A DNA stretch of 43,569 bases from NCBI GenBank assembly GCA_026419455.1, contig JANZZJ010000255.1, positions 1 to 43,569 of the forward strand, read 5' to 3'. Made by a program: the position numbers and the translations under genes. The notes beneath the pieces were generated by a model that was not told the DNA's origin, made no database searches, and was given only the letters and a program-made list of their open reading frames with translations. How positions within the stretch are numbered: the stretch's first letter is position 1; every line of letters starts with the position of its first letter. Of this stretch, positions 1-43,569 are shown one piece after another. This stretch comes from Candidatus Sumerlaeaceae bacterium. GTDB taxonomy: Bacteria > Sumerlaeota > Sumerlaeia > Sumerlaeales > Sumerlaeaceae.

Positions 1-762
1 GAGGTAGTCATTCCCGAGCTTTTGCTGAATAGCTCTCTTTACATCGTCCACTTTTTCGGGATCACTAACAACAAGGTGGAGACCATCCACTTCGTCTTCC
101 ACCACCATAAAAAGGGCTCGCGCAGTATCGAGGTCTGTGTAAGCTATCATTTCGTCAGCTTCTGGAAATCCCGATTCGAAGAATCCAACAACCAGAGCAT
201 TGCGCGCGAGTGCGGCCCCACCGGTAGGCGTCTTGACGAAAAGTGGAGAAAAGACTGTCACACGTGAACCGAGCGGAAGATAAAGCTTTTGTCCGAGTTT
301 TTTGCCTAAGACAATCTCGCCATGGTCGGGGTACGCCTTGCCGTGGACCTTGTCCATGAGCTTCGTAATGCGTCGCTCTCGCTCGAGATCTACCCCCTGA
401 ACGAACACTGCCGACTGACGTGGCTCCTCTCCCTCTGCGGGGATGAATTGCAGGAGTGCCTGGCGCATAATGACAGGGCCCACTGCCTTGACTCCCGGGA
501 CCTTTTCAAGCTCCGGCACCATAGCCGCAGGTTTTATTGGTGGGGAGTTAGTTGTGGCTCGGACGATCTCGATGTGGGCGTAAGCACTTATGATTTTGTC
601 GACGAGGTTCTTGTCGAACCCCTCCATGACGGCAATGACCACGATCAGGGCAAAAACGCCGACGGCAACCCCTGCGATGGAGATCAACGTAATGGCGGAA
701 ACTAGCGCCTTGTGTTGGCCGCTAAAAAGATAACGTCTAGCAATAAACGGTTCGAATTGCAA
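1..762 (-). CDS. LolC/LolE-type lipoprotein-release ABC permease (FtsX family). Only the N-terminal 254 codons are present; the 3' end runs off the window.
   Basis: This minus-strand frame is open to the window edge, so it is absent from the ORF track. My translation from TTG 762 reads LQFEPFIARRYLFSGQHKALVSAITLISIAGVAVGVFALIVVIAVMEGFDKNLVDKII ... PEKVDDVKRAIQQKLGNDYL. That gives the conserved FEPFIARRYL N-terminus, TM1 and then a periplasmic domain, as in LolC/LolE. The frame is consistent to position 1. Confidence 0.75.
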   Translation of the reverse strand, partial: MQFEPFIARRYLFSGQHKALVSAITLISIAGVAVGVFALIVVIAVMEGFDKNLVDKIISAYAHIEIVRATTNSPPIKPAAMVPELEKVPGVKAVGPVIMRQALLQFIPAEGEEPRQSAVFVQGVDLERERRITKLMDKVHGKAYPDHGEIVLGKKLGQKLYLPLGSRVTVFSPLFVKTPTGGAALARNALVVGFFESGFPEADEMIAYTDLDTARALFMVVEDEVDGLHLVVSDPEKVDDVKRAIQQKLGNDYL

Positions 763-945
763 AATTGTCTCTCAACTCCCGCGAGAAGTTGACCACAACT
801 CATTCATCTTTCATCTGTGGTAGGAAAAACCGTGCCAGGCAACGGGTCAAGCAGCGAAAATGCCTTTAGAACACCACTGCAATAATATGTTAACTCGAAG
901 TGTTGAACTGACGCTGAACGATCCTCAGCACCCGGTTGCAGCAGT

Positions 946-983
946 GCGCCCGGTTTCAGCAGGGGCCGCTAAAAACCGGGCGC
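946..983 (-). terminator. Perfect 11-bp inverted repeat (GCGCCCGGTTT / AAACCGGGCGC, 16-nt loop) about 40 nt downstream of the hppA stop. It may be a terminator or an RNA stem; there is no clear U-tract.
   Basis: Read directly: gcgcccggttt at 946-956 pairs with aaaccgggcgc at 973-983. It lies in the hppA-lolC intergenic region. Confidence 0.35.
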
Positions 984-1019
984 TATGGTTTACGAAGCTC
1001 TTTTCATTTTTACGATTGG

Positions 1020-3206
1020 TCAGCGGATGAAGAGAGGTGCAAGTACCAACGTCACCGTGCTAAGCAGCTTGATCAACACGTGGAGCGAAGGCCCCGCGGT
1101 GTCCTTGAATGGATCGCCAACGGTGTCGCCTACCACAGCTGCCTTGTGGGCATCGCTGCCCTTCCCTCCATAGGCGCCGGTCTCGATGTATTTTTTCGCA
1201 TTATCCCAGGCGCCGCCGCCGTTGTTCATGAAAAGCGCCATAAGGATGCCGGCGATCGTTCCCACCATGAGAAGCGCTGCGACAGACTGCGGAGCCACAC
1301 CCTCTTTCGTGAAGAACTTGAGGCCGAAACCCAAAGCCGCCGGAACAATTACGGGGAGAATGCCGGGGAAGACCATTTGTCGCAGCGCGGCTTTCGTCAC
1401 GATGTCAACGCAAGTAGCATACTCTGGTTTATCCGTCCCCTGCATGATCCCGGGTTTCTCGCGGAACTGACGGCGCACTTCAACGATCACGGATTGTGCA
1501 GCCCGTCCGACTGCCCGGATACATAGGGCGGAGAAAAGGAAAACCAGCATAGCACCGATCATACCACCGACAAAGACCGGGACGTGGCCGAGGTCCACAG
1601 TCTGCATCAATGCCCGGCCCGCGTGCTTGAGGTACTCGTTCACTTCGTCAATGTAGGCTTGGAAGAGCAGGAACGCCGCCAAAGCTGCTGAACCGACAGC
1701 ATAGCCCTTTGTCAGCGCTTTGGTTGTATTCCCCACGGCGTCCAAGCGGTCCGTCTTTTCCCGAATGCTCTCGGGTTGTTTGCTCATCTCAACAATGCCG
1801 CCCGCGTTGTCCGTAATCGGGCCGAACGTATCCATTGCTAAGATGTAGCCGGCCGTGGAAAGCATTCCCATGGTTGCGATAGCGGTGCCGTAAAGACCTG
1901 CCGCTGTCGGCGAGATCCCGGCCTTTTCGAGTCCGCCCCAGCCGCCAAGCACGGACAGCATTCCAAGCTGGCCAAACTTATAGGTCAGCATGAGCGCGGC
2001 TGAAATAACGAGAACAGGAATGGCGGTGCACTCCATTCCGACCGAGAGACCGCTGATAATGGTGGTGGCTGGACCTGTCTGGCATGAATCTGCGATCCAC
2101 CGAACAGGCCGATAGCGGTACTCCGTGTAGTACTGGGTAATCCAAACGAACGCATACGAACAAAGGATGCCAATCAACCCAGCGAGGAAGAAATAAATCT
2201 CTCCCTTCAACAGCAGCTGCACTGCGATGAAAAATCCGATAATGGCGAGGATCGTTGTCACCAGATAGCCACGATTGAGAGCTGCCATAGGATCTTCCCA
2301 GCCCGACTCCTCGCTGCCTTTCACTCGTACGGAGTAGACCCCGAGGATGGATGCGATTAAACCGAGAGCACGGGCAAACAGGGGAAAGATGATGGCTCCA
2401 AGGCCAAACACCGGCCCGTTTTCGCCGGTGATCTTGTAAAGGGCAATTCCGAGAATCATTGCTCCGATATTCTCGGCTGCCGTGGACTCAAAGAGGTCGG
2501 CACCACGACCTGCGCAGTCGCCCACGTTGTCACCTACGAGGTCAGCAACTACCGCTGGGTTGCGGGGATCGTCTTCCGGAATTCCAGCTTCAACTTTTCC
2601 CACCAGGTCCGCCCCGACATCAGCGGCCTTGGTATAAATTCCGCCACCGACTTGGGCAAAAAGGGCTACGAAAGATGCTCCAAAGCCGTAACCTACGATC
2701 TGCAACGGCACGATGTCGGGATGCTTCAATCCATCAAATACCCAGAATAGAATGCCAACGCCCAAAAGCGACATGGCCACAACCATAATTCCAGAGACTG
2801 CACCGCCGCGAAGGGCGATACGCAGTGCCGTATCAAGGCTTTTCGTGGCAGCAGAAGCTGTCCGGATATTTGACCGGATTGAAATGTACATGCCGATAAA
2901 GCCCGCAAATCCTGAACAAAAGGCTCCAAAAAGGAAAGAAACCAACGTGCGGATGGCGAGCTGAGCGCCCTTTTCCTGGTAATAGAAAATCGCCAAGAGA
3001 ATGGCGAGAACTATAGAAAGGGCAAAGATGGTTTTATATTGGCGCTTCAGGAAGGCTTCGGCACCTTCCTTGATAGCGTCTGAAATGACGCGCATGCCAG
3101 GCGTCCCTGTATCGTGGGCGAGAACCCACTTTGCCAACAAGAACGAGACAACAAGACCGGCCATTGAAATGGCCATGACGACGTAGAAGAGAGCTTGTGG
3201 AGTCAT
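1020..3206 (-). CDS. hppA: Membrane-bound proton/sodium-translocating pyrophosphatase (H+-PPase)
   Basis: The 728-aa ORF is highly hydrophobic. Diagnostic motifs are visible: GGIYTKAADVGADLVGKVE, DNVGDCAGRGADLFES and GDTVGDPFKDTAGPSL. There is a purine-rich SD (aaaggaag) just upstream of ATG 3206. Confidence 0.95.
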   Translation of the reverse strand: MTPQALFYVVMAISMAGLVVSFLLAKWVLAHDTGTPGMRVISDAIKEGAEAFLKRQYKTIFALSIVLAILLAIFYYQEKGAQLAIRTLVSFLFGAFCSGFAGFIGMYISIRSNIRTASAATKSLDTALRIALRGGAVSGIMVVAMSLLGVGILFWVFDGLKHPDIVPLQIVGYGFGASFVALFAQVGGGIYTKAADVGADLVGKVEAGIPEDDPRNPAVVADLVGDNVGDCAGRGADLFESTAAENIGAMILGIALYKITGENGPVFGLGAIIFPLFARALGLIASILGVYSVRVKGSEESGWEDPMAALNRGYLVTTILAIIGFFIAVQLLLKGEIYFFLAGLIGILCSYAFVWITQYYTEYRYRPVRWIADSCQTGPATTIISGLSVGMECTAIPVLVISAALMLTYKFGQLGMLSVLGGWGGLEKAGISPTAAGLYGTAIATMGMLSTAGYILAMDTFGPITDNAGGIVEMSKQPESIREKTDRLDAVGNTTKALTKGYAVGSAALAAFLLFQAYIDEVNEYLKHAGRALMQTVDLGHVPVFVGGMIGAMLVFLFSALCIRAVGRAAQSVIVEVRRQFREKPGIMQGTDKPEYATCVDIVTKAALRQMVFPGILPVIVPAALGFGLKFFTKEGVAPQSVAALLMVGTIAGILMALFMNNGGGAWDNAKKYIETGAYGGKGSDAHKAAVVGDTVGDPFKDTAGPSLHVLIKLLSTVTLVLAPLFIR

Positions 3207-3420
3207 AGCTTCCTTTCTTTCCCAGTAGAATGTGGGCTTCTCTTGCCCAAAAGCGCGCCCCCTGGCTTACGCGCTTGTAAAAAAACTACCACCAACGTTC
3301 CCGCGCCTCAGCCGACAGACACGCTACACGAACAGCGAAAACCAAAATCGCGTTGCTCTATTCACGCAACATGCGTGAAAGTATGATGGTAAAACAGCTA
3401 AGGATAAAGGTATATCTTCT

Positions 3421-4770
3421 TTACTCGCCACGCATCATAAGTTCAGCCATTTGCTTCTGATAGCGCTCAACGAAGTGCGTAAATTCTTTCTTCGGGGGAA
3501 TGCTTTGCTCAATTTCAATGAGCTTGGCTGCGAACTCGGCGACCCCATTTTTCTTCCCAATGGTGAACATCGCGTGGCCTAGCTGGCGCCCCTCATAGCC
3601 GCCAGTAAGGTACAACACTCCATCCACTTTGTGGGCATTGTCTAAGTAGTACTCCTTGCGCTGACCGATGGTAAATTCGCCGCATACTACGACGTCGGGG
3701 CGAGCTGAAGGATCCAGACTCGCGACTAACGTCGGCGCATCTTCACGAGTGTAGTAGGCCAGAAGAATGACGAGGTCGGACTTTTTCCGTAACTCTGGGA
3801 TTAGCTTGTCCAGTATGGGCTTGGGCTGTGCCAGTGTGAACTCCTTAGGAACTCCTCCGGTGCGAGATGTTGATTCGTCGTCTCTTGAGAGACGTGTCAC
3901 TCCCACAAGAGCCACCTTAAGCTTCGAGCCGTCAAGGAGTTTCACCTGCACAGTGCGATGGGCGGGGAACAAAGCCTTGCCTTTCGAATCCATAATGTTT
4001 GCCGAGACGAATGGGACAGAAAAGGATGTCTCCAAATCTCTGAAAAAGCTGAGCCCTGCTGTGAGATCCGTGGACCCCACATTGACTGCGTGAACACCCA
4101 TGGCCGTAATCGCTTCCAGAGCTATCGCCGCCCCCTTAAGACTGCGCGCGTTGGGCGGAAGCCTCGTATAACCACCTGCATCGACGTAGATACAGGGTTG
4201 TTTTGTCGCTCCAACCTCTTCGATTACACGGGCTTCACGATCGAAACCTCCAAGGGGATGAGCCGGACAGCTGCAAGTTTCGACGGTGGAGCGCCGGTTG
4301 CTACTGTGAAGGAGAGATATGACACGCTCCAAAGACTTCGGTGCACTAGTGGGAGTCACAAACTCCCGCAGAGCTTCAGCGCTCATTGGGGGTGGAGCCG
4401 CCCGTTTATGAAGCTCCCGAATCTGTTGAGACGGCGCTAAAGGTGCCGTCGTCATTACGCGCCGCGAGAGCGGCATCGTCGTGAGCGGAATGCGCCTTGG
4501 CCCCGTCGTGAAATCTGTTCGACGATACTGCGCCATCGGCTCAGTTGTCCTTTGACTCCGGGCCGTTATAGCTGCTGAGGTTAATAAGGCGCGACGATAC
4601 TCGAGTGCCGTCGTGGACATATCTATTGGGACCTTTACGAGGCCGGGCGGCAAAGGCCGTTTGGTAACCGGGGTGGAAGCAGATTCTTGCGCCGACACCG
4701 AGGCAGTGACTAGATTAACAATTAGACCGAGAGACACACAAAGTGCGGCTCTACTACTTACCTTGCCCAT
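3421..4770 (-). CDS. Secreted protein with a degenerate 5'-nucleotidase/metallophosphoesterase-like domain; function unknown
   Basis: The signal peptide is MGKVSSRAALCVSLGLIVNLVTASVSAQ, followed by about 150 aa of low-complexity P/T/R-rich sequence. The segment ETCSCPAHPLGG...IYVDAGGYTRLP...AMGVHAVNVGSTDLTAG then lines up by eye with UshA-type motifs I-III (HTND.HG / GGD / GNHEFD), but the metal ligands are replaced. Confidence 0.45.
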   Translation of the reverse strand: MGKVSSRAALCVSLGLIVNLVTASVSAQESASTPVTKRPLPPGLVKVPIDMSTTALEYRRALLTSAAITARSQRTTEPMAQYRRTDFTTGPRRIPLTTMPLSRRVMTTAPLAPSQQIRELHKRAAPPPMSAEALREFVTPTSAPKSLERVISLLHSSNRRSTVETCSCPAHPLGGFDREARVIEEVGATKQPCIYVDAGGYTRLPPNARSLKGAAIALEAITAMGVHAVNVGSTDLTAGLSFFRDLETSFSVPFVSANIMDSKGKALFPAHRTVQVKLLDGSKLKVALVGVTRLSRDDESTSRTGGVPKEFTLAQPKPILDKLIPELRKKSDLVILLAYYTREDAPTLVASLDPSARPDVVVCGEFTIGQRKEYYLDNAHKVDGVLYLTGGYEGRQLGHAMFTIGKKNGVAEFAAKLIEIEQSIPPKKEFTHFVERYQKQMAELMMRGE

Positions 4771-4817
4771 ACAGCAACAATCCTCCTTAAGTAGAAATGA
4801 AAATTCTTTTAACGGGT

Positions 4818-6383
4818 CTATTGCCTGCTGCTCAAATCATCGAGCCACTTTTGGACTTCTTTTGCGCGTGGTCCTCCCATTTCAATGTAACGGGAGTAGT
4901 ACTGCAACGCCTTCTGAGGGTCATCTAGGTGTTCCTCGTAAAGAATTCCCAGATTTAAAGCAGCTTTATCATATCTGGGGTTAATTTGTAAGACCTTTTT
5001 GAACTCTTCTGCCGCTTTGGCGTACGCTCCGCTTTCCATGTAGACCACCCCCAGGTTGTTCCTTACGGTTGCGTTATTCGGATCGGCTCCTAAGGCTTGT
5101 CGGTAGGCCTTGATAGCAGCGTCGTATCGCTTGAGTTCGCGGTAGGTGTTTCCCATGCGGAAGAGGACTTTCGGATCGTTTGGATCCATTGCCAGCGCTC
5201 GGCGGAATTGCTCCTCTGCGACATCCACTTCACCGGCCCGAGCTAAGCACTCGGCAAGGAGAGCGCGTGTTTCCGCATCGTCGGGATTCTTTTCCAGAGC
5301 CAACTGATATTCATCTGCAGCTTCGATCCATCGCTGGGCTTTGCGGTAGTTATCTCCCTTCTCGCGGTGGAAAGCAAAAGTCCCCAAAAGTATTTTCCCG
5401 GGGTTGCCGAAACGTTTAGGTTGCTGTTGGGTGGCGTCTGTCTCCTCACTGAACGCCGCTTGGTTAATTGCCTTCACATCAGATGCGGCAGGAGCCGAAG
5501 CCACGCTTTCGGTCTTTGCGCGTTTAGGCTGGCCATCGGACCGCGTGGATCGTGTTCGCGACTGCTCGATAGAATTTTTAGTTGCGGGCGCCGTGGTTTC
5601 CTTTTTTCCGCGCCATAAACTAAACACCGGTAGCCTTGTGCCAGGAAGTTTCGAAGGTTCATCAGAACGTGTTGCGGCGTATCCGCGTCGTTTAGCAATG
5701 TCCGTCCCCGCTGTGACAATCTCGCGGGCTGGAACCTCGTTTACGATTTCGACCGGTTGCGACGGGATGACCGCATCGCGCACACTTCCAGTGGGAGCAG
5801 TGGGAGAAGAAGCAGGGATAGTAGGCTTTGCGCCGCCAAGAAGCTTCGGGGGCTTTGGAAGCAGGGCGCCTACGGCAAGAATGGTAGGCTTGGCTTCTTG
5901 CTGCGGTGACTCGTCAGGTTGCCTAAGCGATTCTAATGTTTCTTGTTCGTTAACGGTGGAATCGAAATTGATACGTTCTTGCCTTCGAGCGGTTTTAGTA
6001 TCGCCGATTTCACGCAAGGCTTGTTTTGCGAGCTCATATTCGGGATTTAACTCGAGGGCTTTTTCGAGTGCCACCACTGCTTCAGCTCTTCGGCCCGTTT
6101 TTCTATACGCTTGGGATAAGTTGTAATAAGCTGCGGGAGAGGGAGCAATCTCAACGGAGCGCTCCAGGGCTTGCAACGCTTCTCCAATGCGGCCGCTGCG
6201 CAGGGCTTCCTGACCTTCTGCGAGAAGAGCTAAAGCTTCGCGCCGTCCCTCCACTGGCCGAGACGAGCTGAGGATTGGCGGTAAAAGACATAAAAACACC
6301 AAAGTGATCCCTACGGCGTGGGCAGCTACCTGCAAGCAGCTCTTTCGGTACGCTCTGCCAACGACAAACGATACGACACTCAT
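4818..6383 (-). CDS. Membrane-anchored TPR-repeat protein
   Basis: There is an N-terminal hydrophobic span (AAHAVGITLVFLCLLPPILSS). TPR units sit at both ends, for example AYYNLSQAYRKTGRRAEAVVALEKALELNPEY and LFRMGNTYRELKRYDAAIKAYRQALGADPNNATVRNNLGVVYMESGAYAKAAEEFKKVLQINP. A roughly 250-aa low-complexity linker separates them. Confidence 0.8.
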   Translation of the reverse strand: MSVVSFVVGRAYRKSCLQVAAHAVGITLVFLCLLPPILSSSRPVEGRREALALLAEGQEALRSGRIGEALQALERSVEIAPSPAAYYNLSQAYRKTGRRAEAVVALEKALELNPEYELAKQALREIGDTKTARRQERINFDSTVNEQETLESLRQPDESPQQEAKPTILAVGALLPKPPKLLGGAKPTIPASSPTAPTGSVRDAVIPSQPVEIVNEVPAREIVTAGTDIAKRRGYAATRSDEPSKLPGTRLPVFSLWRGKKETTAPATKNSIEQSRTRSTRSDGQPKRAKTESVASAPAASDVKAINQAAFSEETDATQQQPKRFGNPGKILLGTFAFHREKGDNYRKAQRWIEAADEYQLALEKNPDDAETRALLAECLARAGEVDVAEEQFRRALAMDPNDPKVLFRMGNTYRELKRYDAAIKAYRQALGADPNNATVRNNLGVVYMESGAYAKAAEEFKKVLQINPRYDKAALNLGILYEEHLDDPQKALQYYSRYIEMGGPRAKEVQKWLDDLSSRQ

Positions 6384-6441
6384 TTCCTAGCACTCACTTT
6401 CTTCGCATCACTCAAGCCTACGCGATCCACATCGCTATTTA

Positions 6442-7128
6442 CTAGTGCGAGTAGTTCTCATCAGCAAACACTAGTTTGCCATTCGCAAAGCTAAAAACCA
6501 TCTCCTTGTTTGGGTGCCATGGAGAATTGTAAAACCACGTTTCCCGACGAATGTTTGGGGCTACGGTACTGCTCAAAACCTCACGCGGCAATCCATAAGT
6601 AAGCACCGTGCGTTCCTGATCGGTGAGCGGCCCTTCATATACCATCACTCCGTCCACAAACTGAAAGAGATGATTTAATCGGTGATAAACCCACTCCACC
6701 ACAGAGTCGCCCCGCGTGCTGCGATACGGGCCGCGCAAATAGTCTGGCTGTCCCCAACTCCGAAGGATGGCTTTTTGGTCTTCTGTGAGGACGTTTTCAG
6801 GTTGGCGCTTCAAGCGACCGCCCCGCTGGATATGTTCTACGCCCTGAGTGTTTGCGAAATAGGGATACTTGCGAAAATGCAGGAGAGTGGCACGATTATT
6901 GAGGGGGTACCGCTTGATGAGAATTGGTTTGCCGTCATCAGTAAAATCGGTCTTGGGACGTGGGGGGCAGATCTGATTAGGTTGGTATGACGAGGAACGC
7001 TCCCCACTTTTTGCCATGTTGAAAAATGGGATGGAAAAGTGTTGGGCGTGCACATTGATAGCTGCCAGCGGAGATAAAAAATAGCCGACAAGTGCGGCAC
7101 AAAAAAGTGCCCTTTGGGCATGCTTCAT
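6442..7128 (-). CDS. Secreted hypothetical protein
   Basis: I prefer the internal ATG 7128 (MKHAQRALFCAALVGYFLSPLAAINVHAQ, a signal peptide) because GAGGAG lies 6 nt upstream. The ORF-track start at 7290 adds 54 residues that do not look like a signal. I recognise no family. Confidence 0.6.
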   Translation of the reverse strand: MKHAQRALFCAALVGYFLSPLAAINVHAQHFSIPFFNMAKSGERSSSYQPNQICPPRPKTDFTDDGKPILIKRYPLNNRATLLHFRKYPYFANTQGVEHIQRGGRLKRQPENVLTEDQKAILRSWGQPDYLRGPYRSTRGDSVVEWVYHRLNHLFQFVDGVMVYEGPLTDQERTVLTYGLPREVLSSTVAPNIRRETWFYNSPWHPNKEMVFSFANGKLVFADENYSH

Positions 7129-7419
7129 AACTGGCTCCTCATGAAGGACATCATTCGCGACTAAATGTTGCTTTCCGACAAACAACTCAACACAGCCTAC
7201 GCATGCTAAGTTTTCAGTGCAAACCTTGTGCCATTGCGTTTCTGTGAAGCGTCGGCTGAGCTCAAGAATTTTTTTTTCTAACGTTCGCACGACTGTTCGT
7301 TGACGGCACTACTCAGCAGAAGAAAAGCTACGCGCTTATGTGTGCTTCTTCAGTTGACACAAAGCCAGGATCAAAGCCCAACTGCAGAGCTAGATGGGAA
7401 TAGAAAAGGTATCGATCTC

Positions 7420-7881
7420 ATGAATGCGAAATCTAAAAGAGTACTAGCGGGGTTGTGCAGTGTTGTTATTGTGGCTCTAACATTTTCGGTATTTGCTGGT
7501 AGCGAGTTACCGAAGTCGACGGATGGTGTATGTAGAGCTGCGGGCGACTCACGCTTGCCGAAAAAGAAAATTGGCCCGCCCGCTGGTGATTACTGTGTGA
7601 GCCGGGAAGCCCCCCTTCCCGTTCCGAGGAGGCGGGTCGGGCAGGGATTTAGATTATACCCAGACTACGGACCGACGTATTATTTTCCCGCGGCCTACCA
7701 TCGTTACGAGGGCGTCAATCCAAAGTATTATCCGTTCTACGTTCCTCGCTTGTGGCCTAATTACAAGAGTGAGGCCCAAAGACCACGCGGAAATTATTGT
7801 GGCATAAGTCGCAGCGGCTGGCAGTGGGACGAATACGACGACTGGGTGCGAGGCGGCCGGTACGAAGAGCGAAGCGAGTAG
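7420..7881 (+). CDS. Small secreted Tyr/Pro/Arg-rich hypothetical protein
   Basis: The internal ATG 7420 gives MNAKSKRVLAGLCSVVIVALTFSVFAGS, a signal or anchor sequence. The mature part is rich in Y/P/R (YPDYGPTYYFPAAYHRYEGVNPKYYPFYVPRLWPNY). I recognise no family. Confidence 0.5.
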   Translation: MNAKSKRVLAGLCSVVIVALTFSVFAGSELPKSTDGVCRAAGDSRLPKKKIGPPAGDYCVSREAPLPVPRRRVGQGFRLYPDYGPTYYFPAAYHRYEGVNPKYYPFYVPRLWPNYKSEAQRPRGNYCGISRSGWQWDEYDDWVRGGRYEERSE

Positions 7882-8359
7882 GTCGCACGCCCTGGGAAGC
7901 TGAAAATCCCATGCAGTGATTATAAGAAAACTTCCGCCGATCGTCGTAGTGGTGCCAATAGGTCACACAAAGTTATCGCACCGTTCCAAATGTGAACAGT
8001 CTGTACCATGAGATGGTTGGCGACAATGGTCTAGTCCAATCATTTATCCCTCAAAATTAAATAAAATGTTCGATCTCTTCACCGCTAAGTTCTGCCGTAT
8101 GAACGCGTGAGAATAGAAAGAGCCAAGAAACGACTGTCTAGACGAGGCGCGGCACGATAGTAGGAAACAACAGTGGGAAGGGTGGCATATAGTTTGCTTG
8201 AACCGCATTGTGTACGAGGGGGAAATAGTAAGAAGTGCAGATTATGCTTATAGTTAGGTTAGCAAGAGAAAAACGACGGTCGGATACGACCGTTACTCTT
8301 TCTGCGAGATTATAGAGGCAAGAGGCAGAAAGAAAAAAAGATTGAAGGAGGGTGCAGGC

Positions 8360-9232
8360 ATGACTCTTATGAAAGGTAGAAATCGAAATCTAATGGCTAC
8401 GGCAACATTGAAAAGAAAGCGCAGACATAGGGAAACCGATAAGAATAGTAAGGCTCCCAAAAAGAGGGATGAAGTGAAAGCCAAAGAGTTGCAGCCGGAG
8501 GCTACTGGGGAGCCGATCAGCGAGGAGCTTCTTGATCCTCACGACGAGGAGACACTAGATGTCCCCTATCCCAAGGACCTCGTTGAGAATATGAACGTCC
8601 TTGAGCAAGAGGGTGTGCGTCGCGGGGATCTGGACGAGATCTTGGGGCCAGAACGGTTCCTTACGCCAGAGGAAGAGCGAGAAGTCATTCGCCGCGTTCA
8701 GGAGGGCGATCGCAAGGCGTTTGAGGAGCTCGTCAACGCGTACAAGCGTAAGGCATACTATGTGGCTATCGGGTTCGTCAACAACCACGAAGACGCCCTC
8801 GACCTTTCGCAGGATGCTTTCGTAAAGGCGTTTAAGGCGATCAAGACTTTTGATCTCAATTCGCCCTTTTTTCCGTGGTTTTACAAGATCATCAAGAATC
8901 ACTGCCTGAACTACATCAAGAAAAGCGCTCGCGTCCGAAATGACTCCTTAGAGGAGTTAGAGGAAGAACAGTACATGCAGTTCCACGAGGAAAGACCTGA
9001 TCCCCGGGAACAGTTTGTTCAGTCCCAAGAACGCGAATTGTTGTGGGAGGCAATCCAACGGCTGAAACCGGATTTCAGAGAGATTATCATCATGAAACAT
9101 TTTCACAGCCTTTCTTACAAAGAGATTGCTTCTGCGCTGGACATTCCAATCGGCACGGTGATGAGCCGACTTTTCAACGCGCGGCAGGAGCTGCGGGTGA
9201 AGTACCTCGAAGTCTTAGGGGAAAAGAATTAG
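8360..9232 (+). CDS. ECF-type sigma-70 family RNA polymerase sigma factor with a roughly 100-aa charged N-terminal extension
   Basis: AAGGAGG at 8345-8351 lies 8 nt before ATG 8360. Region 2 reads EVIRRVQEGDRKAFEELVNAYKRKAYYVAIGFVNNHEDALDLSQDAFVKAFKAIKTFDLNSPFFPWFYKIIKNHCLNYIKK. Region 4 reads LKPDFREIIIMKHFHSLSYKEIASALDIPIGTVMSRLFNARQEL. Confidence 0.85.
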   Translation: MTLMKGRNRNLMATATLKRKRRHRETDKNSKAPKKRDEVKAKELQPEATGEPISEELLDPHDEETLDVPYPKDLVENMNVLEQEGVRRGDLDEILGPERFLTPEEEREVIRRVQEGDRKAFEELVNAYKRKAYYVAIGFVNNHEDALDLSQDAFVKAFKAIKTFDLNSPFFPWFYKIIKNHCLNYIKKSARVRNDSLEELEEEQYMQFHEERPDPREQFVQSQERELLWEAIQRLKPDFREIIIMKHFHSLSYKEIASALDIPIGTVMSRLFNARQELRVKYLEVLGEKN

Positions 9233-9265
9233 TTTAGCCTGTTGGCAGATTTGAGAAGTCCTCGT

Positions 9266-9300
9266 TCCCCCATCCGAAAGAGGACGGGGGATTTCTTTTT
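9266..9300 (+). terminator. Putative intrinsic terminator between the convergent sigma and aminotransferase genes
   Basis: TCCCCC / GGGGGA forms a stem with a 14-nt loop, followed by TTTCTTTTTT. An alternative GTCCTC/GAGGAC pairing overlaps it. Confidence 0.45.
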
Positions 9301-9304
9301 TACT

Positions 9305-10447
9305 TCACGGGAGGGCTTCTAGGAGTTGGTTGAGCTCTTTTTCGTCGTTATAAAAGTGCGGCGAAATCCTTAGGAATCCCCGCCGAGCAGCCACAAGAAT
9401 CCTTTTTTGCTGCAGTTCCTTCGCAAGAATCGCCGGATCTCCGGTAGGGAGTCGGACACTTACAATGCCAGCGCGCTCCTCCTGCGAACGAGGCGTGATT
9501 ACTTCATAATTTTTCTCGCTGAGTTTGCGGATGAGGAATTCGGTCAAAGTCAACACCCGCTCGCAGACATTCGGTATGCCTACGTCCAGAAGGAGGCGAA
9601 GGGAGCTTCCAAGAGCGTGTATCGTCATAAGGTTGTGGGAGCCCTCCTCGAAGCGCTTGGCATTGGGTTTATAAGGTTGATCATAAAGATCATAATCTTG
9701 GGGATTCAAGAGACCGCACCACCCGCACATACTCAGGTTCATGTCGTTGATACGGTCGGGGCGAACGTAGAGAATCCCACAGCCTTCCGGGGCGAGAAGC
9801 CATTTATGACCGTCCGCTGCTAGGAAGTCGATGCCAAGAGCCTCAACATCAATGGGAAGGACACCCAACCCCTGGATCGCATCAACAAAAAGGAAGACCC
9901 CTTTTTTGCGGCAAAGTTCGGCTATAGCCTCCAGATTGTTGCGAACACCTGTGGCATACTCCACCCATGAAACGGCTACGAGGCGCGTCCGGCTGTCAAT
10001 GGCATGCGCTAATTCCTCCAACGAATAGGTGAAATTGGATTTTTCTCTCACCATGCGGAACTCGACGCCACGCTCCCCCAGATTGCGCCAAGGGTGAACA
10101 TTGGCAGGGAATTCATGTTCAAAACCAACAACGTTGTCACCCTCACGCCAGCGCAGCGAGTTCGCTACAATGAGAACACCATGGGTTGTGTTGTGAACAA
10201 AACATACGTTTTCCGGCTTCGTATGAAGTAACTCGGCTGCAGCGGTGCGGGCCTGTGCCATTCCATGTAACCATGCCGCGTAGTTCGCAGGTCCCTCTTC
10301 AGCAGCGTCGCGCGCAAATTCAGTGATCGCGGTTTGAGTGGATGCAGGAATTGGGGCTACTCCAGCATGGTTAAGAAACACGTACTGCTCTTTTATTGGA
10401 AATTCGCTTTCCAAGCAAAAAGGGATTTCATTATGTGACATCATCAT
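9305..10447 (-). CDS. Class V PLP-dependent aminotransferase / cysteine-desulfurase-like enzyme
   Basis: The 380-aa ORF shows FLNHAGVAPIP near the N-terminus and the PLP-lysine context FLAADGHKWLLAPEGCGILYV. Overall length and layout fit aminotran_5 (CsdA / selenocysteine-lyase-like). Confidence 0.8.
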   Translation of the reverse strand: MMMSHNEIPFCLESEFPIKEQYVFLNHAGVAPIPASTQTAITEFARDAAEEGPANYAAWLHGMAQARTAAAELLHTKPENVCFVHNTTHGVLIVANSLRWREGDNVVGFEHEFPANVHPWRNLGERGVEFRMVREKSNFTYSLEELAHAIDSRTRLVAVSWVEYATGVRNNLEAIAELCRKKGVFLFVDAIQGLGVLPIDVEALGIDFLAADGHKWLLAPEGCGILYVRPDRINDMNLSMCGWCGLLNPQDYDLYDQPYKPNAKRFEEGSHNLMTIHALGSSLRLLLDVGIPNVCERVLTLTEFLIRKLSEKNYEVITPRSQEERAGIVSVRLPTGDPAILAKELQQKRILVAARRGFLRISPHFYNDEKELNQLLEALP

Positions 10448-10587
10448 GATGGTCCTCAGTTACTGGGTGTGAACTTAAGCCTGAGAGTATTTTCCCAAAC
10501 CAAATACACGTGAGAAGCCGCGTTGCGGAAGGTCAATCGTGTTGTTGTGGAGTCACCGCCACCGGCCTCCGAGTGGGTGTCTATGCG

Positions 10588-10953
10588 TCAGCGGTGAGCA
10601 GGGAAAACCTGCACCCGTGCACGCTCACGAGGATTCATAGGAGGCGCTATCACTTCGATCAAAGACGCACTTGTCTCTTCTCGCGCAGGCGGGTGAAGTG
10701 TGACAATTCCGCTCTGGAAGCGCCACTCCTTGGGCGTGGCAACCGTGGTTTTTGCCTGTAATATGGCACCGCGGAGCAGCCATTCGATGCGAGCCCGATC
10801 ATAACAACGCAGAACATGGTGGGTTTCCCTTATGTTCTGGCTACTGAGACCGAAGGCGAGAATTACGAGAACAGCAATCGCCCCGGTAAGATAGAGCATG
10901 GTAGTGCCGTAGGTGGCCGGCTTGGCCAGATAGGAACGATGGAGAAATCTCAT
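10588..10953 (-). CDS. Small pseudopilin-like membrane-anchored protein without Glu+5
   Basis: ATG 10953 forms an ATGA overlap with the stop of the upstream pilin gene. The ORF-track start at 10971 is an alternative. The N-terminus is MRFLHRSYLAKPATYG TTMLYLTGAIAVLVILAFGL, one hydrophobic helix after a Gly. It is the last gene of the filament module. Confidence 0.45.
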   Translation of the reverse strand: MRFLHRSYLAKPATYGTTMLYLTGAIAVLVILAFGLSSQNIRETHHVLRCYDRARIEWLLRGAILQAKTTVATPKEWRFQSGIVTLHPPAREETSASLIEVIAPPMNPRERARVQVFPAHR

Positions 10954-11537
10954 CGGTGCACCTCTTTCCAAAGCGGGTTCACTAGCGGAATCTTAGCCGA
11001 AGCGGTTATACGCACCTGATTGCGCAGATGATACGTCCCTAAGCCAGATTGACAGAGAAAACGGAGCTCGTGAACATCATACGGCTGGTGGTGCGCGTAA
11101 CATACGTTTTGGACATTTGACAGCAGTAGTGTTAGATGCGGCTTATGATTAGACGCCACGGCCGTTCCGCGAACGACTGTGGTTTTCCCTTTTTCGTGCG
11201 CGCTAATTTGATAAAAGCACGGATTCCGACTGTCTGTTGCGGGATACGAGATCGTTACAGTAGTGGTAAAAGCATCCTCTGATGCCTGTGCGCTCACCCT
11301 TACGTCCGAAGCGCCGTGGAAATCGTTGCGCCAAGTTCGGTCGAATTCTAGAAGTTCGGCGGTAACATATTCGTGCTCGCTGACAGCCCTTTCGAGACGG
11401 ATGATAAAGACAAATGACATGAAAAACCCCGCCGTCATAATAGCCAAAATTGCGATAGTGATCAGTGCTTCAATCAGCGTGAAGCCAATAGCCAGTTGAG
11501 ATGCAACTTGCATCCTGCCAAGAGATTGGCGTTGCAT
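10950..11537 (-). CDS. Prepilin-type N-terminal cleavage/methylation domain protein (pilin/pseudopilin)
   Basis: It has a class III signal: MQRQSLGRMQVASQLAIG|FTLIEALITIAILAIMTAGFF, the canonical G|FTLIE with Glu+5. Confidence 0.8.
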   Translation of the reverse strand: MQRQSLGRMQVASQLAIGFTLIEALITIAILAIMTAGFFMSFVFIIRLERAVSEHEYVTAELLEFDRTWRNDFHGASDVRVSAQASEDAFTTTVTISYPATDSRNPCFYQISAHEKGKTTVVRGTAVASNHKPHLTLLLSNVQNVCYAHHQPYDVHELRFLCQSGLGTYHLRNQVRITASAKIPLVNPLWKEVHR

Positions 11538-11540
11538 GGT

Positions 11541-11960
11541 TTAGTTCTCCTCTTTGGCCAACATTGTTTCGAGTGCTACCTTAAGCGGTTGCTGAGGGTG
11601 TTCTTTGCTTACTTCGGCCCGTAGATAAGGAACGTTCCCTTCGACAAGACCAATAACTACTTGCGAGCTATACGGCGGTTGAAGATCAGCTGTGGTAGGG
11701 TTGGTAAAAGAGAAGGTGCCAGTGGTGGGCATTCTTCCCGTCGTAGAAAATAGGGCATAGCGCCATTCCAACTCGTTTTGTGTCCAGATGAGCGCTCGCG
11801 CAATATCTCTGTGGCGGACAGCCGAGGACAAAGCTTTTTCAACGATGAAGAAAAAGCCAAGGAGCACCACCTGGCTGATAGCCATGGCGACTAATACTTC
11901 CCACAGCGTGACACCGTGGCGATGACGGTAGGAAGAATGTCTGTTCCAGAGCGTTTTCAT
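11541..11960 (-). CDS. Prepilin-type N-terminal cleavage/methylation domain protein (pilin/pseudopilin)
   Basis: It has a class III-like signal: MKTLWNRHSSYRHRHG|VTLWEVLVAMAISQVVLLGFFF, with Gly-1, Glu+5 and a hydrophobic helix. It is 139 aa. Confidence 0.7.
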   Translation of the reverse strand: MKTLWNRHSSYRHRHGVTLWEVLVAMAISQVVLLGFFFIVEKALSSAVRHRDIARALIWTQNELEWRYALFSTTGRMPTTGTFSFTNPTTADLQPPYSSQVVIGLVEGNVPYLRAEVSKEHPQQPLKVALETMLAKEEN

Positions 11961-11963
11961 AGG

Positions 11964-13043
11964 TTACTCCCCTAGCCTCACAAAGTATGTCCACCTCATG
12001 GCAGGTAGGAACACCGAGATGGCAAACGAGCCAACCATTACCCCGAGGACGAGAATGGCTAGCGGTTCGTACTTTTGGACAAGCACTTCGATGTTCCTTA
12101 TCTCGTCCGAAAGCCTCCTGCTAAGTTCACCCAAGTACTGAGGGAGGCGCTCGTAGCGTTCCGCTTGTTTGAGAAACCAGATTTCGCGCGCCGGGAAGAT
12201 CTGCGGACAGAGCGCAACAACGCCAGACAGCGGAGCGCCAAGTGCTAGCCCTTGTTTTGCGGCGTGCGCAGCACTGCTTACGAGAGGCAAGTCAGAATCT
12301 TCCGCAAGAGCGTCAAGGGCTTCAGAAAGAGGAATTCCATGCACTAATTGAAGCTCAAGAACGGAAACGAAGTGAAACTGCAGGTATCGACGAAACACTT
12401 GGCCATAACCGGGCATTCTGATGAGTATGCGGTGGAGTGCAGGATTTGCAGGCATTACCGCCCAAGCGATACCAAAAGCAACCGAGCAAACCCACGCAGC
12501 GGCAAAAGCTAATGCCACTCCGCGCATGGCCCAAATCGCATACTCGTGCAGATGACGCGCCGGAGCAGTAGGGTCAGAGAACCAGACGTGCTGGTGCATT
12601 TCCTCAATGAGTCGCCACTGGTGTGGGATTGCGATGAAGGCCACGACTGCCGAGATGATCGTCCCAACCGTAAGAACCGCAAAGGGATAGATTGCGGCTG
12701 TACGAAGTGCCGTCATCACATTGCGTCGCATCGCGAGAAATTGTGAGGCACGGGTGAGAGCTTCGCCAAGGTTGCCGCTCTTTTCTCCCGCTGCGACAAG
12801 CCCACGGACAATCGGATGAACCCACTCCTTAGCACGGGCGAGAGCCTCGCTCAACGAGCAGCCGTTGCTGTAGTGCGCAAAGATGCTGTCCAACAACTTT
12901 TGGAGTGAAGGTCGTTGAGCTTGCTCGCGTAGCATCATCAATCCTTCTCCTGCGTCCAGCCCGGCCGCATCGAGCTCGGCCAGTTCCGCTAAGACGGTTT
13001 CAATATCTGCATAGGTGTTACGCACGCCCGCCTCTCCTTTCAC
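11964..13043 (-). CDS. gspF: GspF/PilC-type inner-membrane platform protein (two T2SSF-like repeats)
   Basis: The 359-aa ORF has repeat 1, SLSEALARAKEWVHPIVRGLVAAGEKSGNLGEALTRASQFL, followed by a TM. Repeat 2 is PLSEALDALAEDSDLPLVSSAAHAAKQGLALGAPLSGV ... LPQYLGELSRRL, followed by a TM. Confidence 0.75.
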   Translation of the reverse strand: MKGEAGVRNTYADIETVLAELAELDAAGLDAGEGLMMLREQAQRPSLQKLLDSIFAHYSNGCSLSEALARAKEWVHPIVRGLVAAGEKSGNLGEALTRASQFLAMRRNVMTALRTAAIYPFAVLTVGTIISAVVAFIAIPHQWRLIEEMHQHVWFSDPTAPARHLHEYAIWAMRGVALAFAAAWVCSVAFGIAWAVMPANPALHRILIRMPGYGQVFRRYLQFHFVSVLELQLVHGIPLSEALDALAEDSDLPLVSSAAHAAKQGLALGAPLSGVVALCPQIFPAREIWFLKQAERYERLPQYLGELSRRLSDEIRNIEVLVQKYEPLAILVLGVMVGSFAISVFLPAMRWTYFVRLGE

Positions 13044-15139
13044 TCATAGGGGAAAAATTTATAAACGCTAAACATGACGATGTAAAAACTGGCAACAAAG
13101 CATACGAAGAAGCTCACAGTGGCGATGATCAGAAGAACGGAAAGCAGCATTTCTAACATTGCGGTCAAACACAGCGCACGGCGCTGATAGTTCTGCGCCA
13201 GGACCGCAAGAAGTGACGGCAGGTTTTCATGTTTGGCTCCCATGGCCAAATGAACCTTGAACCATGAGGGAAGTCCGCGAAGCGCCGCGAACGCGCGATG
13301 CAAAGGTTTTCCGCAACGAAGATGAGCAGTTAAGACTGGTACTTGACGCGCTAGAGCAGGATCGCCACTGGCAAAAACAGCGGTCTCAACAGCGCTTTCG
13401 ACTGGAACTTGCTTGGAGAGCTGAATACTTAGCGATTGAACTAAACGCCCTAACGCGCTTGCCCACCACACTTCCGCAAGGGGTGGCACAATGCGTGCCA
13501 CCAGACGGCGAAAATTCATCGAATGCAGAAAAGCAACTCGACCGACAAAGAAGCCAATGACAAGTGCAGGAAGAAGCCACGCGGCATGAACGGCTGCCGA
13601 GGCGGTAAATTCGAAAAAATCCAATGAGAGCGAACTCTTCGGAACAAAATAGCTGCTAATCTCAAGGTAGCGGGGAATGACAGTCTGCCACAGGAAAGAC
13701 GTCAGAACGATAGCAAAGAAGGTCTCAAGGAGATAAACTGACAACGTTTTTCTTCCCTCCCGAAAACGCCGTCGCTGACGCTGTCCGTCGGCGAGATAGC
13801 GGAGCATACGAGCTAAATCGACTTCATCCCTAGCGGAAGCAATTGCTGCTGCTTCCGCGGCGGAGAAGAAGCCGAAAGCGAATGCTGCTGCTTTCTCGAG
13901 GGAGTGGCCCCGTTCGAGATAAAACAGAAGGGGCGAGATTTGGCCCTTCACTCGAAGGAGGGCTTCGCTGATGAGGAAGCTACGTACAGCTTCGTGTAAC
14001 GGGTATCCGCTTTCGGCGGCAAGCGCAATGTGCTCGTAGAAATTTGCGCGCCAAGCGCCCGGAAACAAGTAGTGCCATACGGAACGAATGAAGCGTGCCC
14101 CCGCAAGCAACAGAAGTGGCAACAAAAACCATCCAAATAATATTGCGATACTGAGCTCACGCTGCCCCGTAATGCTGTCGACGACGAAAGCCATAACCCC
14201 GCCGAACACTGCTATCACCGTGTACCAAGAGAACGGCGCGGGGAGTTGGAGCCGGCGAAAACGGCGCGTTGGTAAACTAATTTCGATGGGAGAACTTGCA
14301 GGACGTATCCCAAGCACGATGAGCGGCACAAATAAGAGGAGAATTACAGTTACTGCCGCCACGCATATTAAATCGAAACCCGCATGAGGGACGGAAGTGG
14401 GCAGAATTTGTTGGCCTTGCTCTGAAAAAGATAGCGTTTCCGTTACGCGAGGCCATCCTGAAATGAGAGGAAAGAAGATCCAAAACCAGTAAGCCAGCGC
14501 CGCCAAAGTGAGGAATAAAAACACAGTTTTCCATCTGCGCCTTTCTGCCAACGATGCGGTTGAAGAAATGGGCCGATATAGCCAGGCCGTAGTTAGGGCA
14601 AAAATCACTAGCGTGTTAATCACTGTGACAGCTAAGGTCGGAAACCAGCTTGCCCAGTCGAGATCTCGAGCGACTGGCTTATGGATCACGTCGCGCCAAA
14701 AGGCGCCGAGACGACCAAACGCGGAAAGACTTGCAAAAACCAGAGCCGAGTAGAATGCGATGACTGATACTGGAAGAGCAGACTTTGGGAAACGAAGCAG
14801 AACATTTCTGACGCAAGCTTCGCATGAACGCACTAAAGCGTACAAGATTCCCCAGCCGACAAGAGCTAAGGTAATGCTGAGGTAGGTTCCTCGGTGCATT
14901 TGATACCCGTTTTCCGACAAAAAATACGGAATCAGCCACATGGCAAAGACAGCGATGATCACGACGAGAATGGCACCCAACCAGCTGCGGCGACGTGCTT
15001 GTGGGTGCTTTGGCGCGCTAACCAGCTTATCGAGATGACGAGCCCGCTCAGCGGACGATGGATGAACAGATTGTTTTGGTGGGCTTCCGTAGCTCAACTT
15101 TTGAGCCGCAGCCGATTTTTTGTCAGGCTTTCTGGTCAC
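13040..15139 (-). CDS. Fusion protein: a roughly 365-aa polytopic N-terminal domain of unknown family plus a GspF/PilC-type platform region (two T2SSF-like repeats)
   Basis: The 699-aa ORF has about eight hydrophobic spans by eye in residues 50-350. These are followed by YPLHEAVRSFLISEALLRVKGQISPLLFYLERGHSLEKAA...LARMLRYLADGQRQRRRF plus a TM, then PVESAVETAVFASGDPALARQVPVLTAHLRCGKPLHRAFAAL...LPSLLAVLAQNYQRR plus a TM. An ATGA overlap joins it to the next gene. Confidence 0.65.
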   Translation of the reverse strand: MTRKPDKKSAAAQKLSYGSPPKQSVHPSSAERARHLDKLVSAPKHPQARRRSWLGAILVVIIAVFAMWLIPYFLSENGYQMHRGTYLSITLALVGWGILYALVRSCEACVRNVLLRFPKSALPVSVIAFYSALVFASLSAFGRLGAFWRDVIHKPVARDLDWASWFPTLAVTVINTLVIFALTTAWLYRPISSTASLAERRRWKTVFLFLTLAALAYWFWIFFPLISGWPRVTETLSFSEQGQQILPTSVPHAGFDLICVAAVTVILLLFVPLIVLGIRPASSPIEISLPTRRFRRLQLPAPFSWYTVIAVFGGVMAFVVDSITGQRELSIAILFGWFLLPLLLLAGARFIRSVWHYLFPGAWRANFYEHIALAAESGYPLHEAVRSFLISEALLRVKGQISPLLFYLERGHSLEKAAAFAFGFFSAAEAAAIASARDEVDLARMLRYLADGQRQRRRFREGRKTLSVYLLETFFAIVLTSFLWQTVIPRYLEISSYFVPKSSLSLDFFEFTASAAVHAAWLLPALVIGFFVGRVAFLHSMNFRRLVARIVPPLAEVWWASALGRLVQSLSIQLSKQVPVESAVETAVFASGDPALARQVPVLTAHLRCGKPLHRAFAALRGLPSWFKVHLAMGAKHENLPSLLAVLAQNYQRRALCLTAMLEMLLSVLLIIATVSFFVCFVASFYIVMFSVYKFFPYE

Positions 15140-16391
15140 TGACTATCCCTCCCCGTAGGCGAATTGCTTCCTCGATGGAAATATGGTGGGCGAGCACCTC
15201 GTCGCGCAGGGCATGAGCCAAAGGACGCATACCGGCCACCACCAGGAGCTCAGCAATGTGGGAAGCTGTTGCTCGCTGGAGCACGGCTTCACGAACCTCA
15301 GCCGTAGGCAGGGCAAGTTCAAAAAGCGCGAATCGTCCTCGAGCCCCAATCCCTCTACACGCGGCACAACCGTTTGCAGAGACACCGATCAATTCAGGGA
15401 GTTCTTCACCTAGAAGAAGTCGTGCCTCCCAAGCTTCGACGAGACGCGGATGCGCACACTCGGGACACACGCGACGCGCAAGCCTTTGGGCGCAGATGCC
15501 TGTTACTGCCGAGGCCAGCAAGAAAGGTTCGATTCCCATGTGGAGTAGGCGTGCGTACACTTGTGCGGCGGTCCCTGAGTGGATAGTGGTAAGAACGCGA
15601 TGGCCACTTAAGCCAGCATGGATGGCAATTCGGGCGGTTTCTTCATCGCGGATCTCCCCTACCACAATCACGTCTGGGTCCATTCTGAGAATCGTTCGGA
15701 GGCCTGTTGCAAAAGTGAGTCCGCCAGCTGGATCTATTTGGGTTTGGTTCACCCCCGGCAATTCCTGCTCAATGGGGTCCTCGAGGGTGGCAATGTTCGG
15801 CGGATGAGCGAGCCGATCGAGTATGAAACGCAAGGCAGCGTAGATTGTTGTGCTTTTGCCACTGCTCGCAGGACCAGTCAGAAAGAGCACGCCGTGGCCG
15901 CCTAAAAGAATACGCTCCAGATTGATGCGGTCGCACTCTGACATTCCAAGATCTTTGAGATACAAAGGCGCATCAGTGACAGGCAGACGGAGGACAGCCT
16001 TTTCTCCGTGAAGCGTAGGCATGAATGCCGCGCGCACGCCGATGCCGCCCACGTCTACGCGCCCGTCTTGGGGAGCCCGCCGACGGTAGGTTAAAACCCG
16101 TGCCATCATTTTGAAACGGCCAATGAGGTTTTCACCAAGCGCTTTGGGGATATCGGCAACGGGGACAAGAATCCCTTCGAGACGGTAGCGCACTGCCCAC
16201 GCATCCCGTCCCGGTTCGATGTGAACATCGCTCGCTCCCAGCTTATCAGCGGATTCAAGAATGGCATCCGCAAGTTCAGGGATAGCAAGCTCTCCCTGGG
16301 TAATGAGGCGTTGGAACTCTGCTTTAAGTGCCTCTGGCAGAGCAGCCCGCGTTCCGTCACCAGCGGTGGGATATGTAGCATGGCTTCTCAT
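15123..16391 (-). CDS. gspE: GspE/PilB-family secretion ATPase (short form, without a long N-terminal domain)
   Basis: Walker A is LTGPASSGKST and the Asp box is ATLEDPIE. Walker B is DPDVIVVGEIRD and the His box is VLTTIHS. The tetracysteine motif CPEC...CAAC is present. The ORF is 422 aa. Confidence 0.9.
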   Translation of the reverse strand: MRSHATYPTAGDGTRAALPEALKAEFQRLITQGELAIPELADAILESADKLGASDVHIEPGRDAWAVRYRLEGILVPVADIPKALGENLIGRFKMMARVLTYRRRAPQDGRVDVGGIGVRAAFMPTLHGEKAVLRLPVTDAPLYLKDLGMSECDRINLERILLGGHGVLFLTGPASSGKSTTIYAALRFILDRLAHPPNIATLEDPIEQELPGVNQTQIDPAGGLTFATGLRTILRMDPDVIVVGEIRDEETARIAIHAGLSGHRVLTTIHSGTAAQVYARLLHMGIEPFLLASAVTGICAQRLARRVCPECAHPRLVEAWEARLLLGEELPELIGVSANGCAACRGIGARGRFALFELALPTAEVREAVLQRATASHIAELLVVAGMRPLAHALRDEVLAHHISIEEAIRLRGGIVSDQKA

Positions 16392-16444
16392 GATTTCGCC
16401 TTATTGGACGTGACGAGGTGGGCAACGGTTTACCACGAAGTTGG

Positions 16445-17344
16445 CTACTCAAGCAGCGGAACCTCTCGCTCGGACGACGGAGTAGTGCTACGTTGCTCAT
16501 AAACGAGCCATGCCACGGCACCGAATACCAAAGCTGCTCCAACCCAAAATCTTGCTGGCGGAAACTCGCCGAGAAAGACCACGGAGAAAAGTGAGCTCCA
16601 CGGTACCACCGTTAGCGATAGGAGACTTCCTTCAGCCGCCCTGACAGAACGGTATGCCTTGGTCATGACGAGCTGGGCAATCGCAGCGGAAGCAGCCATG
16701 AGAAAAAGCACCAGCCACTCGCTGACGTTTGGAATTTTGAACTCCACCACCACGAATGGAAGACTAAAAATAATGCCGACACCAGTGAAGAAAATGACAA
16801 TCCACCAAGATGACTCGACTTGGCGGAGACGCCGGACACTGACGATTGCGGCGCCAGTAAATACGCCGGCTAATAAACCCACAACATCGGCCAGAGATAT
16901 GGAGACAAAAGAGGTCGGCGAGAGCTCGAGGGTGATGGCAACGCCAACGACTGCAACCAACATGCTTACGAGCACACGTTGGGAGGGGCGCTCATCCAGT
17001 TCAAACCATGCTAAGAGAGTTGCCCATAGCGGATAAGTGTAACAATACAACGTGGCCTTTGGAAGCCCGCACCGATCGATAGCGTAGAAGTAACACAAAA
17101 GCGCGAGACTACCGAATACTCCACGCCAAACTAACCCGGAAAAGCGTCGTGGTCGGCCAAGTTTCTGGCCACTGGCAGCAACAAGCCCGAGGGTGATGAG
17201 CAACCCGAGTGTGCTTCGGAAAAATACCTTTTCAGCACTGGGTAGGTTGGTCAAAACACGAGTAAAAAGTGCCATAAATCCAAAACACAGGGCACTTAAA
17301 AGCATGAGAATACGGCCATAGGAAGAAGGCATAGACTCGCGCAT
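16445..17344 (-). CDS. EamA/DMT-superfamily transporter (10 TM)
   Basis: The 299-aa ORF has two EamA-like halves (LMLLSALCFGFMALFTRVL... and a second half beginning VVGLLAGVFTGAAIV). Its start ATG shares one base with the upstream stop (TAATG). Confidence 0.8.
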   Translation of the reverse strand: MRESMPSSYGRILMLLSALCFGFMALFTRVLTNLPSAEKVFFRSTLGLLITLGLVAASGQKLGRPRRFSGLVWRGVFGSLALLCYFYAIDRCGLPKATLYCYTYPLWATLLAWFELDERPSQRVLVSMLVAVVGVAITLELSPTSFVSISLADVVGLLAGVFTGAAIVSVRRLRQVESSWWIVIFFTGVGIIFSLPFVVVEFKIPNVSEWLVLFLMAASAAIAQLVMTKAYRSVRAAEGSLLSLTVVPWSSLFSVVFLGEFPPARFWVGAALVFGAVAWLVYEQRSTTPSSEREVPLLE

Positions 17345-19062
17345 TACTTGCTAGCTCCGGGCTGAGCAGAGAGCGGAGATGAGACAGGCGCGTAGAGGTA
17401 GTGGCGCCAAAGCCGGCCGCTTTCGTACCTTGCAACAAGCCGGTAGTTTTGGCGAATTTCCTCGCGCATCTGCAGCGTGAATGCATCCGTGTAAACGTCG
17501 TTTTGGAGATCCACAGTCGTCGCTATGAGGGAGAACTTCTTGTTTCTCAGGTCTCGCAAAAACGGTTCCTGGTCCCATCTCCCCTGACGAGCCAATTCGC
17601 TCATGATGAAAGGCTGGAAAAGGACATCTTTCTCGGCAAAAATGGTGTAGCATGCCAATTCACAAAGCACAGGCGACTTGGCAGCGCGGATCTGCTGGGT
17701 AAGCAGTGCTGCGTTTTTAAAATCTTCCGGCGACGGCTGTTTACTCATCAATATTGGTCTGAGATTGCCCATCGCAATAGTATGACAAAGAAGCAGCAGA
17801 GCCATGAGGTGGATGGGATCGTAAGCAAGGCCGGAGGTAGTCGAAGCGATTTTCAGCGATCGTGCCATCATCACACCGACGAAGAGAGACGCAGCCGCTA
17901 GTGGCTCGAGAAGATAATTCTCAGCACTTCCGGATTTCGCAATAGCAAGAATATTAATTAACGATGTAAGAAAATAGGCGACAACGAGAATGCCCGTGAA
18001 ATGCTGAGGCGAACGAGCTTGGGCAGCAGTAGCATCATTGCGGTCAACCGTCATTGCGGTTGAGGTGGGTGAGCCGATGTTCTCGCTTAGGAGGTGGTGG
18101 CCAGAATCATCATTGTTTGGGAGCAGGTCATTGTCGGTAGTTGAAGTTTCTTTCCTGAAAGTTGCGATAGCAAGACACGCAGCAATTAGGCCGAGCAGAA
18201 AGGGATAAAACCGCCACAGATGGCGCCCCCAGATTATCAAATCGTTCCAGTTCATCTGGTTGGCGTTATAGATAACTGTGTGAAGGAAGAACTGCCCCTT
18301 CGTCAAACCAGTCAGAATTAGGAAGGGTATTCCGATAGCGGAGAGGGTGAGTAAGAAAAACCGATGGGCGGCAGAACGATCGAAACGCAGCAGCGCCACG
18401 TAGGCAGCGACTGGTGCGCTCAAAGACGTTTGCTTAGTGAAAAAGGCCAACGCAAAAAGCACGGCGGCAAGGAATGCGTGGCGTCTTGCCGGAGAGCAGT
18501 GTAGCGCCGCTAGACCCGCAAGCGAGAGACCACACGCGAGAAAGTCTACTCGAAAATAAGGCGTCCAGCTGTAGACCTCATACGTTGCGAGATAAAGGCC
18601 AACGGCAACGCAAGGAGCGACAAACGATCTCGCTGCGAGCACGCTCGCAAGCCCTAACGCGAACAACGTCAGCAACAAACCGCCAGCCGAAACAAGGCGT
18701 CCTCCCCACAGCGAGGGGATCTCAGCCGATGTAAAAAGCGAGCTCGCGAGAAGATATAGAGGTGGGTAAGTTCCCACAATGAATGGATAGTCGTTAATCG
18801 GGCGGTACGGTAGACGTCCCTTCCTGAGGTCAAGCACCTGCGCGAGCAGAGCACCTTCCTCATTGTCGAGCTGGAAGTATGGGTGATCGAGTCCAACCGC
18901 GAGACGGCTAACAACGGCACTGCCACCCTGAAACACCAACCACAATGCACTGACAAGTATCAGCAACGCAGCCGGTAACAGTTTTAGTGGAGGCAGTAAC
19001 TTTCGTGGGGCAGTAGAGGACGTTCCCAGCTCTGGTGCTTCACGCTGAGGATTGTCCCACAT
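17344..19062 (-). CDS. GT-C fold membrane glycosyltransferase (ArnT/PMT_2-like)
   Basis: The 572-aa polytopic ORF has a first periplasmic loop reading LDNEEGALLAQVLDLRKGRLPYRPINDYPFIVGTYPPLYLLASSL. This matches the DE..Y...A......G...P......KPPL.YW pattern of ArnT/PMT-type enzymes. There is a C-terminal soluble domain of about 130 aa. Confidence 0.65.
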   Translation of the reverse strand: MWDNPQREAPELGTSSTAPRKLLPPLKLLPAALLILVSALWLVFQGGSAVVSRLAVGLDHPYFQLDNEEGALLAQVLDLRKGRLPYRPINDYPFIVGTYPPLYLLASSLFTSAEIPSLWGGRLVSAGGLLLTLFALGLASVLAARSFVAPCVAVGLYLATYEVYSWTPYFRVDFLACGLSLAGLAALHCSPARRHAFLAAVLFALAFFTKQTSLSAPVAAYVALLRFDRSAAHRFFLLTLSAIGIPFLILTGLTKGQFFLHTVIYNANQMNWNDLIIWGRHLWRFYPFLLGLIAACLAIATFRKETSTTDNDLLPNNDDSGHHLLSENIGSPTSTAMTVDRNDATAAQARSPQHFTGILVVAYFLTSLINILAIAKSGSAENYLLEPLAAASLFVGVMMARSLKIASTTSGLAYDPIHLMALLLLCHTIAMGNLRPILMSKQPSPEDFKNAALLTQQIRAAKSPVLCELACYTIFAEKDVLFQPFIMSELARQGRWDQEPFLRDLRNKKFSLIATTVDLQNDVYTDAFTLQMREEIRQNYRLVARYESGRLWRHYLYAPVSSPLSAQPGASK

Positions 19063-19065
19063 TCT

Positions 19066-20268
19066 TTAGCTCCCCTTTTCCCATGTTCGTATGACACGAA
19101 GTACAGCATTTGCCACTTCGCGGCCTGTCATCGCCTGCATGCAGGTTGGTACTTTGTCGCATTGTTTGAGGTAACACGGGCTACAATCAAAATCTGTGAT
19201 AACCTTTTCCCCGCGGTCATAAAGGTCAATCTCTACTGGCGAGGTTGAGCCAAAGAGGGCCACCACATACTTGCGCAGAGCAATGGCAATATGCATCGCG
19301 AGACTATCCGAGCTGACAACGATGTCACACGCGTCGATGATCCCAAAGAACTCGTCCAATGAATTGTCGCATCCCGTATCTACAAGTCCCTCGGAAGCTG
19401 ATAAAATAGCTTTGTTCATATCCCTTTCAGCCGGGCCACCTAGTAGAAGTAGTGTAGCCTGCGGGACCTGTTGCTTGAGCTCGTTGATCAGCTCAACCCA
19501 CCGTTCGACCGGCCAAAGCTTAGTACGAAAGACAGATCCGCAGCCGGTATTAAGTCCGATCCAGGGGTGTGCCGCGTTGGGTAATTGCTCAGCCAAGCGC
19601 GCACGACGGGTTGCGGCTACCTCGGGTAGGTAAAGCTCGTAGGGGTCGCGCTGATAAGGGATTTCCGCCATTTCAGCAATAATTTGCGGATAAGTTTTTT
19701 CATTAATATGAAATTTTAATTCGTCGCTAATTCCCAATAACAATGCGTAGACGGAAGACGCATTAAATACGGTGGGCGTGTTCCAAATCGTCGGGGCAAA
19801 GCCACGGTGGACGCGTGCAGGGACCCGACCTGCAAGAGCGAGAGGTGCAGGATCTTTTTCAAAGTTAAGCAGGAGATCGAAGGTTTCGGTAACCAGTAGT
19901 TTCTCTGTAGTCTCATCTAAGACGAAGAGTCGGCAGATTTTGGGATTATGAATGAGTAAAGGGACTGCCGATTTATCCGTAACCCACGTGATGGAGGCTT
20001 CAGGGTACATTCGCACCAACGGCGCCAACAAGGTTGTCGTGCGCAAGACGTCCCCCATCGCGCCGGTCTTAATGATAAGGATCTTGTAGGGCGAGTCGTC
20101 GCGTACGTCGCGAGGTGGTGCAAGCACACGGACAGGGGTAGCGGGTTCAGCAGCATAAGGCTCGCGTGGCTCATAATGCCAACAACCTTTGCACTCGTTG
20201 CCGTAGCGGCAAGGCTTGTAGCCAGTGTAGAGTACGCAGTCAAAACGGATATCTGAAAAATCCACCAT
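19066..20268 (-). CDS. Glycosyltransferase family 9 (heptosyltransferase-like) with an N-terminal Cys-rich extension
   Basis: The motifs KILIIKTGAMGDVLRTTTLLAPLVRMYPEASITWV, LLLLGGPAE and DIVVSSDSLAMHIAIAL are present. A C-terminal CSPCYLKQCDKVPTC is also present. The N-terminal roughly 60 aa carry C-x8-C-x5-C-x2-C. Confidence 0.8.
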   Translation of the reverse strand: MVDFSDIRFDCVLYTGYKPCRYGNECKGCWHYEPREPYAAEPATPVRVLAPPRDVRDDSPYKILIIKTGAMGDVLRTTTLLAPLVRMYPEASITWVTDKSAVPLLIHNPKICRLFVLDETTEKLLVTETFDLLLNFEKDPAPLALAGRVPARVHRGFAPTIWNTPTVFNASSVYALLLGISDELKFHINEKTYPQIIAEMAEIPYQRDPYELYLPEVAATRRARLAEQLPNAAHPWIGLNTGCGSVFRTKLWPVERWVELINELKQQVPQATLLLLGGPAERDMNKAILSASEGLVDTGCDNSLDEFFGIIDACDIVVSSDSLAMHIAIALRKYVVALFGSTSPVEIDLYDRGEKVITDFDCSPCYLKQCDKVPTCMQAMTGREVANAVLRVIRTWEKGS

Positions 20269-20327
20269 AGCTCTGAATTTGTCGGTAATGAAGAATGCTG
20301 ATGCAATGCAACCGCTAACAGCACAAG

Positions 20328-22709
20328 TTATGAAGCTGTAGTTGGTGCGTTGGACGGCGAGTGATCCTCGGTGTTACCATTTCTAGTCGCAAATTGAAGC
20401 TCGTAATAGCGGGCATAGCGACCCCCGCGCTGGAGTAATTCATGGTGGGTTCCGCGCTCAACTATTCTGCCAGCATCAAGTACAATAATCTCGTCGCAAT
20501 GCAGGATCGTCGCGAGGCGATGAGCAACTACAAAGACTGTACGTTGTTTCATTATCCTGTGGAGCGATTGCTGGATGAGGGCTTCCGTTTCGGCGTCAAG
20601 CTGGCTTGTCGCCTCGTCAAGGATTAAGATGGGAGCGTTCTTGAGGAACGCACGTGCAATGGAGATGCGCTGACGCTCGCCGCCGGACAACCTTACTCCA
20701 CGCCCCCCAATGAGGGTCTCATAACCTTTAGGCAGACGCATAATAAAATCGTGGGCATTCGCAGCTTTCGCGGCCTCGATGATGCGCTCCAGGGGGGTGT
20801 CGTCGGGCATGCCATAGGCGATGTTGCGTGCAACGGTGTCGTCGAAAAGCACGACGTCTTGCGAAATAAGCGCAATATGATCGCGCAAGGATCGCAAACG
20901 CACGGTACGAATGTCCACGTCGTCGAAAAGGACGCGTCCCTGGGTAGGATCGAAAAACCGAGGGAGGAGACTGATAAGGGTGGTTTTACCCGATCCTGTT
21001 TCGCCGACAATGGCAATAGCTCTTTTTGCTGCGACGGTGAAGTCTATATCGCGTAGGACAAAATCAGTCTCATCATTATAACGGAACCACACGCGCTCGA
21101 AGCGGATTTCGCGACTGAGCGGGGGTAGCTGGGGCGCCAAAGGATCGTCCACAATTGTAGGTTTAGTGTCCAAAACGCGAAACACGCGGTCACTCCCCGC
21201 CATGCCCCGCTGAATTTTCGAAATGACGCGACTGCTGCCCTTGAGAGGCCGAAAAATCTGGGAAAGGAAAACAACAAAAAGCACAAATTCCGACCCACTG
21301 AGCTCTCGGGTTTGGAGAACATAATAACCGCCGAGAAGAATCATGACCGCAACTGTAAGCACGCCCAGAAATGCCGTGAGACCTGTGCCAAGCTCCTCTG
21401 CCACAACGGTTTTAAGAGATCGGCGAAAGGCTGTCCAGCTTTCCCGTTCGTAATGGTCAGCTTGTGCTTCCTCCATGTTGAAAGCTTTAACGACCCTAAT
21501 GCCAGAGAAGGACTCCTGTGCAATCGAAGACAGTACGGCGCGAAGCTCTTGGATCCGTTGGCTAATTTTCCGGACTCTACGGCCAATGCCGTATAGGAGC
21601 AATCCAATGAGCGGCGCCACCGTAAGACTATAGAGCGTGAGTTTTGGAGAAACGAAGAACATGGCCCCGATCAGCATGGAGACGGTAATCGGGGTTTTCA
21701 GGACGTTAGAAAAAAGAATGTCGATTGAGCCAGAGACAGCGGCAACATCTTGCGTCACCACTGACATGAGGTTTCCAATGGAGCGACGATTGTAGAATGC
21801 CATGTCGAGGTGCAGTAGGTGACGCAAAACATGGTTGCGAAGTCGGGTGACGCACAGATTGGCCATGTACGCGCTGAGGTAACCAACACCGAACGACGCA
21901 GTAACCATGCATAACGCGGAAACAACCAAGAGAATGAGGATCCCCCCTAACACGCGAAACTTATTTGTATTGCTGACCATAACGTATTGCTGGAGTTTCT
22001 CGAGGTAGGGAGCGGCAAGCTCGCCGATACGCGCTTTAATATCTCCAACGAAGCTCGACTTTTTGGGCTTGGAAATCTTGGGAAGCGGGACATTTTTCAG
22101 GTCGCGCGCGAGGATCTCTGTTGCCAGTGGATCGCGTGGCCCGATTAGACGAAAGTTGTTGTCGGAACGAAGTTCCTCTGGAGGCGTTACATGCGCCGGT
22201 AATAAGACGACTATTTCCGTGCCACGCAAAGAAACTACTTTAGCGTAGTAGAGTTCCCCCCATATCATGTCCCCAAGAGTTGTCGCGGGGGAAAGGTCAA
22301 TGATGAGGCGACGAGTGGGAGGTTTTCCGACTGCCTCGACAATGTCGCGGAGCTCTTCGGCGGCACGCGCCGGTACAAGATCCCCTATAGCCCGCACGGC
22401 GACACGGTCGCCCTCGAGCTTCACTGGCGCTCCGATTTCAAAAAGGCCTTTCTGACGAATCTTGGAGGAGTCTGTAATGCGGTTCTTCACGAGCAGATCA
22501 AGAGTTGGGCGAACTAGACTGATGGTTACGACCGTAAAGGCGCCCTCAAGAAGCATGCACGTCACGAGCAGGACTACCACATGACGCGTACCTCGCAGAT
22601 ACGTCAGAAGGCGCCGATAGAGAGCGAAGTCCGTGTAATTTCGCTTAACCCTCTTTTTCGCCACTTTCCGCCACCGCTTGTTCGAGTTTCTGCAAGTAAA
22701 TTGCTGCAA
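20328..22709 (-). CDS. MsbA-like ABC exporter (fused TMD-NBD) with a roughly 175-aa insertion between TM1 and TM2
   Basis: In the NBD, Walker A is GETGSGKTT, the signature is LSGGERQR, Walker B is ILILDEATS and the H-loop is VVAHRL. The TMD has six spans, and a hydrophilic block lies between the first two. The start is uncertain: TTG 22709 (ORF track) or GTG 22664. Both overlap the upstream ORF. Confidence 0.85.
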   Translation of the reverse strand: MQQFTCRNSNKRWRKVAKKRVKRNYTDFALYRRLLTYLRGTRHVVVLLVTCMLLEGAFTVVTISLVRPTLDLLVKNRITDSSKIRQKGLFEIGAPVKLEGDRVAVRAIGDLVPARAAEELRDIVEAVGKPPTRRLIIDLSPATTLGDMIWGELYYAKVVSLRGTEIVVLLPAHVTPPEELRSDNNFRLIGPRDPLATEILARDLKNVPLPKISKPKKSSFVGDIKARIGELAAPYLEKLQQYVMVSNTNKFRVLGGILILLVVSALCMVTASFGVGYLSAYMANLCVTRLRNHVLRHLLHLDMAFYNRRSIGNLMSVVTQDVAAVSGSIDILFSNVLKTPITVSMLIGAMFFVSPKLTLYSLTVAPLIGLLLYGIGRRVRKISQRIQELRAVLSSIAQESFSGIRVVKAFNMEEAQADHYERESWTAFRRSLKTVVAEELGTGLTAFLGVLTVAVMILLGGYYVLQTRELSGSEFVLFVVFLSQIFRPLKGSSRVISKIQRGMAGSDRVFRVLDTKPTIVDDPLAPQLPPLSREIRFERVWFRYNDETDFVLRDIDFTVAAKRAIAIVGETGSGKTTLISLLPRFFDPTQGRVLFDDVDIRTVRLRSLRDHIALISQDVVLFDDTVARNIAYGMPDDTPLERIIEAAKAANAHDFIMRLPKGYETLIGGRGVRLSGGERQRISIARAFLKNAPILILDEATSQLDAETEALIQQSLHRIMKQRTVFVVAHRLATILHCDEIIVLDAGRIVERGTHHELLQRGGRYARYYELQFATRNGNTEDHSPSNAPTTAS

Positions 22710-23433
22710 ACGCTAGCAGATAAAGGAAATTGTAGCCACCGCCGACCATTTCGCGAAACCACTGATCCCAGGGGATTCGAAAAATTGTCGTCGGCCGGCT
22801 CGGGTGCTTTACCCGCAGCAGCGGAGCGTGTTCTTCCTCTGAGTCATGTGGCACTAGAACAAATCCACGCTTATGAAGTTGTGGTAAGAGCGTTGTCTCC
22901 ACAAAACGTTTCGCATTAAAGAAAACCCAAATAGCAAGCTTCTGAGGAAGAAGCACGTCCTGGAGGAGCGAAGGCTCTATCCATGAGTAACGAAGGGCAG
23001 CGGCTTTTGGTCCCTCCCCGCCAGTGATGGCATCAAGAAAATCAATCCAATAGGGATGGGCGCTTCCGCCCATCATGCTTCGGGAACGCTCCAGGACGTC
23101 GACCCACAACATTTCGCGCTGGTTAGCTGGGAGGTTCTTAACCGGCACAAAGGCAAACACTAGATCGGGATCAAACTGCCCCAAGACACACGTATCGTGA
23201 GCAAAAGCTTCTTGGGCGAATTTTTCAATAAAGTCGCGCAAGCTCGCCCAACGAGCCAGGCCCTCTTCGTTTTCGGCGAGTTCCTTGGCATGGGCTTCAA
23301 GAGCTGGGCGGCACGCTTCAAAATCGTAAATGGCAATTCGCACGTTCACGAGTTGTCCGTTACAATGGGAAAAGCATAGCTGTTCTCTTTCAAGGTGGAA
23401 TGGTGGTAATTGTGCCCAGTTGGAAAAAAGCAT
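22645..23433 (-). CDS. Hypothetical protein (262 aa), first gene of the long minus-strand string
   Basis: The long ORF has coding-like composition and no signal peptide or TM. Its 3' end overlaps the ABC exporter start. I recognise no family. Confidence 0.5.
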   Translation of the reverse strand: MLFSNWAQLPPFHLEREQLCFSHCNGQLVNVRIAIYDFEACRPALEAHAKELAENEEGLARWASLRDFIEKFAQEAFAHDTCVLGQFDPDLVFAFVPVKNLPANQREMLWVDVLERSRSMMGGSAHPYWIDFLDAITGGEGPKAAALRYSWIEPSLLQDVLLPQKLAIWVFFNAKRFVETTLLPQLHKRGFVLVPHDSEEEHAPLLRVKHPSRPTTIFRIPWDQWFREMVGGGYNFLYLLAFAAIYLQKLEQAVAESGEKEG

Positions 23434-23578
23434 TATTTTGCACGTTCAGAACGCACGAAAAGCTCGAACCGATCCAAAGCGACAAGTTCACCGTTGTGCC
23501 ACTTTATTTCAGAAACCGTGGTCGCTAAATTCGTGTCCAAATTATGGGTCAAGCTTGTAGAAATGGGAGGGTGCTACC

Positions 23579-23986
23579 ATGCAGGGTACGGTGAAGGCGG
23601 GAATCAGCTTCTCGCGGAAGATTTTCGCGCTTGTAGTTGCTCATCGTGCCGACGCGGTCACAGATTCCGGGGAAACAGGTGGTATCCCTGAGGTCCAGTA
23701 CGTGAAAGCAGGGGGGCCTGAGGAAGCCTTGCAGCTGCTTAGAGATCAGACGGTAGACGTCGTCCTTGTTGATGGAGATGAGCAAGACTGGGAGTTCGAA
23801 AATGTGGTCAGTAAAGTAACGTCGGCCCGTAAGGACGTAATCTGTGCAGTGGTGACGGAGGCGGGAAATGATGAGATGTGGATAAGGGCTCTCAATGCTG
23901 GCGCCTGCGACCTTCTTGAAAAACGCGGACTAAATTACGCCTTATGCCAACTGATGCGGCGCCAAGGGCGCCGCATTGCGGCATAG
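23579..23986 (+). CDS. Stand-alone CheY-like receiver domain lacking the N-terminal acidic pair
   Basis: GGGAGG at 23565-23570 lies 8 nt before the ATG. By eye the protein aligns to CheY as follows. ALVVAHRAD replaces the DD pair. VVLVDGD retains the phospho-acceptor-like Asp. AVVTE matches the Thr position. ACDLLEKR matches the Lys position. Confidence 0.5.
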   Translation: MQGTVKAGISFSRKIFALVVAHRADAVTDSGETGGIPEVQYVKAGGPEEALQLLRDQTVDVVLVDGDEQDWEFENVVSKVTSARKDVICAVVTEAGNDEMWIRALNAGACDLLEKRGLNYALCQLMRRQGRRIAA

Positions 23987-24088
23987 CATTTCGAGGTTTT
24001 CGTAAAAAATCCTTGCATCCCTGCCTGCGCGCTGGGCGTGTAGTATGGTACAATGTAGAAGTACGACTCTGAGAAGGAGGCATGAGCG

Positions 24089-25144
24089 TTGTCGATCCAG
24101 GCAGGCGGTGGTGTGCGCAGGAAGAAACTTTTGCTGTTGGACACAGGCGACAATTGCCGTTGCCCAATGGCAGAAGGTTACCTTAAGAAGCTGCTCTTTG
24201 AACGGGGGATTGATTGGATTGACGTTTCGACAGCTGGCGTAATGACGCCTACGGGACTCCTTCCTACCCCTGAGGCAGAACAATTGCTCAAAGAAGAGGG
24301 GGTGGACATTAGCCGGCATCGTTCCCGCCCCATGAAAGCCCATATGCTTGAGGAAGCGGATTTGGTGTTGGGTATGTCTTCGCTCCACGTTCAGAAGGCA
24401 ATCCGCGAAACAGAGGCAGCCAAGGGAAAAACCTTTCTCCTTAGAGAATATGTTGGCTACCACGGGAAGCAAGTGCAAATCCCGGATCCCATGGGCGGAA
24501 CGATGGACGCCTTCAAAAGGGTATTCGACCAACTGAAAGATGCGTTGGAGAAACTTGTGGAGACGGATTTCATCCGCATCCCCCCGCCGGGATGGAAATC
24601 GGCCTCGCCAGGCCCCGAAGAAATCGAACTGCAGGAAGAAGAATCACCTCTGGCGGCCGAAGTTGAGGCGGGAAAGGCAGAAGCATTGATGCCAGCTGTC
24701 AGCGACGATGCGAAGTTGCCCCCAGCAGGCCAGGAAGAGCCAGCCGTGGGGAGACGCAAGCGTGGCCGCCCGAGAAAAGTGGATACTGGCGTAGCGATAG
24801 AGGCGCCTGCTCCGCGCAAGAGGGGCAGACCCCGAAAAGCAACCTCGGCGGAGGCATCCCCGCCGAGTCAACTTGAGAAAAAGCGCCGCGGCCGTCCTCC
24901 CAAAAGTGAAACTGACAAAAAGGCGAAGGAAAAATCCGCACGTAGAAAAGTGCAGAAGAAAAGTGCCCAACCCGAGAGAAAGACTGCCGAAGCACAAAAG
25001 AAGAAGCCTACGACCAGCGCGAAAACTCAAAAGCCACCTCAAAAGGCATCAGCTCGTCGGCTGGAAAGTAAGTCCGTGGTGGCGAAAACCAAAGGAGCGC
25101 AGAGTCGCCGAGATCGGCGGCAGGCGCAATCGCGAAAAAAATAG
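24089..25144 (+). CDS. YwlE/LMW-PTP-like domain (P-loop Cys replaced by Asp) fused to three AT-hooks and a Lys-rich tail
   Basis: AAGGAGG at 24074-24080 lies 8 nt before TTG 24089. The N-terminal domain reads KKLLLLDTGDNCRCPMAEGYL ... ADLVLGM ... FLLREYVGYHGKQVQIPDPMGGTMDAFKRVFDQL, which parallels B. subtilis YwlE (FVCTGNTCRSPMAE ... FTLKEYV...DVLDPFGG). The C-terminal half contains RRKRGRPRK, RKRGRPRK and KKRRGRPPK, followed by a K/Q/A/S-rich tail. Confidence 0.7.
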   Translation: MSIQAGGGVRRKKLLLLDTGDNCRCPMAEGYLKKLLFERGIDWIDVSTAGVMTPTGLLPTPEAEQLLKEEGVDISRHRSRPMKAHMLEEADLVLGMSSLHVQKAIRETEAAKGKTFLLREYVGYHGKQVQIPDPMGGTMDAFKRVFDQLKDALEKLVETDFIRIPPPGWKSASPGPEEIELQEEESPLAAEVEAGKAEALMPAVSDDAKLPPAGQEEPAVGRRKRGRPRKVDTGVAIEAPAPRKRGRPRKATSAEASPPSQLEKKRRGRPPKSETDKKAKEKSARRKVQKKSAQPERKTAEAQKKKPTTSAKTQKPPQKASARRLESKSVVAKTKGAQSRRDRRQAQSRKK

Positions 25145-25188
25145 CTTGATGACATTGCGTTCTCATCATTCATTGGAGGTTTTCCCCT

Positions 25189-27120
25189 ATGGCTCGTGAT
25201 TACAAGTGTCTCCGTGCAGTGGTTTGGCCTGAGTTTGCTGGGCGATTTGGTATTGCTTTGCTTTGCAGCGCTTTGGCCGCGCCGATCGAGGCAGCTCCTG
25301 CGGCGAAAAGCAGCGCCAGCAGCGAACCGGCAAAAATATCCAAGGGAGTCGCGCAAACTACCGCGACAGTCCAACAAACCAAAAAGAACACCAATCGCAG
25401 GTTTGAGAAACTGGCTCGGTACGATTTGGGGTCGAAGGGTCATTTTCTCCTCGCAGTGGTAAAAGGCAAAGAACTGCGTGAGGACGGCTTCTCAACCTAC
25501 ACGGCCTTGGTTGATTACCTTGAGGGAGGTGGCGGAAGCGAGAAACGTCAAACAGAGCTCCTACAAGATTGGGTGATGCAATACGTCGTTGCTGATGTTC
25601 TCCCCGAAGTGGCAAAAGCTGCGACGAAGACGGACGTGCCACTGCCATATACGACACTCTACGAAGTCAACGTTCTCAAAAGGGCTTTGCGCGAAAAGCT
25701 TGAGTCGGAAACATCCCCCACGCGCGAGCAACTTGAAGCATGGACAAAAGAAAATGCGCAACGTTTTACTCGTCCGGAGGAAGTTCACGCGTATCATATC
25801 TTCATGCAAGTATCGGATGATGTTCCCACAAGCCGGGCTGAGGCCGTGCGCAAACGAATGGAAGAGGTGAAACGTTTGGCGGACGAAGGAACGTCGTTTG
25901 CACAACTTGCGCGCCGCTATTCCGAAGCTGCCAGCAGTCGTGTTGGTGGGGACATCGGCTGGGTGTCGAGGCGGATGCCTATTGGTCCGGAGAGCAAACC
26001 CATGAATCTTGCCCTTGAAAACGCCCTTTTCGGATTACAGCGCGGGGAAGTTTCGGACATTATTCAGACCAGTCATGGTCTGCACCTAATGTACTGCGCC
26101 GATCGCGTGACCACGTACGTCCCGACGACCGATGAGCTTATAACAAGTCGCATTCTTCCACGCTCAGCTCAAGTACAACTGGTGAGGGAAAAGTGGCTTA
26201 ACGGCATCAAGGCTACCCGGGAAAAGTTAGGGGCTCAAGTTCTCTTCGATGTGGAAAAAGGAGATGGTATTTCAACGGACGTCCCCGTCGTAAAGATTAA
26301 CAATCATACGTGGAGTTTGCGTCAGCTCGAGGAACTTTATGGCACTCGTTTCACGCAAGCTTTCCGTATGCGAGCCCAAACGACGCAGACACTAGCAAGC
26401 TTCCTTGATGAAGTGGTCAGTGAACTGGCAGGCATATACTGGGCGCTCGATGAAAAAGTGGACCAGCAACCGCTTGTCCAGCGGGATCTCGAGTGGGCGG
26501 GCGGTCGCGCCCGACTGAGAAAGATACTCACAACGTACGTGGCGGAAAAATATCCGGTAACAGAGGACACTCTCAAAAAGGTTTATGAAGAACGCAAGAA
26601 CCTAATGCGCTTGCCTGAGGGACGAGGGTACATTCTCAGCGTTAAGGCTGAGCCAACTACTGTGGGAATGTCGCGTGATGAAGCACGCGCCGCCGCCAAG
26701 AAAAAGGCCGAAGAAATTCGGAAGAAAATCCTCGAGGGAGCCGATATTGAACAGTTGGCGCGCGAAGTATCGCAAGACAACCGAGCATCATCTGGTGGTC
26801 TTGTTGAAAGGTCAGTCTTAGCTCATCTTAACGATCCGGCGGGGCGAATGTTCGGCGCTGTTGCTAGCTGGCTGAAGGCAGGGGAAGTCAGTGACGTGCG
26901 GCAATTCGGCGACACGTTTGTTGTGGTGAAGCTCGTGGAACGCTGGGAAGGTGAAGCGCCGCCCTTCGACCAGGTCCGTGGCCGTTTGGAAGCAACTGTA
27001 CGCCAAGAAAACGAGCAAGCTGCCCGGCGCGAAATTCTTACTAAAGCTGTGGAGAAAGACCTGGTGTTGTGGGCCAACCCGGCTGCTCAGTTTGGCATTA
27101 ACCCGGACGCTGGTTTTTAA
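25189..27120 (+). CDS. Periplasmic SurA/PpiD-like chaperone with two parvulin (PpiC) PPIase domains
   Basis: A signal-like N-terminus is present (GIALLCSALAAPIEAAPA). Parvulin 1 reads VHAYHIFMQV...GGDIGWVSRR...GEVSDIIQTSHGLHLMYC. Parvulin 2 reads GYILSVKA...SSGGLVERSVL...GEVSDVRQFGDTFVVVKLVE. Confidence 0.8.
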   Translation: MARDYKCLRAVVWPEFAGRFGIALLCSALAAPIEAAPAAKSSASSEPAKISKGVAQTTATVQQTKKNTNRRFEKLARYDLGSKGHFLLAVVKGKELREDGFSTYTALVDYLEGGGGSEKRQTELLQDWVMQYVVADVLPEVAKAATKTDVPLPYTTLYEVNVLKRALREKLESETSPTREQLEAWTKENAQRFTRPEEVHAYHIFMQVSDDVPTSRAEAVRKRMEEVKRLADEGTSFAQLARRYSEAASSRVGGDIGWVSRRMPIGPESKPMNLALENALFGLQRGEVSDIIQTSHGLHLMYCADRVTTYVPTTDELITSRILPRSAQVQLVREKWLNGIKATREKLGAQVLFDVEKGDGISTDVPVVKINNHTWSLRQLEELYGTRFTQAFRMRAQTTQTLASFLDEVVSELAGIYWALDEKVDQQPLVQRDLEWAGGRARLRKILTTYVAEKYPVTEDTLKKVYEERKNLMRLPEGRGYILSVKAEPTTVGMSRDEARAAAKKKAEEIRKKILEGADIEQLAREVSQDNRASSGGLVERSVLAHLNDPAGRMFGAVASWLKAGEVSDVRQFGDTFVVVKLVERWEGEAPPFDQVRGRLEATVRQENEQAARREILTKAVEKDLVLWANPAAQFGINPDAGF

Positions 27121-27155
27121 TTGGTCTCTTTTCCATATGCTTGAGGAATACCAGT

Positions 27156-27191
27156 GGGCGGAAAGTACTCGCTTTCCGCCCTTCGTTTTTT
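27156..27191 (+). terminator. Rho-independent terminator downstream of the PPIase gene
   Basis: GGGCGGAAAG-tactcg-CTTTCCGCCC forms a perfect 10-bp stem with a 6-nt loop, immediately followed by TTCGTTTTTT. Confidence 0.85.
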
Positions 27192-27414
27192 AGGACTTTC
27201 GCTGGATAGCAGCGGCGCCATGTCACCGATGGCAGAACTGCTTGGACACGGCATTCAATTACCCCTGCCAGCACGTGAAGAGCTGTTTTGTGTTTGTGGG
27301 CTACCGTGCGTAGGACACAGAGGGATTTGCGGCGCGATGCGTTCTACTGTCCCTCCCTCAACAACCACTTCGAAAAATCGGTCACAGCCCCAGACCCATT
27401 GGAAAATAAAATGC

Positions 27415-27504
27415 TGGCGGTGGGAGTAGGATTCGAACCTACGAGGAGCTTGCGCCCCTGGCGGTTTTCAAGACCGCTGCCTTAAACCACTCGGCCATCC
27501 CACC
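27415..27504 (-). tRNA. tRNA-Ser (anticodon UGA), 90 nt with a long variable arm and encoded CCA
   Basis: The reverse complement folds by hand as follows. Acceptor GGTGGGA/TCCCACC. D-arm GCC-GAGTGGTTTAA-GGC. Anticodon stem GCGGT/ACCGC with loop CT-TGA-AA. An 18-nt variable arm. T-arm GTAGG-TTCGAAT-CCTAC. Discriminator G, then CCA. Confidence 0.93.
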
Positions 27505-27554
27505 GCGCACTCTATGTTACAAGGTGACCAGCTCCCTCATTTTCCCGACGTGAA

Positions 27555-28376
27555 TTATCGCTGCGACAGTTCGGCACTGCGGCGAGCTGCTGCCGCCACA
27601 CATTCCTCGATGGCGCGAGCAAAACCTTGCTGCTCAAGGGCGCGAAGACCGGCTTCAGTGGTTCCGCCTTTTGTCGTCACCGCTGCGCGCAAAGACTCGA
27701 GACTCTGCGGCGACTCGATAGCCAACCGCGATGCACCGTAGATAGTGTGTTTGACGAGAGTCTCAGCAGCGCCATGCGGAAGTCCGAGTTTTTCAGCTGC
27801 CGCGATGAGTGCTTCGGCGAAGTAAAATACGTAAGCCGGCCCACTGCCGCTAAGCCCCGTGACGACATCGAGAACGCTTTCGGGCAGCTCAAGTGCTACT
27901 CCCACAGCGCCGAAAAGCTCGAGGACGCAATCTACATCTTCCCGTGTCGCCCGACTGCCAGCGGCCACCGCCGTCGCGCCACAGCCTATGAGAGCCGGCG
28001 TGTTCGGCATCGCACGAACCACTCGGACGCTGTCACCGAGTCTTTGCTCAAGAAATTGCGTGGTAACTCCGGCGCAAATAGAGATGACAAGCTGTGAAGG
28101 ACGAATAACTGGGTTGATATCCTCGCAAACTGTAGCTATCTGAAAAGGTTTTACGGCTAGAATGACAAGATCGGCCCACCGAGCTGCCTCGTGGTTGGAG
28201 CTGATGGTTTTCGCGGATGTAATCCTTTCGAACTCTGTGCGTTGCGCCTCCGCAACATCGGATGCGAGAATATGAGATGCGTCCACAGTTCCCTTGCGTA
28301 TTACCCCAGCTGCTATGGCACGAGCCATATTTCCCGCACCTATGAAAACGATCTTCTTTTCGCGGAGCGAACTCAT
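27555..28376 (-). CDS. proC: Pyrroline-5-carboxylate reductase
   Basis: I prefer ATG 28376, which has GGGAGG 5 nt upstream. The protein begins MSSLREKKIVFIGAGNMARAIAAGVI (Rossmann motif). Later it shows GSGPAYVFYFAEALIAAAEKLGL and TTKGGTTEAGL. Confidence 0.9.
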   Translation of the reverse strand: MSSLREKKIVFIGAGNMARAIAAGVIRKGTVDASHILASDVAEAQRTEFERITSAKTISSNHEAARWADLVILAVKPFQIATVCEDINPVIRPSQLVISICAGVTTQFLEQRLGDSVRVVRAMPNTPALIGCGATAVAAGSRATREDVDCVLELFGAVGVALELPESVLDVVTGLSGSGPAYVFYFAEALIAAAEKLGLPHGAAETLVKHTIYGASRLAIESPQSLESLRAAVTTKGGTTEAGLRALEQQGFARAIEECVAAAARRSAELSQR

Positions 28377-28519
28377 TCCGACCTCCCATGTTTCGTTTCT
28401 TGCGTTGCCTAAGCTTGGGATCAACTTGATACTCAGTTTTAGACCAAAGGAAACGCAAACGGTTTAGTGCTGTAATTGAATCGTAATAAAGACGAGCACA
28501 TTAGCTAGGATAGGACGCG

Positions 28520-29251
28520 GTGTACTACGCAGAGCAAGCGATTGCCGAACGAGCCCAGGAAATAAGAGGCCGGATTGCCGCAGCATGTGAAAGAAGCGGA
28601 CGTAGGCCGGAACACGTCCGCATCGTCGCTGTGACGAAAACCCATCCGGTGGAGGCCGTTGTCGCGGCTTGGCACGCTGGGCTTCGGGATTTTGGGGAAA
28701 ATCGGGTGCAGGAAGCTGAGAAGAAATTCTCACTCTTCCAAAGCCTCATTCCCAACGCACGAGCAGAAGGTTGCTTGCTGCACCTGATCGGACATTTGCA
28801 AACCAACAAGGCTAAGCTGGCTGTCGCCCTATTTGACCTCATTCACTCAGTAGATTCGGCAAAGCTTGCCGATGAATTGGAGAAATACGCGTCTCGAATG
28901 GACAAGAGGCAGGCAATTCTCATTCAAGTAAACACGTCGCGTGAGTCAACTAAGTCCGGAGTTGAGTTAGAAAACGCAGAGCGGCTTGTGGAACATGTCG
29001 TGAAGCGGTGTCCCCACTTGATGGTCGCAGGTTACATGACGATGGCCCCCATTGTCTGCGATCCTGAGCAAGCACGGCCCTATTTTGCGCAACTTAGGAT
29101 GCTGCGCGATCGGCTTGAGCAATCATTCGCGGGTGCCCCCCACTACGAGGGCCGCGAACTATCCATGGGCATGACGGGGGACTTTGAAGTTGCCGTAGAG
29201 GAAGGGGCTACAATTGTCCGAATCGGGACGGCGCTTTTTGGGTCGCGCTGA
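28520..29251 (+). CDS. yggS: YggS-family PLP-binding (PLP homeostasis) protein
   Basis: From a GTG start, the motifs VAVTKTHPVEAV, DFGENRVQEA and HLIGHLQTNKAK are present, with a C-terminal ELSMGMTGDFEVAVEEGATIVRIGTALFG. It is divergent from proC, a common pairing. Confidence 0.85.
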   Translation: MYYAEQAIAERAQEIRGRIAAACERSGRRPEHVRIVAVTKTHPVEAVVAAWHAGLRDFGENRVQEAEKKFSLFQSLIPNARAEGCLLHLIGHLQTNKAKLAVALFDLIHSVDSAKLADELEKYASRMDKRQAILIQVNTSRESTKSGVELENAERLVEHVVKRCPHLMVAGYMTMAPIVCDPEQARPYFAQLRMLRDRLEQSFAGAPHYEGRELSMGMTGDFEVAVEEGATIVRIGTALFGSR

Positions 29252-29318
29252 CGCGGGGAGTTGTGCGCTGAAAATCAGAGCTTTACGAGTACGCGATACG
29301 AGGTGAAGATTTCTTACC

Positions 29319-30389
29319 ATGAATAAGGTTGGGCCAGCGGCAACAAAGCAAAAGGTTGCGTCGGGTCACACAGGCCTAGAATCGCCACCGCTTGCCCCTG
29401 TGCTGCAAGTTGAAGGACTAACTGTCGCATTTCGCACACTTGAGGGCGATTTTCGGGCTGTGGAAGGAGTAAGCTTTGGCCTGAGCAAAGGGGAAAAACT
29501 GGGATTGGTTGGGGAATCAGGGTGCGGAAAGTCGGTGACAGCCTTATCCATCATGAGACTTTTGCCCTCCCCCCCTGCTCAGATTGTGGAGGGTAAAATT
29601 TTTTTTAAGGGTACGGAGCTTACGGGTTTAGGCGAAGATGAAATGCGAAAACTTCGCGGCGACCGACTCGCCATGATTTTTCAGGAGCCGATGACGGCTC
29701 TTAATCCGCTCCATAGTATAGGGGACCAGATTGCGGAGGTGCTGCGGATCCATAAGGGTCTCAACAGGCGCGATGCGTGGCTGCGCACAGTGGAGCTGCT
29801 GGAAAAAGTGCAGATCCCGGAAGCCCCGAAACGGGCACGTGACTATCCGCACCAGCTAAGCGGAGGGATGCGTCAGCGCGCAATGATCGCTATGGCGCTG
29901 GCATGTGATCCGGACCTACTCATAGCTGACGAGCCTACCACGGCACTCGACGTGACAGTGCAGGCGCAAATCTTGACCCTTTTGGAAAATCTTTGTGAAG
30001 AATTCGACTCATCCATCCTTCTGATCACCCACGACATGGGAATTGTTGCGGAGGTTTGCGACCGCGTGGCAATCATGTACGCGGGACAGATTGTGGAAAC
30101 GGCGGAGGTGGATGAACTTTTTGATCGGCCACTCCACCCCTACACAAGGGGACTTCTACGTTCGTTGCCGAAGATAGACGCACCCGCGACAAAATCCAAG
30201 TTATACTCGATTCCTGGAAGTGTCCCGGACCCCTTGCGTTTTCCCCCGGGCTGCCGTTTTCATCCGAGGTGTGAATTTGCCACAGAGGAATGCCGGAAAT
30301 TGATGCCTGAGTTCGCAGCGATCGATGGCAGACACCTGGTGCAATGCTGGCATTGGGAACGAATAGAAAAAGCCGAAGGTGGTGCGTAA
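29319..30389 (+). CDS. OppD/DppD-type oligopeptide ABC transporter ATP-binding protein, with no permease or binding-protein genes nearby
   Basis: Walker A is GESGCGKS, the signature is LSGGMRQR and Walker B is [12 protein letters not shown]. The C-terminal oligopeptide-type extension is [12 protein letters not shown]...[10 protein letters not shown]. Confidence 0.85.
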
Positions 30390-30432
30390 AGCCATTGACA
30401 CGGGGTGAATCAACTAATAGAGAGATGCACGA

Positions 30433-31686
30433 GTGTTGCATACAGCATATGTAACGGCGGAGTTTAAGTTAGCGATGCGACTGTGGAAAGTATTGCTCGC
30501 GGGAGCGCTGCTTGCAGGCTTCATGCTCCTTGAATGGGTTCCCTCGCCAGTGATAGCGCCCGAGCCCGCACAGCCACGCGCTAAGCAGCTAGCTCAGTTA
30601 GTCCCGAACGTCAAGCTACCTCCGGTTGCGGCACCTAGCCGTGCCCCAATTAGTACTTATGCCACAGCACGGAAACCGTTGGAAGGTGTGAGGATTTGTA
30701 TCGATCCGGGACACGGCGGACAAGAGAAATGGGATAAGATTTTGTACACTGGTGGCACCCGCGGAGTTGTGACAGGACAAACAGAAAGCGATGTCAATTT
30801 GCGCGTGGCTCTCATCCTTCGCCATTATTTGGAAGCAGCAGGGGCAGATGTCGTAATGACGCGCACGACTGATGACCGCTGCACTAATTGCGGGACTAAG
30901 CAGGATGAACTCGATTACAGACCAAACCTTGCGAACTCGACAGATTCAGATTTGTTCATTAGTATTCATCATAACGAGGCGAACGATCCTAGTACGAATT
31001 ATACCTTGGTGTTTTACCCCGATGGGATGGCATCAGCGGCTCCCCTTGCAGATAATATCGCCTCGGCCGTATCACGGTACCTGGGAACGAGTTGCGCTGG
31101 GGCTAAGCCGGGATCGTATAGAATCCTGAAGAAGGCAAAGATGCCATCAGCATTGGTAGAAGCCTCGTTCATGAGTAACCCTGAAGAGGATTATCGCCTG
31201 ACGTCGTTGGCATATAATAAGTTGGAAGCGAAAGCAATTGCAACGGGCATACTGAACTATTTTCGCGCCACGCGAAACATGGGTATCGATTTCACGAGTA
31301 TATTTGCCCCGCTCGACGACCAAGCAGAGGCAGCGCAGTTGCTAGCGGATGCGACCATCGTTCGTAAAAAGGTCGTCGAAAAAAAATCCCTTTTTGGGCG
31401 CCGTTACCAGGAGGTAACCTTTGATGCGACCGGTCGCGTCATTAGCCGTAGGGATATTGGAGGGGGTAGTCGCAAACAGGAAAGGAAGACCCGGGTCGTT
31501 GCGCAGGTTTCTCGAAGCGAAACGAGTCCTACGAACAAAGGCACTTCGATCCAAGCCAAGCCCGCAAGCACCAAAACGGCCAAGTCCGGCGAAAAGTCTG
31601 TTTCTGCGAGCAAACCCAAAAGTAAATCATCCACTAAATCGAGCCCAGCAAAGGCAAGAACAGGCAAAAAAGTGGCAAAGAAATAG
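30433..31686 (+). CDS. N-acetylmuramoyl-L-alanine amidase (Amidase_3) with a Lys/Ser-rich C-terminal tail
   Basis: The motifs ICIDPGHGG, LFISIHHNE and ALVEASFMSNPEE are present. The anchor or signal is MRLWKVLLAGALLAGFMLL. The start is either GTG 30433 or ATG 30475. Confidence 0.85.
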   Translation: MLHTAYVTAEFKLAMRLWKVLLAGALLAGFMLLEWVPSPVIAPEPAQPRAKQLAQLVPNVKLPPVAAPSRAPISTYATARKPLEGVRICIDPGHGGQEKWDKILYTGGTRGVVTGQTESDVNLRVALILRHYLEAAGADVVMTRTTDDRCTNCGTKQDELDYRPNLANSTDSDLFISIHHNEANDPSTNYTLVFYPDGMASAAPLADNIASAVSRYLGTSCAGAKPGSYRILKKAKMPSALVEASFMSNPEEDYRLTSLAYNKLEAKAIATGILNYFRATRNMGIDFTSIFAPLDDQAEAAQLLADATIVRKKVVEKKSLFGRRYQEVTFDATGRVISRRDIGGGSRKQERKTRVVAQVSRSETSPTNKGTSIQAKPASTKTAKSGEKSVSASKPKSKSSTKSSPAKARTGKKVAKK

Positions 31687-31764
31687 ACAATTCCACACCA
31701 CTGTGAGCATGGTTAGCGCCTTGGACGGGTTTATCGAATAGAGTATGAGGGAAAGGTGATCTCG

Positions 31765-33651
31765 ATGCTTAGCGACATTATCAAAAAAGGCCCCGAACGT
31801 GCACCTCACCGCGCCCTGTTGAAAGCAACCGGGGTTCGCGATGAGGATATGGATAAACCGTTTATTGCCATCGCGAACTCCTACACGGACATCGTGCCGG
31901 GACACGTTCATTTGAAAGAGGTTGGTGAGTATGTTGCTGAATGCGTGCGTGCAGCCGGCGGTGTGCCGTTTGTTTTTAACACGATAGGTGTGGATGATGG
32001 TATTGCGATGGGGCACACGGGGATGAAGTACTCGCTGCCCTCGCGAGAACTAATAGCCGATAGCGTAGAAACGATGCTTCGTGCCCATTGCTTCGACGCG
32101 ATGATCTGCATCCCCAACTGCGACAAAATCGTGCCGGGCATGCTCATGGGCACGATGCGGGTTAACATTCCCACCATATTTGTCAGCGGCGGCCCGATGG
32201 AAGCAGGCCGAATTTCCTCCGGCAAGACGGTTGACCTCGTCAGTGTCTTTGAAGGGGTTGGAGCCAAACAGGTTGGGGCAATAGATGAAAAGCAGTTTAA
32301 GGAAATTGAGGACAAAGGCTGCCCGACATGTGGATCGTGCGCAGGCATGTTTACTGCGAATTCCATGAACTGTCTGTGCGAGGCCTTAGGAATGGCACTC
32401 CCGGGCAATGGAACTGTGCTTGCCACGAATCGCGAGCGGCTTCGTCTGTACCGGCGCGCTGCGTTCCAGATCATGGAATTGCTGCGGCGTAACATTCGCC
32501 CCCGTGACATTGCGACGTTGGAAGCTTTTGACAACGCCATGATTCTCGACATGGCAATGGGTGGTTCGACCAATACTCTACTTCATGTGCTGGCAATTGC
32601 CCACGAAGCGGGTGTGCCGTACTCCATGGAAAGGATCAATGAACTCTCGAGGAAGACGCCGAATATCTGCAAAGTTGCGCCTTCATCGAAGTATCATGTT
32701 GAAGACGTCGCACGCGCCGGCGGAATCATGACTATCCTATGGGAAATTCAGCAGGGGAAGCCGGGACTTCTGAAAGAGGACTGCCTGACAGTTACAGGCG
32801 AGACATTGGGTGAGAACATTAGGAAGTATTCTCCACGCTCGCCAGAATGTTGCGAGGAAGGCCGAAAGCTAAGCGAACGGGGAAGCATTCCTACGGGCCG
32901 CACGCGGGACGTGGTCATGGCAATTTTGGAAGCTGAGACTAAACGAATTGCCGAGGCCCGCAACAATGGGCAATTACCGCCGGATGTGGCGGGAGAAGAT
33001 GCTCCTCGACCGCCCGACCTTGAACCTTTTGATGCGTACGATGTGATCCGGACGGTTGAAAAGGCTTATTCTCAGGAAGGTGGTCTGGCAATTCTGTATG
33101 GGAATCTTGCCGAACGGGGTGCAGTGGTGAAAACCGCAGGGGTTGTTCCCCAGATGCTAGTTCACACTGGGCCAGCCGTCGTTTTTGAATCACAAGAAGA
33201 CGCGTGCAAAGGCATCCTGGGAGGCAAAGTTAAGCCTGGGGATGTGGTGGTGATTCGCAATGAGGGGCCTAAGGGAGGGCCCGGCATGCAGGAAATGCTG
33301 TCGCCGACTTCCTACATTAAAGGGATGGGGCTTAGCGATAAATGTGCACTTGTGACCGATGGCCGCTTTAGCGGCGGTACAGCTGGTGCATGCATTGGGC
33401 ACGTGTCACCTGAAGCTGCAGCGGGAGGGCTAATTGGTCTTCTCCGTGACGGCGACATCATCGAAATCGACATTCCCAATCATAAGCTCAACGTCCGACT
33501 GAGTGACGAAGAAATCGCGAGAAGACGTGAAGAACTTGAAAAAGCCGGTGGCTGGAAATCGCGTCTGCCCGATGAACTGCGGCGTGGTTGGCTAGGCCGC
33601 TACGCCGCGATGGCAACAAGTGCTGATACGGGTGCTGTGCTAAAGTGGTAA
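31765..33651 (+). CDS. ilvD: Dihydroxy-acid dehydratase
   Basis: I prefer ATG 31765, preceded by AAGGTGAT; the ORF-track GTG at 31756 is an alternative. The motifs [50 protein letters not shown] and DGRFSGGT are present. Confidence 0.95.
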
Positions 33652-33683
33652 AATTTCCCGTTACCGAGAAACCCTGCAAACAT

Positions 33684-33734
33684 CCCCCCGGTAACAGACC
33701 TACTGTCGTCATCCGGGGGGTTAGTTTGTTTTGG
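33684..33734 (+). terminator. Putative terminator after ilvD
   Basis: CCCCCCGG (33684-33691) pairs with CCGGGGGG (33713-33720), followed by TTAGTTTGTTTTGG. The 21-nt loop is large, which lowers confidence. Confidence 0.45.
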
Positions 33735-33744
33735 CAGTAACGAG

Positions 33745-34917
33745 ATGAGCACTCTCCAGCCAAAGAAAGTCCTGATAGCCCAACTGAATTCGGTGCGGAG
33801 TTATCGGCTGCGTTTTTACGAGCTTCTCGAGGAACGCCGTCCATCCGCCTGGCAATTTGAGGTGGTGCATGACTGCAGTAAGGAGCGGGTGACGAAACTT
33901 TATCCCGTTTACATTGACCCTAGTGCATTCAGGTTTCCGATCCTACCGGTAAAAACATACTTTCTCTCGCGCCGTCGGCAAGATCTCGTTTGGCAGGATT
34001 TTTTTCTGCGTGCCCGAAAGTATGATTTAGTGATCACAGATACTTTTATTAGCAATTTAACCTATGTTTTCGTCAACCTTTGGAAAATTGCGGGCGTCAA
34101 GCGCGGCTATTGGGGGCACACCAGCGACCAAACGAGCATGCCCTCGCAAATCACTACCTTCAAGAAGGCGCTGGAGGTATTCAAGGCATGGTGCTTACGG
34201 CGCGCTGACGTGTTTTTTGCCTATACCGATTCCGAAAAGCATCGTCTCACTGCTGCGGGGTTCCCTCTGCAGAGAATTATAGTTCTCAATAACACCATAG
34301 ATACGACTCAAGAAAGACGAGCCTATTGCGAGTTAAAGGCAAGGCGTTCCCTTTTGCGCGAAAAATATGCGCTGACGAACCGCGAGGTCATTATTTATCT
34401 CGGGCGGATGATGGATCAGAAAAGGTTAGACGTTCTCTTCGAGGGGTTTGAACAGCTTCACCGCAGACGCCCGAGCACCTGTTTGGTGTTAGCCGGCGGT
34501 GGCCCGGGCGCATCGTATGTGGCAAAATTCGCGGAAAAATTGGGTAGCGACGCTGTACGCTATTGGGGTCCAGTTGATGAACTCACGGCACAAGAGCTAC
34601 TCACCTGTGCCGAACTCTTTTGTCTGCCAGGGCAAATTGGGTTAGCCCCGCTGCGTGCCCTGTGCTTTGATCTACCTGTTGTCGCATTTCGCGTATCGTT
34701 TCACGCACCTGAAGTAGAATATCTCAACGAGAACAATGCGCTCCTTTTACCCGAAGATTTAAGCGTTCGCGAGTTTGCGGAAAAGTTGGCATTTGCCTTA
34801 GATTATTGGAAAGACGAACAACGACGAGCAAGCCTGTACCCAACAATTGCCCACCTGACGATGGAAAACATGGTGGATAATTTTATTAAAGGCGTGAATC
34901 TCGCCCTAGGATTTTAA
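33745..34917 (+). CDS. Glycosyltransferase, GT4/GT-B family
   Basis: The 390-aa ORF has a C-terminal GT1-type core: VIIYLGRMMDQKRLDVLFEGFEQL...LVLAGGGPG...LFCLPGQIGLAPLRALCFDLPVVAF. Confidence 0.75.
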   Translation: MSTLQPKKVLIAQLNSVRSYRLRFYELLEERRPSAWQFEVVHDCSKERVTKLYPVYIDPSAFRFPILPVKTYFLSRRRQDLVWQDFFLRARKYDLVITDTFISNLTYVFVNLWKIAGVKRGYWGHTSDQTSMPSQITTFKKALEVFKAWCLRRADVFFAYTDSEKHRLTAAGFPLQRIIVLNNTIDTTQERRAYCELKARRSLLREKYALTNREVIIYLGRMMDQKRLDVLFEGFEQLHRRRPSTCLVLAGGGPGASYVAKFAEKLGSDAVRYWGPVDELTAQELLTCAELFCLPGQIGLAPLRALCFDLPVVAFRVSFHAPEVEYLNENNALLLPEDLSVREFAEKLAFALDYWKDEQRRASLYPTIAHLTMENMVDNFIKGVNLALGF

Positions 34918-34970
34918 CCGCTGTTAGCGGCAAGCTTCGAGTAGCGCGTAAGCGCGATAACAACTAGCAA

Positions 34971-36083
34971 CTATTGTAAGATGCTCTCTAAGATTGCAAC
35001 GATACGTGCTGCCGCGTGCCCATCACCAAAGGGGCACTTCTGGGGTGGGGAGGAGTACAGCGTTTGCCTGACCCTCGCAAGGAGCTCATCGCAGGCGGAG
35101 ATAATTTTCGCCACGTCCGTTCCTGCCAGTCTCGCGCAATCCATGTCGAGAACTTCCGGGCGTTCAGTTATCTCACGAGTTATGACAATCGGTTTGCCTA
35201 GCGCTGCAGCTTCTTCTTGGATACCGCCTGAGTCGGTGACGATCAGAAGAGCACGTTGCATCAAGAAGAGGAAATCTTCGTATCCCAGCGGGGAAAGCAG
35301 ACGTACATTTGAAATATTTCCTAGGATCTTTTTAGCCGGCTCTGCTACTTGGGGATTCGGGTGCACTGGATAAATCACGAGTAATTCGGGATGACTTGCT
35401 GCAATCATTTTGATCGCTTCGAAAACGTTGGCTAGCGGGGCACCAAAATTTTCACGACGATGTTGCGTGAGGAGAAGGAAAGGAGCTTCTGCCAAATCTG
35501 CAATTTGCTGGGAGCTTGGGCGCGCTGACGGCGCAATGGCCCTTAGCGCATCGACAATAGTATTGCCTACAAGATAAATTCTCTCGTCCGGCACCCCTTC
35601 CTTGCAAAGATTTTTGCAAGCGCCCTCAGTAGGCGCAAAATGCCATGTGGCAATATGGCTAATCATGCGGCGGTTGATTTCTTCAGGAAAAGGAGCGTAA
35701 GGGTCGTTTGTACGCAGCCCAGCTTCCACGTGCGCGACCGATACTTTTGCATAGAAGGCGGTGAGAGCCCCAAGAAATGCAGTAGTGGTATCGCCTTGGA
35801 CGATGACTGCATGGGGTTGAAATTGTTGGATGACGCGTGGAAGTTTGAGCAAAAGGCGTGCGGAAAGTTTTTCGAGGGATTGATTGGGTTTCATCACGTT
35901 CAGCTCGATGTCGGGAACGATACCGAAAAGAGCAAAAACTTGCTGTAATAGGAGATCGTGCTGGCCAGTTGAACAAATGCGCCATTCCCACTTGTCCGCC
36001 GCTCGAGCGACATTCTCAATCACTGGGGCCAGTTTAATAGCCTCAGGGCGTGTTCCCATTATAAATAGTAGCCGCCTGCGCAT
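34971..36083 (-). CDS. wecB: UDP-N-acetylglucosamine 2-epimerase (non-hydrolysing type)
   Basis: The motifs LLFIMGTRPEAIKLAPV, VIVQGDTTTAF, AHVEAGLRT, LLTQHRREN and VTDSGGIQEEAAALGKP are present. Confidence 0.92.
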   Translation of the reverse strand: MRRRLLFIMGTRPEAIKLAPVIENVARAADKWEWRICSTGQHDLLLQQVFALFGIVPDIELNVMKPNQSLEKLSARLLLKLPRVIQQFQPHAVIVQGDTTTAFLGALTAFYAKVSVAHVEAGLRTNDPYAPFPEEINRRMISHIATWHFAPTEGACKNLCKEGVPDERIYLVGNTIVDALRAIAPSARPSSQQIADLAEAPFLLLTQHRRENFGAPLANVFEAIKMIAASHPELLVIYPVHPNPQVAEPAKKILGNISNVRLLSPLGYEDFLFLMQRALLIVTDSGGIQEEAAALGKPIVITREITERPEVLDMDCARLAGTDVAKIISACDELLARVRQTLYSSPPQKCPFGDGHAAARIVAILESILQ

Positions 36084-36404
36084 CTTTTCTCCTAATGAAG
36101 GACCCGTAAGAGAAACTTATTGGCAAGAAGAACCCACCATGTTAGCAATCTTAACCGCAAGACCGCGCCGTTGGTGCTGAACTAAAATATTTGGTCATCG
36201 AGTCTATTCCACAATTTGGAAGCAATGCTAGAACCATAGTGTCGAGATGACATGAAGCTGGAACCTTAACGAAGGCTTGAAGAGATTGCGAGAAGCGCCT
36301 GAAATAGCATTTAGTTTACAGGAAAAGAAACGTGAATAGCTTTCTCGAAAAGCAGACGTTGGACAGCCGTAGACGCATATATAGCCGCGGAGCTTGCTCG
36401 ATAA

Positions 36405-37832
36405 ATGACCGGCATGACTAAGACCTGCACCAGTCTAAGAGTCCCCTGGCTCCACCGACGGATATTTGGTGATTATCTTAACAAATTTATGCGCGAGGGC
36501 AAACTATTCAGGCGTTTGTTGCGGGAACTTGAGGAACATGAAAGGTGGAGTCCTGCGGAGGTCATCGAGTGGCAACAAGAACATTTGCGGGATTTGCTTA
36601 TCGAGGCTTCAGAGAATGTTCCATACTACCGCGAACTCTTTCGCGAAAAGAGGATTAATGTCCGCGTAATGAATCCGCTGGAAGTCCTGCGTGCCCTACC
36701 GTATCTCGACAAAGAAACGGTACGACGTAACCCGGAAGCCTTTAGGAATCCGAGCATACCGCGGTTGTTTTTGCGCACCGCATACACTTCGGGGACCACT
36801 GGCACTCCGCTCCGCTGTTACCGTGATCTTTTCGCCATCAACTTTGAGCACGCGATGATTTGGCGGCAATGGCGATGGTCAGGATTCGACCTTGGCAAGC
36901 GGCGCGCGACATTGCGTGGTGAGCTCATTGTGAGCACGGCGAAGAAGAATCCACCATTCTGGATCTACTCCCCCGCCGAGAATCGGCTTATCATGAGTTC
37001 CTACCACATGGCGCCCGACACATTGCCGCTCTATGTTCAGGTGCTGACTGATTTTGCTCCCGCAGCGATTGAGGCATATCCATCAGCCGTTTACCTTATG
37101 GCCATTGGTTTTCGGACAAGCGGGAAAACACCTCCGCCTATGAAGGGAATTTTCACATCGTCAGAGACGTTGACACATTCCCAACGCGAAGTGGTGGAAT
37201 CTGTATTCAACTGCCCAATTTATGATCTTTACGGGAACACAGAGCGAACAGCGGCCATTGGGCAGTGTGAGCACGGCACCTATCATGTTTTTGATGACTA
37301 TGCCATCGTCGAGTTTTTGCCACGCGGGGATGGCACTCACGAAATTGTTGGTACACCGCTATTCAATAGAGCTTTCATCCTTTTGAGGTATCGTAGTGGC
37401 GATACGGCAGAACTGGAGCCCAGAACCACGTGCGATTGTAAGCGACCATTTTCGGTAGTGAAGGAAGTACTGGGGCGACAGGAAGGGTATGTTTACACGC
37501 CGGATGGTCGAGCAATCGGGCGGTTGGATCATATATTTAAGGGCGTGAGTCATGTCGTGGAGAGTCAAATCGTCCAGGAAGACTGGGACGATGTCAGAAT
37601 CCTGATTGTGGGAGATCGTGGTTATGGCTCTGCCGACGAGAAGCTGATACTTATGCATGCTAGGGAACGACTCGGTCCCGAAATGAAGATTCGTATCGAG
37701 AGAGTTGATAGCATTCCGCGCGGGCCGCGTGGGAAATTTGTAGCAGTGGTCAGCAAAGTGAGCCACGACGAATGGCAGAAGCTCTTCGCCAACAAAGAGA
37801 GAGGCAATACTCCGTGGATAAGCTCACATTAG
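36405..37832 (+). CDS. CapK / phenylacetate-CoA-ligase-like adenylate-forming enzyme
   Basis: The ANL-superfamily motifs AYTSGTTGTPL, FTSSETL and DLYGNTE are present, with a C-terminal PRGPRGKF. The N-terminal WSPAEVIEWQQEHLRDLLIEASENVPYYRELF is typical of CapK/PaaK-like proteins. Confidence 0.75.
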   Translation: MTGMTKTCTSLRVPWLHRRIFGDYLNKFMREGKLFRRLLRELEEHERWSPAEVIEWQQEHLRDLLIEASENVPYYRELFREKRINVRVMNPLEVLRALPYLDKETVRRNPEAFRNPSIPRLFLRTAYTSGTTGTPLRCYRDLFAINFEHAMIWRQWRWSGFDLGKRRATLRGELIVSTAKKNPPFWIYSPAENRLIMSSYHMAPDTLPLYVQVLTDFAPAAIEAYPSAVYLMAIGFRTSGKTPPPMKGIFTSSETLTHSQREVVESVFNCPIYDLYGNTERTAAIGQCEHGTYHVFDDYAIVEFLPRGDGTHEIVGTPLFNRAFILLRYRSGDTAELEPRTTCDCKRPFSVVKEVLGRQEGYVYTPDGRAIGRLDHIFKGVSHVVESQIVQEDWDDVRILIVGDRGYGSADEKLILMHARERLGPEMKIRIERVDSIPRGPRGKFVAVVSKVSHDEWQKLFANKERGNTPWISSH

Positions 37833-39346
37833 GTTCGCTTTTGGACACGAAAATTTGCGCAATCGTTGAAACGACACCGTCATACCCAGCAAAGCCGCCT
37901 TTTCATCCTTCCGAGCTTTATCCAGAGTATCCCTACCGCAGCTCTTCAGCAATTGCTACCGATGGCCCAAACCACGTCTATCGAGGAATCCGTGAGCTCT
38001 TCGTATGTTTGGGATTAGATAGCGAGCGTTATGGCACGGCTCAATGGAACCCGTTAGGAACCTTTATTTTGCCCGGTGATACGGTGTTGCTCAAACCAAA
38101 CTGGGTGCGAAATTTTCACGAGTTTGGGATTGCTTGCGAAAGCTTGATCACCCATGGCTCCATCCTGCGGGCAGTGATTGATTTCGTTCAGCTAGCGTTG
38201 CAAGGAAAAGGCAGAGTCATTATTGCAGATTCACCGCAGAATGATGCCGTGTTCGACGAAATCCTTAGGCTGTCGGGAGTTCCCGAAATCACGGATTTTT
38301 ACCGGCAACATTCTTCCGTTCCCGTCGAGATTTACGACTTGCGCATCGAATACGTTCACAAGGTGGATGGCGTACTTGTTAGGCATGACAAGCTGCCAGG
38401 AGACCCTCTCGGATATGCCGCCGTCGACCTAGGCACAGATTCGCTGTTTGAACCGGTCAGTCACAAAGCTGCAAAATTTCGAGGGGCGGAGTATTCGCTT
38501 TCAGAAATGTATCAGCATCATCGTCCAGGGAAACACGAGTACCCTATTTGTCGTACGGTGCTGAGCGCGGACGTTGTGATCAATCTCCCCAAACTTAAAA
38601 CGCACAAGAAAGCAGGAGTAACGCTTTCGCTGAAGAACATGATTGGCATTAACGGCAATAAGAATTGGCTTCCCCACCACACGGAGGGAGTTCCGTCCGA
38701 AGGAGGCGACCAATTCGACTCGGATACAACAAAGAACAAGTTGGAACACAAGCTGGTGAAAACCTTTAAAGACTATTTCCCGCTGCTCGGCCCGGCAAGG
38801 CAGATCATGGCCAAGCCGATAAAAGCTCTTGGCAAGGCACTTTTTGGCGACACAAACGCAGGCCGGATTCGATCGGGCAATTGGTGGGGTAACGACACTA
38901 TCTGGCGGACGTGCTTAGACCTTAAACGTATCTTGCTTTACGCCGATAAAGAAGGGCGCATGACGGAGCAAATTCAAAGACGCTACTTGACCATTATTGA
39001 TGGAGTTATCGCTGGGGAAGGTAACGGCCCCTTAGCGCCAACCGACAAACGGTGCGGCTTGCTCATCGCATCCCATAATCCTGTTGTTGCCGACGCGGTA
39101 GCCACCCATGTAATGGGTTTTGACTGGCGGCTCGTGCCTATCATTCGAAACGCGTTTACTTCATCTTTACGTTGGCCACTTACCCATGTGAAACCGGACG
39201 AGATCCGCTGCGTTTCCAACACACCGACATGGGACGGCTGTTTCGGCGCTATCCCATGGGATCGCTTTATGTTTGAACCTCACTTTGGCTGGCTCGGGCA
39301 TATCCGGTATGGTGATCCTTTGGAAATGGCACCTGTTGCACAATGA
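37772..39346 (+). CDS. DUF362-domain protein
   Basis: DTVLLKPNWV and VVINLPKLKTHKKAGVTLSLKNMIGING are the conserved DUF362 blocks. The start is uncertain. ATG 37772 overlaps the ligase gene by 61 nt. GTG 37814, preceded by GAGAGAGG, and TTG 37841 are in-frame alternatives. Confidence 0.7.
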   Translation: MAEALRQQRERQYSVDKLTLGSLLDTKICAIVETTPSYPAKPPFHPSELYPEYPYRSSSAIATDGPNHVYRGIRELFVCLGLDSERYGTAQWNPLGTFILPGDTVLLKPNWVRNFHEFGIACESLITHGSILRAVIDFVQLALQGKGRVIIADSPQNDAVFDEILRLSGVPEITDFYRQHSSVPVEIYDLRIEYVHKVDGVLVRHDKLPGDPLGYAAVDLGTDSLFEPVSHKAAKFRGAEYSLSEMYQHHRPGKHEYPICRTVLSADVVINLPKLKTHKKAGVTLSLKNMIGINGNKNWLPHHTEGVPSEGGDQFDSDTTKNKLEHKLVKTFKDYFPLLGPARQIMAKPIKALGKALFGDTNAGRIRSGNWWGNDTIWRTCLDLKRILLYADKEGRMTEQIQRRYLTIIDGVIAGEGNGPLAPTDKRCGLLIASHNPVVADAVATHVMGFDWRLVPIIRNAFTSSLRWPLTHVKPDEIRCVSNTPTWDGCFGAIPWDRFMFEPHFGWLGHIRYGDPLEMAPVAQ

Positions 39347-41340
39347 AGCGCCTACTGTGGTACGCCTATAGACTTCGGGTGATGTCCGGTGGAGAGATCG
39401 CTTCCCGGCTCCAACAGAAATTGCGTGAGTTGTGTTTAGAACGACGCGGTCTTTCCAGGCAAATAACTGACATTAGTGTTCCCACAGAGTTTAAACTTCC
39501 GCTTAGATTCTCATCGTTTCCGGAACATCTGCGCGAGTACTTTACGCGGCAGTTTGCTCCTATCGCGCAGCGGGCTGCTGGCGCGGAGCGAAACGTCTTC
39601 TCTCTGCTGGGATTGCCGGCTCATGACTTTGGAGAACGAATTGATTGGTATAAGGACCCCGTCACAGGGCAGCGGTGGCCAGATGACGTGAGTGCCTTCC
39701 GCATCGATTACCGTCACCAGCAAAAACTTGGCGAGGTGAAGTACGTTTGGGAGTTAGGCCGAATGCCGTGGCTGCTGCCACGTGCTGTCGCTGCCTACCT
39801 CCATTGCGATGCGCGGGTTGCCCAGGGCGTTCTTGACGACATCCTCAGTTTTATCCACGAATGCCCCCCTTTTCGGGGTATTCACTGGACGAGCGGACTG
39901 GAGTTGGCTGTTCGGATCACAAATTGGACATGGGCACTGGCACTTATCCAGAACACTGTAAAAATCAGTGGCGATCAGTGGTATGCAATTTCCGAGTACA
40001 TCGCTGTTGCTGCTCACTATTGCATGCGGTTCCTAAGTCGCTTCTCGTCGGCTAACAATCATCTCATCGGCGAAGCTACCGGCTTACTGATAGCTGGAAT
40101 GTGCTGGCCAGTATTTCCGTGGCACAGGGAAGCGGCAAGGAAGGGAATAGAAATCCTCCGGAGTGAAATTCCGCGGCAAATACTTCCTGACGGATCTTCC
40201 GTCGAAATTTCACCGCAATACCTTGCGGAGGTTCTCGAGTGGAGCTTATGTTGTGCAGCAGTTTTGCGTTGTCAGGACGAGGAAATCCCCCGCGAGTGGG
40301 TCAAGCGCTGGCAAGCTTGTGCAAGATTTCTGCGGACGGTGAGCTGCGGGGACAGAATGCCGGCGCTGGCCGACAGCGATGATGCTCAAATCCTTCCGCT
40401 TGGGCTTGAGCTGACACCGACGTTGCTTGCTGGTGTCCTTGAGCGTGCAGCAGGAGTTTTGTCGCCTGCTGCGTGTACGGAAGAAGTTGAGTTCGCTTCA
40501 TGGCTTTTTCAAGTCCCCACTTTTGAGCCCAATGCTATTGCTCGCGATGCAACCACCGACGCTACTCGGGGTACCGTGTTTCTGCCCTCAGGCTTGTTCG
40601 TGGTTACGGGAGAGAATAGCAAGTTGCTTGCCGACTTTGCATCTCATGGTCTGGCGCCGCTCTACGCTCACGCCCACGCTGATGCTCTTTCCCTTACCCT
40701 CTCCACAGCAGAGGAAGACATTCTGATTGACCCGGGCACTTTCTGCTACCACGGCGAGCGCCGCTGGCGTGACTGGTTTAGGGCAACCAAAGCCCATAAT
40801 ACGGTTGAGCTCAACGATGAGAACCAATCCGAAATTCGAGGATCTTTTCTTTGGGGGCGAGTGGCGCGAACTTGGCTTGAACGGTGGACATTGGGTCAAG
40901 TCTGTGAGTGCGAAGCGAGTCATGACGGCTATGCACCGATCGTGCATCAACGACGAATTACTTACGCAGGCGGTGACCGCTACGTTGTGCGAGATGTCGT
41001 GTTCACACGAAAAACAAGGGAAAGTCGGGTAGACAAGGTTGTGATTTGGTGGCACTTCGCCCCCGGAGAGTTGGATTTAAAGGAGAACCACATCCGCTGG
41101 AGGGGCTGTAGTTTTGAGTGTCGTTTGACGTGGCAAGTTAGTAAGGCTGAATGGACTGTTGAACGCTACTTTGGAAACGAGGAGAAGCCACAAGGATGGT
41201 ACAGCCCAAGGTTTAGCGCGAGGTTCCCTTCGCCGGCGGTGGGTATTGTTCTGAAGGACGTTGCACTACCAGTGGTCTGTGAGACAGAGATTGAAATCGC
41301 GAAGCTAAGGTGTACGGAATCGAAAGAAAAGCAGACGTGA
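39343..41340 (+). CDS. Heparinase II/III-like family protein (cytoplasmic, no signal peptide)
   Basis: An ATGA overlap joins it to the upstream stop. The motifs HWTSGLELAVRITNWTWAL, SANNHLIGEATGL, HAHADALSLTL and DPGTFCYHG...TKAHNTVELND are present, as in heparinase II/III-like proteins found in polysaccharide loci. Confidence 0.75.
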   Translation: MKRLLWYAYRLRVMSGGEIASRLQQKLRELCLERRGLSRQITDISVPTEFKLPLRFSSFPEHLREYFTRQFAPIAQRAAGAERNVFSLLGLPAHDFGERIDWYKDPVTGQRWPDDVSAFRIDYRHQQKLGEVKYVWELGRMPWLLPRAVAAYLHCDARVAQGVLDDILSFIHECPPFRGIHWTSGLELAVRITNWTWALALIQNTVKISGDQWYAISEYIAVAAHYCMRFLSRFSSANNHLIGEATGLLIAGMCWPVFPWHREAARKGIEILRSEIPRQILPDGSSVEISPQYLAEVLEWSLCCAAVLRCQDEEIPREWVKRWQACARFLRTVSCGDRMPALADSDDAQILPLGLELTPTLLAGVLERAAGVLSPAACTEEVEFASWLFQVPTFEPNAIARDATTDATRGTVFLPSGLFVVTGENSKLLADFASHGLAPLYAHAHADALSLTLSTAEEDILIDPGTFCYHGERRWRDWFRATKAHNTVELNDENQSEIRGSFLWGRVARTWLERWTLGQVCECEASHDGYAPIVHQRRITYAGGDRYVVRDVVFTRKTRESRVDKVVIWWHFAPGELDLKENHIRWRGCSFECRLTWQVSKAEWTVERYFGNEEKPQGWYSPRFSARFPSPAVGIVLKDVALPVVCETEIEIAKLRCTESKEKQT

Positions 41341-41432
41341 TTGGTAAGCAATTGAGAGTTATTTGGTACTCGTTTAGCGAGGGATTGGCACTTCCAACAA
41401 TTGCCGCGAGCTAGCCTTTCGAGGATAAAATA

Positions 41433-42314
41433 ATGGCGGAAAATGTGAAAGCATTGCGGAGGCGTTTACGGAGCATTCGCAACACGAAGCAGATTACCCG
41501 GGCTATGGAAATGGTCAGCGCTGCAAAACTGCGGCGCGCCCAGGCGACCCTGTTGGCAGGACGACCGTATGCCACGAAGCTTCGCGAGCTGGTAACGCGG
41601 TTAGTTTCTACTTCGAGCGTGAACCATGCTCTCATGGAGAGACGCCCGGTGGTAAGGAAACGTTGGCTGGTTGTTTTTACCGCAGACCGGGGACTTGCAG
41701 GAGCTTTCAATGCCCAGATTCTCAAGCAAGCTGATGTGTTTCTCCAGCGCAGTGACGTTCCCACGGAGTTGATTTGTATTGGGAAAAAGGGATTCGACTA
41801 CTACCGCACAAAGCGGGCGAGTGTACGTTACAGCGTCACAGACCTCGGTGCACGTTTGTCGCGACGTCGAGTGCAGGAAATCGCGGAGTTTCTCATAGGG
41901 GCATTCTTGCAGCAAGAGACGGATGAAATTGTTTTACTTTATAATAAGTTTTTTTCGATGTTGGTTTATCGTCCCCAGATGGAAACGCTGCTTCCCCTTT
42001 CCAAAGACTCTTCCGAGGAAACGCGAGCGGTGATCACCGGTGCAGTAACTAATCGAGAGTACTTGCTGGAACCCACCGCAGAAGAACTTCTCAATGCTCT
42101 TTTGCCGCATTTTGTGAGCAGCCGGATTTACATTACACTCGCCGAGACGTTTACAGCGGAACATAGTGCGCGCATGGTAGCAATGAGCGGGGCAACACGA
42201 AATTGTGAAGAACTGACAGAGAAGCTCACTCTGAGAATGAACAAGGCTCGTCAAGCAGCGATCACGAAGGAAATCATCGAGATCGTTAGTGGTGCGGAAG
42301 CGCTAAAAGCATGA
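41433..42314 (+). CDS. atpG: F1Fo ATP synthase gamma subunit
   Basis: The N-terminus is MAENVKALRRRLRSIRNTKQITRAMEMVSAAKLRRAQ. The motif ADRGLAGAFN is present. The C-terminus is EHSARMVAMSGATRNCEELTEKLTLRMNKARQAAITKEIIEIVSGAEAL. Confidence 0.93.
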   Translation: MAENVKALRRRLRSIRNTKQITRAMEMVSAAKLRRAQATLLAGRPYATKLRELVTRLVSTSSVNHALMERRPVVRKRWLVVFTADRGLAGAFNAQILKQADVFLQRSDVPTELICIGKKGFDYYRTKRASVRYSVTDLGARLSRRRVQEIAEFLIGAFLQQETDEIVLLYNKFFSMLVYRPQMETLLPLSKDSSEETRAVITGAVTNREYLLEPTAEELLNALLPHFVSSRIYITLAETFTAEHSARMVAMSGATRNCEELTEKLTLRMNKARQAAITKEIIEIVSGAEALKA

Positions 42315-43168
42315 GCTGGGATTTGGAGGGAGAACTAGGCTGTTTCCCTGGCGAGCCGAATGACGATGCGGTGGCTCTAGCCGAAGCGCTTCGCGAATTA
42401 AATCTTGTCCGGCAAGTTCATTATTTCCGCAATATAGACTCAACATCGCGATGGCTTAGCAGCCTGGTAAGTTCAGCGAAGTCCTCGGCCACCTTAGATG
42501 GGATTCTTGCCGTTGCCGATTATCAGACTGCCGGCAAAGGACGTTTCAATCGGTCGTGGCTAGCGCCGCCAGGTAAGGCTCTGCTTTTCTCTATTAGCCT
42601 GAAAGCGCCACCGCGGTTGGTTGTGACAGATGAACTGCAGATTTCGCATTTTGTGAGTATGGCCGGACCGGTTAGCGTTGCGGAAGGCATTCGCCAGCAT
42701 GCCGGCGTACCTGCAACAATCAAGTTCCCCAACGACATTATCCTTGGGCAATCCAAGTGCGCGGGGCTTTTAGTTGAACGCTGCACAAATCGTCCCGATG
42801 TCTATCTGCTTGGTATTGGCGTGAACGTCAACCAAACCAGAGAGGAGCTCCCCCGTACAGCCCATCTGCCTGCCACCTCGCTGCTCAACGAAACCGGGCA
42901 CAAGTGGGACCGATGGGAATTGCTAGGCGACATTTTGGAAAGGCTGGAAGCGTGGTGGAAAGATGCAGACCTCGACAAGCTAAGTGGCAAAATGGATGAA
43001 CTGTGCATGACAGTTGGACGGCGAATTCAAGTCACGTTGGAATGCGGTCTCATTGAAGGCACTGCGCTGGGGATTTCTCGCGCAGGAGGCCTTCTCGTGA
43101 GAACAGACTTTGGAGTCGTCAAGGAAGTTTTCAGCGGCGACGTGCGCGAGCTTAGTGCGGAGATTTAG
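42311..43168 (+). CDS. birA: Biotin--[acetyl-CoA-carboxylase] ligase (no N-terminal HTH)
   Basis: An ATGA overlap joins it to the atpG stop. The motifs DYQTAGKGRFNRSWLAPPGKALLFSI, KFPNDIILG and KCAGLLVE are present. Confidence 0.88.
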   Translation: MSWDLEGELGCFPGEPNDDAVALAEALRELNLVRQVHYFRNIDSTSRWLSSLVSSAKSSATLDGILAVADYQTAGKGRFNRSWLAPPGKALLFSISLKAPPRLVVTDELQISHFVSMAGPVSVAEGIRQHAGVPATIKFPNDIILGQSKCAGLLVERCTNRPDVYLLGIGVNVNQTREELPRTAHLPATSLLNETGHKWDRWELLGDILERLEAWWKDADLDKLSGKMDELCMTVGRRIQVTLECGLIEGTALGISRAGGLLVRTDFGVVKEVFSGDVRELSAEI

Positions 43169-43170
43169 CA

Positions 43171-43569
43171 ATGATTGTGGCTGTGGATATTGGCAACACA
43201 AACGTTGTTGTGGGCGTCTTTGATGGCGACCGTGTTGTCGCAAGGTGGCGACTTGCTTCGGACACGCGACGTACTGCGGACGAGTATGGCGTTTTCCTCA
43301 AAGCTCTGCTGAGTCGCTGCAGCTCCGTTGAATCCTGCCCCGAAGGCATTGTCGTCGGGAGCGTGGTTCCGGTGCTTTCGGACGTGTTAGACGCAGCTTT
43401 GCGCCAGCTTTTTGCCTGTGAGCTTTTCCACGTGACACATGCTAGCCCCATGCCAGTGACCAATAGTTACGCAAAGCCGAACGAGGTGGGTGTGGACCGC
43501 TTAGCAAACGCCGTGGGTGGGACAATGCTCTATGGGAGGCCGCTGATCGTGGTCTGTCTCTTATACACA
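43171..43569 (+). CDS. coaX: Type III pantothenate kinase; N-terminal 133 codons, with the 3' end off the window
   Basis: From ATG 43171 my translation is MIVAVDIGNTNVVVGVFDGDRVVARWRLASDTRRTADEYGVFL...VDRLANAVG. The DIGNT and VDR motifs match CoaX. Placement directly after birA is a known arrangement. Confidence 0.88.
   Translation, partial: MIVAVDIGNTNVVVGVFDGDRVVARWRLASDTRRTADEYGVFLKALLSRCSSVESCPEGIVVGSVVPVLSDVLDAALRQLFACELFHVTHASPMPVTNSYAKPNEVGVDRLANAVGGTMLYGRPLIVVCLLYT

Follow-up and report, generated by a model that had tools for sequence, protein, structure and literature searches.

The stretch of DNA analysed here (the window, 43,569 nucleotides in length) is a contig from a hot-spring member of the Sumerlaeota (Candidatus Sumerlaeaceae), and it carries a compact six-gene operon on the minus strand that appears to specify the inner-membrane core of a filament machine. 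The operon order is E, A (F-long), B (F-short), p1, p2, p3, and the genes are very tightly packed, the overlaps of 17, 4 and 4 nt and gaps of 3 and 3 nt given in a preliminary description of this DNA having been reproduced on recomputation. The individual features are these:

15123-16391, minus strand: E, 422 aa, a short GspE/PilB-class extension ATPase with N2 and catalytic domains and a tetracysteine zinc motif
13040-15139, minus strand: A (F-long), 699 aa, comprising the next two features
14075-15139, minus strand: N-terminal extension of A (residues 1-355), a basic head followed by about eight predicted TM helices
13040-14074, minus strand: GspF/PilC-like part of A (residues ~356-699), with two T2SSF domains and three TMs
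11964-13043, minus strand: B (F-short), 359 aa (353 aa, from 13025, with the gene-caller start), GspF/PilC-like, with three TMs and no N-domain
11541-11960, minus strand: p1, 139 aa, a putative minor pseudopilin, weakly GspI-like, with class III signal HRHG|VTLWE and Glu+5
10950-11537, minus strand: p2, 195 aa, a putative minor pseudopilin, weakly GspJ/ComGF-like, with class III signal AIG|FTLIE and Glu+5
10588-10953, minus strand: p3, 121 aa (ATG start at 10953) or 127 aa (TTG start at 10971), a small protein of predicted pilin fold, with a conserved (R/Y)G|TTMLY N-terminus lacking Glu+5

The operon sequence was found in one DNA run only, a hot-spring metagenome, and a scan for promoters and terminators gave counts at chance level. 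A Pfam profile run, as proposed in the preliminary description, placed T2SSE in E, T2SSF in both F proteins and, at the cut-off, N_methyl in p2.

The ATPase matches Pfam T2SSE (PF00437) at 8.6e-95 over residues 36-411 and is, as had been described, short with its motifs intact: Walker A (GPASSGKST), Walker B (DPDVIVVGEIRD), the Asp and His boxes expected of a type IV filament ATPase, and a CxxC...CxxC zinc motif can all be read in it. There is no N1 (GSPII_E_N) domain, so that E would have no docking site for partners of the GspL/PilM type, and the start cannot be moved upstream because the end of the EamA gene is only 53 nt away. This truncated form is reflected in the NCBIfam comparisons, where E covers only positions 104-484 of 486 in GspE (TIGR02533; 360 bits against a cut-off of 630) and only positions 178-559 in PilB (TIGR02538; 322 bits against 676), and reaches 195 bits against 300 for ComGA, 115 bits for PilT and 36 bits against 373 for TadA; every equivalog cut-off is missed. 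Among solved structures the closest is EpsE (1p9r, 7.9e-82), followed by PilF (1e-75), PilB (5e-74) and, at a distance, PilT (5e-25).

Of the two platform proteins, B is the more conventional. The claim that this 359-aa protein carries two T2SSF-like repeats is borne out by two stretches of match to Pfam T2SSF (6.1e-32), while against NCBIfam it scores 122 bits over positions 67-396 of GspF, which is below the cut-off, and 70 bits (cut-off 240) against ComGB, to which it aligns over positions 4-326 of 332. Its channel motifs are IYPF, containing the Tyr-Pro (YP) of TMS1, and YEPL, containing the Glu-Pro (EP) of TMS3; both pairs are kept in all eight aligned B-types, as they are in canonical F proteins, and the corresponding residues line the channel of the PulF trimer and have been reported to be conserved across all GspF/PilC homologues (PMC10790770). 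The Cyto1 motif (AGEKSGNL) is also of canonical form, and Cyto2 has an altered motif.

The case of A is rather different. It too was described as having two T2SSF repeats, and the match to Pfam T2SSF (PF00482) is indeed significant (1.4e-13, in two stretches), but both stretches fall inside residues ~365-690, and residues 365-675 align to positions 66-380 of NCBIfam GspF; only the C-terminal half is therefore GspF-like, residues 1-355 being a lineage-specific polytopic extension. Over residues 360-699 the AF2 model has a pLDDT of ~90, and Foldseek matches it to the cytoplasmic domains of EpsF, OutF and PilC (probability 1.0, TM 0.7-0.84, rmsd ~2 Å). Both A and B are thus polytopic T2SSF proteins (IPR018076), as type IV filament platforms are. 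The canonical Tyr-Pro of TMS1 and Glu-Pro of TMS3 are, however, absent from all ten aligned A-types (a second, "short-A" subgroup has FP/FP in place of YP/EP), the Cyto1 GE-x-SG patch is degenerate in Sumerlaeota A, and both GE-x-SG patches have been lost. A is conserved down to 21-30 % identity, with invariant positions of its own. A word-indexed search with F-long as the query returned one homologue, and an A-type profile returned none further.

A hydropathy scan finds eight hydrophobic segments in A before residue 350, which AF2 models with low confidence (pLDDT 45-80) as a helical bundle; no Pfam family was recognised in the extension and Foldseek gave no credible match. Only four 50 %-identity cluster representatives, in a collection of 1.84 billion proteins, cover it, and in the Fa and Fc proteins of Ca. 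Sumerlaea chitinivorans and in short A-types it is replaced by two extra TMs. The possibility that it represents a fused prepilin peptidase, which would also have about eight TMs, was rejected: no conserved Asp pair, Pfam hit or fold match was found, and the extension is absent from S. chitinivorans. There was likewise no homology signal between the extension and the polytopic proteins (X) that lie between A and B at two related loci, L087 and L090.

As to the small proteins, the two textbook class III signals claimed in the preliminary description are present in p1 and p2, and are the only such signals among ORFs of at least 60 aa in the window. For p1, the matches to N_methyl (PF07963; 1.8e-3, 18.2 bits) and to TIGR01707 gspI (5e-4) are under the cut-offs, but the G|VTLWE signal itself, which is what marks a type IV filament pilin, is there; p2 barely passes for N_methyl (1.7e-4, 21.4 bits, cut-off 21.2), passes for IV_pilin_GFxxxE (TIGR02532; 17.7, cut-off 16.3), and matches gspJ at 1.7e-3 and ComGF at 2.5e-3. 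Such GspI/J/K-type matches are weak and mainly N-terminal. The core of p1 (AQNELEWW and F-x-NPTA) and the RLER and WR-x-D motifs of p2 are each conserved in eight orthologues, and p3 is conserved in eight loci. The third protein had been called a Glu+5-less single helix; the lack of Glu+5 (a feature shared with GspK, PilX and ComGG) holds, but AF2 (mean pLDDT 81.5) adds a sheet of four β-strands to a long N-terminal helix at residues 12-69, giving a predicted pilin fold. Although p3 matches no Pfam or NCBIfam profile, its top Foldseek matches are to minor pseudopilins of the T2SS, first an XcpGHIJK model (9a1f_R, probability 0.97, TM 0.55) and then XcpV and EpsI, all with weak E-values.

The operon contains no major pilin gene (GspG- or ComGC-like), and a Pfam scan of other ORFs of the 43.6-kb window found, among those scanned, no secretin, A24 peptidase, PilM/N/O/P, GspC/L/M or PilT, in agreement with what had been said of the flanks; GspC/L/M, GspD and GspG are missing from the loci of syntenic relatives as well. 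The label "minimal, secretin-less" is accordingly apt for the locus, but it is overstated for the phylum: a KEGG table covering 16 Sumerlaeota genomes (Fang et al. 2021, PMC8092238, Data Set S1) lists pilD in 15, gspD in 15, pilQ in 13 and pilM in all 16, together with 1-12 pilT and 1-26 gspG-like genes per genome. Extrapolating from those genomes, in which peptidase, secretin and other parts are listed, the parts absent from the operon are most likely supplied in trans.

Related loci were collected from genomes and metagenomes using an ATPase alignment as query. The top genome match is the MAG Candidatus Sumerlaeota QZM1.54 (ATPase identity 71 %), and a syntenic locus is present in CP030759.1, the genome of S. 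chitinivorans BY40 (PMC8092238). Conservation of the neighbourhood, one of the checks originally suggested, is clear, the module of E, A, B and three pilin genes recurring in every relative found with ATPases 53-82 % identical, as against at most 45 % for the closest ATPases not belonging to that family. Within the reach of each contig, the order E-A-B-p1-p2-p3 is seen in L001, L005/6, L007, L089, L092 and L093; the variants are A-X-B-p1-p2-p3 (L087), A-B-E-A-B-p1-p2-p3 (S. chitinivorans) and E-F'-A-B-p1-p2-p3-A-X-B (L090). In all of these A precedes B, and the A-B pair has been duplicated jointly in two lineages (S. chitinivorans and one metagenome contig). The module of Sumerlaeaceae-type loci always lies downstream of genes for MsbA-like ABC, GT9, GT-C-like and EamA proteins; in L090 these glycan genes are not beside it, which implies that glycan genes and module are separable. 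An ECF sigma gene leading L090 was considered as a possible orthologue of the one near the operon in the window, but at only 19 % identity the resemblance is generic to the family.

Outside the module family the picture is different. Loci with distant ATPases (at most 45 % identical) that hold a platform gene have one canonical F each, with the sole exception of L095, which is another short-ATPase cassette with two F genes. Most other metagenome loci with an F gene beside the ATPase are canonical pilB-(pilT)-pilC arrangements (a PilB of 550-640 aa, often PilT, and one PilC). Besides one Sumerlaeota MAG, the genome scan with the ATPase gave orphan short ATPases (in Selenomonadaceae, Wallbacteria, Elusimicrobia and Armatimonadota) with no T2SSF ORF within 8 kb, and these are uninformative on the two-platform layout.

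In trees of platform proteins the A clade and the B clade each have 100 % support (SH-aLRT in the case of A), the B clade being placed among canonical F proteins with Bacillaceae ComGB as a separate clade, and the branching orders of the two clades broadly agree. The S. chitinivorans copies are in-paralogues within each type, implying that A and B were duplicated together. A and B are distinct and anciently diverged platform types. Estimates of dN/dS relative to L001 are 0.07-0.19 for five genes (~0.18 for A), rough values with dS saturated, and for the ATPase dS is undefined; on such estimates both platform paralogues are under purifying selection.

Taken together, the six genes are probably those for the cytoplasmic-membrane core of a type IV filament machine that is non-canonical, of pseudopilus type and characteristic of the Sumerlaeota, with a hetero-oligomeric A/B platform and with its remaining parts drawn from elsewhere. 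Its output may be secretion, adhesion or DNA uptake. In such a machine a hexameric GspE/PilB-class extension ATPase would drive a platform made of two obligatorily paired full-length paralogues. B would be the conventional, channel-competent subunit, with its Tyr-Pro/Glu-Pro constriction and canonical Cyto1 patch, and A would be a diverged subunit that has lost this signature, kept a membrane-embedded Glu in TMS1 and acquired 2-8 extra N-terminal TM helices. Co-inheritance and complementary motif loss suggest that the two co-assemble, in which case A may supply the anchoring or alignment for which canonical systems have GspL/M/C or PilM/N/O. As minor pseudopilins, p1, p2 and p3 would make up a tip or priming complex, while other loci in the genome would provide the prepilin peptidase, the major pilin(s) and any secretin of the outer membrane.

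It must be remembered that it is from sequence comparison that we infer both the hetero-oligomer and the division of labour within it. Any two genes that share an operon would be expected to show co-inheritance and congruent trees, whether or not their products touch, and a trimeric platform (the current model) cannot be symmetric if it contains two types of subunit, which leaves the A/B stoichiometry unexplained. With this in mind, a more specific proposal can be offered tentatively: the module could represent an undescribed GspE/PilB-type filament class in Sumerlaeota, whose platform would be an obligate A/B hetero-oligomer in which B provides the ion channel and handles pilins, the helices of A replace GspL/M/C or PilM/N/O, and extra A-B pairs on the same motor serve different trans-encoded pilins. 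More distant short-ATPase cassettes with two F genes, such as L095, may belong to the same class.

A rather unlikely alternative, though one with some points in its favour, is that each paralogue makes a homo-oligomeric platform of its own, the two taking turns on the single ATPase, either for extension and retraction or for different trans-encoded sets of pilins. There is one ATPase and no PilT at the locus, A-B pairs have been added without extra ATPases, the abundance of gspG-like genes (1-26 per Sumerlaeota genome; PMC8092238) would provide the pilins, and the same idea was once proposed for TadB/TadC and for archaeal EpdJ/EpdK (the Tad version is quoted in PMC4371748). However, an A-only platform, lacking the channel-lining YP and EP, would have no known counterpart; the two proteins are encoded side by side at every locus (with X between them in L087 and in the second pair of L090) and have been duplicated jointly; and PilT genes do exist elsewhere in Sumerlaeota genomes (PMC8092238).

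The loss from A of YP/EP and of both GE-x-SG patches, its gain of 2-8 N-terminal TM helices, and the invariable position of Sumerlaeaceae-type modules behind the MsbA-like ABC, GT9, GT-C-like and EamA genes could also be read as signs that A is a repurposed membrane scaffold or sensor with a GspF fold (serving, for instance, as a tether to the upstream envelope-glycan genes, or in gating), B alone being the platform. We consider this improbable, given that the complete GspF architecture (two domains, three TMs) is still present in A, its cytoplasmic domains being modelled with high confidence, and that the glycan genes are separable from the module, as L090 shows; in addition it overlaps with the hetero-oligomeric reading, since a scaffold that binds B would itself make the platform heteromeric. 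Least credible of all, and very improbable, is that the operon is a fragment of an ordinary T2SS or type IVa pilus with its other genes elsewhere and a redundant or decaying second F, for even though secretin, peptidase, PilM/O and PilT genes do occur elsewhere in Sumerlaeota genomes, E resembles GspE and PilB to about the same degree, and B falls among canonical F proteins, A is conserved, confidently modelled in its GspF-like part and constrained in its dN/dS, E lacks the N1 domain that defines partner binding in GspE and PilB and lies under all the equivalog cut-offs, no major pilin gene is in the operon, and the canonical loci recovered have a long PilB and one F.

The favoured reading, that of an A/B hetero-oligomeric platform, would bear on how such motors are constructed, as described bacterial machines of the GspE/PilB class use one full-length platform and the Sumerlaeota module has two. 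The oligomeric state of the platform (dimer or trimer) and the conduction of ions through its central Tyr/Glu-lined channel are current questions (PMC10790770, PMC10191384), on both of which the module has a bearing through paralogues that are inherited and duplicated as a pair with the channel residues in only one of them, and also through an ATPase without the N1 docking domain at a locus without alignment proteins. An A/B system would offer structural work a ready-made asymmetric complex, and a test of which platform features each subunit needs. A more practical implication is that, of the many "PilB/PilC" genes listed for Sumerlaeota in genome surveys, not all belong to twitching-motility pili.

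Among known systems, each class of type 4 filament has a single platform protein of two domains, the exception being the single-domain TadB/TadC, according to a 2023 review (PMC10191384) that agrees with what the preliminary description had stated on this point. The view taken in that description, that the architecture is not recognised among the described classes, was likewise supported, in that Tad and archaea were the only places where our literature search met two-platform systems, and it turned up no description of paired full-length platforms in bacterial GspE/PilB-class machines.

The Com pilus (ComGA-ComGB-ComGC..GG) shares with the module an operon without secretin or alignment genes, a short ATPase without N1, a platform without an N-domain, and a run of small pilins ending in one without Glu+5. 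Unlike Com, the module has two platform genes and no ComGC-like major pilin in the operon, and E scores higher on GspE and PilB models than on ComGA, the ComGA and ComGB equivalog cut-offs both being missed; the host, having LPS-type genes (a GT9 heptosyltransferase and an MsbA-like exporter), is also probably diderm, unlike the monoderm hosts of Com. Resemblance to the T2SS lies in E, which scores best on GspE models (TIGR02533, and EpsE 1p9r among structures), in the equivalents of PulF Y168-P169 and E370-P371 kept by B (PMC10790770), and in three small proteins that resemble those of the GspI/J/K tip complex. It differs from the T2SS in having no GspL-binding N1E domain on E (and no equivalog score), no GspC/L/M/D/G/H/O genes at the locus (nor GspC/L/M, GspD or GspG in the 43.6-kb window), a p3 (121 aa) far smaller than GspK, and, in place of a single GspF with Tyr-Pro and Glu-Pro, two full-length F proteins of which B keeps both pairs and A neither. 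The long PilB with GSPII/MshEN-type domains, the PilMNOPQ genes and the adjoining PilT of a type IVa pilus are likewise absent from the window.

The nearest parallels in platform composition are found elsewhere. Tad/Flp systems (T4cP) also have two co-transcribed platform paralogues with one ATPase, and TadB/TadC have been proposed to form a hetero-oligomer, a trimer of heterodimers; TadB and TadC, though, have one platform domain each, as products of gene fission (PMC10191384), whereas A and B have two T2SSF stretches each, the ATPase is not of TadA type and the pilins are not of Flp type. In archaea, the Epd pilus of Methanococcus maripaludis (EpdL with EpdJ and EpdK) again has two platform proteins, both of them essential for Epd piliation (PMC4371748), as does the archaeal T4F "subsystem 4A" (PMC13705601); these platforms are of FlaJ/TadC type and belong with an archaeal ATPase clade and archaeal pili, unlike those of the module. 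The A/B pair would stand as an independent parallel to both TadB/TadC and EpdJ/EpdK.

The six genes at 10588-16391 of the window code for a type IV filament machine's inner-membrane core, the platform of which is non-canonical in being paired. As in the preliminary description, they lie on the minus strand, where three of their junctions are overlaps (17, 4 and 4 nt) and two are 3-nt gaps (confirmed by the ORF read-out), and Pfam finds in them an ATPase and two T2SSF proteins of two repeats each, the match of the 699-aa protein included being significant:

15123-16391, minus strand: E, T2SSE ATPase, 422 aa (Pfam 8.6e-95)
13040-15139, minus strand: F-long, A-type platform, 699 aa (Pfam T2SSF 1.4e-13, two matched stretches)
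11964-13043, minus strand: F-short, B-type platform, 359 aa (Pfam T2SSF 6.1e-32, two matched stretches)
11541-11960, minus strand: p1, prepilin (Pfam N_methyl 1.8e-3, slightly under cut-off)
10950-11537, minus strand: p2, prepilin (Pfam N_methyl 1.7e-4, at cut-off)
10588-10953/10971, minus strand: p3, mini-pilin (conserved N-terminus and AF2 fold)

The alignment of the ATPase to the NCBIfam GspE model begins only at model position 104, so the protein lacks the N-terminal N1 domain. It falls under every NCBIfam equivalog cut-off (bits/cut-off: GspE 360/630, PilB 322/676, ComGA 195/300, TadA 36/373), and matches the solved structures of EpsE (7.9e-82), Thermus PilF (~1e-75) and Geobacter PilB (~5e-74) about equally, that of PilT (5e-25) being far weaker.

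Among window ORFs of at least 60 aa, only p1 (HRHG↓VTLWE) and p2 (AIG↓FTLIE) carry the class III signals originally noted, both with Glu+5; HMM matches, both weak, are to GspI for p1 and to GspJ/ComGF for p2. The conserved N-terminus of p3, (R/Y)G↓TTMLY, is indeed without Glu+5, but its earlier description as single-helix does not hold, since the AF2 model (mean pLDDT 81.5) places a four-stranded sheet after a 58-residue helix, and its closest structures (the XcpGHIJK model, XcpV and EpsI, with weak E-values) are T2SS minor pseudopilins; p3 is therefore a mini-pilin rather than a bare helix. As a set, p1, p2 and p3 resemble a priming or tip complex; the operon has no GspG/ComGC-like major pilin.

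The preliminary description had made its reading depend on conservation of the cluster, and the module does recur wherever a relative could be found.

Gene order in relative loci (E, ATPase; F, platform)
L001: E420-F701-F353-139-195-122 (F-long 60 % identical)
L005/L006: E420-F728-F353-137-186-122
L007: E419-F703-F352 and three small genes
L089: E420-F664-F353-143-193-119
L092, L093: truncated versions
L087: F403-TM185-F349-137-184-125
L003 (S. chitinivorans): F407-F350-E421-F415-F344-145-188-126
L090: E410-F402-F468-F347-141-173-120-F398-TM269-F351

ATPases of this set are 53-82 % identical to that of the window, the closest outside it at most 45 %. The top genome match for the module-ATPase alignment is a MAG labelled Candidatus Sumerlaeota QZM1.54 (71 % identity), and CP030759.1 (GCA_003290465.1), the assembly of Ca. 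Sumerlaea chitinivorans BY40 (Fang et al. 2021, PMC8092238), has a syntenic locus. Only one public run, a hot-spring metagenome, contains the stretch itself. Relative to L001, dN/dS is 0.07-0.19 for five genes, a rough figure with dS saturated (undefined for the ATPase). Platform genes number four in S. chitinivorans and five, with one ATPase, in L090 (1646-11025 of a Logan SRR29758287 contig), which runs from the ATPase through a very divergent third F type (402 aa), an A-B pair and three pilin-like genes to A-TM269-B, directly preceded by genes for an ECF sigma and for a putative anti-sigma of 280 aa. The 90 %-identity cluster of the S. chitinivorans B-type P0006 (L003:10001-11035) includes a 'Candidatus Hydrogenedentota bacterium' record, D6691_03620, whose MAG is probably mislabelled or misbinned.

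The window's two platform proteins are only 20 % identical. Of the S. chitinivorans platforms, F407 and F415 align to the last 340 residues of the 699-aa protein (A-type), and F350 and F344 to the 359-aa protein (B-type). In maximum-likelihood trees of 10-15 A and 8-10 B sequences with some 45-50 canonical GspF/PilC/ComGB proteins, each type forms a clade with SH-aLRT of 100 %, B among the canonical platforms and A on a long branch; branching order within A broadly equals that within B. The duplicate copies in S. chitinivorans are in-paralogues inside each type, implying that the A-B pair was duplicated as a unit.

The two types also differ in motifs. The channel of the PulF trimer is constricted by Y168 (TMS1) and E370 (TMS3), each followed by an invariant Pro, all reported as conserved across GspF/PilC homologues (Guilvout et al. 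2023, PMC10790770). Both 'YP' and 'EP' are kept in 8/8 aligned B-types (IYPF and YEPL in the window) and both are missing from 10/10 A-types of the same alignment, which have a near-invariant Glu (window E472) slightly further along TMS1; a shorter A subgroup (L087, L090, P0104/P0088/P0091/P0171) keeps the prolines, with Phe replacing Tyr and Glu. The cytoplasmic 'GE-x-(S/T)G-x-L' patch of B is canonical in Cyto1 and changed to 'AE-x-x-E' in Cyto2; both domains of Sumerlaeota A have it in degenerate form. B shows just three TM helices, with no N-domain. In A-types, further TM helices are present at the N-terminus: two in the short forms, about eight in the window's lineage. The GspF-like part of the 699-aa protein is limited to residues ~365-690. 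That half (AF2 pLDDT ~90) superposes at ~2 Å on EpsF/OutF/PilC cytoplasmic domains; the extension (pLDDT 45-80) has no Pfam family and no credible structural match to its model, and four representatives are all that 1.84 billion clustered proteins contain.

Four things are evidence that A and B are functionally paired: their constant adjacency and order, their joint duplication, trees that are broadly congruent, and motifs that complement each other. The preliminary reading is thus partly supported: its two-platform pair is conserved, and a physical A-B hetero-oligomer, with any division of labour between the two, is what we infer from this. There may instead be two alternating homo-oligomeric platforms, one of A and one of B, or A may be a repurposed scaffold; that the locus may be a fragment of an ordinary system with a redundant duplicate platform gene is opposed by conservation of the module and by the lack of N1 in its ATPase. 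For structural studies of type IV filaments, the system provides a naturally asymmetric platform.

As to the remaining components, no secretin, A24 peptidase, PilM/N/O/P, GspC/L/M or PilT was found in the other ORFs scanned across the 43.6-kb window. The label 'secretin-less' fits the locus alone: Data Set S1 of Fang et al. 2021 (PMC8092238) lists, for 16 Sumerlaeota genomes, gspD in 15/16 (1-7 copies), pilD in 15/16, pilQ in 13/16, pilM in 16/16, and 1-12 copies of pilT, 1-8 of pilB, 1-7 of pilC and 1-26 of gspG-like genes. By extrapolation from these to the window's genome, the missing parts would be supplied in trans.

Upstream on the same strand (16445-22709) lie genes for an MsbA-like ABC exporter, a GT9 heptosyltransferase, a 572-aa polytopic protein (Pfam-negative; weak GT87 match for the L089 orthologue) and an EamA transporter, a set found upstream of the module in all Sumerlaeaceae-type loci; since L090 has no glycan genes beside its module, the two are separable units. 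A convergent ECF-type sigma gene (8342-9232, N-terminal extension ~100 aa) lies two genes downstream, as in every syntenic Sumerlaeota locus; it shares only 19 % identity, a level of generic family similarity, with the ECF sigma heading the L090 module. Four further ORFs of 193-449 aa (3421-4770, 6442-7290, 7300-7881, 22645-23433) are Pfam-negative, of which at least the 449-aa one and one before a TPR gene are syntenic in L001, L003 and L005.

Other metagenome loci found with the ATPase alignment (37-45 % identity) differ from the module, most of those with an F gene beside the ATPase being classical T4aP, with a 550-640-aa PilB, often PilT, and a single 400-430-aa PilC. The sole exception, L095 (6051-12241 of JGI Ga0315280_10008090), combines an ATPase of only 425 aa (45 % identical) with two F genes (489 and 350 aa), both bearing YP/EP-like motifs; it also contains small pilin-like ORFs and codes for a 265-aa protein whose N-terminus is of prepilin type. 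The first of its F genes is placed beside the A clade with moderate support (92). This contig suggests that short-ATPase, two-platform cassettes may occur beyond Sumerlaeota. Apart from the Sumerlaeota MAG, the genome scan gave orphan short ATPases with no adjoining platform gene. No T2SSF-like ORF lies within 8 kb of the short GspE-like ATPases from Selenomonadaceae, Wallbacteria and Elusimicrobia (L010, L009, L067, L076 and ~70 further loci; 36-42 % identical), which look like orphans in unrelated contexts.

The Sumerlaeota paper (PMC8092238) mentions only 'type IV pilus-dependent twitching', and literature searches gave no bacterial GspE/PilB-class system with paired GspF/PilC paralogues or a second platform protein. 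T4aP, T2SS, T4bP and Com each have one two-domain platform, the TadB/TadC pair, with one domain each, being a 'curious exception' (Pelicic 2023, PMC10191384). In archaea, the Epd pilus has two PilC paralogues, both essential (PMC4371748), and 'subsystem 4A' likewise has two (PMC13705601).

Follow-up and report, generated by a model that had tools for sequence, protein, structure and literature searches.

In the window, by which we mean the whole stretch of 43,569 nucleotides that was analysed, we identified a gene for a 351-aa protein in which a YwlE-like phosphatase domain without its nucleophilic Cys is joined to AT-hooks. The first-pass annotation had made the same observation, and it is confirmed here. 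The explanation that we prefer, and believe about as much as we doubt, is a DNA-anchored module that binds a phosphorylated ligand as a natural "trap" or acts as a very slow phosphatase. Such a protein would be cytoplasmic and built of two halves, a YwlE-type N-terminal half and a disordered C-terminal half that anchors it to DNA. The phosphate cradle, made up of the P-loop backbone, Arg24 and the general-acid loop with Asp133-Pro, is kept, and the thiolate nucleophile is permanently swapped for Asp18, with co-changes that turn Asn into Asp21, Thr into Asn22 and Ser into Cys25. Since no cysteinyl-phosphate intermediate is then possible, the domain most likely docks and holds a phosphorylated ligand or turns it over very slowly. 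By ancestry this ligand would be protein phospho-arginine (or phospho-tyrosine), and the domain would serve as a natural substrate trap or reader that is insensitive to oxidation. The three AT-hooks and the polycationic tail most likely anchor the domain on DNA via the minor groove and the backbone.

Architecture of the 351-aa protein

The gene has the following features, of which the Shine-Dalgarno sequence was read directly from the DNA.

24072..24079, + strand: Shine-Dalgarno sequence GAAGGAGG, 9 nt 5' of the TTG start
24089..25144, + strand: coding sequence, 351 aa, with a Cys-less YwlE-like LMW-phosphatase domain, an acidic linker, three AT-hooks and a basic tail
24119..24598, + strand: folded LMWPc domain, aa 11-170 (AlphaFold pLDDT 94-98; Foldseek; Pfam)
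24140..24163, + strand: P-loop D18-T-G-D-N-C-R-C25, replacing C-T-G-N-T-C-R-S (alignments)
24479..24499, + strand: general-acid loop I-P-D133-P-M-G-G, aa 131-137 (alignments)
24599..24751, + strand: acidic disordered linker, aa 171-221 (pLDDT about 50-64)
24752..24778, + strand: AT-hook 1, RRKRGRPRK (sequence, Pfam)
24815..24838, + strand: AT-hook 2, RKRGRPRK (sequence, Pfam)
24878..24904, + strand: AT-hook 3, KKRRGRPPK (sequence; best Pfam stretch, aa 264-275)
24920..25141, + strand: basic low-complexity tail, aa 278-351 (disordered in the AlphaFold model)

The annotated ORF is present in the window sequence, and an in-frame TGA immediately precedes its TTG start. Orthologs are 58-77% identical to the protein, and the GAAGGAGG-TTG arrangement recurs at one of their loci (L005). 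No signal peptide or transmembrane segment was found in the 351 residues.

The N-terminal likeness to YwlE and other LMW-PTPs holds in both profile and structure. A Pfam search gave LMWPc (PF01451) 92.5 bits over aa 19-156 (cut-off 23.2, E=3.7e-26), and Foldseek placed the AlphaFold domain on YwlE (4kk4/4etn) and on 4egs with TM 0.89-0.91 and rmsd 1.2-1.5 A. The predicted structure has four strands in an alpha/beta fold, in which the P-loop connects beta1 to alpha1, and LMW-PTP and ArsC proteins account for all of the best 50 structural matches listed. By sequence, the best matches in the PDB were 4egs and YwlE (4kk4, 1zgg, 4kk3), with E 6e-23 to 6e-20. YwlE (B. subtilis/Geobacillus; PDB 4kk3, 4kk4, 4pic) and T. 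tengcongensis 4egs are 32-34% identical to the window protein and have in common with it the fold, the P-loop Arg, the second P-loop Cys and the DP general-acid loop. The window protein differs from them in the exchange of the nucleophile Cys for Asp, in the replacement of the Asn, Thr and Ser of C-T-G-N-T-C-R-S by Asp, Asn and Cys, and in an extra 180 aa comprising the acidic linker, the AT-hooks and the basic tail.

From nt 24140 the P-loop codons read GAC ACA GGC GAC AAT TGC CGT TGC. In the PDB alignments with 4egs and YwlE, 'LLLLDTGDNCRCPMAEG' lies opposite 'FVCTGNTCRSPMAE', with D18 in the nucleophile Cys column, C23 on the conserved second Cys, R24 on the P-loop Arg and C25 in the Ser column. 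The claims that Asp occupies the catalytic Cys position and that Cys follows the Arg in place of Ser thus both stand: D18 falls on the nucleophile Cys whether the alignment is by sequence, profile or structure, and neither a profile nor a structure alignment puts a Cys there. A register shift with C23 as the nucleophile is rejected, as C23 aligns with the second Cys that is invariant in canonical enzymes, and C25 as an obligatory nucleophile is rejected because it varies among the relatives with Asp at this column, hereafter D-type (C26 S3 G2 A1). The protein therefore lacks the nucleophilic Cys that opens C-X5-R-(S/T) in the LMW-PTP cysteine-phosphatase class and has the P-loop Arg and the DP general-acid Asp of that class, R24 and D133-P134 being invariant in relatives. 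The general-acid motif IPDPMGG is retained, as first annotated. The sequences for the large comparison of nucleophile types were picked by a DPxG regular expression, so that the DP-loop invariance seen there is partly built in; D133, P134 and G136 likewise show no variation in alignments A1, A2 and A3, for which no such filter was used.

The C-terminal half is ordered by charge, with an acidic stretch of -10 (aa 171-222, pI 4.05), hooks of +13 and a basic end of +23. Taken as a whole this tail accounts for half of the protein, with a net charge of +26. The AT_hook family (PF02178) scored 23.4 bits in the Pfam search (cut-off 17.4) over three stretches, and the protein has the multiple basic-flanked R-G-R-P cores in a disordered region (pLDDT about 50) that are expected of AT-hook proteins. 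All three cores that had been annotated are present, with the second hook shifted by one base from 24814-24837 to 24815-24838. When the stop-to-stop ORFs of 100 aa or more in the six frames of the window are taken together, they contain four [RK]GRP motifs. Three of these fall in this one protein, so chance is inadequate as an explanation. The final segment, aa 278-351, contains K18 A11 R10 S8 Q8 with no aromatic residues (net +23, pI 11.9). This segment, described as H1-like in the first-pass annotation, is K/R/Q/S-rich, unlike a classic A/K/P H1 tail, and no H1 or HC2 match was found by Pfam in the window protein or in 29 other aligned sequences. Chlamydial Hc1/Hc2 and other bacterial H1-like proteins have lysine/alanine-rich polycationic disorder in common with it, but differ from it in that the window tail has no HC2/H1 match, is K/R/Q/S-rich and is joined to an enzyme fold.

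A clade of tailed phosphatase-like proteins in Sumerlaeota

The window protein is not an isolated oddity, as the first reading might have implied, but part of a Sumerlaeota-wide "tailed" clade in which most members keep the Cys and the others have S, A or D in its place. This clade is monophyletic (99.6% NJ bootstrap), its named members all belong to Candidatus Sumerlaeota and all of its members carry K/R-rich tails. Among 154 tailed sequences with the position intact, the nucleophile column contains C93, D32, S25 and A4. Only the tailed clade has lost the Cys: 61 of the 154 lack it, compared with 0 of 142 untailed relatives (position intact in all counted), and the 93 tailed members with Cys still have the full catalytic set. 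T19, G20, C23 and R24 are invariant across the C, D, S and A types (93, 32, 25 and 4 sequences). The tailed clade shows stronger conservation of the pocket loops AGVMT..GL..T.E, HRS, GMTPFHVQ and DPMGxT than the 142 untailed relatives do, regardless of the residue in the nucleophile column. The Ala type has the same pocket, though Ala cannot be a covalent nucleophile. Thus, the clade provides a natural series of Cys-to-Asp, Ser and Ala changes on one conserved scaffold, and a system in which to study what the pocket does without its nucleophile. A contig search with the clade alignment gave, among the matches listed, a best identity of 39% and no Sumerlaeota locus; these matches were mostly canonical LMW-PTPs.

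The Asp itself is strictly kept. All 32 D-type proteins recovered have Asp18, T19, G20, C23 and R24, while D21 occurs in 31 and C25 in 26. Of the 32 D-type sequences, 26 have a Cys at P-loop position 8, which none of the 122 of C, S or A type has, and the canonical untailed set has the P-loop Asn in 142 of 142 and the Ser in 141 of 142. A change from TGY to GAY takes two substitutions, both GAC and GAT are used for Asp18, and the adjacent codons vary synonymously. The domain has a dN/dS of 0.10 against the nearest ortholog. A sequencing error or sporadic mutation would not explain this conservation, a codon change of two nucleotides or the occurrence of GAC as well as GAT, and is rejected. The protein therefore has the trait of pseudophosphatases such as STYX and the RPTP D2 domains, namely a substituted nucleophile that is conserved in orthologs, with S or A in related lineages. 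Two D subclades exist, DTGDNCRC and DTGDICRC, and bootstrap support for the monophyly of all D-type sequences is 13% after removal of the P-loop columns. The two subclades may be independent in origin, and if so their shared P-loop motif is convergent.

Possible functions of the altered pocket

Several known phosphatases bear on the preferred reading as a trap. The D2 domain of Drosophila PTP99A has a natural Cys-to-Asp change, and PTP1B C215D was described as 'capable of substrate binding, but deficient in catalysis' (PMC3172300). As in the window domain, the CX5R Cys of both is Asp and the Arg is kept; they differ in having the classical PTP fold instead of the LMW-PTP fold, in being eukaryotic receptor or cytosolic proteins, and in having no DNA-binding tail. 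In YwlE, the title of PDB entry 4kk4 reports phospho-serine trapped by the C7S mutant. Two Drosophila LMW-PTPs that had been called pseudophosphatases from sequence proved to be active (PMC7772506), but these keep the Cys, unlike the D-type. The retained general-acid Asp133 counts against a pure reader, which would not need it, and the strict invariance of Asp18 agrees with either a chemical or a structural role.

The identity of the ligand also bears on this reading. In YwlE and DARP, Thr at P-loop position 5 favours phospho-arginine (PMC7772506). The window protein has Asn22 at this position, which is N in 26 and I in 6 of the D-type sequences and Thr in all but one of the 122 C-, S- or A-type tailed relatives. 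With N/I22 in place of the phospho-arginine-favouring Thr, the D-type ligand may no longer be phospho-arginine.

A possible explanation, although one that we would not favour, is that the protein still works as a phosphatase, by altered chemistry. In this case Asp18 would be either a nucleophile that forms an acyl-phosphate, as in HAD phosphatases and receiver domains, or a water activator; Arg24 and Asp133 would have their usual roles, Asp21 might bind a metal, and the enzyme would act on DNA-bound proteins and be insensitive to redox conditions. This would agree with the strict joint invariance of D18, R24 and D133, with the co-adapted D21, N/I22 and C25 that are specific to the D-type, and with the possible independence of the two D subclades. 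It would also agree with weak PTS_IIB matches that a Pfam scan gave in relatives, since the fold serves as a phospho-carrier too. The phosphoramidate of phospho-arginine is a high-energy donor, which makes transfer to a carboxylate plausible. Against altered chemistry, the engineered Cys-to-Asp form of PTP1B was catalysis-deficient (PMC3172300), and sister lineages have Ser or Ala in place of Cys with the same pocket, which suggests that the conserved function of the clade does not need a covalent nucleophile. The motif I of HAD enzymes is DxDxT and the receiver set is DD...D...T...K; the D-T-G-D spacing does not match DxDxT, and signature residues of HAD or receiver proteins were not found in the protein. 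With this motif and an LMW-PTP fold, membership in the HAD or receiver families of aspartyl-phosphate enzymes is rejected.

It is improbable, in our estimate, that the D-type domain is a phosphatase or phospho-acceptor that forms an oxidation-proof aspartyl-phosphate on a set of D18, D21 and C25 with R24 and D133, and thereby makes a DNA-tethered, receiver-like switch of the tail. Within Sumerlaeota the set may have had two origins. The phosphoryl group would come from phospho-arginine or another P-N donor, and a switch tethered to DNA beside the acidic linker could modulate the grip of the polycationic tail on the chromosome.

We likewise think it unlikely that the pocket is dead to phosphate, with the LMW-PTP fold serving as a scaffold, a protein-protein surface or a binder of cations or other ligands in an architectural nucleoid protein whose function lies in the tail. 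Two acidic side chains in the P-loop (D18, D21) could disfavour phosphate binding unless bridged by a metal, the supporting Asn and Ser that are nearly universal in the canonical set are lost, and the tail accounts for so much of the protein and of its charge. However, Arg24 and the DP loop are invariant, the loops that line the pocket are unusually conserved in C, S, A and D types alike, and the domain dN/dS is about 0.1. Were the domain no more than a scaffold, it would be expected to tolerate drift at D18, R24 and D133. A four-ligand metal site of D18, D21, C23 and C25 is not favoured either, as D21 and C25 are not invariant.

In the literature searched, which covered bacterial LMW-PTP pseudophosphatases, LMWPc combined with AT-hooks or H1, and Sumerlaeota genomics, we found nothing relevant: neither a description of a Cys-less, DNA-tethered version of the YwlE/LMW-PTP family nor a validated LMW-PTP pseudophosphatase. 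This is consistent with the earlier remark that no bacterial protein with this combination had been described. Hundreds of homologs are present in databases, unstudied and entered as 'hypothetical protein' or '(arginine) phosphatase'. Protein arginine phosphorylation is studied mainly in Firmicutes, and to our knowledge its only known reader is the ClpC N-domain. A YwlE-like trap that is tethered to DNA and conserved in an uncultivated phylum could add another kind of reader, and might be of use as an enrichment reagent. The fusion suggests phospho-signalling directly on the nucleoid in Sumerlaeota. The phospho-Arg or phospho-Tyr reader role, the nucleoid association and the altered chemistry put forward in the first-pass annotation are proposals of this kind.

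The tail and the gene neighbourhood

Every relative has a basic tail. AT-hooks occur in several as the minority form, most relatives having generic K/A/P tails without them, and the two forms alternate; the closest orthologs of the window protein have 2-3 AT-hooks. Two other members of the tailed clade have precomputed Pfam HC2 (PF07382) matches. The title of a 2009 paper by Garcia-Heras, cited in PMC4374960, speaks of HMGA/H1 equivalence, to which the interchange of hooks with K/A/P tails among the relatives is a parallel. The closest architectural likeness is Myxococcus xanthus CarD, where a folded N-domain precedes a disordered 'acidic segment followed by RGRP repeats' that form its AT-hooks, and among CarD orthologs AT-hook tails alternate with lysine-rich (H1-like) tails, as they do here (PMC4374960). 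The N-domains are unrelated, being an RNAP-binding, Tudor-like CarD_CdnL_TRCF domain in CarD and an LMW-PTP fold here; CarD also belongs to a different phylum and requires a partner, CarG. By analogy with CarD, an HMGA-like or H1-like tail would bring a protein-binding domain to DNA. This would extend the CarD paradigm to an unrelated domain, with the fold of a signalling enzyme fused phylum-wide to HMGA-like/H1-like tails.

The gene that follows encodes a peptidyl-prolyl isomerase (PPIase), and the + strand continues as follows.

25189..27120, + strand: double-parvulin PPIase gene, 643 aa, hydrophobic N-terminus (Pfam Rotamase twice)
27156..27190, + strand: terminator-like hairpin and T-run after the PPIase gene

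No terminator-like site was found on the + strand between the two genes, which are probably co-transcribed. A PPIase gene (599-649 aa) also lies 3' of the D-type gene in L001, L002, L005/L006, L088 and L091, with gaps of 1-63 nt. The upstream receiver-like gene was rejected as a conserved partner: its synteny is limited to the closest genomes (L005, L091; 33-45% identity), and L001, L002 and L088 lack it. Envelope genes are found nearby: the window contains GT9 and an MsbA-like ABC transporter, and L003 contains LptF/G.

The basal relatives resemble YwlE in lying upstream of rpiB and glyA, in contrast to the window lineage, where the gene has come to lie beside a PPIase gene. The basal D-type protein P0091 and the C-type P0023 are both encoded upstream of rpiB and SHMT, and the position next to rpiB and glyA was found in L087 (basal D-type) and L003 (C-type), whereas in the window the PPIase gene is downstream. 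Descent of the domain from a phosphatase gene beside rpiB and glyA is the best explanation.

RNA and polyphosphate are further possible ligands of basic disordered tails. It is very unlikely, in our view, that the tail is no DNA tether at all and instead binds RNA or ribosomes, polyphosphate or anionic membranes, or forms condensates, the protein working with the exported PPIase in envelope biogenesis. The conserved pairing with the parvulin PPIase gene, the nearby envelope genes and the prevalence of hookless K/A/P tails among relatives would fit such a role, but the three canonical basic-flanked RGRP hooks score above the Pfam threshold and recur in the closest orthologs, and the basal members adjoin rpiB and glyA and not a PPIase gene. 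As the 351-aa protein has no export signal or membrane segment and the PPIase has a hydrophobic N-terminus, the two products probably reside in different compartments.

An LMW-PTP fold with Asp in the nucleophile column

The ORF at 24089..25144 (+), judged real on reading of the sequence, encodes a protein of 351 aa. Its TTG start lies 9 nt downstream of GAAGGAGG and immediately 3' of an in-frame stop, and the same SD-TTG layout was found at the ortholog locus L005. Leu is the first residue in several database orthologs, indicating that alternative start codons are used. The coordinates given to the features of this protein by a first-pass annotation are correct, apart from the second AT-hook, which lies at 24815-24838 and not at 24814-24837.

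The protein matches Pfam LMWPc (PF01451) over aa 19-156 with 92.5 bits (cut-off 23.2). The best phmmer matches among PDB sequences were the T. tengcongensis LMW-PTP 4egs (E=6e-23) and B. subtilis YwlE (E about 3e-20), and these alignments set L-L-L-L-D-T-G-D-N-C-R-C-P-M-A-E over F-V-C-T-G-N-T-C-R-S-P-M-A-E. Asp18 therefore occupies the nucleophile column, as the first-pass annotation had proposed, and a register shift with a Cys as the true nucleophile was rejected, since Cys23 falls on the conserved second P-loop Cys. Arg24 corresponds to the phosphate-binding Arg, Cys25 stands in place of Ser, and the general-acid loop reads IPDPMGG (aa 131-137). An AlphaFold2 model, built on an input alignment of 30 sequences, has pLDDT values of 94-98 over aa 11-170, dropping to about 50 over aa 171-351. 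Foldseek against the PDB ranked YwlE (4kk4, 4etn, 4kk3, 4pic) and 4egs first, with target-normalised TM scores of 0.85-0.91 and rmsd of 1.2-1.5 A. The N-terminal half thus adopts the canonical LMW-PTP fold, with disorder predicted for the C-terminal half. By profile, fold, Arg and DP loop the protein belongs to the LMWPc fold family. The Cys nucleophile that defines the cysteine-phosphatase class and the position-5 Thr of YwlE-type arginine phosphatases are absent from it, and the rpiB-glyA position of the latter is absent in its lineage.

Nucleophile types within the tailed clade

A first homology search found 25 close relatives with 48-68% identity, all with lysine-rich tails. The check on orthologues was run on these sequences, and every relative covering the N-terminus keeps DTGDNCRC, apart from the rare variants DTGDNCRG and DTGGNCRC. 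The set then grew through an exhaustive search of representatives and through a profile search, and residues in the nucleophile column were counted from an alignment of all retrieved domains. Among 170 proteins with K/R-rich C-terminal tails, the column holds Cys in 93, Asp in 32, Ser in 25 and Ala in four (C-, D-, S- and A-type), the other 16 being N-terminally truncated gene calls. Among 157 untailed relatives it holds Cys in 142 and Asp in two, with 13 truncated; the two Asp-bearing entries are tail-less as retrieved and are apparently D-type entries cut short.

The tailed proteins group together in a single clade (bootstrap 498/500; all trees were NJ only). Its organism-named members, a handful, are all Candidatus Sumerlaeota (Sumerlaeaceae, Sumerlaeales, Sumerlaeia, Sumerlaeota), and one more, from a soil metagenome, is labelled by the locus tag 'BH09SUM1' alone. 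On this basis the window, too, probably stems from this phylum. Of 154 tailed proteins, 93 keep C-T-G-N-T-C-R-S, the full signature of arginine phosphatases, including the position-5 Thr that favours phospho-arginine in YwlE and DARP (PMC7772506), and NCBI names some of them 'low molecular weight protein arginine phosphatase'. Ser and Ala forms lie interspersed among the Cys forms, which indicates several independent losses of Cys. The D-type comprises a core group (DTGDNCRC and a few DTGDICRS), to which the window protein belongs, and a separate DTGDICRC subclade with 100% bootstrap. Monophyly of all D-type proteins has 66% bootstrap and 13% after removal of the eight P-loop columns, when the DTGDICRC group clusters with C/S forms in 63% of replicates; the D-type may thus have had one origin or two.

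A sporadic substitution was rejected, as the Asp is conserved in D-type relatives, its codon is GAC at most loci and GAT in locus L002, with synonymous variation in adjacent codons, and a change from Cys (TGY) to Asp (GAY) requires two substitutions. The domain has a dN/dS of 0.10 against the nearest ortholog, L091 (77% identity), with dS near saturation. T19, G20, C23 and R24 are invariant across every nucleophile type, and D133, P134 and G136 are invariant in alignments made without selection on that motif. Specific to the D-type are Asp at P-loop position 4 (31/32), Asn or Ile at position 5, Cys at position 8 (26/32 versus 0/122 of the C, S and A types), Pro54 and Gly137. The pocket-lining loops (AGVMT..GL..T.E, HRS, GMTPFHVQ, DPMGxT) show stronger conservation throughout the tailed clade than among canonical family members, whatever the nucleophile residue.

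An extra Cys just after the general-acid loop (DPMG-C-T, window residue 137, Gly in the D-type) occurs in 50/93 C-type and 20/25 S-type proteins. It may serve as a redox partner or provide another thiol close to the active site.

The charged tail and the genomic neighbourhood

The region beyond aa 170 has no aromatic residues and is made up of three segments:
aa 171-222: acidic linker, net charge -10
aa 223-277: AT-hook segment, net charge +13
aa 278-351: basic tail, net charge +23 (K18 A11 R10 S8 Q8)

The three AT-hooks of the first-pass annotation were recovered by Pfam (PF02178, 23.4 bits, cut-off 17.4, three stretches). Its H1-like tail stands as a compositional description only, because Pfam put no H1 or HC2 label on this tail and precomputed HC2 matches were found in just two tailed-clade members. 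Tails across the clade are about 40-380 aa long, and K plus R make up a fraction of 0.17-0.49. The window protein has R/K-G-R-P cores, and so do 6/31 other D-type proteins and two N-truncated D-type entries, compared with 1/25 S-type and 0/93 C-type (Fisher's exact test p=0.001, without correction for phylogeny). In P0085, P0086 and P0087, the closest orthologs, 2-3 AT-hooks follow an acidic stretch. This architecture resembles that of Myxococcus CarD, whose HMGA-like DNA-binding domain is a disordered C-terminal 'acidic segment followed by RGRP repeats' (PMC4374960). The title of Garcia-Heras 2009 (reference 5 of PMC4374960) gives HMGA-like and histone H1-like domains as functional equivalents in CarD, and the alternation of AT-hook tails and lysine-rich tails among the orthologs here mirrors this equivalence.

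A second DNA-related protein of the window with a charged disordered extension is a sigma-70 family protein (regions 2 and 4; 8342..9232, +), whose N-terminal extension of ~100 aa starts out strongly basic (KRKRRHRETDKNSKAPKKRDEVKAKE) and turns acidic further on.

A gene for a 643-aa double-parvulin PPIase with a hydrophobic N-terminus begins 44 nt downstream of the window gene, and no terminator-like site was found between the two on the + strand. Sites flanking this pair are:
27156-27190: strong hairpin and T-run, after the PPIase gene
23579..23986 (+): atypical single-domain receiver-like gene, upstream (Pfam 27.1 bits, under the 30.2 cut-off)

The pair recurs with gaps of 1-63 nt at L001, L002, L005/L006, L088 and L091, and synteny with the window exceeds 15 kb in L005 and L091. 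A DTGDICRC representative (L087) and a Cys-type tailed one (L003/L004) lie directly upstream of rpiB and SHMT, which matches the B. subtilis order ywlE-ywlF(rpiB)-glyA; fusions of RpiB or SHMT with LMWPc among some homologs are consistent with this linkage. By these positions, the D-type protein descends from the ywlE-position gene and was relocated later; judged from the loci, it is no accessory paralog.

The receiver-like gene has the acceptor Asp (VLVD). It was not counted in the feature: it is sub-threshold, lacks the N-terminal acidic DD pair and keeps its place upstream of the D-type gene in the closest genomes alone (L005, L091; 33-45% identity). The Ala-type gene of locus L089 is preceded by a 480-aa receiver protein. 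Other genes in the window include:
27415..27504 (-): tRNA-Ser(TGA), between the PPIase operon terminator and a P5C reductase gene
20328..22709 (-): MsbA-like ABC exporter (ABC_membrane and ABC_tran) with a ~230-aa N-terminal extension without a Pfam match, adjoining a GT9 heptosyltransferase gene, an arrangement kept in L005 and L091
11964..16391 (-): type II/IV secretion-like cluster with a T2SSE ATPase gene and two genes of the T2SSF family, one of which has an unusual length (699 aa) and a T2SSF domain confined to its C-terminus

Possible roles of the Asp pocket

With its thiolate gone, the D-type cannot use the canonical cysteinyl-phosphate mechanism. Beyond fold, column assignment, conservation, clade structure and synteny, which are observed, we infer a mechanism for the window protein. 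The reading ranked first, to which we give an even chance, is that it would be a DNA-anchored module that binds a phospho-ligand, trapping or reading it, or at best a very slow, oxidation-insensitive phosphatase. Arg24, the DP loop and the adjoining loops are strongly constrained in the C, S, A and D forms alike, and the A-type keeps the pocket although Ala is not a possible nucleophile; both favour retained, non-covalent use of the pocket. So do the precedents: PTP99A D2 carries a natural Cys-to-Asp change and the PTP1B C215D mutant is described as binding substrate yet deficient in catalysis (PMC3172300), and a YwlE C7S mutant trapped a phospho-enzyme, according to the title of PDB 4kk4. The window protein is alike in active-site logic to RPTP-D2 and STYX-type pseudophosphatases. 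Sequence-based 'pseudophosphatase' calls on Drosophila LMW-PTPs were overturned by biochemistry (PMC7772506), which counsels caution, though those proteins retained the Cys.

The main rival, an active enzyme based on Asp, is possible and rather unlikely. It is supported by D18 and D133, which never vary, and by the D-type-specific co-changes, and should the two D subclades have separate origins, their shared D..D..C set would be a convergence, arguing for a new active site; non-covalent use is what the A-type pocket favours. Improbable is a pocket that no longer binds phosphate, given its constraint in all four forms, and a tail that does not target DNA, set against the three AT-hooks, seems very improbable.

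Our literature searches turned up neither a bacterial LMW-PTP pseudophosphatase nor a protein in which an LMWPc domain is joined to an AT-hook or H1 tail, in agreement with the first-pass annotation, which knew of no described bacterial case of its combination, and the main Sumerlaeota genomics paper makes no mention of a protein of this type. Outside the window, two giant homologs, P0094 (1679 aa) and P0159 (2197 aa), join a PEP-utilising/PPDK-like part, as judged from sequence, to 2-6 tandem LMWPc-like repeats. Their P-loops are partly degenerate (VCAGNACRS, ACSFNTSRS, VGAGYTDRS, ACTHNTSRS, VCAANHSRS) and ENP replaces the DP general-acid motif, making them another apparent case of Cys-less LMW-PTP domains.
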